Source: Bugula neritina | Taxonomy: Eukaryota > Animalia > Bryozoa | Reading direction: 5' to 3' | DNA length: 64,000 nt | Assembly (NCBI GenBank): GCA_964035545.1 | Contig: OZ037772.1 | Location: 4,183,538 to 4,247,537, forward strand | Shown here: piece after piece, positions 1 to 64,000 of the stretch | Numbering within the stretch: the first letter of the stretch is position 1 | Layout of the letters: each line of letters opens with the position of its first letter | Notes under the pieces: model-generated | Databases searched by the model: none | What the model saw: only the letters and a program-made list of their open reading frames with translations | Told to the model about the DNA's origin: nothing | Made by a program: the position numbers and the translations under genes

Positions 1-19
1 ATACGGCAGGAAGTTCCGC

Positions 20-2321
20 TTGCGGACCGACCACGCCACCTTGATTTGGTTATGTAAGAGAGCAGAACCGTCCAGCCAAGTCGCCCGATGGCTCGAGGTC
101 CTGGCCGAGTTCTCTTACCGGATCGAGCACCGACCCGGTAAGAAACACGGCAATGCTGATGGACTGAGCCGGCGACCGGACGAGAGGTGTAAACAGTGCC
201 TCAACATCGAGAAGAGGGACGGAGGTCCTCCAAAATCCGAGTTGAGAGCACTGAACCACTCTGAAACGGAGTATGACTGGGACCAGGGTCAACTCCTACA
301 GAAGGCCGCTACGCCCCCGGAGGCTATCCAACGCCTCCGTGCCAATCCTGTCTTGGCTGATAACGTTAGGGAGCTACGAAGACTCCAGGAGGACCTCCCT
401 GGAGTGGTAGCCGACGTATATCGTGCCAAAAAGGAGGGGCGACGACCCAGTAAAGAACAACTGCGACAGGGATGCACCGAGTTACGGTCGTACTGTCAAC
501 GTTGGGACTCCCTGCGGATCGGGCCAGATGGTCTGCTGACCATCACAGTGGCTGCTCACAACAACCAGTACGGCAGGAAAAGAGTGATCTGCCCAGCCGC
601 CATACGCCGGGAGTTAGTATGGGACACCCACAAACAGGCCCACGCCGGGGTGAGCAGGGTGCTCTCCAAGCTACAACTCCGGTGGTACTGGCCCGGCATG
701 GAGCGTGAGGTGCGGCGTAGAGTCAAACAATGCGAAATCTGCCAGGCCAGCAAGCATGGCCGTCTCCCTGGCGAAGCGGGACGGCGTAGGCTATATGCTG
801 GGAGGCCGTGGCAGGTGGTAGCTATCGACCTAGTCGGACCCATGCCCGTCACCCCCAGAGGAAACAGTTGGATCCTAGTATTAACCGACCACTTTACACG
901 GTGGGCGGACGCCCTGGCTATTCCAGATGCGTCCGCCCCCACGGTGGCCAGGGTGCTGGACCAAAATGTATTCTGCTATCTTGGACTACCTGAGCAAATA
1001 CATTCGGACCAGGGGGCTCAATTCCAGTCCCAACTGTTGAGCGACCTCTGCCGCCTCTGGGGAGTAAACCAAAGCAGGACCACCCCGTACCATCCTCAGG
1101 GCAACGGGGTGGTGGAACGCAACAACCCCATGTTGGGCGATGCACTGCACAGTCTGCTCCTCGGCCGGGGTCAGGAGGAGTGGGATACGGTACTGCCGCA
1201 AGTCATGCGGGCCTACCGTAGTACACCACACACCAGTACGGGGGAAACCCCTTACCTCCTGATGCCTGGTCGAGAGACGCGAGTGCCTGACCACCTCACA
1301 TACCACATCCCAGAGCAGGACTATACCATCCACGAGTATGCCAGTAAATTGATAGAGGACCTGAGGGCCGCACACGAAATACTTCGGGCGAAGCAGTGGC
1401 AGGTACGGCGAGAGGACTCTCAGGAACCACCTCTCTATCAAACTGGGGACTGGGTGTGGATGGTCAACTACCGTAGGCGTCGAGGACAAGCGGCTAAGCT
1501 CCAGCCTAAGTTTGTGGGACCCTACGTAGTAGTTGAGGCTATGCCCAATCATACGTACAAGTTGGAGCGATCTGGACAGGTCTCTGTCCAGAACGAAGCC
1601 CGCTTGAAACCGTATTGGGCTAGCTCAGGAGCAGCAGGAGCAGCCCCCCCCCGTTGTTGGAGCCCAGGAGGCAGACAGTAACGCGCGGGCGGCAACGGCA
1701 CGGACCAGAATACGAAGTGGTTGTGCCGCGGGGAGAGGACTTGGTGAGGCAGGAGACGCCACTCCCACCAACGGAAGTGCGCCTACCGCCCCCAGTACCA
1801 AGTCTACCCCCACCACTTCCGGTTCCGCATCCGCGTCCGGAAGTGCAAAACCCCCCCCCGTGGGAGGGGCTCCATCTGGAGACAACAGCGGAGAGGGGAA
1901 CACCACCACCAACGGCGGGCCAGAAACACCACAGGTGGAGCAAAATAGCCCACCAGTGAGTACGCCGCCCCAACCAACAGCTACAACTCCCTCTCCAGCT
2001 GATACGTCACCTCCCCTGGAACGGGGACAGCGTACTAGACAACCCCCAGCATACCTTAAAGACTTCATATGTGACCGTGTTACAAACGGCAGTTATGAAA
2101 GTCTAGCTGGGCACCGTACGGAAGGACTGGCAACAAAGCGTGGGAGTTGTGAACACCACGGAAATCTCAACTTTTGCGAAGGCGGAGTAGTAAACAAAAC
2201 TACTACGCCCGGGGCAAATAGTTCCAGCCGTGCGCAACAACCACGCTGCCCAGTCTTTTCGTACGCTGACGTTGTCAAGGGAAGACGCATTCAAACTCAA
2301 TCCACGGACATCCAAGCTTGA
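20..2321 (+). pseudogene. pol: pol 3' part (RNase H C-terminus, integrase, Pro-rich tail), broken by indels in C-runs
   Basis: RTDH..L.WL, HGNADGLSR, HHCC (HKQAH...CEIC), DDE (IDLVGP, HSDQG, VERNN), GPY module (PKFVGPYVV) and RTRQPPAYLKDF tail. Frame changes at poly-C tracts near 1644-1652 and 1850-1859 relative to the continuous frame in copy 2 (ORF 49766-50806). These may be real or homopolymer sequencing errors. Confidence 0.93.
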
Positions 2322-2386
2322 ACGCTGAGTATGATTACAAATACCGGGTTCTCAGGTAAGCTTGCTCTGAGCTAACATTTCCACTC

Positions 2387-3475
2387 ATGGAAACCAGTCT
2401 ACCATCAGTCAGTTCTGATTTAATCGCCTTGATTGAATCACAACTACTGGGGACTGAGTCCTACGTGAAAGGCGACGAGAACATAAAGATGGCCGACGAT
2501 CTACTAGATCTGGAGCTTGACACTATGTCTCTCTGTCAGTCTACACGACACGACTCAGTCCCTCGAGTGCTATCTGAAAAGATGTATGACTCCCAGACTA
2601 GTAACAGTCGGTTGTCATCAGAATTATGGTGTAAAGATCACATTCGATCTAACAGTAATTCTGCTCTTTTAGATACCGCTCTCTCTCCTCTCTCTGGTGA
2701 CATGCCGTCACTAGAAATGGCTTGGAACGAGGAACCCGTTCCCACTACTCTTCCGGAGGCACTCTTACAGCAGTCATGCTGGGTTACACCAGATACAGAA
2801 ACACTGATACGAGAGCACAAGGGAGACGACCAATGCACCACCTGCCGTTTATGCCAGCTTCACTTCACTACTCCACGAAGACTTCGAGTTCATATTCCCC
2901 AACATTATTTCACCACCTTTTGTCCCTGTGGACAGTATAGTTACCACAGGGACTACATCTTCCGTCACCAGCGAACTATGGGATGCCATGTTGGACACCT
3001 TTTCGGAGTCGACGAACCCTCCTTTCCACAATTCCTTAATCTCATCCGACCATTCATATCAGACCCAGCTCGCTATGAACAGCTGCGTCAGGAATTCCCC
3101 GCACCCAGGACCATCACACAGGGACCCTGCCCTAAACCACCCGGATATAGGAAACCACACGTACCCCGTCCCTCACCCCCCGCACGCACAGTGCCCCGCC
3201 CCGACTCTATACCAAGAGTCGTGTTACGACGCATCGATTTACCACAGCGATGGCGTCCCTCTCCCCCTGTCTCCCCAAGGCCTTCTCGTAAACGGCGTTG
3301 GCCATCTTCATCCCCCAACCGACACTCTGCCCCTGCCCGGAATCTAGGCGAGGCAGAAGAGCGGATACGAGAATTAGAGAAAGAGGTGCAAAGACTGACA
3401 CCGAGAATCTCCGCCGCCGCATCAGAACTCCGGGCCCTCTCTGCCTCTGTAGCCCGAATGAAAGGAAGTGCTTGA
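2387..3475 (+). CDS. Retrotransposon ORF3, 362 aa: acidic N-terminus, two C2H2-type zinc fingers, Pro/Arg-rich region with RKRR, C-terminal coiled coil; not Env-like
   Basis: ATG 66 nt after the pol stop. Motifs CRLCQLHFTTPRRLRVHIPQH and CPCGQYSYHRDYIFRHQRTMGCH; heptads LGEAEERIRELEKEVQRL...LRALSASV. Same ORF present in copy 2. Confidence 0.85.
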   Translation: METSLPSVSSDLIALIESQLLGTESYVKGDENIKMADDLLDLELDTMSLCQSTRHDSVPRVLSEKMYDSQTSNSRLSSELWCKDHIRSNSNSALLDTALSPLSGDMPSLEMAWNEEPVPTTLPEALLQQSCWVTPDTETLIREHKGDDQCTTCRLCQLHFTTPRRLRVHIPQHYFTTFCPCGQYSYHRDYIFRHQRTMGCHVGHLFGVDEPSFPQFLNLIRPFISDPARYEQLRQEFPAPRTITQGPCPKPPGYRKPHVPRPSPPARTVPRPDSIPRVVLRRIDLPQRWRPSPPVSPRPSRKRRWPSSSPNRHSAPARNLGEAEERIRELEKEVQRLTPRISAAASELRALSASVARMKGSA

Positions 3476-3837
3476 AGATGATATCTCCCAAACTCCCTAT
3501 CCGTGATGGTACTGCAGGTGGTGCCCCATCCCGAACCCTTCTCACGCCGGTGCTCACAAACAATTACTCAGTGTGACAATATATAGTAACCTACCAGTAT
3601 ACAGCTCTACCTCTATAGACTATCCCCTTACAAGTGCCTCCCGCCGGTGCCATTGTGTATTTACTGTTATATTTTTTTATATGTGTATATGTTTTCTTAT
3701 TACTGTACATAGCCATGTTTTTCTTTTTATGTGCCACACGCCCTCTCAGTTTTTTTAGTTTTATAACATTTTATGTCCGAATTTATTGTATCTGTGTTAT
3801 CAGAAAGTAGGGCTTTCTGCTGGGGGGGGGGGGGCGG

Positions 3838-4110
3838 TGTAGTGAGGACGTAATACACGCGTCCCCCAAACCCCTTCAGCCTATCGGAGTGCGTCACGTG
3901 ATAACCCTCAGCTAGTAGTAGTTTGTCAGTGGAGAGAGCGTACTAACTAAGCGAAGATGTAATCTCTAATCTGTGTACGTGCTGTATCTTTTATATAATT
4001 AGTAGCGAATAAACTTTGGAAACTCTTACTTAAATACTTTATTGATGTGGATAAATAGACTATAATTACAAGCTAGGAACCCACGCATAGTAATTACACA
4101 AATTACTACA
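3838..4110 (+). repeat. 3' LTR of Gypsy copy 1 (273 bp)
   Basis: TG...CA ends with a 6-bp terminal inverted repeat, preceded by the PPT; AATAAA at 4008-4013; matches 47988-48260 and 55293-55565 in reverse complement. Confidence 0.97.
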
Positions 4111-5639
4111 ATATAATAATCAACATACAAATGAGATGCTCTTGTCAGTCTATAATGATGAATATTATACACTGGAACTGGGTTACTCTCTCACCTCCCC
4201 TCACTGCAGCTCAGCTAGACCAGATCTTCCCAAGTGATGAAGATTTTTATTTCTAAAAATTTCAAGATTACATGTACTGTATATGTATAACTATAACTCC
4301 TTCATATTATGTAGTTCATATATTTATCCACACTACACACTACAATCTAAGTTTACTTCTACATCCATGTGTCTAATATTCACTCTACCCTAGCTGCTAC
4401 CCCTCCTACTATGAATGAAGGTTCGGAAGTTTGAATTGGAAGCAAAACCAACAGGAAGTTTAAGCAGCAATGCAAGCTCATTTCTATAAACTATACACAC
4501 TGCATACATATAGTGGATATATTTCCTGTGTTCCAGTGCAATCATCACATCATCACTCTTCATTATAGCAGCATCAATCCTTTCAAAGCTGAACTCAAGT
4601 TGTGACCTTGACATAATTCTATGATACAACTATCCTCACACTCAATAAATTATTAGAAAAAGAACCTGTTCCAGAGATATCTTTCAAAAAGCATTTCCGC
4701 GAATATCTTTGAACTTTTAACATTATTTGACAGTATTTCCCTGAGCTACCTTCATAAGAGAGTTACATGAGAGTGTTATTGAGCTGGTTTACAGTAAAGG
4801 ATGATTTGCTGAATTCTGTGTTTCCACAAGCAAACTCTACCCACACATTGCTGACAATACACTAACAGTTTTAGTGCCATTCAGCACTACCTTTTTATAT
4901 AAGATAGGATTCCTTCAATTAATATGCTAATGGTTAGGAATCAGCAAATAAACTGCCTTGACCTGCAAAGTGGCCTACAATGTACAGCTTGTCAAAACCC
5001 AAGTCAAACTTAAGCAAGCTGCAGCACAAATTCACCAGCTTCAGCCATCATATTAATAATTGAACTGCTCTGTGCTTTTTACATGCATAATGTAATAATC
5101 ATAATCTTATATAATAATCAAATATACTAGAACAAATATAGACTTCTATTGTATATTATGCCTATCATTCATAAATTGCACTTTTAGAAAGAGGAGAACT
5201 TAATAGTAAACAGTTATGGAAGGGGAGATGATATGGTATGAAAAAGGTTTGGAACCACTGAGCTAGAGGAACCACCATACCTCAACCATAGCATCACATC
5301 CCTCTGCCATCTTGATTGCAGCCTGCCAGTTAAGAAAATTCAAGATTAATCAGATGTTCAGTGATGTTGCTGAATATGCTAGTACTAAACAGCTCAACTT
5401 AAACATTATAAAAATATTTTACATAATGAAAGTACAAACAAAAAGATGCAAGTGCTAGCTGACACTCAAGACTACTAATAAGAGACAAAGTCCTTGTAAA
5501 GATTTTGCTACTAAAAAGGACATAGATGTTATCTGTAATTTTGTAATTTGAAAATATACAGGACCGGAATTGGATATTCTAAAATAGCTCAATTGAAAAA
5601 CATGCACACTTGGTGCCCTGGATAATTTTTTAGATTTCA

Positions 5640-5922
5640 ACCTTAGAGTTGTCTCTCTTCGACACTAAAATATAGCGCTCCGCTCAATGAATGCAACATT
5701 TCTTTCACGTGATTATTATAGAGCCGACCTTTGTAGTTGAGTGACGTGTTATAATCCTTCTGCGCGCAGAACTTCCTCGTTATTTTGGTTTTATTCATAT
5801 TGATATTGTGCCTTTTCTCACTTACTAGTTACCAAGTTTCTTACCAGTTTACAGACTGACACTATTGACTCTCGTGAGGTGAGAACAGTTTGAGTCATCT
5901 TATCATTTCTCAAATTAATCAG
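5640..5922 (+). promoter_or_regulatory. Probable promoter and non-coding first exon of TRIM copy 1
   Basis: CpG-enriched block conserved with 56383-56636, contains TCACGTGA (5705-5712) and ends at donor CAG|GTAC (5923), after which similarity drops. Confidence 0.55.
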
Positions 5923-7907
5923 GTACCCGTACTTTAATACTTGCAGTTAGATTTACTATTTTAGTATTTACTATTTTATTTAGTATTTTAGTATTTTAAT
6001 TTTAATTCTAGATTTACTTTTACTTTTAGTTTTAGTTTTAATTTTAGCCTTTAGGCTTTAGGTTTAAGTCTAGGCTTATAACTTATATAATATTAATATA
6101 AGATTAAGCTTAAGACTAAGTTATATTTAAATTATAAGTTATATAAATTAAAATTCTTACAGTTAATGTTATAATATTATTTAAATATAATTGTTTCTCT
6201 TTGAGTCTTTTATTTGAAATTTACAATAGACATAGTAATACCATAGCCCATATGGCCATAGGCATATGATCAATAATTAATTAATTATAATGATTTATCG
6301 AATAATATAAATATAAATATCGTATTAATGATATTAAATTTATTATTATTATAAAAAATTTAATCGACTTCAAGTTTAGGTTCAAGTTTTAATACTGAAA
6401 AATTAATCTACTAGTAGTAGTACTAGTACTGCTACGTCTACAGTAGTAATAGTGGTAGTAGCCTACGATTACAGATTACTATTACGTACTATAAGTATTA
6501 GTCTATTAGTAATACATGTACTATTAGATTACTCTTAGTATTGCTATTCGATTTACTGTTGGTATAACTATATAAGAATTGAGACTAAGTATTTCAGTTT
6601 CGCACTATTTTATTTATATAATTATTTGTATTAACTTTAAGTATTACTATTAGTAATCACAATTAGTATTGATATTGCATCTCCTATTAGGATTACTGCT
6701 ATTACTATTAGTATTGTTGTATGAGTAATTACTAATTAGTATTAGTAATTTTTACTCATTGCATTACATTTACTATAAGTATAACTATAAAGTGTAAGTT
6801 ACTATTATTGCTTTACTATAACTATCAGTATTAGCTTTAGTGTTGCAGTTGGTTTTACTGCCAGGTCCCCTACCATCATTAAATTTATTTATAATGATAA
6901 TCTTGGTGATTATCACCCAATATTGACTCATATGACTAGGTTAGCCACATTTATATGATCTACTATTGTTGTAAACATAAAAATATGAGGTTAGTGTTAG
7001 TAAATCATTTGCTAGGTAAGAGTGTAGAATAAATAATTGGCTAGAGATGAGTGTAGAAGCTGCCAACTCATGAAACAACTACACCTGACCTAACAGAAGC
7101 ACAAACTTGTTAAATTAGTGTGTTTCACACCACCATAGTTTCTATTAGATGATTAGAATAGCAAACTAGCAGTTGATGGCTTTTTCCCTGGCTGGTGGAA
7201 GAGTGAATCTAAGTAACATATTAAATCATGCATCACCAACACTGCAGAAATGTTAAAATGAATTTTGTCATTTAGATTATGGAGAAAACAAAGTATTTTC
7301 AACACCCAGCACAAAATATTTCATGAAACTATGTTTTCTCCCACTGCTATGTTTCCCCATATTTTGTGTCTTAGCGTGAGCCCACGCAATGTATCTAGCC
7401 CAAAAATGGGCAGGTAACATTGTAAAACTGGCTGATATCTTTGAATGAGGGGATAAGCAGCTGAGCCCAATTGTGCTGTTTGTTCATAAAAGTAATACAT
7501 AACTCACTGGTATTCATGTTTCACTTCTCTTCTATATATTAGAAACACTTGATTAGTGGTGTTCAATAGAAGTAGAATAATAGTGTTCACTGAAGCACAC
7601 AACATTGCTTCATATTTATTGTATATGGAGTTTGAGTCACCAGCAAAAACCTTTTCAGTGATTACAATGGAAACAATACAGCCTTTGTTAGAGAGTTAAA
7701 GCTGTGAGCTCAGCATGTTGTAGCTGACTATCACGTATACCAGTTTTATTAACTGCCTTTGTTTAACATTATTTTTCATGTCTTTATTTTGTATGGTTTA
7801 TTGTTAAGGGTTAAGTCTTTGATTTGGAAACCTTCACAGATGTAGTGTGAAATATTATGCTAAGAGTATGTGTATCTTTTACAGGATTTCCTTATCATAT
7901 AACCAAG

Positions 7908-10900
7908 ATGGCAGAATCCAGAGTTGTGAAAAAGAGACTAAACAATTCGTATCGCTGTGGGTACTGCTCGCAGTACTTCAACAAACTTGAAGATCCCAGA
8001 ACTCTGCCCTGTCTGCATGTGTACTGCATGAGATGTTTGAAGACTGACATCGGTGGTAGGAAGGATCATATTAGATGTGCTTATTGTAGGTGAGTTACAG
8101 TACATAACACAATATATCATGTCATAGGCTTGCATATGATTATCTCACTATCATCTATGAGTTGTCTGATCTGTGTCTATGAAAAGCAAACAATACTGTA
8201 TAATGTATATTCTATGTGAACTCTGGTTACCAACTTGTGGAGTGTGTGGATATCTTTTTATTAGGTTAAAAAGATATCTGTTATGTAGATTACATCATCA
8301 GCTGTCCTTTCTTGTTGCATTGTGGTGCTGTTGGATGTCTTGGGATTGGGGTTGTCTCCTCATTATATTATTTTGTTCTCATACAGTACAAGAATTGTTA
8401 GACCAACCTTTTTCATACCATCCCCACTTTCATACATGTTTACTATTAAGTCCCCTCCCTTTCGTCAATCGGAAATTTTTATGACTGTCATAATGATAAT
8501 ATAGATAACAATGCAACATTCTTCTCTTACATTTGAATATAATATAATTATTTCTGATAATTATATTATTATGCATGTATAAAACACAGAGCAGTTCAAT
8601 TATTAATATTATGGCTGCAGCTGATGACATTGTGTCAGCTTGCTTTCAAACCTCCCACCCCAACCCCTAAACCCCAACCCCAATATTGTAATTAAAACAC
8701 ATTCATGTAGAAGTAGACTGAGATGGCAGAACTGGTTAAATGGATAAGCTAAGAGGAAGGCTTATAGATATACAGGTACATGTAACTTGCAAGGGCTCAA
8801 AGTCTTCAACAAACTGCTTGAAATTTTTGAAATCAAAATCCAGGCTCCCCCTAAAAAGCCCAAAATTCCCTCTTATAAGGGGATTCTCCCAGGTTGGGAA
8901 CCACTGTGTTGAATTGGCTTGTGTTTCTTATCCTCTTTCCTGTGATTATAAACATGTATGATGTTGTCATGACAACAGAGTTGCTGTGGCACAAAGTACA
9001 GTTTACTAGTATGTAGTGATTGTGTAGTGAGAGTGGAGTGTCTGGTTATTGTCCATGCTTATGTGTAATCTGTAAGGAGTAGAATTATATTATTTTAATA
9101 TAATGTTGAGAGAGGTACTTTTATAATGGCAGTTTGCTAAATAGCTTTAGTTCTAATGCCATAGACTCATAGCTCTGGAGTCTAGCAGCTGCTACTATTA
9201 CCACTAGCTGTTCAAAATTCGGGCTGCCAAAGCATAATAGCCATTGACAAGGTCAAGCAGTCACTGGGAAATTATTTGACTAAAGAGCAGGTCTTATGAC
9301 AATTAGTAGTCAGTCCCTTAGACAGGAATCAGTGATTCTGTGACTTATTTAGTTAAATCCAATGCTGAACTTTTGATTGGCTATTAGATAGCCATCACAA
9401 TTGTAATTGGTACAATATATTATTATGGGGTGTCAATCAGTGTGTAATATAATCTGTGAATTGAGTGTCTCCTTTAGCTTTGATGAGTTGATTACTTCTT
9501 CTACCATCAGTCAGTTGTATTAAGTGTTTTTTTGTACTGAGTCATGAATAGTGTTGAGGATTTGGGCTTATATTATGCCAACCCCCCCTCTGACTTAGAC
9601 TGAGACCCAGCCTGCTGCACATACATAGTAGTACTACACTGAAGATAGTTAACATGTGCGTATATCATCCTACCAGTAATTGATTACTAATTACAACTTA
9701 TCCTATGACTCACTCTTCTTCTGCTAGCTGCATGAGATAGGCAACACTCACACGTGACACGAACTCACGGTGCGCTAGCTCTTGACACATTGCCAAGGAT
9801 GATGAAATGACAGTTTCGCGCCACTCCTAGCAGTTAGAGTGGCAGGGAATAGTTGTAGTATGTTGTAGTATTGGCTCCTCAGAATTCACTCCTCAGTAAT
9901 TAGTTGCAACATGCACTAGTAATAAACTTGCAACAGTAGTGAATAATTATTGACAATATGGCCTCCACTCAGTAGTTAACTAGTAATTTGTCTTGTCATT
10001 TTACAATACAAGTTACAGTTGAGTCTATTTGTTGAGTAGCAGTTCTTTGTCAGGAGTGACTATTTTCCAGCATATTAAGTACATAATATAGTCAAGTGTG
10101 TTTGTGTGATAGCCTGTGGTCTATATAATGAATGTCTGTTGATGAGTGATGAGTATTTATTTGAGTATTTGTCAAGGACATAGCTGTGTGTGTGTGGATG
10201 GAGTATTTCATTACTTGAGATATACTAAACACAGCTAACACAGGTAACATACTGATTGCTATATGTTGTAGAAAAGATCACTATGACATCACGGATCCCA
10301 CAACACTACCAGTAGCTCAGCATGGAGACCCCTTAGAATACAAGTCTCCACCCAAACCTGCACCCATTCCCTGCGATGTGTGTAAAGGTGGAACACAAGC
10401 TGCTGTGTTTTGTCTTGAGAGTCTAAAGAAATTATGTCAGCAGCATCAAGAAGTGAGTCTTTCTTATATAATTTCTCAAGATTAGTTACTAAACCAGTTC
10501 TGGTTTGTATGTAGAATATTATTGAAAAGAAATGTTGAGTCTGTGTGACTTTTTATACTAAACACAGAGTTTCACAGTGCAGTGAGTCAACTATGACAGA
10601 CTTGTTGGTGAAAATACAACCAACTAAACTGTTGACCTTTATTATACAGAATCACAGAGAGCTGATGGGAGATAGACATCAGTTTATTGACATTGAGGTC
10701 TACAGAGCTTCTCCCCAAAGATATACTATAACTGAATGTGAACATCATAAAGAGGAACAGCTGACAGAAGTTTGTTCCAAGTGTCACCAGATATTCTGTA
10801 TGAGATGTGATATGAGGACTGGCTGTAAGGATAAGACAGGTATTTACTTGCTGTTTCTATTTCTGTAGAGAGAAACTGAGAAATATTACAAGAACCTGTT

Positions 10901-13900
10901 ATTTATTATTTTATTATTAAAGTGAGTTATGTAACAGTAAAAGAGGAAGTCAATTTGTCAGCATTAAGGTTTGTGTGAGACAGAAGTGGATAGTGCAGGA
11001 GTTTATATTCTCACTGTTATGTTGAATATTTAGTATATTTCATCCTTCAAGTGTTTGTTTCCTTGATAAGATGGTATAGGCGTAGCTTTAACTCAGTTGT
11101 GTCCCACCTTCTTCATACCATTCCACATTGAACTATAATCCATAGGGTTATAGTTTCAGTTCAGTGCCATTCCATCTTTTATAAATGTTTTCTTTTGAGT
11201 TTCCGCCTCTTTGATAAAATTGTAATTTCATTTATAAAGAAAATCTTGGACAGGTTGTTTTCCTAATAATTCATTGAGTGTAGAAAAGGCCAGTGTGTTT
11301 GACATGGACCAGTGTCTGCCGCAACTTCAGTTCAGCTTTGAAAGCAGTGAGTTGATAATTAATTCAGTGTCTGCTGGAGAAGGTTGAGCTACAATCAACT
11401 CAGATAGCAATACTTGAGACAGATTCCAACTGTTTAGTAATTACATAGTATGTGTATAGTGATACATCATCAACCTGTAGTTACAGGTAGTAGGTATAGA
11501 ATAAGTACATATTGTATCTAAAAATGCTTTTATGAATAGTGTGATTTTATGTATACAGAGGAGACAGTAGCATCCCATGACTTGGCATCTTTGAGTGATT
11601 TGTCTTGTGAGTTACGAGAAAGTCTGACTGGTGGAATAGAGACTCTGTCTGAGAAAGTTGCAGAGTTGAATGACATCTCAAAGGATGCCTGGAAAGAACT
11701 GAGTAAAATAGAAGATGAAGTGAAGAAGATGGTTGCCAGAGTAAACGCTGTTGCTGACGCTCAGGTATGCTGACATGGTCATGTCATCTAATGTATTTCT
11801 GTTTGTCTGAAATTGGATTTTGCATGTGTTCTGTGAGTTGTAATCAGAAATGAATTTCATTTGCCACTAGAATTAACTGGCCATTAAAGTACTATCATTC
11901 TGTGTACAAGTAGCAGTAGCCATTCATCACATGTTACTCAGTGCAGAGGAACCTGTCAATACAGATGACTCACTCATCCTTCTGCAACTGTCAATCACTC
12001 ACACAGAAAGGTTGGCTGTGTGAGTGATTGACAGGTGTCAGGAGGAGGAGACTAGTCACGTGATGTACTAGCTCTCTGCTGTGTATAGAGTGTCACGTGA
12101 CTGAGTCATTGTCCACTCAGTGGGTGATCTGTCACTTTCATTTCAAGTGCAGAGGTTGTGAGGTGCAGATGTGGTTACACTGTGTTACTATTTATTAGAT
12201 AGAAGAGATTAGAAAGAGAGCCACAAACCTGCACACAGATAGTGGATAATTATAGAATAGAGCTGGCCTTGAGTAAGACAATGGGCAGACAGTCTCTGCT
12301 GGACACAGTACAACATGCAGTTGATAAGTTCAATGATGCAGGGATTGTGAGAGACTACAAAGAGATGAGTGAAAAGATGGAAAAGGCTACAGATATTGGT
12401 GTAATAGAGAAGTGTGTACTTCCAGACAGCATCTTGGTACCAACGTGTAGGTGGAGTCTATAAATAGTAACACTAACTATAAATAACTTTCTGCTTGTAA
12501 TTAGTTGAATTGTTTTCACTGAATATTTTAATAGTAGAATAAGTAGATAGAGTTTATTTATTAGAGAATTAAGTTTTGTTCTGCTCTCACATTATGAGAC
12601 ATTTCTGCAGTGTTTCAGAGTTTATGATGTATAAGTGAGCTGCTAAACTGTGTTATGCTGACTACCTGCTGTCAGTATTGACAAGATATTCTCACTTAGA
12701 CCTGTGCATCACGTAGCAACTTGTAGTAACTACAGACTGCTTGTATTTAAAACATCTTTTCATTTTAGGTTTGAAAAGCTGTTCCCACCTCCTCAGGTGA
12801 TGAGATTCTCAAGTTATAGAATTGTTATTTTGTTGTTGCAGACAGTGAAGACAGTCTGGGACTGAAGCTGCTGCAGCCACCAGCTTCTCTACAGTCTGAT
12901 GGACTTCCTGTACGTGGCTGGTGTTTCACAGTAAACATCTCAGCTGATGGACATTTGATGTGTGGGACACCAGGAGGTGTAGAAGTAATAAATAGACACA
13001 CTCTGAATACTATCAGCTCAGTGAAACACACCAACACTACAGGGTGGAGGGAGATAATCCAACCTGAAGGGGTGATGGTTGGCAGCTGGCATAACAAGAA
13101 GAAGAAAACAGTTGACGTCTCACTTCTTGATCCGAACTCCTTTGAGAAGACTCGCTCCCTCTACAGGCAGTCAGTAGATGTACCCTACACTTACTATAGA
13201 ATAGCTCAGCACGACTCACTGCTCTGTATTGTAGACACGAGTGAGAAACAGCTGGTAGTATGTAACCTGGTTGACAATAAAATACAGAAGTTCCCACTTC
13301 CTGAGATGAAGTACCCTTGGCCTGTATGCATCCTCCCAGACTCAACTCTCCTCATAGGTGGTAAAGTGAGAAGATTTAAAGTGGAGAACACAACTCTCAC
13401 TCTAATGTGGGAGTTTCCTCACATCTCAGAACCAACTGGTATTTCCTTTGATCCAACATCTGAACTGATTCACATCTGTACACTGGAAGGACCTCTCCTC
13501 ATCCTCTCACTTGAAGGTAAATACTCTGTTTATTATACTAAGTTTAGTTATTTTATATATAATTATGTTGTAGTAAATAATATATTTTAAAAATTACCAG
13601 TAAACAACTTCCACTCATGAGATATATTATGATATTGTTAGTATTTATCAAGTCACTGATGTTATTTTTAGCTAAAAGTTATGTAATAAAGACTGTAACA
13701 TGCTGATAGTAGATGTTTTATTCTTCATCACATGACTTGTAGCTAATAATAATATTAGTGAATAATACTGTCTCCCTGCAATAAGTTTATTTCCAGCTGC
13801 TGTAACATGCAGGATGTAAGCACAGGTAAAAGTGTATATTATATTGTATAGGTTTAAGTTGTACTCTGTGTAGTGTGCAGTGAGCTCTTAGTAAACTCTC

Positions 13901-14654
13901 TATTCAGTCTTCCTTTCCAAGGGTTCACCTGGTAGTGTAGAGGATAGGGACTCCACACTGCTGAGTGAGTTGGTGCTGCAAGGGGTTCAAACCCACCTAT
14001 CAGCATGTCTAGTTAGTATACTATGCAAGTGTTTTACACTAATTTAAGAGGTGCTCAGTCTAACAACTGTACAGATTGCCAGCTACACATGAGTTTTGAG
14101 TTGTAGTTTGACTTCAGTCTAGTGCTGCTGTTGTTTTGGTCATCAGATAATTTAAATATAAATAATTTGATACTTTTTGACTGCCATTACTGAGACTATG
14201 TAATTTGATGGTGGCTGGTAGAGCAGTGTTTTCTGGTGGGACTCAGGTGGCTGTGGTTGGTTCTTGTCAAGTATTTAATATGTGATAATGTTGGAGTAGC
14301 TGCAGTGGTATTAGAAGTAGACATGTGGGTGTGTTCTTGTTAAGAGCCACAGGCTAAGTTTGTGGGTCAAGGTCAATACAGTTGTATAAGGAGGCACTAT
14401 TTTCTGCTGTTTAAATATTTACTTCATGCATATAACCTGCTTAGTTCCATCTTTAAAGGCAGTCTGTCTGTTTCTCTCAATACACCAACTGATACAATAT
14501 GATGCTATTGTTTACAGGTCAACTGGTGCTTACTGTTCCCAGAGAAAGTCTTGGTGTGAGTAGCAGGGTGTGGGACATTGCTGTGTATAACAGAGACACA
14601 GTGTTTCTAGCATGTCAAGATGGTGGACTTAGGAGATACACAATAAAATACTAA
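7908..14654 (+). pseudogene. TRIM-like E3 ligase gene copy 1 (RING, B-box1, B-box2, coiled coil, NHL-like beta-propeller), frameshifted in the coiled-coil exon
   Basis: Coding exons with GT-AG ends: 7908-8089 (C3HC4 RING CGYC...CLHVYCMRC...CAYC), 10272-10452 (CDVC...LCQQH), 10650-10839 (CEHH...CSKC...CMRC), 11559-11764, 12199-~12446, ~12842-13516 (PWPVCILPDSTLLIG, EPTGISFDP), 14518-14654; AATAAA at 14832. A 32-bp deletion after 12231 gives TAA at 12247-12249. The junction 12446/12842 is the phase-compatible choice; a mini-exon near 12769-12796 is possible. Confidence 0.88.
8400..8906. mobile_element. hAT-type non-autonomous element (left TIR eroded), orthologous to 59002-59513
   Basis: Ends in AGGTTGGGAACCACTG; body matches the complete copy in TRIM copy 2. 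Confidence 0.6.
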
Positions 14655-15265
14655 ACTTATCAACTACAGTTTACTAATAATCAGCTCAGTGAGGTACTGA
14701 GAGATAAACTGGATAATATTTGTCATCAACATAGTTGGATTCATTACAATTCATCATTACACACACTCTGTATTTATAGTTAGATATGAGATGTTTTACT
14801 GTATCAAATATATGTTGCCATTTTACTATCTAATAAAGTTTATTTGCTAGTGAAAATATAGTCTGTTTTCATGCCTCATTAGCTTTAGTTCAAGTTGAGT
14901 TCGCTTACTAAAAAATAATCTTTACTGGAGCAGTAACTGTAAATGACTTGTCTGTGGGAGAATTTATTCACTGAATTGACATGCAGGTGCAAGTAACTCC
15001 AACATGACTAAGTAAATTTATTCCAACCATTCACATTGTTATACATTCCATTGCTGTGCAAACAATAGCATTGAGTAGCCAATCAAATTGTTTCTTGTCA
15101 TGCAATCAGGAATCTGGTAAATAATATATAAGACAATCAACTAGATATAAACACTGTTTTACTCTACACATAAGCTCTCTGTGATGTAGCTGCTTTGTGA
15201 AATGTGTGTAATTTGATGAGTTTAGTTCAATTGGTTGCAGTTTAATTATGACATGTTCACCATTA

Positions 15266-15638
15266 TGTAATATTAGAGGACAACTCCTATCCAGTGTGCA
15301 GTGGTAGTATACTATTAGTCAAAGGGAGTGCTCAGTATAATATAAATAGCTGACCTCTCCTACACCAACACTCCTGAACACCAGGTAGACGACAAGAACT
15401 CTTGAACACCACTCAGGTTAAGGGACTCCACCCACCCAGGCACCCCTGAATACCATCCAAAGCAGACGTGTTATGGATCATAGTCTTAACTCCTCACAGA
15501 CTAAGACAGGAGCTGGAGTCATCCTCACAGCCAAGCAACCCATGCCAATATACCAACCCTAGCCGACCTGAATACTACAACTTATATATTATAGTATTCG
15601 GAATAACTCCAAAGTAGCATATTTCTGTTAAAATAACA
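15266..15638 (+). mobile_element. Possible diverged solo LTR related to the LTRs of the 29060-35036 element
   Basis: 15505-15536 GACAGGAGCTGGAGTCATCCTCACAGCCAAGC closely matches the reverse complement of 29167-29197; TGT...ACA candidate ends; no clean TSD, so boundaries are uncertain. Confidence 0.45.
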
Positions 15639-16233
15639 TTAATAATAAACAGATAAATTATATATTTACTGATTCAATCACTATTTGAGTTTTCAAATTG
15701 AAATTCAATAAGAGACATCAGCAAGTAATAATCATATGTTATGTAATAATACATGCCACAAAAAAGCATCATTATAAAATTTAACAAAATGTATTAGCAG
15801 TTATCTATACTGAGATTATAATGTAATAATAATGTTGTATAAAGTACTAAACTATCAACCCCTCTCTCATATTATTATTTAACGTTTGACCTACAAACAA
15901 TGATTTCTTGTTGCTATACTGTCTGTTGTCTAGTTGGCTCACAGAAACAGTTTCAATCTAACAAATGAGTAACAATGTAGTGTTGATACAAATCAGAGAA
16001 TCTAAGCTCAACAATAAAACATAAGAAATAAATATCCTCAATATCCTAAGGAATATTCCAGAGAACACTGCAGGCTAAGCTAAGATATTTTACAACTACA
16101 TGCAGTTGACATATCTACATGAATTGTGGACCATTTTGGTGCTTCTGTGTGCACAGACAAGTTGTAATGACTCTAACAGAAACTTTCTCAGTAGGTTTCA
16201 GTCCATCTTGAATATAGTACAGCTTGTTGTCAT

Positions 16234-16592
16234 TTGGCCTCAATAGTATTGATGATACACTACCTTGTTTGACCTCAATAGTGTTGATGGTACACTACCT
16301 AGTTTGGCCTCAACAGTATTGATGGTAGACTACCTTGTTTGGCCTCAATAGTATTGATGGTACACTACCTTGTTTGGCCTCAACAGTATTGATGGTAGAC
16401 TACCTTGTTTGGCCTCAATAGTATTGATGGTACACTACCTTGTTTGGCCTCAATATTTTTGATGGTACACTACCTAGTTTGGCCTCAATAGTATTGATGG
16501 TACACTACCTTGTTTGGCCTCAATATTATTGATGGTACACTACCTAGTTTGGCCTCAACAGCATTATTGGTACACTACCTTGTTTGGCCTCA
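16234..16592. repeat. 35-bp minisatellite, about 10 copies
   Basis: Unit TTGGCCTCAATAGTATTGATGGTACACTACCTTGT. Confidence 0.95.
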
Positions 16593-17464
16593 TTAGTCTC
16601 GCTAATATAAAATTAACAGCACAACTTGCAAGATTTAACTAATTTAACTTGGTTCATGTTATGATGTTAATATGTTGACATTTATAACCTCTGATATATT
16701 TCTATGTTTATAACCTATCAATATGCTCTGATCTACAGTCTTTATTGCCATTCAAGGTGTTCCTCCTCACTGCTGGTCAACCCCATTAACCCTCAACTTA
16801 CTGTCTACATAGAAAACTGTCTGCTTTCCCTCCATGGTGTAATATACGGTCCTACTTACTCGACAGTCTGTGTAAGAGTCCCCTCGTGCAGTCTTTACTT
16901 TTACTTTCACTCTCACAATAGCCAATATCCAAGCCGTACAAGCTGGTGGGAAATCCGAATGCTTGTAAGGCAGTTAGCCAATCACCTCAGGTTAGCTTGT
17001 AGCTTATCTGCTAAAGACTATAAACCGCATTATATTCCACATGGCACATAGCTCATACAATGTGTATATTTGCTTTTGCACACTCATTACATAAAACACC
17101 AGCCATTGTGTTAAAAGTAGAGTTTTGTTGTATAGTCTCACATATTGGAACATGGCCAGTTGAAACTTAATATTTTTAGTTTCTGAGGCTTTTGTTAAGC
17201 TATTGCTGGAGAAAATTGCTAAGAATTTACTGCAGTGAATCTTTTTATATACATTACTTATGAAATGCATTACTGTGGAATAGTTGATCTACTCTGTATC
17301 ATGTAAACTAACTTACACACAAGTTATATACAGCTACTACTTGATAAGGAAGTAATAGACTTACACTAACAGAGTTATTGACATGAAAAAGTAAAAATAT
17401 TTAAATTGTGATGACTAAGTAAGTGGATGAGTCATAAACCAGTCAAAAAATAATTTCTACAAAC

Positions 17465-18420
17465 AAACTTTATTGAGTGAATGTGACTACAGAGTCTTGA
17501 CAGCATAGCAGAGTAAATATGTTACATAATCATTACTAATCAACATCAAATACTGCATATAAGCAGTGCAAGTTCTGTGGAATATATAATATTATACTGT
17601 GAGTAGAACACAATATATTATATTTGACATGTACTATTGATGACCTCACTGAGCTGATTATTAGTAAACTGTAGCTGATAAGTTCAGTATTTTATTGTGT
17701 ATCTCCTCAGTCCATCTCCACATGCTAGAAACACTGTGTCTCTGTTATACACAGCAATGTCCCACACCAAGTCACTAACACCAAGACTTTCTTTGGGAAT
17801 TGTTACCATCAGTTCACCTTTAAAAAATATAATGTCAGATTGAATCAGTTTGAGACAAACAGACAGACTACAGTGACATCACAACAGCTGACACCACTAC
17901 AAGCAAGTTTCTACTTTCCAGTATAATATAGTAACTGAAATATATTCGATAATAATACAATAAATTTCAAATATATTTCTCACTCAGAAAGACTTCCTTT
18001 AAAGATGCAACTAAGCCGATTATGATGAAGATAATAAAGTTCTACCAGTCAGTATTGAATAATTCACTGATCTGCTCTACTGTTTACTTCATAATAAATG
18101 ACAACATGGAGAGACTCAACATAGAAATTTACCTCCTCAGCAAGAAGAAGATATATAATATAAGTATTACATACATGAAGTAAATATTCTAACAGAAAAT
18201 AGTGTCTCATTATACAACTGTATTGACCTTGACCCACAAACTTAGCCTGTGGCTCTTATATAGAACACACCCACATGTCTACTTCTAATAATACTGCTAC
18301 TGCAGCTACTCCAACATTATCACATATTAAATACTTAACAAGAACCAACCACGGCCACCTGAGTCCCACCAGCAAACACTGCGCTACCAGCCACCATCAA
18401 ATTACACTAGTCTCAGCAAT
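17465..18420 (-). pseudogene. Inverted orphan 3' end of another TRIM paralog (part of last intron, terminal coding exon 17817-17684, 3' UTR)
   Basis: Minus strand reads GELMVTIPKESLGVSDLVWDIAVYNRDTVFLACGDGLRRYTIKY*, versus GQLVLTVPRESLGVSSRVWDIAVYNRDTVFLACQDGGLRRYTIKY* at 14518-14654. 18180-18420 is the reverse complement of intron 14190-14430. AATAAA on the minus strand near 17469-17474. Confidence 0.9.
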
Positions 18421-18870
18421 AATTACATAACATAAGATATATTACATGGTATAAGACATATTACATAATATAAGATATATTACATGATATAAGATATATT
18501 ACACAATATAAGATATATTACATAATATAAGATATATTACATAATATAAGATATATTACATAATATAAGATATATTACACAATATAAGATATATTACATA
18601 ATATAAGATATAATACATAGTATGAGATATATTACATAATATAAGATATATTACATAATATCAGATATATTACATGATATAAGATATATTGCATAATATA
18701 AGATATAACACATGATATAATATATATTACATAATATAATATATATTACATAATATAAGATTTATTACATCATATAAGTGATATTACATGATATAAGATA
18801 TATTACATAATATAAGATATATTACATAATATCAGATATATTACATAATATAAGATATATTACATAATAT
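18421..18870. repeat. 19-bp AT-rich minisatellite, about 23 copies
   Basis: Unit ATATTACATAATATAAGAT. Confidence 0.95.
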
Positions 18871-19104
18871 TTATATACTCTTTCTATAATGTATAATCTT
18901 GCATACACATACAGCCATTAAAACCTCTTGCCATTTAGTTTAAGTTTATCAATTTAGACACAAAATGCATTTGATCTTCAGTCCCATGACTGTCAAAACA
19001 ACACATTTCACATTCATTGGTTATACAAGAGATTGTTTTCCTCAATAATGGCAGCGTTACTCTAAATTGAAAAAAAAACTATAAAGTTATCAGCTAATTA
19101 AACA

Positions 19105-19735
19105 GGGTCATCTAAAGCGTATAGATATAGAATAAGTATATTGAATAGAGTCATCTAAATGGTATAGATATAGAATAAGTTGATTGAATAGAGTCATCTA
19201 AAGCGTATAGATATAGAATAAGTATATTGAATAGAGTCATCTAAAGGGTATAGATATAGAATAAGTATATTGAATAGAGTCATCTAAAGGGTATAGATAT
19301 AGAATAAGTATATTGAATAGAATCATCTAAAGGGTATAGATATAGAATAAGTATATTGAATAGAGTCATCTAAAGGGTATAGATATAGAATAAGTATATT
19401 GAATAGAATCATCTAAAGGGTATAGATATAGAATAAGTATATTGAATAGAGTCATCTAAAGGGTATAGATATAGAATAAGTATATTGAATAGAATCATCT
19501 AAAGGGTATAGATATAGAATAAGTATATTGAATAGAATCATCTAAAGGGTATAGATATAGAATAAGTATATTGAATAGAATCATCTAAAGGGCATAGATA
19601 TAGAATAAGTATATTGAATAGAGTCATCTAAAGGGTATAGATATAGAATAAGTTAATTGAATAGAGTCATCTAAAGGGTATAAATATAGAATAAGTATAT
19701 TGAATAGAGTCATCTAAAGGGTATAGATATAGAAT
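19105..19735. repeat. 43-bp minisatellite, about 14-15 copies
   Basis: Unit AGAGTCATCTAAAGGGTATAGATATAGAATAAGTATATTGAAT. Confidence 0.95.
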
Positions 19736-20171
19736 GGTAACCACAGACATCAGAAGAAGCAGAAGACACTTTCTACCACCAGACGTACCTCTTTGAAGGG
19801 AAGCTCCCCGAGTAGGAATTGTCCCATCATGACCATGCGGGCCACCCAGAAGAAGAGGATATCCAGTCCAGTCTCTAGCAGAGTACCCGGGTAGTAGGCT
19901 TGCAGGTCGGGGGTGTTATCTGGCCACCCCATAGTCTAGAAAGGAAATATTCCGGAACTAAACCAAGTGTCCAGCACATTTTCATCTGTATAAAAGGCAG
20001 GAAATGGAACAATGTTCAGAGTTGTCCTCTCTGACAAACTGAAACTGGGGTTAATTTACTCAAAGGAAATGTCTAGTCCGTGAAGAAAAGAAAGTAAATT
20101 ATCAATAAGTAGTTAGAGAAATGTAGCTCGCTGCTTTACTATAAAGGAGAAGAGAAAGTTGGAGGTGTGTA

Positions 20172-20385
20172 CATACTCAATACATACTCAATATATACTC
20201 AATACATACTCAATATATACTCAATACATACTCAATATATACTCAATATACACTCAATATATACTCAATACATATTCAATATATACTCAATACATACTCA
20301 ATATATACTCAGTATATACTCAATATATACTCAATACATACTCAATACATACTCAATACATACTCAATATATACTCAACATATAC
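20172..20385. repeat. 11-bp minisatellite in a ValRS intron
   Basis: Unit ATACTCAATAY, about 19 copies. Confidence 0.93.
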
Positions 20386-20596
20386 TTGAGCTGTCAGATG
20401 AAAGAGAATTACCCTGGCTAAGACTGATGACATTTGGATGTACGTTAAACTTCATCGCTGCCTTTGACAGCGCTTCATGATAGGATCTGCCAGTCACCCA
20501 GTAGTTGTTGTCACTAAACTATGTAAAATATATAGAGGTCAAGAGGTCACTAGACTATGTGAAATATATAGAGGTCAAGAGGTCACTGGACTATCA

Positions 20597-21247
20597 CAGG
20601 CTTTCCATGTATTGATCTCACTGAGATGGATCTAAGAAATGTGCTCAGAGTGTCATATCGATCTCACGGAGTTACCTCCTCTTAAGTGAAAGATACTTCA
20701 ATAGTATAATTTGCTCACCAATCTGACTGATTAAAGCTACTGCTGTCAAAAACAAGCTTGTTGCAGTCTAAATTTAATGCCAGCTATAAACTATAGTATA
20801 ATTTTATATAATCGAGTTTTCTTAATCATCGTACTGAAAGTCAAAGTTTGGCATCTGAAAACATGACTATCATAATTAATAAGTAATTTGCTTAGTAATT
20901 ATCAATAACTCATCATTTTTATTAGCAGACAGCATTTTAGCGAACATTTATCTTTCTACTTCTCAGATCATCTTTCGTCTTTCCATGGTCTTATTGCCTT
21001 GAGATCGATCCATGGAAAGCCGGTGTATGTACAAGATGTAGAGGTAAAGAGGTCACCAGACTATGTACAAAATATAAAGGTCAAGAGACTATGTAAAATA
21101 TACAGATGTCAAGAGGTCACTGAGCTATGATGAACAATGTACAATATAATCACAGGCTTTCCATGGACGACTGAGATCGATCTTTGATGTCTATTCATGG
21201 AGCGATCTCACCAATATAGATCTGAGACCGATCCATGGAAAGCCAGT
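20597..21247. mobile_element. Two related MITE-like units (about 20597-21026 and 21152-21247)
   Basis: Ends CAGGCTTTCCATG... and ...GATCCATGGAAAGCC(G/A)GTG form inverted repeats. Confidence 0.5.
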
Positions 21248-21629
21248 GAAAGGGTCACATCCACTGCAGAAATGGCCACACCCACTCCGGAAAGAGCCAC
21301 ACTCACTCTAGAAAAGCCACACCTACTCCAGAAAGGGCCACATTAAAGGGAATTCATAGTTTATCAACATAAACATAGTCTGTGGTGAATATTAGGTCTG
21401 TGCTAAACCCACTTGCTTTCTGTAAATAACACAAGACAAGATGAAGAATGAGTCATACCTCAGCCTTAGGTTGCCCCTGGATCTGCACAAAGTAGGCTGG
21501 TATTCTGTGCCCCCACCATAGCTGTCTGGAGATACACCAGTCCCTGGAGTTCCTCAGCCATTTGTACCAAGTGACTGTGTGATAGTCTAGTATGATCTTT
21601 AGCTTGCCTGATTCTACTACCTGCAGTAT

Positions 21630-21870
21630 ACATACTATGCTATAGATATACTATGCTATAGATATAGTATACTATAGATATACTATGCTATAGATATACT
21701 ATGCTATAGATATACTATACTGTAGATATACTATGCTATAGGTATACTATACAGTACTAATATATATACTATACAGTACTAAAATATTATATACTATACA
21801 GTACTAATATATTATATACTATACAATACTAATATGTATTCTATACAGTACTGATATATTATATATTATA
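21630..21870. repeat. 16-bp then about 23-bp AT-rich tandem repeats
   Basis: CTATGCTATAGATATA repeats grading into TATACTATACAGTACTAATAT-type units. Confidence 0.85.
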
Positions 21871-22881
21871 CATAATATATAATACAAGTACCTCTACAGC
21901 CTTGGTTGCCATATCGTCACACGCCACATATCACTGTGGTTTGGGTATCGGCTCAATGATATCTTTAGATCGACTATAACACAAGAGAACACGGTGTGGA
22001 GGTCATTGTTAACAGACAGACTCACATAGTAACAGTTCAACTCAACAGCATTGTAAAAGATAGTGGATATGTTAATGGAGCTATTCTTTAGGAGAACAAG
22101 AGAGGGCAACTTCTATTACATTGAAATCTGTAACTATGAGCCATTTTACTTGATTTAGCACACAGAGTCATATGCCTCTAGTTTTTAGCTATTGTTCACA
22201 GTTGAGCTGCTAATTCAACATTTTAATGTAAGAAACTATACACATTAGCAGCTAAACTGTGAAAAATAGCCAAGAACCAGAGATATATGGTGTGTACTAA
22301 ACTAAGTAAAATGACTCACAAGTAAACATGACTAGAAAAAGTTCTAACTGGACGTGTATGAAGAGGATGTAATGGAACTTGTAGAAATCTAACAAGTTGG
22401 GATAAGATTGTAAAGAGAAGACGACTCACCTACATACAGGAACTACCATAGAGTTGTCTTCCTTTCTTTTGTATAGCCTCAAGTCTTCCAACCTTCTCTG
22501 AACAGCTTTACGGGCATCAAACCTGCACATGAAACTTACATGGAGTATAAATTGCTAATAGACTCACACCTGTCACCTGCTCACACCTGTCAACTGTACA
22601 CAAATGATATTAAACCACTAAAACCTATGTAAATCAATATTATCTTGCTATCAAGTTGACTAATTGTGAAACAGCCAAAATAGGAAAATAAGACCTTGTA
22701 GTGCAGTGAGCAAGGCAAGTTCAAGCCATACAACTTTAACATGTTGCATTACAGAAGACAGACTTGCTTCATTTTGGTAAATAACTATAAGTAATATTGG
22801 GAGTTACGCCACCTTTGAGTAACAACATGGAGTTGTGTTTCTTTTCATAAACGCAAAAAGGTAAAAATTACTTGTTTCTTC

Positions 22882-23016
22882 GAGGTAGCACAACTTCTGA
22901 TTGTGTGACATTTTTCTAAGTTGAAATGGTTTTTTCTTGCATTATATATTATATAATGCAAGGAAAAACCATATCAACTTAGAAATATGTCACACAATTA
23001 GGAGTTATGTCACCTC
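22882..23016. repeat. Near-perfect spacerless palindrome (about 67-bp arms)
   Basis: GAGGT...TTGTGTGACATTTTTCTAAGTTGA...TTGCATTATATA T TATATAATGCAA...TCAACTTAGAAATATGTCACACAA...ACCTC, centre near 22949. Confidence 0.85.
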
Positions 23017-23224
23017 TTTGTCAAAAACACGGAATACTAGATTCACACACCAAACAGTACTCGTTGCTATATGAATAGACTCCAATTTAGTTCTCCCTCT
23101 GTATTTCAGTAAGCTGAGGGACCTGACACCTCAATTCATGACACAGTAGAATTCTTACCATAGCAGAATACTATATTTAACACAGGGATCTGTTAAATTA
23201 TTTTGTCCCTACACACAAAAGGCT

Positions 23225-23685
23225 TTGAAATATGAATATACAGGACAACAGGCTATGAATATACAGGACAACAGGCTATGAATATACAGGACATCAGGCT
23301 ATGAATATACAGGACAACAGGCTTTGAATATACAGGATAACAGGCTATGAATATACAGGAAAACAGGCTATGAATATACGGGACAACAGGCTATGAATAT
23401 ACAGGACAACGGGCTATAAATATACAGGACAACAGGCTATGAATATACAGGACAACAGGCTATGAATATACAGGAAAACAGGCTATGAATATACAGGACT
23501 ACAGGCTATGAATATACAGGACAACAGGCTATGAATATACAGGACAAAAGGCTATGAATATACAAGACAACAGGCTATGAATATACAAGACAACAGGCTA
23601 TGAATATACAGGACAAAAGGCTATGAATATACGGGACAACAGGCTATGAATATACAGGACAAAAGGCTATGAATATACAGGAAAC
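23225..23685. repeat. 23-bp minisatellite, about 20 copies
   Basis: Unit AGGCTATGAATATACAGGACAAC. Confidence 0.95.
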
Positions 23686-26460
23686 AGAGCACCTGTCCCA
23701 AACTCCATCTCCACAAAGTCGTCGGCCACAATAGGTATTCTCCTGTCAGCAAAAAGATGTCTCACGAATTTCCCGTGTAAGTGTTTGTATCGGCCGTCTT
23801 CAGGGTGGACAGCCACGGCAGTGTCACCTACAATAGTTACCAGACTTTATAGTCTCTCACAGTATTAAGTATTGATATACAATTATATATTTACTGAGTC
23901 TTTACCAGATCCAACTTTACAGTCACTATACTCAGAGTACACAACTCCCAGTAAGTTAGTATCAAGCTAATTAACCACTAACCTCCCTATTCACGCTTAC
24001 CGTATCGTATCGTAACAGCAAATATCAGCCATTTTTACAAATGTCTGAGCTTCCTGTACGGTATTGCGGTACGGTAGGATCAAGCACTGCTTGATTCAAA
24101 TAAGTTGCGGCGGACTCCTATTGGACAGAAAAACTTTTGCGTTAATTCATTGGATATAAATGTCCAATGTAGCGTCATAGATCGTACCTATTAGCGGACT
24201 TTGAACACTTCAACCCGCACCTTAAACCAAAATGGAATAATAAAATTAAAGAACTTAGGCTATCTCAAGTTCTTCACTACTGCTCCTAAGTGAGAAAGTA
24301 AAAATAGTTAGAGAGATCTACTGGAGTTACTTCAACTGGCAGCAAGAGTCAGCTATTATTACGTTGCTAAGCAACAAAGCTATCAGTGACATTGATGTCT
24401 ACTAACCCAACATAGTTTCTAATCTAGTTGTGGCCACAATGATATTTTCGTCAGAGTCTTCTACTTTATATGCAAAGGAAAGGAGAACTCCGAACTCCAC
24501 CTTCTCCTTGTAGCCCGGCACAGAGAGCATAGTCCTTCCTGTCAACTCTACTTTGTCTACCTGCAATCAGTGATACAACTCTCTCAGACTATACAGGTCA
24601 AAGGTTAAACTGTAGTGTGTGCTTCTGAGTCACTGCGTTCTCATTCTTTTCTATTAGTTCACATTGTGTAAATGGATGCTCGTACGAATGAATATGTGGC
24701 TGTGGTCTCATTGATGTATTCATTCGAAGATAGTCATAATGTAATATATCAGGCTGTGTCTGAATACTACTATTAGGTTAGTTACTACCAACACACAAGT
24801 CTCGCAGTGAATAAACAGTTGACGTACACACAGCCGGGAGTCAGACTGATACTGTACGATATACCTCAATATCAGAGATGGCAGAGTTGAGAGTACAGGA
24901 CCAGTTGACCAGTCGGTTAGCTCTGTAGATCACACCTTTCTCGTGCATTCTGATAAACGCTTCGTTCACCGCTTTTAAAGATTTCTAATAAACAAGTATA
25001 TATGAGTCATGTGTCAAGTGTGAGCTGATTGGAGACCAGGCCTCATGATTAACCAATCATAGAGAGGATAACACACTGAGTCAGTAAACAGCCGACACGG
25101 CATATAGACTCCACTACTCAAACATAATATATGTATAGAGAGGATAACTCCTCACCTCATCCATAGTGAACGTAGTTCTGTCCCAGTCATAAGACCCGCC
25201 CACTTTCCTCAACTGATGGTAGATTCTGTCTACTTTTCTATAGAAATTATATAATAACACTGACCAATCGTTGGGCTGCAAAACTTAGTTATATTAGCAA
25301 CTTAAATAATGAGTCCAATGATAGAGTGTGATGAAGTAAACCTATATTTAACTTTTTGTATATTCAATTATATATAAGAATTTTATCATATTAACGCTAT
25401 TATATTATCTTATATCAAACTGTAGCAACTGCACACCAATAAGATAAAATAAAAACTTAAACCCGAATACTAAGTCGCTATGAAATGCATTTTCAAGATA
25501 AAATATTCCCTTACTGGTTCTTCCAGTCCCACACTCGTCTCACAAACTTATCTCGTCCCAAATCGTATCGAGTTTTATTCTCTTCTAAAGCGAGTTTTTT
25601 CTCGACGACAACTTGATTGGCTATTCCTGCGTGGTCACATCCGGGTACAAACAGTGTCACCTTCCCATTCATCCGGTGCCTGACAATACAACAGAACTGA
25701 CACCTGCAGACACCTGACAACACAAGCATATCAGACACCTGCAGATATTCTGGAAAGGTGCTGAGAGAAATATCTGTGGTTGAAACAACATCAATATAAT
25801 AGATGAATGACTTATGCCAACCGGTACTTAACACAAATTTTATCAGCATTAAAAAAAGAAGTAACAGGGGGATGTTCATAGCCTGTCTGTGGAACATCTC
25901 AAAGTGAGTTGGCAAGATGCCGAAATGTCATGTAGTCACCACCAGAGGAATGGTGTCTACTGTTACATGCTATTAGCTACATACACCACCAGTTTAGTGA
26001 CTAGGTAAGTACGGAGTTGTCTCATCTATATGAATGAACATCTCACCACCGAACTATCGCATCCTCAACCGCCCCCGTGAGGGCGTGTCCTAGGTGAAGA
26101 GTCCCGGTCACATTAGGGGGAGGGATCATGATGATAAACTTCTCTTCAGGTGTGAGTTTCAGCACATCTCTACCTGTTACAAAGCAACCAATCACATCTC
26201 TCTCGGTTACAAAGTAAAAAGCAACCAATCACAGTACCTGTTACAACAGAGTAACAAATCACACCTCTACGTGTTAGAAGTAACCAATCACACATTATAG
26301 ACTTTACTAGGATGAGAAGTGTACCTTTGAGATTATACTCAGGTTTGAAAAATCCTTCCTTCTCCCACCAAGAGTACCAGGCAGCTTCCACATAGGACGG
26401 GGAGTAAGAATCAGGCATGGGACACGTCGTGTCTAGAATAACAGAAAACTATAAAGTATA

Positions 26461-26670
26461 GGGGAGCAGCTGTGGTCTAGGGGTTAGAGCGTTTGTCTAG
26501 TCACCTAGTGAACATGAAGCCATTGTTTGACAAAGGCCATTGTGATGTTAAAAAGAGCATCCAGTCATAATTGCTCCTGTGCCTCATCTAAATAAGTCCT
26601 CAGCCTGTTTTAACAAAAATGCTTTCCACCAGAAGTCTCTCACAAGGATGGTGACTATACACGGATATCT
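26461..26670 (+). mobile_element. Probable tRNA-derived SINE remnant
   Basis: tRNA-like head GGGGAGCAGCTGTGGTCTAGGGGTTAGAGCG with an A-box; no intact cloverleaf or B-box. Confidence 0.4.
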
Positions 26671-26940
26671 AGATATACTAAGTTGAGACTTGTCTTCTAC
26701 TGGTCCATACAGTTCAAATATGATGAACACATGTATAAATACAATAATCTATTCATAGCCCATAGTCTAACCACCAAAAAGGACGAATAAATAAGACGTG
26801 GCCTGACACTACTACTACTACAACTTATATAACTTATACACAACAGATTGTTAGGAGTATTTGAATCTGAGGCTATCCAATGTATGAGTAGGGCAGCCCT
26901 AAATGTAGGATATTGGAATACCATGTCTTATTACTTCAGT

Positions 26941-27330
26941 CTAAAGCAGTGTTTATACCTTCACGAATTTCGGTCAGAAATTCAATTTTGCCGAGTTGCA
27001 TTTCATTCTAAAAGCCAATCATCAAAATTTTTGCTTTGTACATGCTTAATCAAATAATTTTAGAGTAACAATCAAAGGGAATGATAACTCCTTTAGATAT
27101 GGGGTATTCATGTTTATAATTACATCGGCTGTCTTTTTCAATTATCACTTTTATGCTGTCAACTTAATTTATTACGTTTTCAAAGGGCATCAAATAGTGA
27201 TTAAGCGAGTTATATTTGAGTATTACAGAGTGAGCTTCCTTATTAATATGATTTCAACAATTTTAAGTAAGACTATAGAGGGGCGGGAAACACTGAACTC
27301 CTTTCAGTAAAGATAGAAACGCAACTTCAG
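26941..27330. mobile_element. MITE related to 60202-60655
   Basis: Shares GTTTATACCTTCACGA.TTTCGGTCA, AAGGGCATCAAATAG and the AAACGCAACTT end. Confidence 0.7.
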
Positions 27331-28169
27331 TTTAAACTGCTTACACACATAACTGTGTGTTCACTACCGAGCAGTGTACACTGATAAATCAGTGCTTCAA
27401 CTGAAACTTGTAAGTAAAGGAATGAAGAGCTCAATTGAGTATAAAATGTAGAGAATAATTGAACTGAACCTTTCTTATGGCCAACTGGTGTGTCATTGAC
27501 ATACGTTACTACAGCCTTCTCCTTTTTCTCTTTCACTTTTTTCTAGAAAAAAAAATCAAATTTGAAGAAAATAAAATGGAAATTGTTAGCTACAGATACA
27601 GACAACTTCCAGGTAAAAGTACAGCCATACAGTCCGCAATACGAATATGTAATTCAAGTAACACTTTCATGTAGAAGTACAACCATAAATATGAATAGAA
27701 AGTAACACAAATATATACATTTAGGAGCAGTAGTGTAGAAATCGAGATAGCCTAGGTTCTTTAATCTTATTATCAAATTTTGGTTTGGGGTTTGGGTTGA
27801 AATTCTTACAAAAACACAACTTCTTATGCTACATTTCTAATCTAGAACACAGGCTTTCTCAATTTCTCCATTACTGCACCTACCTTAGTATATATATAAC
27901 CTGTAACTAACTAATCAGACACCTCAGTAGTCGTGGCAGACTTTGCCTTCTGTTTAGCCTGCTTAGCTTGAAACTTGGCTAGTTTAGCAGCTTTAGCAGC
28001 TTCTTTCTATAACTCTTTCTCAGATTTCACCTTGACCTCGCCAGTTGGCGCATCACCAGGGTTCACTTCCGACATGTTCGTTTATTGTGAGACTTCCCTT
28101 AAAACACAATCAGCCGGCATGGAACTAATAGATATCTCAATACTAAACATACAAACTACTGACCCAGTA

Positions 28170-28682
28170 TAGTTATAGACAGATATTTGCAGATATTTGA
28201 GATCCCCGTTTGCAATACCTCATCAAAGATATAGAACAGGTGCAAAATAATGCAATCAGATTCATTGCTAAATTGAAAGGCAGAGACAGTATCCCTGTGG
28301 CACGTGACAAACTAAACCTAGAATCTCTCCCCAACAGACGCTTCAAGCTGAGGCACAAGTTACTGTTGCGACTTCTATCTAATGAGGGAAATCAGGCATC
28401 TCTAACCAACTCCTATGAACTGATGAACAGTAAAACCTAAAATACTAGGTTTACTAAGGCATCAAGCAGGGACGATCCTCTAACCATTTTTGCAAAATCA
28501 GCAGCCTACTACAGCAGCTTCTTTCCAAAAACAGCCCGAGAGCTTAAGTCTATGCTAAATAATTAGTCAATGCACCAGAGTTGTATATGTGCAACATACT
28601 GAAAATACTTGCTAGCCTGTAATCGGCAACTGTAGAGGTGTGCCTCTTGCTACATGCTCTAATGCGAGTAAGAGGTAAGAGG
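28170..28682 (+). mobile_element. 5'-truncated CR1-like LINE 3' end
   Basis: (W)DP...IKDIEQVQNNAIRFI...LNLESLPNRR...SSFFPKTARE, the typical post-RT C-terminus; short tandem tail GTAAGAG x2. Confidence 0.8.
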
Positions 28683-29059
28683 ACTATCAATATGACTATC
28701 AATATTAGTAGGAGTACCCAAGTACCAGTAGACATAGTAGCTGTAGAAAGTCTATCCCAATCAGTAACTGTAAGTCGTGAGGGCTGAGAGTATAACTAGA
28801 AATATAAAAAACTATAACTTGAGTATAACTAATTGAAGGTGAGTTAACATAAATTAAAAAATAATAAATATAATTACTACAAAATCAAAATGATATATGC
28901 ATTATGATTATAAATATTTATATTTTATAATAATTTTTTAATTTATTTGTATCATTTTATTTAGGTTCATCACCTTTCATTATGATTATTGAAATTCATA
29001 AATCATATTCATAACGATAATGATAATCACTTAAAAAAAAATTGATAAACCCATAATCA

Positions 29060-29528
29060 TGTTGTGGTGGGGTTTTACTAATTTTGAGTATTATAAACTC
29101 ACCGAATAATATATTTAATATGGCCTTGGGGTGAGCTCGGGGTCGGTGTGCAGTTGCGGGTTTATAGCTTGGCTGCGAGGTAACTCCAGCTCCTGTCTGT
29201 CTGGTAGGGGTGAAGTTGAGACTCCGGGTTAGAGTAGTTGGCTGGTGGTGCTCCTCGGTCTATGGTCCTGAGCTAGCACTCACAAACGTACTCTAACACA
29301 TTCTAATTAGGTTGCACACATTCTATATAACTATTCACAATCGTTCCTCAATCTGTCTCAAGTCTTCCCCATTCTCCCATTTTCACTAGGTTATATAGCT
29401 ATCACACTCACACAAGCCACACCCACACTATAAGTAATATTAATGTCAAACTTAGAGTTGTGCACCCCACACACATGCAACAGCAAGAGATGACAACTAC
29501 ACATATACTTATAAATCCAGATATAACA
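29060..29528 (-). repeat. 3' LTR of the Gag-only element
   Basis: Direct repeat of 34568-35036. Confidence 0.96.
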
Positions 29529-29964
29529 TTCTCCGTCACAATAAAAATTTACAGTTCCACCTGTAAATACTTGACTAGGGGCATTGCGATTTAAGGATAA
29601 ATATTGCAGTAACAAGGTTAAACTATTAAATATGTAATTACTTTAGGATTACTGGACATATTAGAACTTGCAATATATTAGACATTGGGTATAATTGATA
29701 TTAATAGACGTATTGGAAATTACTACATACATAGTAACTTTTATATATAGCTGTGAGCGTCTACTAGCCTCACAACTGTTTAATAGGGCTGTGGGATTTA
29801 CTACTACTATTGACCAAGTTATAGAATAGGTAACATACAAGAGAACAGCACAGCAAGAATTAGTTCAACTTCTGTCTATTGAAAGTTGCAAATTTCCTTT
29901 TGTTACCTTTTATAAAATAGAGCCTATCAGACAAAATGCTATAGATGCATGTATGCTATATATG

Positions 29965-29997
<33 letters not shown>

Positions 29998-32950
29998 ATA
30001 TATATATATTTTTTTTTTTTAATCACCTTGTGGATCACTTTATGTTCTATTGGAAGAAATTAGTATATTAAATATTAGTCTGTACTATACCTACACTTGA
30101 AAAAAATAAAAAACGTTTATCCAGTAAATATAACCATAATATGTTAGTGCACGTAGCATGTAGCATGCAAGATCTGAACGATGAAACTTGAACAAGCCAA
30201 GACCTAGGTAGAAAGTAGCTTCATCAGTCAGCGTTTATTTATTTTTTTTTTGCAGTGATTGCATCAATTTCTATTTTTTTTTTTTTAAACTAAATGAGTT
30301 AGCACGACTTAAATCTGAATTTTATAGTTAACTAAGCATTATAAATTAAATCTTAAAATTGAAAATTATGCAGGGTATTTGTAAATGAGTTGTGGCTATG
30401 TAGCCCTATCTTCAAAGAAAGTATCAATTACTATTTTTCTAGATTATGAGATATTATGAGACATATGCAATTTAATTATAAGCTTACTTCCACATTAAAT
30501 ATAATAACCTTTTAATCTGACAGATGTTGCCAGACCAATTATTTTGATTAATGACTTATCTAATTCTAAGTAGCCCCTCTTATTAGTATAAAATCGGCAA
30601 GGATTAGCATAATTAGTATAATTTATTCTATATACCATCTTTGTAACTATAGTGGAAAAACTGTAGTCTGCAATGTTATACACACAGTAATAGCAATGGC
30701 CTTGTATTATATTCTGTTTATATAGCACTAAACTCATATCAGCGGTTACTCTAATCTGTGGGACTTGAACTAAGGAATTATAATTAATTACTCCTGACTT
30801 TTAATATTGGCTGTGGCGACTTACATTTATAAGCTTGTATTCAATGCTAATTCCAACTATATACATATCAAGCACATTATATGGCGTGGGAAAAGACTAT
30901 AACGGAGATTGGAGTATGGTGGTACCAGTCTATACCAATGTAATATGTGATTAAGGATTAGAGGTCTACGTAGATAAGTGTATTTACTGGGGCTAGTATA
31001 TTTCTTTATAAGGATAAGGCTAACATAATTAATATAATATGATGACTGTATGAGCCTGTCGTAAACTAAGATGTATATAAATATGGAGAGAATGACAATT
31101 GATATAGGCAATAGGCCTGAGTATCTTTATCACAATAATAGAAATGTCTACAAAGTAAAATCCAGGACCCAAAAGAGAATGGAAACACCTTCATCATACA
31201 GAGTTGTGTAATATAATATCTCAAGCAATAATTTCAAGCTGTCTTGCTGGGTAAGGCTTACAGCTCATTAAAGTTTATGTTTGGTCTACTATTTCCTAAA
31301 CTGTCTAGTTTGATTCACTTAGAGCCAGCTATCAGGTTAATTAACAAAACTACTTCCCCTTAGATTATCACTAATTGCTTCCAACCTTCAGAACTCAACT
31401 ATGTCAACATTTTCCTAGAGAATAAAAATTAACCTCTGATTATTGCTCCAGCAGCAAGATGATATCAATTAATAAACACTATGAACCTGTAGATTCACAA
31501 GACTATGGTTGTCATACATATTGAACTTTTCCAGTTCATTGATAATACACATCAGTTAGAGAGTAATAATGGTATGGTGCAGTAGTCACAGACGATGACT
31601 ACCTACCAGCTTGAGTTTATCAAGGTATATAGGCCTGCGTGGTTGGTAATGAGCTTAATAGATGATTACTTCAAGAGAAAATCTTATAAGGCGATAAGAC
31701 GTATTATATATTAATTCGATTAGTAATTTGACTAAATAGTATTGCACTCAGGTATAAGAAGTTTTAATTAAAGTTAACTAAGGCCATAATCTAAACAAAA
31801 CATGGGAGTGACTGAGACTGTACAGGTGGCAGCTGACATGCCCCATGCGCTGCAGTCACATGTAGCAATGCCAGCCCCCACAGTGCCTGTCTCCACATAT
31901 ATCCTACTAACAATAACGCTTATATTCTATTCTCCTCTTGAAAAAGTAATTGCAAACAACATTGATCCCTGGTGACTCTTATATGAGTTTGGTACACATA
32001 ACTACAGTATAATATTTTTATAGCTAGTTTTATTTATGTTTTCAAATAAGTAAATTACTGGATTACTGTCGTGTCATAGCCTACTAAATAAAGTCATATA
32101 CTGTCGTACGTGAGGCGCCAGCACAAGTTGTGCTTAAATGTGCGGCGTGGCCAGGCAGCAGCAGCGCTTCATTAATAGAAAATTCACAACATGAGATTGT
32201 ATACATATATCCATCACCAACATATAGACAGTGGTTAGTATTAATAGCTAGCATGCAGGGTAGCAAAATGCACCAGAGTAATGTGCACTCAGTCTATTTC
32301 ATACGTCTATGAAATTTAGTCTAGTCAATGTCAGAGTATAGAGCTCTATGGACGTCCAGTAGTAATTTTTGTTTTTTGCAAGGCCTGTAAATTTGTTGTA
32401 TTTTCGTACGGATTTATGCATGCTGTCGGTATACCATTATGAAATTTTATATATTCGATCTGTGTCGGTGTCCCATTTTCTGTAGTGATTCTACGTACGT
32501 GTTGCCCTACTGACGTGTCGTCATGGCGATATAAATTATACAATTGTTTTTCGATTCGTTTGTTGTTCGGGACAGTTTGTGTTTAAAAGCGCTTTATATA
32601 AATTATCGTATGTAGCCTATTTGTTGAAGTAGCCTATATATATTATGACAGTATACTGTGTAGCCCTAGTTTTACGATTGAAGTTTAACGTCATTCTGGA
32701 CGAGCCCTGTAATTCCATAAAATTGTTAGTATATGTGCACATACATTGAATGATGGCCTGCAAGCGTCCAACAGCTCGATAGGCTGGGACTACGGAGTAA
32801 ATAGTATATCGAGTTGGGCATTAGTGGCTTGTACATGTCCAACAGCCGGATGGGCTGGGACTATAAGAAACTAATATGGAGATTTATAGAAACTCTTAGG
32901 CTGGCTACATAATGGGCTAGTAATTTAATTATATAAATACCTATCTAGAT

Positions 32951-34258
32951 CTAGGTACTGAGGGCTTGTATTTGGGCTAGAATATTGTTATTGTTCAGAC
33001 TGCCAGGGGGGAGAGGGTCAAGTCTGACAATGACTTTTGAGAAGTATCTCAAAAGCTTGTTGGCCAACCTATAAATGTATTTGGTGTGTGGGCCGAATTT
33101 TGGCTTACTCAACTTAGGAAAAATTATTTTGTAATTTCCAAGTAATAGAATACCGTTATGCCCTTGGGTTTGACATTTAACCCTGCCACTTGAGTAGATG
33201 TCTTTACCCAGTTTAAAGATAAAAGTGACGCCAAAACAAATGCTTGTGATGGTGCACACCAGGTGTTGCAGGGTAGAGAAAAGCATGTATATAAGAAGAT
33301 ATATGGCTGCTGTCACAGGGTGACTGCACACATTAAATACCTTATCAGAGGCTTTCGAGCTTGAGTGAAGGTTGGGTGTGGCAGTCATCACATCCTGATG
33401 AAGGCTTGCAGCTATCTTCTCTTCTGGTGAGACTTTGCTAGTAGGTCGGGCTTGCTCTCCAGTAGCTGAACATGGCGATGCCGATGGACAGCTGGGGTTC
33501 ATACCTTCTGCCTCAGTGGTACCGTCTGAGGTTGCAGGTATTTCCGATGCTGGGTTGCAGTGCTGGGTGCTTCCGGCAGGTTGTGGGGTGGAGAATCTGG
33601 ACTCGGGGGTCTGGGTGTTTGATTCTTCATCTGCCGGTCTGCACTCTGAACCTACTTTAGTAATAATACTGGCGCAGATATGGCATTTGGTAGGTTTCCT
33701 ACTCGGACTGTCCACGCTGTGCTTGTAGCAGAGTGTGAACAACTCCTCTATGGTTGGTGGATTTTTAAACCTACCTGCCAGTTGTGGCAGCAAAATGTAA
33801 CTTAGCTCACGGTTACCTACGCCAGTAGCAAAAGTCTCACCTATAATTGTAAGTTTTGAGCCACTATCTAGCATATATAGATTATTGCCCTCATCGATAA
33901 CTCTACATAAAAAGTCTTCTGTAGACTCATGGGCCCTAATATGGAGGTCTAGGAACTTTTTCATCTTTGTAGAGTGGTTCTTATTAAACTTTTTGTCAAG
34001 AACATTAATCAGGGTGTCAAATGAGATTTGGAAATTTGTAGACCTTACAATGTTCTGATAACTTTGTTTTGCATTACCATAGAGACAAAGGCCTAGGAAT
34101 TTAACACTTTGCTCATCTGTGAGGTTGAGAGCTTTTGCTCGATAGCTAAAATCAGCTTTGGTTCGATACCAATTGTCAGAAATATCACCAAATTGATGAA
34201 CAAAAGCCCAACTTTTGGGGCATCTAAATAAGTGGCACCAGTCACTACATGTGGCCAT
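32951..34258 (-). CDS. gag: Gag-like protein, 435 aa, with Pro/Ser/Thr-rich linker and C-terminal hydrophobic segment
   Basis: First ORF after the PBS. Capsid-like pattern LNLTDEQSVKFLGLCLYGNAKQSY...FDTLINVLDKKF...ESTEDFLCRV...ETFATGV...PPTIEE; partial knuckle KCHIC; hydrophobic VTAAIYLLIYMLFSTLQHLVCTITSICFGVTFIF. Confidence 0.75.
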   Translation of the reverse strand: MATCSDWCHLFRCPKSWAFVHQFGDISDNWYRTKADFSYRAKALNLTDEQSVKFLGLCLYGNAKQSYQNIVRSTNFQISFDTLINVLDKKFNKNHSTKMKKFLDLHIRAHESTEDFLCRVIDEGNNLYMLDSGSKLTIIGETFATGVGNRELSYILLPQLAGRFKNPPTIEELFTLCYKHSVDSPSRKPTKCHICASIITKVGSECRPADEESNTQTPESRFSTPQPAGSTQHCNPASEIPATSDGTTEAEGMNPSCPSASPCSATGEQARPTSKVSPEEKIAASLHQDVMTATPNLHSSSKASDKVFNVCSHPVTAAIYLLIYMLFSTLQHLVCTITSICFGVTFIFKLGKDIYSSGRVKCQTQGHNGILLLGNYKIIFPKLSKPKFGPHTKYIYRLANKLLRYFSKVIVRLDPLPPGSLNNNNILAQIQALST

Positions 34259-34552
34259 TGTGTAATAGAAAATGCTATATAGGCTATTTATATATGAAAT
34301 TTGTTTATGTAAGCCTATGTATGGTTAATCATTTTTGCTTGCACAATAGGATAAATGATATAATATTTCCACCCCATATTTAAAACAGACACGTCCTCGT
34401 GTCAATTTGTGCACAAATCAACAGTAAGATAAAAACAAGCCACATTAAAAAAACAAATTGGAAAAAACTAACTGTACGGGACTTCTATGGCAGTCTCAAC
34501 TAATAAAACACACAGATAGACTAAGAAACTGGAGCGGTGCACGAGAGCGATT

Positions 34553-34565
34553 GGCACCTCCACCA
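34553..34565 (-). promoter_or_regulatory. Primer binding site complementary to the tRNA-Ala 3' end
   Basis: TGGTGGAGGTGCC on the minus strand, 2 nt from the 5' LTR; eukaryotic tRNA-Ala ends ...GGCACCTCCA-CCA. Confidence 0.75.
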
Positions 34566-34567
34566 AA

Positions 34568-35036
34568 TGTTGTGGTGGGGTTTTACTAATTTTGAGTATT
34601 ATAAACTCACCGAATAATATATTTAATATGGCCTTGGGGTGAGCTCGGGGTCGGTGTGCAGTTGCGGGTTTATAGCTTGGCTGCGAGGTAACTCCAGCTC
34701 CTGTCTGTCTGGTAGGGGTGAAGTTGAGACTCCGGGTTAGAGTAGTTGGCTGGTGGTGCTCCTCGGTCTATGGTCCTGAGCTAGCACTCACAAACGTACT
34801 CTAACACATTCTAATTAGGTTGCACACATTCTATATAACTATTCACAATCGTTCCTCAATCTGTCTCAAGTCTTCCCCATTCTCCCATTTTCACTAGGTT
34901 ATATAGCTATCACACTCACACAAGCCACACCCACACTATAAGTAATATTAATGTCAAACTTAGAGTTGTGCACCCCACACACATGCAACAGCAAGAGATG
35001 ACAACTACACATATACTTATAAATCCAGATATAACA
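34568..35036 (-). repeat. 5' LTR of the Gag-only element
   Basis: Direct repeat of 29060-29528; adjacent to the PBS. Confidence 0.96.
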
Positions 35037-35790
35037 ATCATAATGATTATTATTATCATTTATCGCTTATCAGTGATAATCATAATCATAACGATGATCT
35101 TGATCATAATCAATATGAATATCAATATCATGTTATACTTATTCAATAATTATAATTGATTGATTCTTTATTTTTTATTCATATTAATAATGAATAAAAA
35201 ATTATATTAACACTACAACTTACTTAATTAGAGTATTTATTACTATTAGTATTACTATTATTCATTATTAGTATTAGTATTACTATTACTATTAGTATTA
35301 CTTACAACTTGCTTATGCAAGAGAATTAAATCTTTAAAGCGTAGCATCCTTTTCAAGCAAAATAAGGATAATAAGTTTCGTCAAATTGAGTTAAAAACTA
35401 CAACTTATAAGTCACAAGTATAATAATAAAGCAACTTATGCTCAGTCATCACTAATCCTAGTGGGTACGGCAAGCATATAGCATAATTTATTTCACAATG
35501 CGACAAGATTATCTAGACGGTGCGATTGTACTTAAGCAATATCCAATTGTACGGTTTTTATGACTTTAAAATCCGTTTTTGAGAAGCAAGGCTAGATAGA
35601 AGTTAATGATCGATATTGACTCGCTAAGAGCTTTCATGTAAACCCGCAAACTACAACTTTTAACTTGACCGCAAAGCTGGAAGTACGATAAGCGTCGCCG
35701 TATTGATTTCAGGCGAATTTTAGTTGATTTCTTTCAAACTGCTGAGAAGTAATATTTGCTTCCATTTTATGTCTGTATCAGCCATCAGGG

Positions 35791-36440
35791 CTTACTTGAC
35801 TTACTTGAAGATGCAATCACGTTAGACCACTATATTAGTGTAAGCGACGTGCCTCGTTTGGTGAACAGAATTATTAAATGTAGTTAATACTTTTATCGCA
35901 TAAGTGCAGTTCTGTTTTAAGACTTTGGTGCCAGTACAGGGCCTTATGAGTCCTGTCTGTGAGCAGCATTTGATGTTATTTTCATATCACGTATTGTTCT
36001 GGGTAGGAAGCTGGCATGAAATAGTGAGGTGTTGGTTCTAAAAGTGGTGGGCATGCCATTTGACTGGGACCTGGTGGTAACTGATGTAGTCGGCTGATCG
36101 ATGAGGTGTTCATACGACTTTGAGAGTGAAGGATGATATTCCTCTTTGGCCAGGATCCGCATCAAGAGACTAAGTGGTAGGTCTTTGCGCCTGTTTTGCA
36201 GGGGGGCTAATCCAAGCCTAGATCTTGCCTCATCTGAGCCAACCCTGCCTTTAATACCTGCCACAAATCTCACAGCCTGCTCTTGCACTTGCTCAATATC
36301 TACTACAGCCTTCTTGGAGCTGGGGTCCCACACAGCAGCAGCATATTCTAGGTGAGGACGACACAGGGCTTTGTATGCTATTAACTTCGCCTTTTCTGGT
36401 GCCCAATACAGTGCCCTTTTAATCATCCCGAGTTGTCGTT
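35791..36440 (-). mobile_element. 5'-truncated CR1-like LINE 3' end
   Basis: LGMIKRAL...AYKALCRPHLEYAAAVWDP...IEQVQEQAVRFV...SFLPRTIRD; tail repeat TCAAGTAAG x2. Confidence 0.88.
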
Positions 36441-38687
36441 ATCGCGATACAATTATAAATGTTCTTAATTCAATCAATATTATGAAATAATTAATGTAGG
36501 AAATTCAATTTTGACTATATAGAATAATCTCAATCTGAATAAGTATTATTTATTTATTGTAACACTTGCACATCGTCTTACTCTTACTCTTAGTCAGATA
36601 ACATAGTACATACTGATACTCATACTCATACTGATACTCAATCCCATACTCAATCTCATACTGAGTCTGATACTCATAGTCATAGTGATAGTCTTTGCCA
36701 GATTATTGCTAGATAATTTAAGCTAGTACTAGTACTACTACTAGTAGTACTAGTACTAGTAGTACTACTACTAGTACTAGTAGTAGTACTAATAATCACA
36801 GTACTAAAGTAAATTAGTAGTACTAATAGTAATAGTATTAGAGTAATACTAATACTAATAGTAATACTACCACTAGTAGTAGCAGTAGTGCTAGTAGTAG
36901 TAGGCTACATGATGATGATCATTATGATTATGATTATGAAGGTGGTTATTACTATAACTGTTACGGTATGAGTATAACTATAACTGTATTAGTATTTGGT
37001 TTTATTTTGCATTGCTAATTGAAGACGATGCGTTAAAATTAACTGTTTCTCTCTTTTCTAAATTACATTTCAAGTTGCACACTACTAGACATATATGCTT
37101 TCAATTTTTTGGTCTATCTTCAAGTTGTGAAACTTGACCAGTATGACTACGACTAACTGTAACTAGAATAAAATATTGAATAATAGAGAAGTTCCATACC
37201 GTTACACCTCCTTTGACTTGTGCTACCGTCGGTAGTGCTAAAAGAGTGGAGCCAAAGAAAAGCATCATCACAGAATTCACAGCCTGCTGGTTTGAGATTT
37301 TTGTGGTCTAAAGATTGTACTGGGTTACAGAGATCTTTTTCCGTCTGTGAATTTTTGATCCCTGCGGTTGTTTCTGGCTGTGGGTAGTTGGGGGTGTTGA
37401 GGGAGTGGGCTCACTGGGTAGGCTATATTATTGTAATCATATTAACCAACTTGACAGTTTACTAATTCATTGTCTAACTCTGTCTGTCTTAGTCTAGTAA
37501 CACTATTTATTTATTTATTTACTTATTAATTTATTTATTCGACTAAATCTTGTCTGTCTTTGTCTAGTAACACTATTTATTTATTTATTTACTTATTAAT
37601 TTAATTAAATTACTAGTTTATATTACCAAGTTATATTACTAGTTTATACTGCTAGTATTCAACAACTATTCTCCATCACATCTCAACTCTGACGCAACTA
37701 CACTGACTAAACATCGGTATAGTTTATAGTTTATGTTGAACTCTTCAGACCCTGAGAACTGTGCGTGTGGCTTCACCTGCGAGTGTGGTGCCTGTGTTTG
37801 GGTATGTGACCTTGACAGAAACTGTGGGAAGCTGCAGATCTGTTTGGAGAAAAGATGTTATCAGCAGGCCTCACCAGATGACAGAACAGTTGTCTGGGTT
37901 CTTTATCACTCAGAACTAGTAGAATGTTCTTCAGGTTTGAATGCGAAATCTTTGTTCTAAACTCTATTAGAGTTTAAAAGTGTTGCTTTTTGTTGTACTC
38001 ATATCTGTGCTGGCCAGGATTTTTGAATGATTTTTGTAATGTATTTACATAACAGAGTGTAACCTTAAAGCTGAATTTGCTTTATTTTCTACATATTTTG
38101 GTTTGCGATTTTTCAGTAGAAACGAGGCATCACACTTGGTGTGATTATCAGCATTTTTTGCAGGTGCTTCTATCCGTGTACTGACAACACAGCCTGTCCT
38201 AGTGATGGACAAATCTGTCACCATGGTGTCTGTAAAGAGGGCTGTCAGGTGAGTAGTCGCTATGACCTACACTGCGAGTTATTGATGACTTTCATACTAT
38301 GAGTTGTGACTGCCTACTATAATTTATACTGCGAGTCCAAGTAGCTGCTGTAACTTATGCTGTGAGTCATGACTAACTGAAATCACTTATACTGTGAGTC
38401 ATGACTAACTGATATCACTTATACTGTGAGTCAATTATCAAAAATAGCAAAGAAGTAGAGATATGTTGTGTATGTGAGATATGTGAGGTTATTTAGTGAC
38501 TAGTTCGCTATTTATAGAGTTTTGTTTCTATTAATAGACTGTACTGAAAATGAACAATGTGGATCTGAGTTTACTGAATGCATATCCAACATATGCTATC
38601 AGCTTTATCCTCTCAACAATCCAGATCTTTCTGATGCTGAGCAGGACAGACTCTTTGATGATCGGCTGGATCTACAGAATGATGGTA

Positions 38688-40595
38688 AGTTACTCTGTTA
38701 GTACAGTTACTCTGTTAGTATAGTTACTCTTTTAGTACAGTTACTCTGTTAGTATAGTTACTCTGTTAGTATAGTTACTCTGTTAGTATAGTTACTCTGT
38801 TAGTATAGTTACTCTGTTAGTACAGTTACTCTGTTAGTATAGTTACTCTGTTAGTATAATTACTCTGTTAGTACAGTTACTCTGTTAGTACAGTTACTCT
38901 GTTAGTATAGTTACTCTGTTAGTATAGTTACTCTGTTAGTATAGTTACTCTTTTAGTACAGTTACTCTGTTAGTATAGTTACTCTGTTAGTATAGTTACT
39001 CTGTTAGTACAGTTACTCTGTTAGTATAGTTACTCTGTTAGTACAGTTACTCTGTTAGTATAGTTGCTCTGTTAGTATAGTTACTCTGTTAGTATAGTTA
39101 CTCTGTTAGTATAGTTACTCTGTTAGTACAGTTACTCTGTTAGTATAGTTACTCTGTTAGTATAGTTACTCTGTTAGTACAGTTACTCTGTTAGTACAGT
39201 TACTCTGTTAGTATATTTACTCTGTTAGTACAGTTACTCTGTTAGTATAGTTACTCTGTTAGTATAGTTACTCTGTTAGTATAGTTACTCTGTTAGTATA
39301 GTTACTCTGTTAGTACAGTTACTCTGTTAGTATAGTTACTCTGTTAGTATAGCTACTCTGTTAGTATAGTTACTCTGTTAGTACAGTTACTCTGTTAGTT
39401 TAGTTACTCTGTTAGTATAATTACTCTGTTAGTATAGTTACTCTGTTAGTACGGTTACTCTGTTAATACGGTTACTCTGTTAGTATAGTTACTCTGTTAG
39501 TTTAGTTACTCTGTTAGTATAATTACTCTGTTAGTATAGTTACTCTGTTAGTACGGTTACTCTGTTAGTACGGTTACTCTGTTAGTATAGTTACTCTGTT
39601 AGTATAGTTACTCTGTTAGTATAGTTACTCTGTTAGTACAGTTACTCTGTTAGTATAGTTACTCTGTTAGTACAGTTACTCTGTTAGTATAGTTACTCTG
39701 TTAGTATAATTACTCTGTTAGTACAGTTACTCTGTTAGTATAGCTACTCTGTTAGTATAGTTACTCTGTTAGTACAGTTACTCTGTTAGTTTAGTTACTC
39801 TGTTAGTATAATTACTCTGTTAGTATAGTTACTCTGTTAGTACGGTTACTCTGTTAATACGGTTACTCTGTTAGTATAGTTACTCTGTTAGTTTAGTTAC
39901 TCTGTTAGTATAATTACTCTGTTAGTATAGTTACTCTGTTAGTACGGTTACTCTGTTAGTACGGTTACTCTGTTAGTTTAGTTACTCTGTTAGTATAATT
40001 ACTCTGTTAGTATAGTTACTCTGTTAGTATAGTTACTCTGTTAGTTTAGTTACTCTGTTAGTATAGTTACTCTGTTAGTTTAGTTACTCTGTTAGTATAG
40101 TTACTCTGTTAGTACAGTTACTCTGTTAGTATAGTTACTCTGTTAGTACGGTTACTCTGTTAATACGGTTACTCTGTTAGTATAGTTACTCTGTTAGTTT
40201 AGTTACTCTGTTAGTATAATTACTCTGTTAGTATAGTTACTCTGTTAGTACGGTTACTCTGTTAGTACGGTTACTCTGTTAGTTTAGTTACTCTGTTAGT
40301 ATAATTACTCTGTTAGTATAGTTACTCTGTTAGTATAGTTACTCTGTTAGTTTAGTTACTCTGTTAGTATAGTTACTCTGTTAGTTTAGTTACTCTGTTA
40401 GTATAGTTACTCTGTTAGTACAGTTACTCTGTTAGTATAGTTACTCTGTTAGTACAGTTACTCTGTTAGTATAGTTACTCTGTTAGTACAGTTACTCTGT
40501 TGGTACAGTTACTCTGCTAGTACAGTTACTCTGTTAGTATAATTAATCTGTTAGTACAGTTACTGTTAGTATAGTTACTGTTAGTATAGTTACAG
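38688..40595. repeat. 17-bp satellite array, about 112 copies, intronic
   Basis: Unit GTTACTCTGTTAGTA(T/C)A, starting at the exon's GTAAGT donor. Confidence 0.98.
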
Positions 40596-40699
40596 TAACA
40601 GTTTGCTAGTCATAATAACTTCCACTGTTAGTTGCTTAACAAGTTATTCTACATCTCTTGTAGCCACAACCAAAGTGGTGTCTATATATCCTGCTAGTG

Positions 40700-41172
40700 A
40701 CTTGAGTAATGACTCATATGTAATTGTAATTAATTACATATCTAATGTAATTGATTTTTGCAATTACTTTACAATTACATCTCAATTACTTTAAACTTTT
40801 AAATCTTAAAATCTTAAGAAATTTATTCTTTTTTAGCATGACTACTGTTAAATAACAAGTACAGATTACGTCAACGTTGTATAGTATCACTTTTGCGAAC
40901 AAAGCACGTTCACCCCTGTCAAAATTGCCCCTGCTAGGTGGACCCTAGAGGTGAAATTTCATAACTTCCATTTGTCCTTTGTGAGAACAAAAGTAATTGT
41001 AATTGTAATTATTTGCATTGCCATGTAATTGTAATTAATTGCTTTACAATATAGTTTTGTACTGTAATTAATTACATTTATTTCAACTGTAATTATAATT
41101 ATAATTGTAATTGACAAATTATCATGTAATTGTAATTAATTACATTCACATGTAATTGACCCCAACAACCCT
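40700..41172. mobile_element. MITE-like element rich in GTAATT subrepeats
   Basis: Clusters of TGTAATTGTAATTAATTAC at both ends; right end GTAATTGACCCCAACAACCCTG. Confidence 0.5.
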
Positions 41173-44100
41173 GATTTATTATGGAGCTCATACTTTTATT
41201 GTTCAAGGTCTAGATGTATTCTCCACCATGTTTTTACTAGAAGTAAACTTTAATTTGGTAATAAGTATAAAATAAACTGTTGTTTCGCATTGTACAGTTT
41301 ACTATTGCCTGAATATTGTATTGAGAATATTGGCTTAACAATTCCAGTGCAGCGATGTGATTGGCCTGACAATATCAAAGTAGTGATGTGATTGGCTACT
41401 CTGTTCTGTTTTGCAGGGCCATGCCTACTTGTATTATGTGTTAATCTTGTTTTGCAGTGAACAGAAAGGGATAATGGGTCCCAAAAGACACCCGGGATCT
41501 TACCATGGAGAGGAAGGGTTCACCCGATGTTGATGGCCTGCCTGGTATATCCGGCAATCCTGGAGATGCAGGAGAAAGGAGACCACCTTGTTTGTCAGGA
41601 GATACCGGACTTTTTGGAGAACCAGGTGATGTTTATGCTCAATTGAGTTCAATCTGTCAAGTTATGTTGGGATCTTTTTCGTTTTCGTTATTTTATGTTT
41701 GTTACGTGGAAAAAGGAAAAAACTCTGTCTCGGAGCATTTTTGTTTTTTCAGAGGGCTTTGGATTATTTGATTATGGTCTACACAGGGGTGTAGACAAAC
41801 TAAACTACACAGGGGTGTAGACAGACTTAACTACATAGGGGCGTAGACAGACAAAACTTACTACAAACTTATAACTACCCTGCATCATGCTGTCATGACG
41901 TCTCTATTCTCTCCTATAATTTGACTTTTATTTAGCGAGCAGATTTCTAGTAGGCTATTCTATAGTGACCAGTCACACTGTTTATTGTCGCAACATAGAA
42001 ATCAAGTTGAAAACTAGTTGCACCTGTTGTGATGCTATCAATGGGTGCTTACAGGTAGAGACGGAGTACCTGGACCTGTTGAGATAGGATATCAGGGTAA
42101 ACAAGGAGATCAAGGTCCTGCAGGTAACAATGAGGAGTTACTCGCCCTTGCTTGTGTATTTCTGTTCTTTTTAGGTATTCTATAATATGCTGGGGTTTCC
42201 CTCACACTTATGCTATATGCTGGGATTTCCCTCACACTTATGCTATATGCTGGGGTTCTCCTCGCAGCTAGTCTGCACTAAGGCAGTGAGTAGGCTAAGT
42301 AATCATATTGAATCCCAGCAGTGATTGTTAATTCAACTGACAGGATTACTGTGTATGATAGTTGCTCTGACTGGTCTCCATGGATCATTTGTACCATACT
42401 GTTTACCACATGATGCAATGTCTGAGTAAAAACAAGGAAACAAAGAAATATACCAGAAATGTTGAGAAATTTTGTGTTCCAGAATTAATAAATGACTGCT
42501 TGTAATGCATACTGGTGTTGCTTGGTTCATAGGACAAGCCGGACAAGCTGGAGAACCCGGTCTGCATGGCAGAAATGGAAAGACAGGAGAAACTGGACCA
42601 GCTGGTATGCCTGGTCCAACTGGCTCAAGGGGGGTCACAGGAGAGCCCGGATCTGATGGAAGGTATTTTTTGTGCTTTACTTCGCCCTATTCAGCTTCTT
42701 TGAACTTTTTATTTGATTTAGTTTTTATAATTTGTTGTCAATTTTTTCAGAGACGGTTTACCTGGAGTACTGGGTGCTGATGGTAGACCTGGGGAGCAGG
42801 GTGATCAAGGACCTCCTGGCTCCATGGGTCCAGTGGGAATCCCCGGTAACACTTACACTGCTAACAGGTTATTGTTACTCATCTTGTTAGTTTAGTGGTA
42901 ATAAACCAATAGTCTGTATTTCTAGGGTGAACAAGGGAGAGATGGGGAAATGGGTAGTCCTGGCAGACCTGGACCACCTGGTGAAGCCCCAGTATTTGGT
43001 TAGTTATTAGCAAAACCAAGTTATTGTTCATTACTTGTATCTTTTTCATTCTCTTTCAACTGTTTATTGGTAATATTTTGGGAATTTCATCTATAGCCTG
43101 TGATTGAAACTTTATTTTATTCTACCATGGGTTATGTTAGGTGCTCCCCTATGATGATGAGTGCAATGATGTCCAACGGTAAAGGTGTACAAGCAGATGA
43201 TGCAGGCGCCAACAATGAGCTCTATAATATGTACCTCAGTGAGTAATGGCCATGATGTGATTTGATGTTGCCTGCTTTGTAGTGGAAAGGCCTTTTTGAA
43301 TGCTGTTTTGGAACTCAAATGACAGACTCGTTTCGAATTGTTTATGTTTTTACAGACAAACAATTTTATAATTAACTGCTAGAAACTATTGTAATAAAAA
43401 TAGAGACAGCTGTTGTAATGTATTTCTCCTCCTAGCATTGATGATTGACATTCTTTCTTGATGAGTCACCTATTTAGTTCGCTTCTTCAGTCAAATGTTT
43501 CTACATTCTGACATATTATATAATGCTGATTTTATTGCTGTTAGCTTACATAACTACTTCCACCTTATTTCTCTAGAAATGTAAGTAAGGGACGGGTCCA
43601 AAGACAGCCCTGTTATAGAGACTGTAGAGAACTCTTCACTGAAAACCCAGAGTTCAAGAGTGGAACTTATTGGGTGAGAGAAGATGCTGATATGTTTCTA
43701 TTTTCTCTGCTCAGAGGAAATCTGTATCCAAGTCTGATGACTGAAATTCTGTGAACATGTTTTATATTCTACAATTACTACTCCTGAGGTGTCAATATCA
43801 TGTCATGGGAAGTTTCCACAGATATTTAATGTTTAAGAATAAGAGTTTTCCCATGAGTTGCCTGTATTATATAATTCTGTATATTTAACAGCTGAACAGG
43901 TTTTAGAAGTTTTATGTGATGTTTGTATTGTGTTAGTGTGAAATAGAGAAGTTGTATTCTCTATTGTTTGTTGTCAGGTGGATACAGATGGTGGCTCCAT
44001 AGCTAATGCTATCCAGGCTTACTGTTGCAAGGAAATGAAGAGCACTTGTATCAATGTCAAAACCTCTGAGTTCGCCACCAAATCGTACGTCACCCAGCAG

Positions 44101-45364
44101 CTAGATAATCAGCCATTTGTTGCTTTAAACACATGGGAACAGCACTCGTAAGTGTTTATCTTGTATCAACCATGACTTTCTCAGTATTATTTTAGAATAT
44201 CCAAAAGTTTTTTTGTTGAGAATTGTCGCTATAGTAACATATTGGTTTCCTGTATGGATGTTGATAAGTGTTGCTATAGTAACATGTTGGTTTCCTGTAT
44301 GGATTGTAGTTTGAGTATCTGGCAGAGTTTTCCTAACTCAACTTTCTTCAAATTCACTCTGAGAGAGCAAACCCAGACTGACAGGCAATAGTCACTGCCA
44401 ACAGTTTATCAAATAGTCACTAGTTGCTAGTCACCAGATACTAGTCCTCTACTATGTTGCTAGTCACTTGATAATCTGAACAATCACAGGCCTTTTTAAA
44501 GCTGAGCAAGTTGTTGGTATGACTATTCCATTTGCTGATTGTAGATGTATAAACTCAGTGGCAGTAGAAGACGCATATGGTAGGAAGAATAAGTCAGTCA
44601 TTTTATATACAGCTGGTGATAAAGAATACACAGCAACAGATAGCAGGTTCCAATATTCTGCGCTGCAGGATGATTGCAAGGTATGTAAATCTGACCTATA
44701 TACTGCAAATCTGACCTATAAAGTGTAAATCTAATTTATATGGTGTAATTTCGATCTGCACTTGAACATGATTGCGATAGTTGCATCTTTTTTTCTGTTA
44801 ATATGCAATATAGCTTGCCTTTGAGTCTTTTTAATAACTACTTATGACTTCAACCCAAAAGCCACTTTGAGTGCTGTACGAGTTTAGAGTTTTGAGTTTG
44901 CTGTCTGCCATTTTGTAGTATGCCAAATCATCAGAAGCTCAGACAGAGATTGACACCAAGACCGCCACCCACTTGCCTATTATTGACATTGCTCCTGGTG
45001 ACTTCGGGACCACCCACAAAGAGTTTGGGGTTCAGCTAGGGAGGGTGTTATGCCCCTCCCTGTGACTTTATATATTTAGAAACTGTTGTTAATTTAGTAA
45101 TTCTGTTGGTGCATTTAACAGACGCTAGTTAGACATTCCAGCATAGCAATACATAAATAATGTAAATTTCATAACAAAATCACTCAGCCATACGCAACTA
45201 TCTGATGCGCGTAGCTTGCACTACGTGAAACAATATTGTAGTCAATAAAATGAATATATAAGTTTATTATTATATTCGAAATTGTATCAGTACCAAATAT
45301 AAATACTCTACTTTTCAAAATATTGAGTCCTTTTGATTAATTTTTTAATCGTAGAAACTAAACA

Positions 45365-45378
45365 TATATATATAATAA

Positions 45379-45465
<87 letters not shown>

Positions 45466-45510
45466 TTATATATATATATATAATTAATATATTTATATAT
45501 ATATATATTA
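45365..45510. repeat. (TA)n microsatellite
   Basis: Long interrupted TA run. Confidence 0.95.
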
Positions 45511-45797
45511 ATTATCCTCATGCAGCCCAGAGAGAAACTCAGTCATCATGATCTTCAATGTAAATAATTTTAATATAAAATAATACATATTATGATATAA
45601 TATAATATTATATTACTCTTTCGGGATAATTATTCTATTTATACTAACACCTGTTTATTTGAAGTACTTTAATAAGTTTTACTTTCAATTTATTTCTCAA
45701 ACCAGCATGTCAGTTAAATATAAAAGTACAATCACACATACAACATGTAGACATGTAGTGATATACATTATAAAACATAATTATTATGTTGGTGAAA

Positions 45798-47937
45798 CGT
45801 TATACAGTATATTATGCTATACAGTATATTATGTTATACAGTATATTATGCTATACAGTATAGTATGTTATACAGTATACTATGTTATACAGTATACTAT
45901 GCTATACAGTATATTATGCTATACAGTATAGTATGTTATACAGTATACTATGTTATACAGTATATTATGCTATACAGTATACTATGTTATACAGTATTAT
46001 GTTATACAGTATATTATGTTATACAGTATATTATGTTATACAGTATACTATGTTATACAGTATACTATGCTATACAGTATATTATGCTATACAGTATACT
46101 ATGTTATACAGTATATTATGTTATACATTATATTATGTTATACAGTATACTATGTTATACAGTATACTATGTTATACGGTATACTATGTTATACAGTATA
46201 CTATGTTATACAGTATACTATGTTATACAGTATATTATGTTATACTGTATATTATGTTATACAGTATATTATGTTATACAGTATATTATGTTATACAGCA
46301 TACTATGTTATACAGTGTATTATGTTATACAGTATACTATGTAATACAGTATATTATGTTATACAGTATACTATGTTATACAGTATACTATGTTATACAG
46401 TATACTATGTTATACAGTATATTATGTTATACAGTATATTATGTTATACAGTATATTATGTTATACAGTATACTATGTTATACAGTATATTATGTTATAC
46501 AGTATATTATGTTATACAGTACCTATATTATGTTATACAGTATATTATGTTATACAGTATATTATGTCATACAGCATACTATGTTATACAATATACTATG
46601 TTATACAGTATACTATGTTATACAGTATACTATGTTATACAGTATACTATGTTATACAGTATACTATGTTATACAGTATACTATGTTATACAGTATACTA
46701 TGTTATACAGTATACTATGTTATACGGTATACTATGTTATACGGTATACTATGTTATACAGTATACTATGTTATACGGTATACTATGTTATACAGTATAC
46801 TATGTTATACAGTATACTATGTTATACAGTATATTATGTAATACAGTATACTATGTTATACAGTATACTATGTTATACAGTATATTATGTTATACAGTAT
46901 ACTATGTTATACAGTATACTATGTTACACAGTATATTATGTTATACAGTATACTATGTCATACAGTATACTATGTTATACAGTATATTATGTCAAACAGT
47001 ATACTATGTTATACAGTATACTATGTTATACAGTATACTATGTTATACAGTATACTATGTTATACAGTATACTATGTTATACAGTATACTATGTTATACA
47101 GTATATTATGTTATACAGTATACTATGTTATACAGTATATTATGTTATACAGTATACTATGTTATACAGTATATTATGTTAAGCAGTATATTATGTTATA
47201 CAGTATATTATGTTATACAGTATACTATGTTATACAGTATATTATGTTATACAGTATACTATGTTATACAGTATATTATGTTATACAGTATATTATGTTA
47301 TACAGTATACTATGTTATACAGTATATTATGTTATACAGTATATTATGTTATACAGTATATACTATGTTATACAGTATACTATGTTATACAGTATACTAT
47401 GTTATACAGTATATTATGCTATACAGTATACTATGTTATACAGTATATTATGTTAAGCAGTATACTATGTTATACAGTATATTATGTTATACAGTATACT
47501 ACGTTATACAGTATACTATGTTATACAGTATACTATGTTATACAGTATACTATGTTATACAGTATATTATGTTATACAGTATACTATGTTATACAGTATA
47601 TTATGTTATACAGTATATTATGTTATACAGTATATACTATGTTATACAGTATACTATGTTATACAGTATACTATGTTATACAGTATATTATGCTATACAG
47701 TATACTATGTTATACAGTATATTATGTTAAGCAGTATACTATGTTATACAGTATATTATGTTATACAGTATACTACGTTATACAGTATACTATGTTATAC
47801 AGTATACTATGTTATACAGTATACTATGTTATACAGTATATTATGTTATACAGTATATACTATGTTATACAGTATACTATGTTATACAGTATATTATGTT
47901 ATACAGTATACTATGTTATACAGTATATTATGTTATA
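45798..47937. repeat. 17-bp satellite array, about 125 copies
   Basis: Unit GTTATACAGTATA(T/C)TAT; the source of the spurious MLYSILCYTVYYVIQY ORFs. Confidence 0.98.
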
Positions 47938-47987
47938 TTAATCAACATACAAATGAGATGCTCTTGTCAGTCAATAATGATGAATAT

Positions 47988-48260
47988 TGTAGTAATTTAA
48001 GCAATTACTATGCGTGGGTTCCTAGCTTGTGATTATAGTCTATTTATCCACATCAATAAAGTATTTAAGTAAGAGCTTCCAAAGTTTATTCGCTACTAAT
48101 TATATAAAAGATACAGCACGTATACAGATTAGAGATTACATCTTCGCTTAGTTAATACGCTCTCTCTACTGACAAACTACTACTAGCTGAGGGTTATCAC
48201 GTGACGCCCTCGGATAGGCTGAAGGAATACGGGGGACGCGCGTATTACGTCCTCACTACA
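47988..48260 (-). repeat. 3' LTR of Gypsy copy 2
   Basis: Abuts the PPT complement CCGCCCCCCCC at 48261-48271. Confidence 0.97.
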
Positions 48261-48612
48261 CCGCCCCCCCCAGCAGAAAGCCCTACTTTCTGATAACACA
48301 GATACAATAAATTCGAACATAAAATGTTATAAAACTAAAAACTGAGCGAGCGTGTGGCACATAAAAGAAAAACATGGCTATGTACAGTAATAAGAAAACA
48401 TATACATATAAAAAAATATAACAGTAAATACACAATGGCACCGGCGGGAGGCACTTATAAGGGGACAGTTTATAGAGGTAGAGCTGTATACTGGTAGGTT
48501 ACTATATATTGTTACACTGAGTAATTGTTTGTGATCACCGGCATGAGAAGGGTCCGGAATGGGGCACCACCTGCAGTACCATCACAGATAGAGAGTTTGG
48601 GGGATATCATCT

Positions 48613-49700
48613 TCAAGCACTTCCTTTCATTCGGGCTACAGAGGTAGAGAGGGCCCGGAGTTCTGATGCGGCGGCGGAGATTCTCGGTGTCAGTCTTTGC
48701 ACCTCTTTCTCTAATTCTCGTATCCGCTCTTCTGCCTCGCCCAGATTCCGGGCAGGGGCAGAGTGTCGGTTGGGGGATGAAGATGGCCAACGCCGTTTAC
48801 GAGAAGGCCTTGGGGAGACAGGGGGGGAGGGACGCCATCGCTGTGGTATATCGATGCGTCGTAACACGACTCTTGGTATAGAGTCGGGGCGGGGCACTGT
48901 GCGTGCGGGGGTGAGGGACGGGGTACGTGTGGTTTCCTATATCCGGGTGGTTTAGGGCAGGGTCCCTGTGTGATGGTCCTGGGTGCGGGGAACTCCTGAC
49001 GCAGCCGTTCATAGCGAGCTGGGTCTGGTATGAATGGTCGGATGAGATTAAGGAATTGTGGAAAGGAGGGTTCGTCGACTTCGAAAAGGTGTCCAACATG
49101 GCATCCCATAGTTCGCTGGTGACGGAGGATGTAGTCCCTGTGGTAACTATATTCACCACAGGGACAAAAGGTGGTGAAATAATGTTGGGGAATATGGACT
49201 CGAAGTCTTCGTGGAGTAGTGAAGTGAACCTGGCATAAACGGCAGGTGGGGCATTGGTCGTCTCCCTTGTGCTCTCGTATCAGTGTTTCTGTATCTGGTG
49301 TAACCCAGCATGACTGCTGTAAGAGTGCCTCCGGAAGAGTAGTGGGAACGGGTTCCTCGTTCCAAGCCATTTCTAGTGACGGCATGTCACCAGAGAGAGG
49401 AGATAGAGCGGTATCTAAAAAAGCAGAATTACTGTTAGATCGAATGTGATCTTTACACCATAATTCTGATGACAACCGACTGTTACTAGTCTGGGAGTCA
49501 TACATCTTTTCAGATAGCACTCGAGGGACTGAGTCGTGTCGTGTAGACTGACAGAGAGACATAGTGTCAAGCTCCAGATCTAGTAGATCGTCGACCATCT
49601 TTATGCTCTCGTCGCCTTTCACGTAGGACTCAGTCCCCAGTAGTTGTGATTCAATCAAGGCGATTAAATCAGAACTGACTGATGGTAGACTGGTTTCCAT
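48613..49700 (-). pseudogene. ORF3 of Gypsy copy 2, split by a 1-nt indel in a C-run near 48905-48912
   Basis: ORFs 48711-49700 and 48613-48897 together rebuild the 362-aa protein of 2387-3475. Confidence 0.85.
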
Positions 49701-49765
49701 GAGTGGAAATGTTAGCTCAGAGCAAGCTTACCTGAGAACCCGGTATTTGTAATCATACTCGGCGT

Positions 49766-52700
49766 TCAAGCTTGGATGTCCGTGGATTGAGTTTGAATGC
49801 GTCTTCCCTTGACAACGTCAGCGTACGAAAAGACTGGGCAGCGTGGTTGTTGCGCACGGCTGGAATTATTTGCCCCGGGCGTAGTAGTTTTGTTTACTAC
49901 TCCGCCTTCGCAAAAGTTGAGATTTCCGTGGTGTTCACAACTCCCACGCTTTGTTGCCAGTCCTTCCGTACGGCGCCCAGCTAGACTTTCATAACTGCCG
50001 TTTGTAACACGGTCACATATGAAGTCTTTAAGGTATGCTGGGGGTTGTCTAGTACGCTGTCCCCGTTCCAGGGGAGGTGACGTATCAGCTGGAGAGGGAG
50101 TTGTAGCTGTTGGTTGGGGCGGCGTACTCACTGGTGGGCTATTTTGCTCCACCTGTGGTGTTTCTGGCCCGCCGTTGGTGGTGGTGTTCCCCTCTCCGCT
50201 GTTGTCTCCAGATGGAGCCCCTCCCACGGGGGGGTTTTGCACTTCCGGACGCGGATGCGGAACCGGAAGTGGTGGGGGTAGACTTGGTACTGTGGGCGGT
50301 GGGCGCACTTCCGTTGGTGGGAGTGGCGTCTCCTGCCTCACCAAGTCCTCTCCCCGCGGCACAACCACTTCGTATTCTGGTCCATGCCGTTGCCGCCCGC
50401 GCGTTACTGTCTGCCTCCTGGGCTCCAACAACGGGGGGGGGGGGGCTGCTCCTGCTGCTCTTGGGCTAGCCCAATACGGTTTCAAGCGGGCTTCGTTCTG
50501 GACAGAGACCTGTCCAGATCGCTCCAACTTGTACGTATGATTGGGCATAGCCTCAACTACTACGTAGGGTCCCACAAACTTAGGCTGGAGCTTAGCCGCT
50601 TGTCCTCGACGCCTACGGTAGTTGACCATCCACACCCAGTCCCCAGTTTGATAGAGGGGTGGTTCCTGAGAGTCCTCTCGCCGTACCTGCCACTGCTTCG
50701 CCCGCAGTATTTCGTGTGCGGCCCTCAGGTCCTCTACCAATTTACTGGCATACTTGTGGATGGTATAGTCCTGCTCTGGGATGTGGTATGTGAGGTGGTC
50801 AGGCACTCGCGTCTCTCAACCGAGCATCAGGAGGTTATGGGTTTCCCCCGTACTGGTGTGTGGTGTACTACGGTAGGCCCGCATGACTTGCGGCAGTACC
50901 GTATCCCACTCCTCCTGACCCCGGCCGAGGAGCAGACTGCGCAGTGCATTGCCCAACATGCGGTTGTTGCGTTCCACCACCCCGTTGCCCTGAGGATGGT
51001 ACGGGGTGGTCCTGCTTTGGTTTACTCCCCAGAGGCGGCAGAGGTCGCTCAACAGTTGGGACTGGAATTGAGCCCCCTGGTCCGAATGTATTTGCTCAGG
51101 TAGTCCAAGATAGCAGAATACATTTTGGTCCAGCACCCTGGCCACCGTGGGGGCGGACGCATCTGGAATAGCCAGGGCGTCCGCCCACCGTGTAAAGTGG
51201 TCGGTTAATACTAGGATCCAACTGTTTCCTCTGGGGGTGACGGGCATGGGTCCGACTAGGTCGATAGCTACCACCTGCCACGGCCTCCCAGCATATAGCC
51301 TACGCCGTCCCGCTTCGCCAGGGAGACGGCCATGCTTGCTGGCCTGGCAGATTTCGCATTGTTTGACTCTACGCCGCACCTCACGCTCCATGCCGGGCCA
51401 GTACCACCGGAGTTGTAACTTGGAGAGCACCCTGCTCACCCCGGCGTGGGCCTGTTTGTGGGTGTCCCATACTAACTCCCGGCGTATGGCGGCTGGGCAG
51501 ATCACCCTCTTCCTGCCGTACTGGTTGTTGTGAGCAGCCACTGTGATGGTCAGCAGACCATCTGGCCCAATCCGCAGGGAGTCCCAACGTTGGCAGTACG
51601 ACCGTAACTCGGTGCATCCCTGCCGCAGTTGTTCTTCACTGGGTCGTCGCCCCTCCTTTTTGGCACGATATACGTCGGCTACCACTCCAGGGAGGTCCTC
51701 CTGGAGTCTTCGTAGCTCCCTAACGTTATCAGCCAAGACAGGATTGGCACGGAGGCGTTGGATAGCCTCCGGGGGCGTAGCGGCCTTCTGTAGGAGTTGA
51801 CCCTGGTCCCAGTCATACTCCGTTTCAGAGTGGTTCAGTGCTCTCAACTCGGATTTTGGAGGACCTCCGTCCCTCTTCTCGATGTTGAGGCACTGTTTAC
51901 ACCTCTCGTCCGGTCGCCGGCTCAGTCCATCAGCATTGCCGTGTTTCTTACCGGGTCGGTGCTCGATCCGGTAAGAGAACTCGGCCAGGACCTCGAGCCA
52001 TCGGGCGACTTGGCTGGACGGTTCTGCTCTCTTACATAACCAAATCAAGGAGGCGTGGTCGGTCCGCAAGCGAAACTTCCTGCCGTATAGATAAGGTCTG
52101 AAATGCTTCACTGACTTGATTACTGCCAGTAATTCCTTTCGGGTAGTGCAGTAAATTTGTTCAGTGGGCGAGAGAGACTTACTGTAGTAGGCCACGACTA
52201 CTTCGCGGCCCTCCTGCACCTGGGACAGCACAGCGCCGACATTTTGGTCACTGGCGTCAGTATCGAGGATGTACTCCAGGGCAGGGTCTGGATAGGCCAG
52301 GATAGGGGCCTCCAGCAGGCGGCCCTTGAGGCAGTCGAACGCTCTCTGTTCGACGGGAGTCCACTGCCAGGTCACCCCCTTTGCGGTGAGCCGGTTTAAT
52401 GGCTGCGCTACCCCCGCAAAGTCTGGTATGTATTGCCTGTAATACCCTACCAGCCCCAGGAAAGCCCGTAGCCCGGTCAAATCCTGGGGGGTTACCCAAT
52501 CTTCTATAGCTCGTACCTTTTCAGGATCCGTCGCCACACCGTGACGGCCGACGATGTGCCCCAGGTACTTCACCTCTGGCTGCAAGAGAGCGCACTTGGA
52601 GGGTTTGAGCTTCAGATTGGCGCCTCGGAGTCGATCGAAGACCTCCCGCAGACGGCTGACGTGTGTCTGAAAGTCTGGGGAGATCACGATGACGTCGTCG

Positions 52701-54149
52701 GGGTATACTAGCAGTGTCTTCCAGTGGAGTCCACTGAGGACCTGTTCCATGAGCCGCTGGAACGTGGCGGGGGCAGAAGTCAGTCCGAAGGGGAGGACTT
52801 TCCACTTCCATAAGCCGTCCCGCGTGATGAACGCCGCCTTCTCTTGGGCGTCTGGGCTGAGGGGGACCTGCCAATAGCCGCTCAACAAGTCTAGCGTACT
52901 GAAGTACTTGCTGCCGGCTAAGGCGTCCAGAGATTCGTCGATCCTGGGTAAGGGGTAGGCGTCCTGTATGGTCACGCTATTGAGTTTGCGATAATCCACA
53001 CAGAACCGCCAACTGCCGTCTTTCTTTCGGGCCAGAACAACCGGTGAACTCCACGCACTATGTGCTGGCTCGATGAGGCCGCGGTCCAAAAGATCCCGGA
53101 CTTGTTGGCTGACCTCCTTTTCCTTCTCGGGTCCCAGCCTCCTAGTGGGCTGCCGAATAGGGGTAGTCCCTGCAGCTAGCGGTATCTCATGACGGACGGC
53201 CGTGGTCAGGCCGACGTCATGGTCCCCACTGCTGAACACGTCGCTATAATCACGTAGCAACTGAGCCATAGTCTGGCGTTCCACGTTGCCCGTGCAGCCG
53301 TTACACGCTGCCTGGTATAGCTCTTTGACGTGTGGTGGGACGGTCTCCCGCCTAACTGACGGGCTCTGTTGGGGACCTTCCGTCGCAGCTCCCAGCGACG
53401 GCCCTATATCCTCCTCCTGGATGGAGTGGAAGCGACCCAGCATGGATCCTGACGGTAATTGTACCGCTTCGGAGAAGGGGTTGACACACTGCACCAAGAT
53501 CTCTCCTCGGTCAGTCAGCCGGTTAAGACTGCTGGCGAGTTGGATTCTAGTGTGCGCACCTTCGACAACCCCTAACCCCGAGAGTTGGCTATTGTTCACT
53601 CTGCAGTGAACGGTAGCCCGGGAGCGGCCGGGTATAGTACAGTTACGTACTACCTGCACACCTCCCGCTAGAGGACGACCGAACTTGTCGACACAGGTGA
53701 GCTCTTTGCCGCCCATTAGCATGGCTGACTTGCTAAAGTCAATATGGCACCCGTGTCTCTTCAAGAACGGCATCCCCAGTATGGCATCTTCCTCCAGTGG
53801 GCTGATGACGAAGGTTTCCTGAATGGCTTGGTCGCGGACGCGCCCAGCCAATTCTATGATACCGTAGAAAGGAATCCGTGACCCGTCAGCTAGGGTGCCC
53901 GGTTCCCCGGTATAGGGAGCTAAGGCTCCCCTCTCCTTGAGAGGGAGGGTGTCGAAGACCCGACGGCTGAGGAGATTAGTGGTACACCCGGAGTCTAACA
54001 GGAAGGTGACAGCTTTACCGGCCAACTTCCCTGGCAAGAAGTAGCTGCCTCCGTGTGGTTGTACCCGTACTCCCCCAGCGTGCTCGGTCTCGGCCGAGCG
54101 GGGCTGTGCCCGTTAGTTCCGCGGTTTGCGGGGCCGGTGAGAGTTTCCT
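49766..54149 (-). pseudogene. pol: pol (protease, RT, RNase H, integrase) with an in-frame stop at 50816-50818
   Basis: Protease LLDSG; RT WRFCVDYRKLN, LPFGL, YPDD (YLDD expected); RNase H LDTDAS...ELLAV...TDH; integrase HHCC/DDE/GPY. CGA in copy 1 is TGA here. Confidence 0.96.
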
Positions 54150-55231
54150 TGCGGGGAGGTGTTTTTATCCTCCCCGATGCCCTGAGGGGCCTCGCTGGTC
54201 TGTTCCATTACTGGTAACGGACCGAAGCGGTTGGTGAGAGGCAGAGAGAAGGGGTCTCGTGGTCGACCCGGTTGGCTGGTTTGGCGAGGTGTTTGCCATT
54301 GACGGGGGGTGTGCTGCTGGGCCCGTACGGGCTCCTGGCGACATCCACCCCGTTTTTCTCTTGGTGTGGGCCCGCGGAGCTCTGGGGGTCTCCGGGGAGG
54401 TTGTGGCTTCTGCTGCCGTTAGAATCGTGGGCCGCTTGGGTGGCGGTGCCCCTGGTTGCCGCTTTCCCAGCGTCGCATCATAGGTCTGGGGGGTTTTGCT
54501 GCCGTCCTCTTACTTTTCCTTGAGTGGTTGTATGTTATCGTCGCCGCCAATCGTCCCAGTCTAGTCATCAAGCGGCTTATCTCCATCTCTATGGGGGGTT
54601 TAATGGTCGCGGCAGCTATGCGGACCGGATGGTCTGGTTCCCTAGAGGTCTGGGGAGTGGCCTCTTCCGTCTTATAGAGTCGCTCGGCTCCAGCGTAGGC
54701 CTTGTTCTCCTGGATTGCAGCCTCGATTGTGGTCACTCCCTTGGCTTGTAACTGGTGGTGGAAGTCCAAAGAGTTGAGAGACTGTACAAAGGCTTCGAAT
54801 GTGTAGTGCCGTCTGTGTGTTTCTGGCAGATCGCTATACGCGGTCCGTGCCAGTCTCTGCACCAGAGTGGCGTGGTCAGGAAGCGGTGTACATTTCTTGC
54901 GGAGTAATCCTCGCAGCCTGGACTTGGCGAAGGCAACGGGCATGCCAAAACGGGCCCGTAGTGTAGCAATGATCCCGTTTACGCTAGGCTTCCACCCGTA
55001 CGGCTTGGCTTCTTCCGTCAGTGCCATCCGCAGTTTCGTAAGAGTTACTCTTGGCGGCCATCTTGTAATGGCTGCAACTTCACGGAACTCTTGAATGAAC
55101 TGTTCAACATTCTCGAGGCCCGTGAACACGGGAACCTCTAATGTGTTCCTATATACCTCTTCTCCAGCTCCGAGAGGGCCTATAATAATGTTTCGCTCAC
55201 CTCCTTCCATTGAAGTTACTCTCACGTCCAT
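54113..55231 (-). pseudogene. gag: gag, with an internal TAA at 54419-54421; frame continues to 54113 and overlaps pol in the -1 frame
   Basis: VPVFTGLENVEQFIQEF...W...LRMAL...LRARFG capsid pattern, degenerate knuckle RWESGNQGHRHPSG, then LTNRFGPL and AGGAAAC before the second stop. Confidence 0.85.
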
Positions 55232-55272
55232 GATATTCTAATACTTCTCATTGTTCTTATACAGTAGCTAGA

Positions 55273-55291
55273 AATCCCACCGCTGCCACCA
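55273..55291 (-). promoter_or_regulatory. Primer binding site complementary to the tRNA-Leu 3' end
   Basis: TGGTGGCAGCGGTGGGATT, 1 nt from the 5' LTR; eukaryotic tRNA-Leu(AAG/TAG) ends ...AATCCCACCGCTGCCA-CCA. Confidence 0.92.
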
Positions 55292-55292
55292 C

Positions 55293-55565
55293 TGTAGTAA
55301 TTTGTGCAATTACTATGCGTGGGTTCCTAGCTTGTAATTATAGTCTATTTATCCACATCAATAAAGTATTTAAGTAAGAGTTTCCAAAGTTTATTCGCTA
55401 CTAATTATATAAAAGATACAGCACGTATACAGATTAGAGATTACATCTTCGCTTAGTTAATACGCTCTCTCTACTGACAAACTACTACTAGCTGAGGGTT
55501 ATCACGTGACGCCCTCGGATAGGCTGAAGGAATACGGGGGATGCGCGTATTACGTCCTTACTACA
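55293..55565 (-). repeat. 5' LTR of Gypsy copy 2
   Basis: Direct repeat of 47988-48260; adjacent to the PBS. Confidence 0.97.
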
Positions 55566-55703
55566 ATATTATACACTGGAACTGGGTTACTCTCTCACCT
55601 CCCCTCACCTCAGCTCAGCTGGACCAGATCTTCCCAAGTGATGAATTTGGGGGAGATTTTCTTTTCCATTTTCATTGAAATAATATAATTGAAAAAGTTA
55701 AAG

Positions 55704-56037
55704 CAGTGGCTCCAACCTTGGGGAAATTCTCCTTGCAGGGAATTTGGGCTTTTCAGGGGGTTTCGTTTCACACAGTTTGTTACCAGCTCTTTGAGCTCTT
55801 GCTTTGTTTTGAAGATTACATATACTGCATATATGTATAACTGCAACTCCTCCATAATCATAATCTTATATTATAATCAAATATACTAGAACAAGTATAT
55901 AGACCTATACTGTATATTATTATTTTCATCATAATTATATAAATTTCATTTTTAGAAAGATTAAGGGAAATTAATACTATAAGTAAACAGTTATGGAAGG
56001 GGAGATGATATGGTATATGAAAAGGTTTGGAACCACC
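55704..56037. mobile_element. hAT-type non-autonomous element upstream of TRIM copy 2
   Basis: CAGTGGCTCCAACCTT...AGGTTTGGAACCAC termini; the right end is also present at 5241-5260 in copy 1. Confidence 0.6.
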
Positions 56038-56382
56038 ATACCTCTACCCTAGCATCACATTCCTCTGCCATCTTCATTGTAGCCTGCCAGTTAAGAAAAT
56101 TCAAGATTAACTAGAGATTCAGTGATGTTGCTGAATATGCTAGTACTAAACAGCTCAACTTAAACATAATGAAAATATTTCACACAATTAAAGGGCCAAC
56201 AGAAAAATGCAAATTCCAGCTGACACTGAAGGCTACTAACAAGAGACAAATTTCTTGTAAAGATTTTGCTACTGTAGAGGACATTGACGTTATCGGTATT
56301 TTTGTAATTTGAAAATATACATTCTAAATTAGCTCAATTGAAAAATATGTACACTTGGTGCCCTGTATAATTTTTCAAAATT

Positions 56383-56636
56383 CAACTTAAGAGTTGTCTC
56401 TCTTCGACACTACAATATAGCGCTCCGCTCACTGAACGCAACATTTCTTTCACGTGATTATTATAGAGTGACGTGTATAATCCTTCTGCGCGTAGAACTT
56501 CCTCGTTATTTTGGTTTTATTGTGCCTCATCTCAGTTACTAGTTACCAAGTGTCCGACCAGTTTACTGACTAACACTATTGACTCTCGTGAGGTGAGAGC
56601 ATTTTGAGTCATCTCATCATTTCTCAAATTAATCAG
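56383..56636 (+). promoter_or_regulatory. Probable promoter and non-coding first exon of TRIM copy 2
   Basis: Homologous to 5640-5922; donor CAG|GTAC at 56637. Confidence 0.55.
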
Positions 56637-58512
56637 GTACTTTACTACTTACAGTTTCCGTTAGATTTACTAATTACTTTGTCTTTTAGACTTAGAGTAC
56701 TACAAGTACAATACACTATACAGTATGAGTATCAGTATGAGTATGACTATGAGTATAGACTAAGACTATAGTGTATACTATTACTATTAGTATTACTATT
56801 AGTATTAGTATTACTATTAGTATTAGTATTACTATTAGTATTAGTATTACTATAACTATTATAATATGTATTGTTGTATGAGTAATTACTAATTAGTATT
56901 ACCATTCTTTCACTCATTGCACTGCATTTACTATATGAGTATAACTATAAGTATAAGTACAATTATAACTATAAACTTAAAGTGTAAGTTACTACATTAA
57001 TATTACTGCACTACTATAACTGTCAGTATTACTTTTAGCGTTGCAGTTGGTCTTACTGCCAGTGCCAGGTCTGCTACCAACATCATTAAATTTATTTATA
57101 ATAATAATGATAATATTGCCATTGGTGATTATCACCCAATACTATTGATTATCGACATAGCTCGACTTTGTTAAGTCAATATTTAACAAGTTGGTTTTAT
57201 AATACTAATACTAATAGGTTTATTATAACCAGTGAGTCGCTTATTTTTACTTTGTGAATTTATGATTGTAACATTATCATACTTATAATATTTATTGCGA
57301 ATTTTTGAATTAATGTTACACTTACTCAATTTGAATATCAGAATATCTTACCACTGGCACTAGTCAGTTATTAATTAATGACAGTGCATAGTGATCACTG
57401 CATGTGATACATTGTCATACCCTGCACATCCCAATGCACTGCCCTTCTGAATTCATTGTGAATAGCGTATTCGGTTGGCTTATATTATTTTACTCAGCTT
57501 TGATTATACAATTAACATGTACTACACTGCTCTAATTTATGTAACAATGCTTGCTAGTTGCTGCTATCTTTACCTCTAAATTTCTGTCATTCAAAAACTA
57601 ACATATTTACATAATAATTACATAATTGGAATTTGACTATTCTATAAATTACTGAGAATATATGGTTAGCCACATTTATATGATGTACTCTTGTTGTAGA
57701 CATAAAATATGAGGTTAGTGTTAATAAATCATTTGCTAGGTAAGAGTGTAGAATAAATAATTGACTAGAGATGAGTGTAGAAGCTGCCAACTCATGAAAC
57801 AACTACATCTGACCTAACAGAAGCACAAACATGTTAAATTAGCGTGTTTCACACCACCATAGTTTCTATTAGATGATTAGAATAGCAAACTAGCAGTTGG
57901 TGGCTTTTTCCCTGGCTGGTGGAAGAGTGAATCTAAGTAACATATTAGCTAATGCATCACCAACACTGCAGAAAGGTTAAAATAATTTTTTAAATTTAGA
58001 TTATTAAGATAACAAATAAATTTTAACACCCAGCACAAAATATTTTATGAAACTATGTTTTCTCCCACTGCTATGTTTCCCCCTGTTTTGTGTCTTAGCG
58101 TGAGCCCACTCAATATATTAGAAACACTTGATTAGTGGTGTTCAATAGAAGTAGAATAATAGTGTTCACTGAAGCACACAGCATTGCTTCATATTTACTG
58201 TATATGGAGTTTGAGTCACCAGCAATAAACTATTCAGTGATTACAATGAAAACAATACAGCCTTTGTTAGACAGTTGAAGCTGTGAGCTCAGCATGTTGT
58301 AGCTGACTATCACGTATACCAGTCTTATTAACTGCATTTGTTTAACAGAATTGTTCATGTCTTTATTTTGTATGGTTTGTTGTTAATGGTTAAATTAAGA
58401 CTTGGAACTTAATATGTAAGTCCTTGATTTGGAAACCTTCACAGATGTAGCGTAAAATATTATGCTAAGAGTATGTGTATCTTTTACAGGATTTCCTTAT
58501 CATATAACCAAG

Positions 58513-61500
58513 ATGGCAGAATCCAGAGTTGTGAAAAAGAGACTAAACAATTCGTATCGCTGTGGGTACTGCTTGCAGTACTTCAACAAACTTGAAGATC
58601 CCAGAACTCTGCCATGTCTGCATGTGTACTGCATGAGATGTTTGAAGACTGACATCGGTGGTAGGAAGGATCATATCAGATGTGCTTATTGTAGGTGAGT
58701 CACAGTACATGACACAATATATCATGTCATAGGCTTGCATATGATTTTCTCACTATCATCTAGGAGTTGTCTGATCTATGTCTATGAAAAGCAAACAATA
58801 CTGTATATTCTATGTGAACTCTGGTTACTAACTTGTGGAGTGTGTGGATATCTTTTCATTAGGTAGAGAAAGTAACTGTTATGTAGATTACATCATCAGC
58901 TGTCCACTCTTGTTGAATTGTGGTGCTGTTGGATGTCTTGGGATTGGAGTTGTCTCCTCACAATATTATTTTGTTCTCATACAGTACAAGACTTGTTAGA
59001 GCAGTGGTTCCAAACCTTTTTCATACAATTCCCACTTTCATACATGTTTACTGTTGATTCCCCTCCCTTTTGTCAATCGGAATTTTTTATGAGTAACATA
59101 ATGATAATATAGATTACAATACAATATTTTTCCTATTACATTTAAATACAATATAGTTATTTCTGATAATTATATTATGCATGTGTAAAACACAGAGCAG
59201 TTCAATTAATGATATTATGGCTGCAGCTGATGGCATTGTACCAGCTTGCTTTCAAACCTCCCACCCCAACCCTTAAACCCCAACCCCAAAATTGAAATTA
59301 AAAACACATTCATGTAGAAGTAGACTGAGATGGCAGAACTGGTTAAATAGATAAGCTAAGATGAATGCTTATAGATATACATGTACATATAACTTGCAAG
59401 AGCTCAAAAGTCTTTAACAAACTGCTTGAAATTTTCAAAATCGAAATCCAGGCTACCCCTAAAAAGCCCAAATTCCCTCTTATAGGGGGATTCTCCCAGG
59501 TTGGAAACCACTGTGTTGAATTGACTTGTGTTTACTATCTTCTTTCCTGTGATTAGAAATATGTATGATGTTGTCATGACAACACAGTTGCTGTGGCACA
59601 AAGTACAGTTTACTAGTATGTAGTGATTGTGTAGTGAGAGTGGAGTGTCTGGTTATTGTCCATGGTCATGTGTAATCTGTAAGGAGTAGAATTATATTAT
59701 TTTAATATAATGTTGAGAGAGGTACTTTTATTATGGCAGTTTGCTCAATAGCTTTAGTTCTAATTCGATACACTCATAGCTCTGGAGTCTAGCAGCTGCT
59801 ACTATTACCACTAGCTGTTCAAAATTCTGCCAACATCCGGGCTGCCAAAGCATAATAGCCATTGACATTAAGGCCAAGCAGTCACTGGGAAATTATTTGA
59901 CTAAAGAGCAGGTCTTATGACAATTAGTAGTCAGTCCCTTAGACAGGAAACAGTGATTCTGTGACCTATGTAGTTAAATCCAATGCTGAACTTTTGATTG
60001 ACTATTAGATGGCCATCACAATTGTATTTGGTACAATATAATATTATTATGGGGTGTCAATCAGTGTCTAATATAATCTGTGAATTGAGTGTCTACTTTA
60101 GTTGGTTACTTCTTCTACCATCAGTCAGTTGTATTGAGTATCTACTTTAGCTTTGATGAGTTGATTACTTCTTCTACTATCAATTAGTTGTATAATTAGG
60201 TGTAAAGTTGCGTTTATACCTTCACGATTTTCGGTCAAAATTTCATTTGGCCGGGTTGAAATTTCTCCGAGTTGCATTGCATTGTAAAAGCCACTCGTTG
60301 AAATTTTTGTACTGTGATAACTTAATCGGCCAATTTTAGAATAGGAGTAATAACTCCTTGTAAACATCGTTATTTAGTTATTACTTTGGCGATTAGACAA
60401 CATACTTATACGGTTATAATTATATAGCCTACGCCTTCTCAATTATCGCTTTTATGCTTTCCGCTTCACTAATTCACGACGTTTACGAAGGGCATCAAAT
60501 AGCTATTATGCGAGTCAAATTTCAATTTCAGAAAGTGAGCAACCGCATCAATATGATTTCAACGAGTTTAAGTTTGACTATAAAGGGGTACCCGGAAAAG
60601 CATTATTAACTTAAACTCGGTACTTTTTTCAGCAGAGGTATAAACGCAACTTTACTTTGTATTGAGTGATGAATAGTGTTGAGAATTTAGGCCTATATTA
60701 TGCCAACCCCCCCCCTCTGACTTAGACTGTGACCCAACCTGCTGCACATACATAGTAGTACTACACTGAAGATAGTCAACATGTGTATATATCATATACA
60801 TATATATATAACATAATTATATATATACATGCATATATCATCCTACTAGTAATGGATTACTAAGTACAACTTATCCTATGACTCACTCTTCTTATGCTAG
60901 CTGCATGAGATAGACAACACTCACACGTGACACGCACTCACAGTGCACTAGCTCTCGACACATTGCCAAGGATGATGAAATGACAGTTTCGCGCCACTCC
61001 TAGCAGTTAGAGTGGCAGGGAATAGTTGTAGTATGTTGTAGTATTGGCTCCTCAGAATTCACTCCTCAGTAATTAGTTGCATTGCACAAACTTGCAACAA
61101 AAGTGAATAATTATTGACAATATGGCCTCCACTCAGTAGTTTAAACTAGTAATTTATCTTATCATTTTACTCTACAAGTTACAGTTGAGTCTGTTTGTTG
61201 AGTAGCAGTTCTTTGTCATGAGTGACTATTTTCCAGCATATTAGTACATAATATAGTCAAGTGTGTTTGTGTGATAGCCTGTGGTCTATATAATGAATGT
61301 GTGTTGATGAGTGATGAGTATTTATTTGAGTATTTGTCAAGGACATAGCTGTGGCCTGTGTGTGTGGATGGAGTATTTCATTACTTGAGATATACTAAAC
61401 ACAGCTAACACAGGTAACATACTGATTGCTATATATTGTAGGAAAGATCACTATGACATAACAGATCCCACTACACTACCAGTAGCTCAGCATGGAGACC

Positions 61501-63713
61501 CCTTAGAATACAAGTCTCCACCCAAACCTGCACCCATTCCCTGCGATGTGTGTAAAGGTGGAACACAAGCTGCTGTGTTTTGTCTTGAGAGTCAAAAGAA
61601 ATTATGTCAGCAGCATCAAGAAGTGAGTCTTTCTTATGTCATTTCTCAAGATTAGTTACGAAACCAGTTCTGGTTTGTGTGTAGAATATTATTGAAAAGA
61701 AATGTTGAGTCTGTGTGACTTTTTATACTAAACACACAGTTTCACAGTGCAGTGAGTCAACTATGACAGACTTGTTGGTGAAAATACAACCAACTAAACT
61801 GTTGACCTTTATTATACAGAATCACAGAGAGCTGATGGGAGATAGACATCAGTTTATTGACATTGAGGTCTACAGAGCTTCTCCTCAAAGATATACTATA
61901 GCTGAATGTGAACATCATAAACAGGAACAGCTGACAGAAGTGTGTTCCAAGTGTCACCAGATATTCTGTATGAGATGTGATATGAGGACTGGCTGTAAGG
62001 ATAAGACAGGTATTTACTTGCTGTTTCTATTTCTGTAGAAAGAAGCTGAGAATTATTACAAGAACCTGTTATTTATTATTTTATTATTAAAGTGAGTTAT
62101 GTAACAGTAAAAGAGGAAGTCAGTTTGTCAGCATTAAGGTTTGTGTGAGACAGAAGTGGATAGTGCAGGAGTTTATATTCTCACTGTTATGTGGAAAATT
62201 TAGTATGTTTCATTCTTCAAGTGTCTGTTTCCTTGATAAGATGGTATAGGCATAGCTTTTAACTCAGTGGTGTCCCACCTTTTTCATACCCTCCCTCTTT
62301 TTATAAATGTTTTCTATTAAGTTTCCCCCCTTTTGAGAAACACTGTAACTTATATTCATAAAGAAAATCAGGGTACAGATTTTTTCCAGAAAAGGCCAGT
62401 GTGTTTGACATGGACCAGTGTCTGCCACAACTTCAGTTTAGTTATAGTTATACATATACATGTAATCTGGAAAACAAGGCAAGAGCTCAAAGAGCTGGTA
62501 AACTGTGTGAATTTTTTAGAAATGAAACCCCTGAAAAGCCCAAATTCCCTGCAAAGGGAATTCCCCCAAGGTTGGGAGCCACTGCTCTAACTTTTTCAAT
62601 TATATTATTCCAAGTGCAGTGATTAATGAGCTAACCTGTGAAATATTTCTAGTCCAACCAACTGTCTAGTAATTACATAGTATGTATATAGTGATACATC
62701 ATCAACCTGTAGTTAGAAGTATAGTAGGTGTAGAATAATTACAATATCATATCTAAAAATACTTTTATGAATCGTGTGGTGTTATGTATACAGAGGAAAC
62801 AGTAGCATCACATGACTTGGCATCTTTGAGTGATTTGTCTTGTGAGTTACGAGAAAGTCTGACTGGTGGAATAGAGACTCTGTCTGAGAAAGTTGCAGAG
62901 TTGAATGACATCTCAAAGGATGCCTGGAAAGAACTGAGTAAAATAGAAGATGAAGTAAAGAAGATGGTTGCCAGAGTAAACTCTGTAGCTGACGCTCAGG
63001 TATGCTGACATGGTGATATCATCTAATGTATTTCTGTTTGTCTGAAATTGGAATTTGCATTTGGTTTTTGAGTTGTAAATAGAAATGAATTTCATTTACC
63101 ACTAGAATTAACTGACCATTGAAGTATTATCATTCTGTGTACAAGTAGCAGTAGTCATACATCACATGTTACTCAGTGCAGAGGAACCTGTCAATACAGA
63201 TGACTCACTCATCCTTCTGCAACTGTCAATCACTCACACAGGGAGGTTGGCTGGGTGAGTGATTGACAGGTGTCAGGAGGAGGAGACTAGTCACGTGATG
63301 TACTAGCTCTCTGCTGTGTATGGAGTGTCACGTGACTGAGTCATTGTCCACTCAGTGGGTGATCTGTCACTTTCATTTCAAGTGTAGAGGTTGTGAGGTG
63401 CAGATGTGGTTACACTGTGTTACTATTTATTAGATAGCAGAGATTAGAAAGAGAGCTACAAACCTGAGGCTAGAAATATATGGATATTTGAAGAGCTGCA
63501 CACAGATAGTGGATAATTATAGAATAGAGCTGGCCTTGAGTAAGACAATGGGCAGACAGTCTCTGCTGGACACAGTACAACATGCAGTTGATAAGTTCAA
63601 TGATGCAGGGATTGTGAGAGACTACAAAGAGATGAGTGAGAAGATGGAAAAGGCTACAGATATTGGTGTAATAGAGAAGTGTGTACTTCCAGACAGCATC
63701 TTGGTACCAACAT
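58513..63713 (+). CDS. TRIM-like E3 ligase gene copy 2 (RING, two B-boxes, coiled coil; 3' exons beyond the window), frame intact
   Basis: Exons 58513-58694, 61442-61622, 61820-62009, 62794-62999 and 63434-~63713 splice in frame and retain the 32 nt (63467-63498) missing from copy 1. Confidence 0.9.
59002..59513. mobile_element. hAT-type non-autonomous DNA transposon
   Basis: TIRs CAGTGGTTCCAAACCT / AGGTTGGAAACCACTG; flanks TGTTAGAG / TGTTGAAT (degenerate 8-bp TSD). Confidence 0.7.
60202..60655. mobile_element. MITE with a 20-bp perfect terminal inverted repeat, specific to TRIM copy 2
   Basis: GTAAAGTTGCGTTTATACCT ... AGGTATAAACGCAACTTTAC; absent at the homologous site (about 9525) in copy 1. 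Confidence 0.8.
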
Positions 63714-64000
63714 GTAGGTGGAGTCTATAAATAGTAACACTAACTATAAATAACTTTCTGCTTGTAATCAGTTGAATTGCTTTCACTGAATATTTTAATA
63801 GTAGAATAAGTAGATAGAGTTTATTTATTAGAGATTGAGTTTTGTTCTACTCTCACATTATGAGACATTTCTGCAGTGTTTCAGAGTTTATGAGGTATAA
63901 GTGAGCTGCTAAACTGTGTTATGCTGACTACCTGCTGTCAGTATTAACAAGATATTCTCACTTAGACCTGTGCATCACGTAGCAACTTGTAGTAACTACA

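Follow-up and report, generated by a model that had tools for sequence, protein, structure and literature searches.

Two copies of one Gypsy-type retrotransposon family occupy the duplicated stretches upstream of two TRIM genes, on opposite strands and with insertion points 51 bp apart in both loci. Occupancy is reciprocal: the site that is filled in one locus is empty in the other. These are two separate integrations, not one insertion that was duplicated or inverted. The pair is real and mildly unusual. Its most likely cause, to which we give about half of our belief, is a local hot spot, in which a landing zone is both favored and tolerated and a preference for ATAT fixes the exact base. 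Two events cannot establish a dedicated targeting system. The place where a retrotransposon lands governs the harm that it does and the way in which it reshapes gene regulation. To our knowledge, the mechanism of site choice has been worked out in depth for no more than a few yeast elements, the retroviruses, and one Drosophila case.

The window, which is the whole 64-kb stretch of DNA that we analyzed, begins inside copy 1 and holds only the 3′ part of this Ty3/Gypsy element (positions 1 to 4110, plus strand). That part is 97.7% identical to positions 52088 to 47984 over 4118 alignment columns. The remaining pol region of copy 1 (1 to 2321, plus strand) encodes the integrase part and a C-terminal tail, with Pfam matches to rve, Integrase_H2C2, and SH3_Tf2-1, and it contains two frameshifts and no stop. 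The two frame changes were counted against the relatives P0075 and P0076; two frameshifting indel differences were also seen against copy 2. Further downstream on the plus strand are an intact ORF3 of 362 aa (2387 to 3475) and a 273-bp 3′ LTR (3838 to 4110) that begins with TG, ends with CA, and is preceded by a G-rich polypurine run.

Copy 2 is full length, at 7578 bp (47988 to 55565, minus strand). Read in its own direction, all on the minus strand, it consists of a 273-bp 5′ LTR (55293 to 55565), an ORF of 270 aa in the gag position that has no Pfam match (54419 to 55231), the pol gene (49766 to 54298), an ORF3 broken by one frameshift (48613 to 49700), and a 273-bp 3′ LTR (47988 to 48260). 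Pfam recognizes a protease, an RT, an RNase H, an integrase, and an SH3 domain in its pol product, which ends in a long tail. This pol has no frameshift and does have in-frame stops, two when compared with three relatives and one when compared with three others of lower alignment coverage. Within the 64-kb window, we found no further copies, no solo LTRs, and no other paralogues of the spacer that separates the two insertion sites.

The order of Pol domains on copy 2 (protease, RT, RNase H, integrase; Pfam) is that of Ty3/Gypsy elements (Metaviridae). The same assignment follows from the direct 273-bp LTRs with their TG..CA ends and from the 4-bp ATAT around copy 2. A G-rich run stands before the 3′ LTR, and a stretch starting with TGG, a candidate primer-binding site, comes after the 5′ LTR, the window containing no host tRNA for comparison. 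The closest solved structure to Pol is Ty3 Gag-Pol (7q5b; E = 4.7e-118), and the nearest named Pol is an arachnid “K02A2.6-like” protein with 42% identity. The SH3 fold of the integrase resembles that of Tf2-1. It is followed by a tail of about 250 residues that is present in relatives too. This tail is mostly disordered by prediction (AlphaFold mean pLDDT 48), and Pfam and PDB sequence searches found no recognized domain in it. The earlier note on this DNA had described an integrase without a chromodomain, and we agree: no pol piece of either copy matched Pfam Chromo at E ≤ 0.01. With no chromodomain detected at the integrase C terminus, the element was not assigned to the chromoviruses. Its G+C content is 54.5% and its CpG observed/expected ratio 0.81, compared with 35% and 0.34 for the host DNA.

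The 3′ LTR of copy 1 ends in CA at position 4110 and directly adjoins an ATAT (4111 to 4114). This is presumably one side of a target-site duplication, the 5′ end of copy 1 lying outside the window. After the 47-bp spacer of locus 1 (4115 to 4161) comes the second site, which is empty. It is a single ATAT (4162 to 4165) that stands directly before a conserved host block (4166 to 4241) matching 55570 to 55645. In locus 2, the position of this second site is occupied by copy 2, with an ATAT target-site duplication on its left (47984 to 47987) and on its right (55566 to 55569). The spacer of locus 2 (47937 to 47983) matches that of locus 1 without a gap. To its left is the empty counterpart of copy 1's ATAT, a TTAT (47933 to 47936) within the last partial unit of a 17-bp satellite; it has one mismatch to the ATAT of copy 1, and an ATAT is found 2 bp rightward. 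Across the spacer, host positions 4112 to 4165 and 47934 to 47987 form an ungapped alignment on the same strand, in which 2 of 54 positions are mismatched. Beyond the second site, 4162 to 4241 align to 55566 to 55645, again without gaps and with 3 mismatches in 80. The earlier note had read these junctions in the same way, with a plus-strand copy 1 that ends at 4110 before an ATAT, an empty site at 4162 to 4165, and that very site filled in the paralogue by a minus-strand copy 2 with an ATAT duplication. All of these readings hold, and the gapless same-strand alignment bears out its argument that a spacer of unchanged orientation excludes a simple inversion.

In several Drosophila Gypsy clades, ATAT is the regular target, and palindromic motifs extend past the duplication (PMC3276498). 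The Drosophila 412 clade and the Idefix clade (297, Quasimodo, and Transpac) share with our element the 4-bp ATAT duplication and a palindromic AT-rich target, and the Drosophila ATAT families also share the Ty3/Gypsy order of Pol domains and a third ORF after pol (PMC3276498). The present element differs from them in that its ORF3 is not envelope-like and its host is a CpG-depleted metazoan. In addition, C..G is reported beside the ATAT in the Idefix clade (297/17.6-like elements), whereas the bases next to the ATAT at our sites are A or T.

The LTR sequences bear directly on whether one insertion or two took place. The three LTRs align without gaps. The pair of copy 2 differs at 6 of 273 positions, and each member differs from the LTR of copy 1 at 13 to 15. 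Eleven sites are unique to copy 1, and only two and four are unique to the single LTRs of copy 2. By K2P, the two LTRs of copy 2 are 0.022 apart, and they are 0.050 and 0.058 from that of copy 1. Had the duplication copied one old insertion along with the host DNA, the two 3′ LTRs should group together; they do not. The integrations are independent, because each locus has an empty site where the other is filled, the LTRs of copy 2 are sisters, and the spacer is not flipped. An ancestral insertion followed by inversion was rejected on the last two of these grounds, the sister relationship being read from the site pattern. The earlier note's proposal that the insertions were independent and followed the duplication is thus supported by the reciprocal empty sites and the sister LTRs, and also by the clean 4-bp duplication.

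Host sequence from 4111 to 12734 is paralogous, block by block, to 55566 to 64000, and there is one plus-strand TRIM gene in each. TRIM gene A (7857 to 13590, plus strand) encodes a RING, a B-box, two coiled-coil exons, and a C-terminal exon that is distantly NHL-repeat-like. Its paralogue, TRIM gene B (58462 to 64000, plus strand), is cut at the window end and has exon blocks with 97 to 100% protein identity to gene A. A TRIM promoter had been placed 0.9 to 1.6 kb from the sites in the earlier note. This is not supported: the distance to the first recognizable TRIM coding exon, which encodes the RING, is 3.7 kb for locus 1 and 2.9 kb for locus 2. On the left, the locus 2 spacer is where the satellite ends, an array of 125 copies of the 17-bp unit that covers about 2.1 kb (45799 to 47937; TRF).

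The island of homology at the sites is short. It comprises the spacer and 80 bp. Directly beyond it, locus 2 alone has a 168-bp insert (55646 to 55813), which recurs at 62471 to 62613 (86%). A 793-bp block (4302 to 5094) is found only in locus 1, and its end matches dispersed repeats at 8568 to 8645 and 59171 to 59251. At least these two further lineage-specific indels are within about 150 bp of the sites. With the Gypsy copies included, four lineage-specific structural changes fall within about 250 bp of host sequence, which argues that the zone is prone to insertions, or tolerant of them, in general. Because the 168-bp repeat belongs to locus 2 alone and the 793-bp block to locus 1 alone, the zone appears to accept several kinds of insertion.

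We favor a local hot spot because the two sites are successive ATATs, spaced as is usual for this DNA, and because other indels occurred within about 150 bp of them. In this scenario, one Ty3/Gypsy family would have made two integrase-mediated insertions at neighboring ATAT-type sites after the TRIM duplication (or after a haplotype split). The sites flank the 47-bp spacer at the junction of the 2.1-kb satellite of 17-bp units and unique DNA. A preference of the integrase for a short AT-rich palindrome would set the exact base. The closeness of the two events would come from accessible and bendable AT-rich DNA at the satellite edge, which may be distant enough from the gene for insertions to be harmless. 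A dedicated recognition device would be unnecessary. It is the reason for the local preference that we infer here; the insertion-rich character of the surroundings is observed. Through site preference, transposable elements of one family often insert repeatedly at a given place, as tandem or inverted double insertions, and an inverted pair of LTR elements at ATATAT is on record (PMC5932611). In that example, both copies are at a single locus of one genome, whereas here there is one copy in each paralogue, 51 bp apart (PMC5932611). If the zone is only AT-rich and tolerant, then the pair is a case of ordinary insertion-site preference, and it warns against deriving a mechanism from two events.

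To judge how unusual the proximity is, we counted ATATs. There are 844 in the window, or about 13 per kb, with 53 in the satellite and 37 to 56 in each upstream stretch. The median ATAT spacing in these stretches is 40 to 55 bp. If both insertions are taken to lie in the visible part of the duplicated DNA, two uniformly placed positions are no more than 51 bp apart with a probability of 0.010 to 0.035, and two draws among ATAT sites with a probability of 0.022 to 0.062, where the ranges reflect how much DNA counts as available. The 51-bp proximity is unusual. It is not compelling, since attention was drawn to the pair after the fact. The earlier note had argued that ATAT could not explain a 51-bp window. 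This is too strong, because the sites are neighboring ATATs and the conditional chance is 1 to 6%.

The same numbers can be turned against a hot spot. There are only two events, and they were singled out afterwards. The 53 satellite ATATs and the 37 to 56 upstream ones were spare, yet the same edge was used twice, and ATAT alone yields this in only 2 to 6% of cases. The 3′ LTRs of both copies face the spacer. A factor bound in the spacer would fit this arrangement, which chance alone would give in 1 case out of 2.

Plain coincidence comes after the hot spot, and we consider it rather unlikely. The family would insert into AT-rich sequence throughout gene-poor DNA, and two unrelated events would have struck neighboring ATATs of paralogous stretches. 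The conditional probability, at 0.01 to 0.06, is not vanishing, and the pair was chosen by a scan for oddities that has many unseen comparisons behind it. The family and its kin also look abundant and diverse, with Pol relatives in the thousands and ORF3 clusters numbering 74, and three LTR elements are present within the 64-kb window. However, coincidence also has to explain why one family struck both paralogues, and did so within a few kb. The probability of this is well below the conditional value, except where copies of the family are very dense in the genome.

Dedicated targeting encoded by the element is, in our judgment, unlikely. A part of the element would read a sequence, or a host factor bound to it, in or beside the spacer, and integration would take place on either side in mirrored orientation. 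That part might be the conserved integrase tail, or it might be a protein with zinc fingers and a coiled coil, which is ORF3 in this element and the end of Pol in relatives. We found 74 relatives of ORF3 from environmental contigs, with 50 to 76% identity and a length that stays near 360 residues, and this conservation counts in favor of targeting. From its N terminus, ORF3 has an acidic third (net charge −13), a folded zinc core (about residues 121 to 240), a Pro/Arg-rich stretch (+16), and a 45-residue C-terminal helix. The core contains two zinc-binding motifs, whose Cys and His residues are kept in 18 to 21 of 21 aligned rows. Matches to C2H2 fingers are weak and below the curated thresholds, and the confidence of the structural model is 84 to 94 across residues 171 to 240. 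The product of ORF3 is thus conserved and combines two zinc-binding motifs with a coiled coil. The retained zinc ligands, the weak C2H2 matches, the basic stretch, and the long C-terminal helix are what would be offered in support of a targeting protein.

ORF3 was also considered as an envelope protein of the errantivirus type. It has no match to a Pfam envelope family, and a search with its model returned no fold match in the PDB or BFVD. Its highest mean hydropathy over 19 residues is 0.93, and it is without a hydrophobic span. We therefore rejected this assignment.

We searched the 120 best Pol relatives with a profile HMM built from an alignment of natural ORF3 relatives. An ORF3-type zinc module was detected close to the C terminus of Pol in 12 of them, all among the 42 whose length is 1500 residues or more. 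Pairwise comparisons of ORF3 with the Pol C-terminal module gave E values of 6e-16 and 7e-8. In this lineage, the zinc module is thus encoded in one of two ways, by a separate ORF or as the final portion of Pol, after the integrase. Its placement suggests a job that is linked to the integrase. That the job is target choice is something that we only infer. In the relatives that carry the module on Pol, it takes the same position as the chromodomain of chromoviruses, which is a further point in favor of targeting. Our element is chromovirus-like in having an extra module behind the integrase, as seen in those 12 of 120 relatives. It differs in that the module is a pair of zinc-binding motifs with a coiled coil rather than a chromodomain, and that it is encoded by a separate ORF. 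Our literature searches turned up no Gypsy element whose ORF3 or integrase tail is described as carrying zinc fingers. The pair of insertions fits known insertion behavior, and the zinc module behind the integrase is the part that we did not find described.

The geometry of the pair is reminiscent of Tf1, which also belongs to the Ty3/Gypsy group and lands at −9 and +19 around a 21-bp Sap1 motif (PMC5741268). The two favored positions of Tf1 flank a bound motif and, by our own sum, are about 49 bp apart, and both the mirrored orientation and the spacing of about 50 bp in our pair recall this arrangement (PMC5741268). However, very many Tf1 insertions have been mapped, whereas we have two events and no motif identified in the spacer. 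A second parallel is mdg4, whose insertions cluster within tens to about 200 nt at the Drosophila ovo promoter, near OVO sites (PMC12919034). There too, independent insertions of the same Gypsy-type family are clustered upstream of, or inside, a regulatory region (PMC12919034). The evidence for mdg4 comprises many recovered insertions along with reporters that carry arrayed binding sites; ours is two events. Tether-type integration, with Ty1, Ty3, Ty5, Tf1, and mdg4 as its examples, would be recognized by many independent insertions at a set distance from a defined genomic feature. Ty3 and Ty1 of yeast use tethers at Pol III genes (bioRxiv 10.1101/2021.07.27.453949; PMC7459421; PMC6101501). 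Ty3 of budding yeast, with its TFIIIB tether, is the paradigm of base-precise targeting, and its Gag-Pol (7q5b) is the nearest solved structure to our Pol (bioRxiv 10.1101/2021.07.27.453949). It differs from the present case in its target, because our window has neither a tRNA gene nor an Rfam family. ARAGORN found no tRNA gene and there were no Rfam matches in the whole 64 kb, and a Pol III gene as the target, as for Ty3 and Dictyostelium elements, was rejected on this basis.

We found no repeated motif of significance in the spacer, which counts against targeting. Its ends form an inverted repeat of 13 in 15 positions, and this is equaled or beaten by 9% of host segments of 166 bp. A symmetric binding site was dropped as a candidate, because such a repeat is not unusual and because the two ATATs are at different offsets within the arms. 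Targeting is further weakened by the sub-threshold zinc-finger matches, by the empty fold searches with the ORF3 model, and by the small number of events, which is two. A protein of this kind may equally act in transcription, RNA handling, or defense against silencing. In addition, the nearby lineage-specific indels indicate that the zone is not particular to this Gypsy family. The most specific version of the idea is that a dimer-forming module with two fingers, encoded at the end of Pol or as ORF3, replaces the chromodomain, reads a DNA sequence or the structure of the satellite edge, and steers copies to mirrored positions about 50 bp apart; we regard this version as quite improbable. The earlier note had guessed that ORF3 might take part in targeting, and this guess gains indirect support from the two conserved zinc-binding motifs and from the fusion of the module to the end of Pol in relatives. 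If the idea were true, then a metazoan Gypsy lineage with a conserved zinc-finger module at or after the integrase would join the candidates for sequence-directed integration as a new one, and this pair would be its first footprint.

An artifact or a lack of independence is very improbable, whether through two haplotypes assembled in tandem, through a chimeric assembly at the copy 1 junction, or through an old insertion moved by rearrangement or gene conversion: the 5′ end of copy 1 and its flank are beyond the window, and the loci differ by 2 to 8% with many indels, but the LTR site patterns conflict with a single ancestral insertion, an inversion would have flipped the spacer, copy 1 is a distinct copy by its 13 to 15 LTR differences from both LTRs of copy 2, and its join is exactly at the LTR end, beside an ATAT. 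A divergence of 2 to 8% also occurs between haplotypes of very polymorphic invertebrates. However, reading the loci as haplotypes leaves the coincidence standing, as two insertions 51 bp apart in one locus.

We also compared the divergence of the elements with that of the host DNA. Between the two copies, K is 0.012 in the pol part and 0.018 in ORF3, and it is 0.041 in internal noncoding sequence and 0.058 in the LTR. Host flanks have a K of 0.039 beside the sites, 0.062 over all non-exon blocks, and 0.083 upstream of the RING exon; for exon blocks it is 0.015. The earlier note had stated that the elements are far more similar to each other than the flanks are. This is correct for coding sequence only (0.012 to 0.018). 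The noncoding values of 0.041 to 0.058 do not stand apart from the 0.039 to 0.083 of the flanks, and noncoding differences in the element (29/625) and the flanks (322/5410) gave a Fisher p of 0.21. Dating the insertions by the similarity of elements versus flanks, as argued in that first reading, is weak. Dating by LTR pair applies to copy 2 only, copy 1 not being datable. The LTRs of copy 2 (6/273) are less diverged than the host flanks, both for non-exon sequence (322/5410, p = 0.007) and for the upstream stretch (130/1663, p = 0.0003). Copy 2 therefore inserted after the two loci had separated.

The zinc-finger module encoded by ORF3, the third open reading frame, located after pol, is also found within Pol itself. 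Among the 120 best relatives of the element's Pol, 12 (P0224, P0226, P0228, P0230, P0234, P0252, P0260, P0262, P0273, P0275, P0276, and P0277) have this module as the C-terminal end of the protein. The Gypsy element in the window carries it in an ORF of its own (2387 to 3475, plus strand), separate from Pol. We found no description of a zinc-finger module of this type in Gypsy elements in the literature searched. The integrase itself ends in a conserved tail, about 250 residues long, that follows the SH3 fold and is present in copy 2 (region 49766 to 50806) and in the Pol relatives P0075 and P0076. Proline-rich and predicted to be disordered, this tail lacks any known domain and is another candidate for contacting host proteins.

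The CpG observed/expected ratio is 0.34 in the host DNA, a strong depletion, at 35% G+C (whole window), whereas it is 0.81 in the Gypsy element, at 54.5% G+C. This difference suggests that the host genome is heavily methylated and that the element is comparatively young. An unrelated LTR element at 29060 to 35036, flanked by a 4-bp ATCA duplication, looks like a very recent insertion; its two 470-bp LTRs are 100% identical. Its only sizeable ORF (435 aa, minus strand) has no Pfam match, and the element may be non-autonomous.

A second 17-bp satellite (38688 to 40593, 112 units) has a unit unrelated to that of the satellite at 45799 to 47937, and no LTR element lies at its edges. The two TRIM loci are unlike in small dispersed repeats. 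Locus 2 alone has a 168-bp insert (55646 to 55813), of which there is a second copy at 62471 to 62613. Locus 1 alone has a 793-bp block (4302 to 5094) terminating in a repeat that recurs at 8568 to 8645 and 59171 to 59251. Both locus-specific pieces lie near the two Gypsy insertion sites. An exon-like ORF at 25511 to 25915 (minus strand) has a Pfam tRNA-synt_1 match (class I aminoacyl-tRNA synthetases, E = 2e-14); therefore, there is a further host gene between the two TRIM paralogues.
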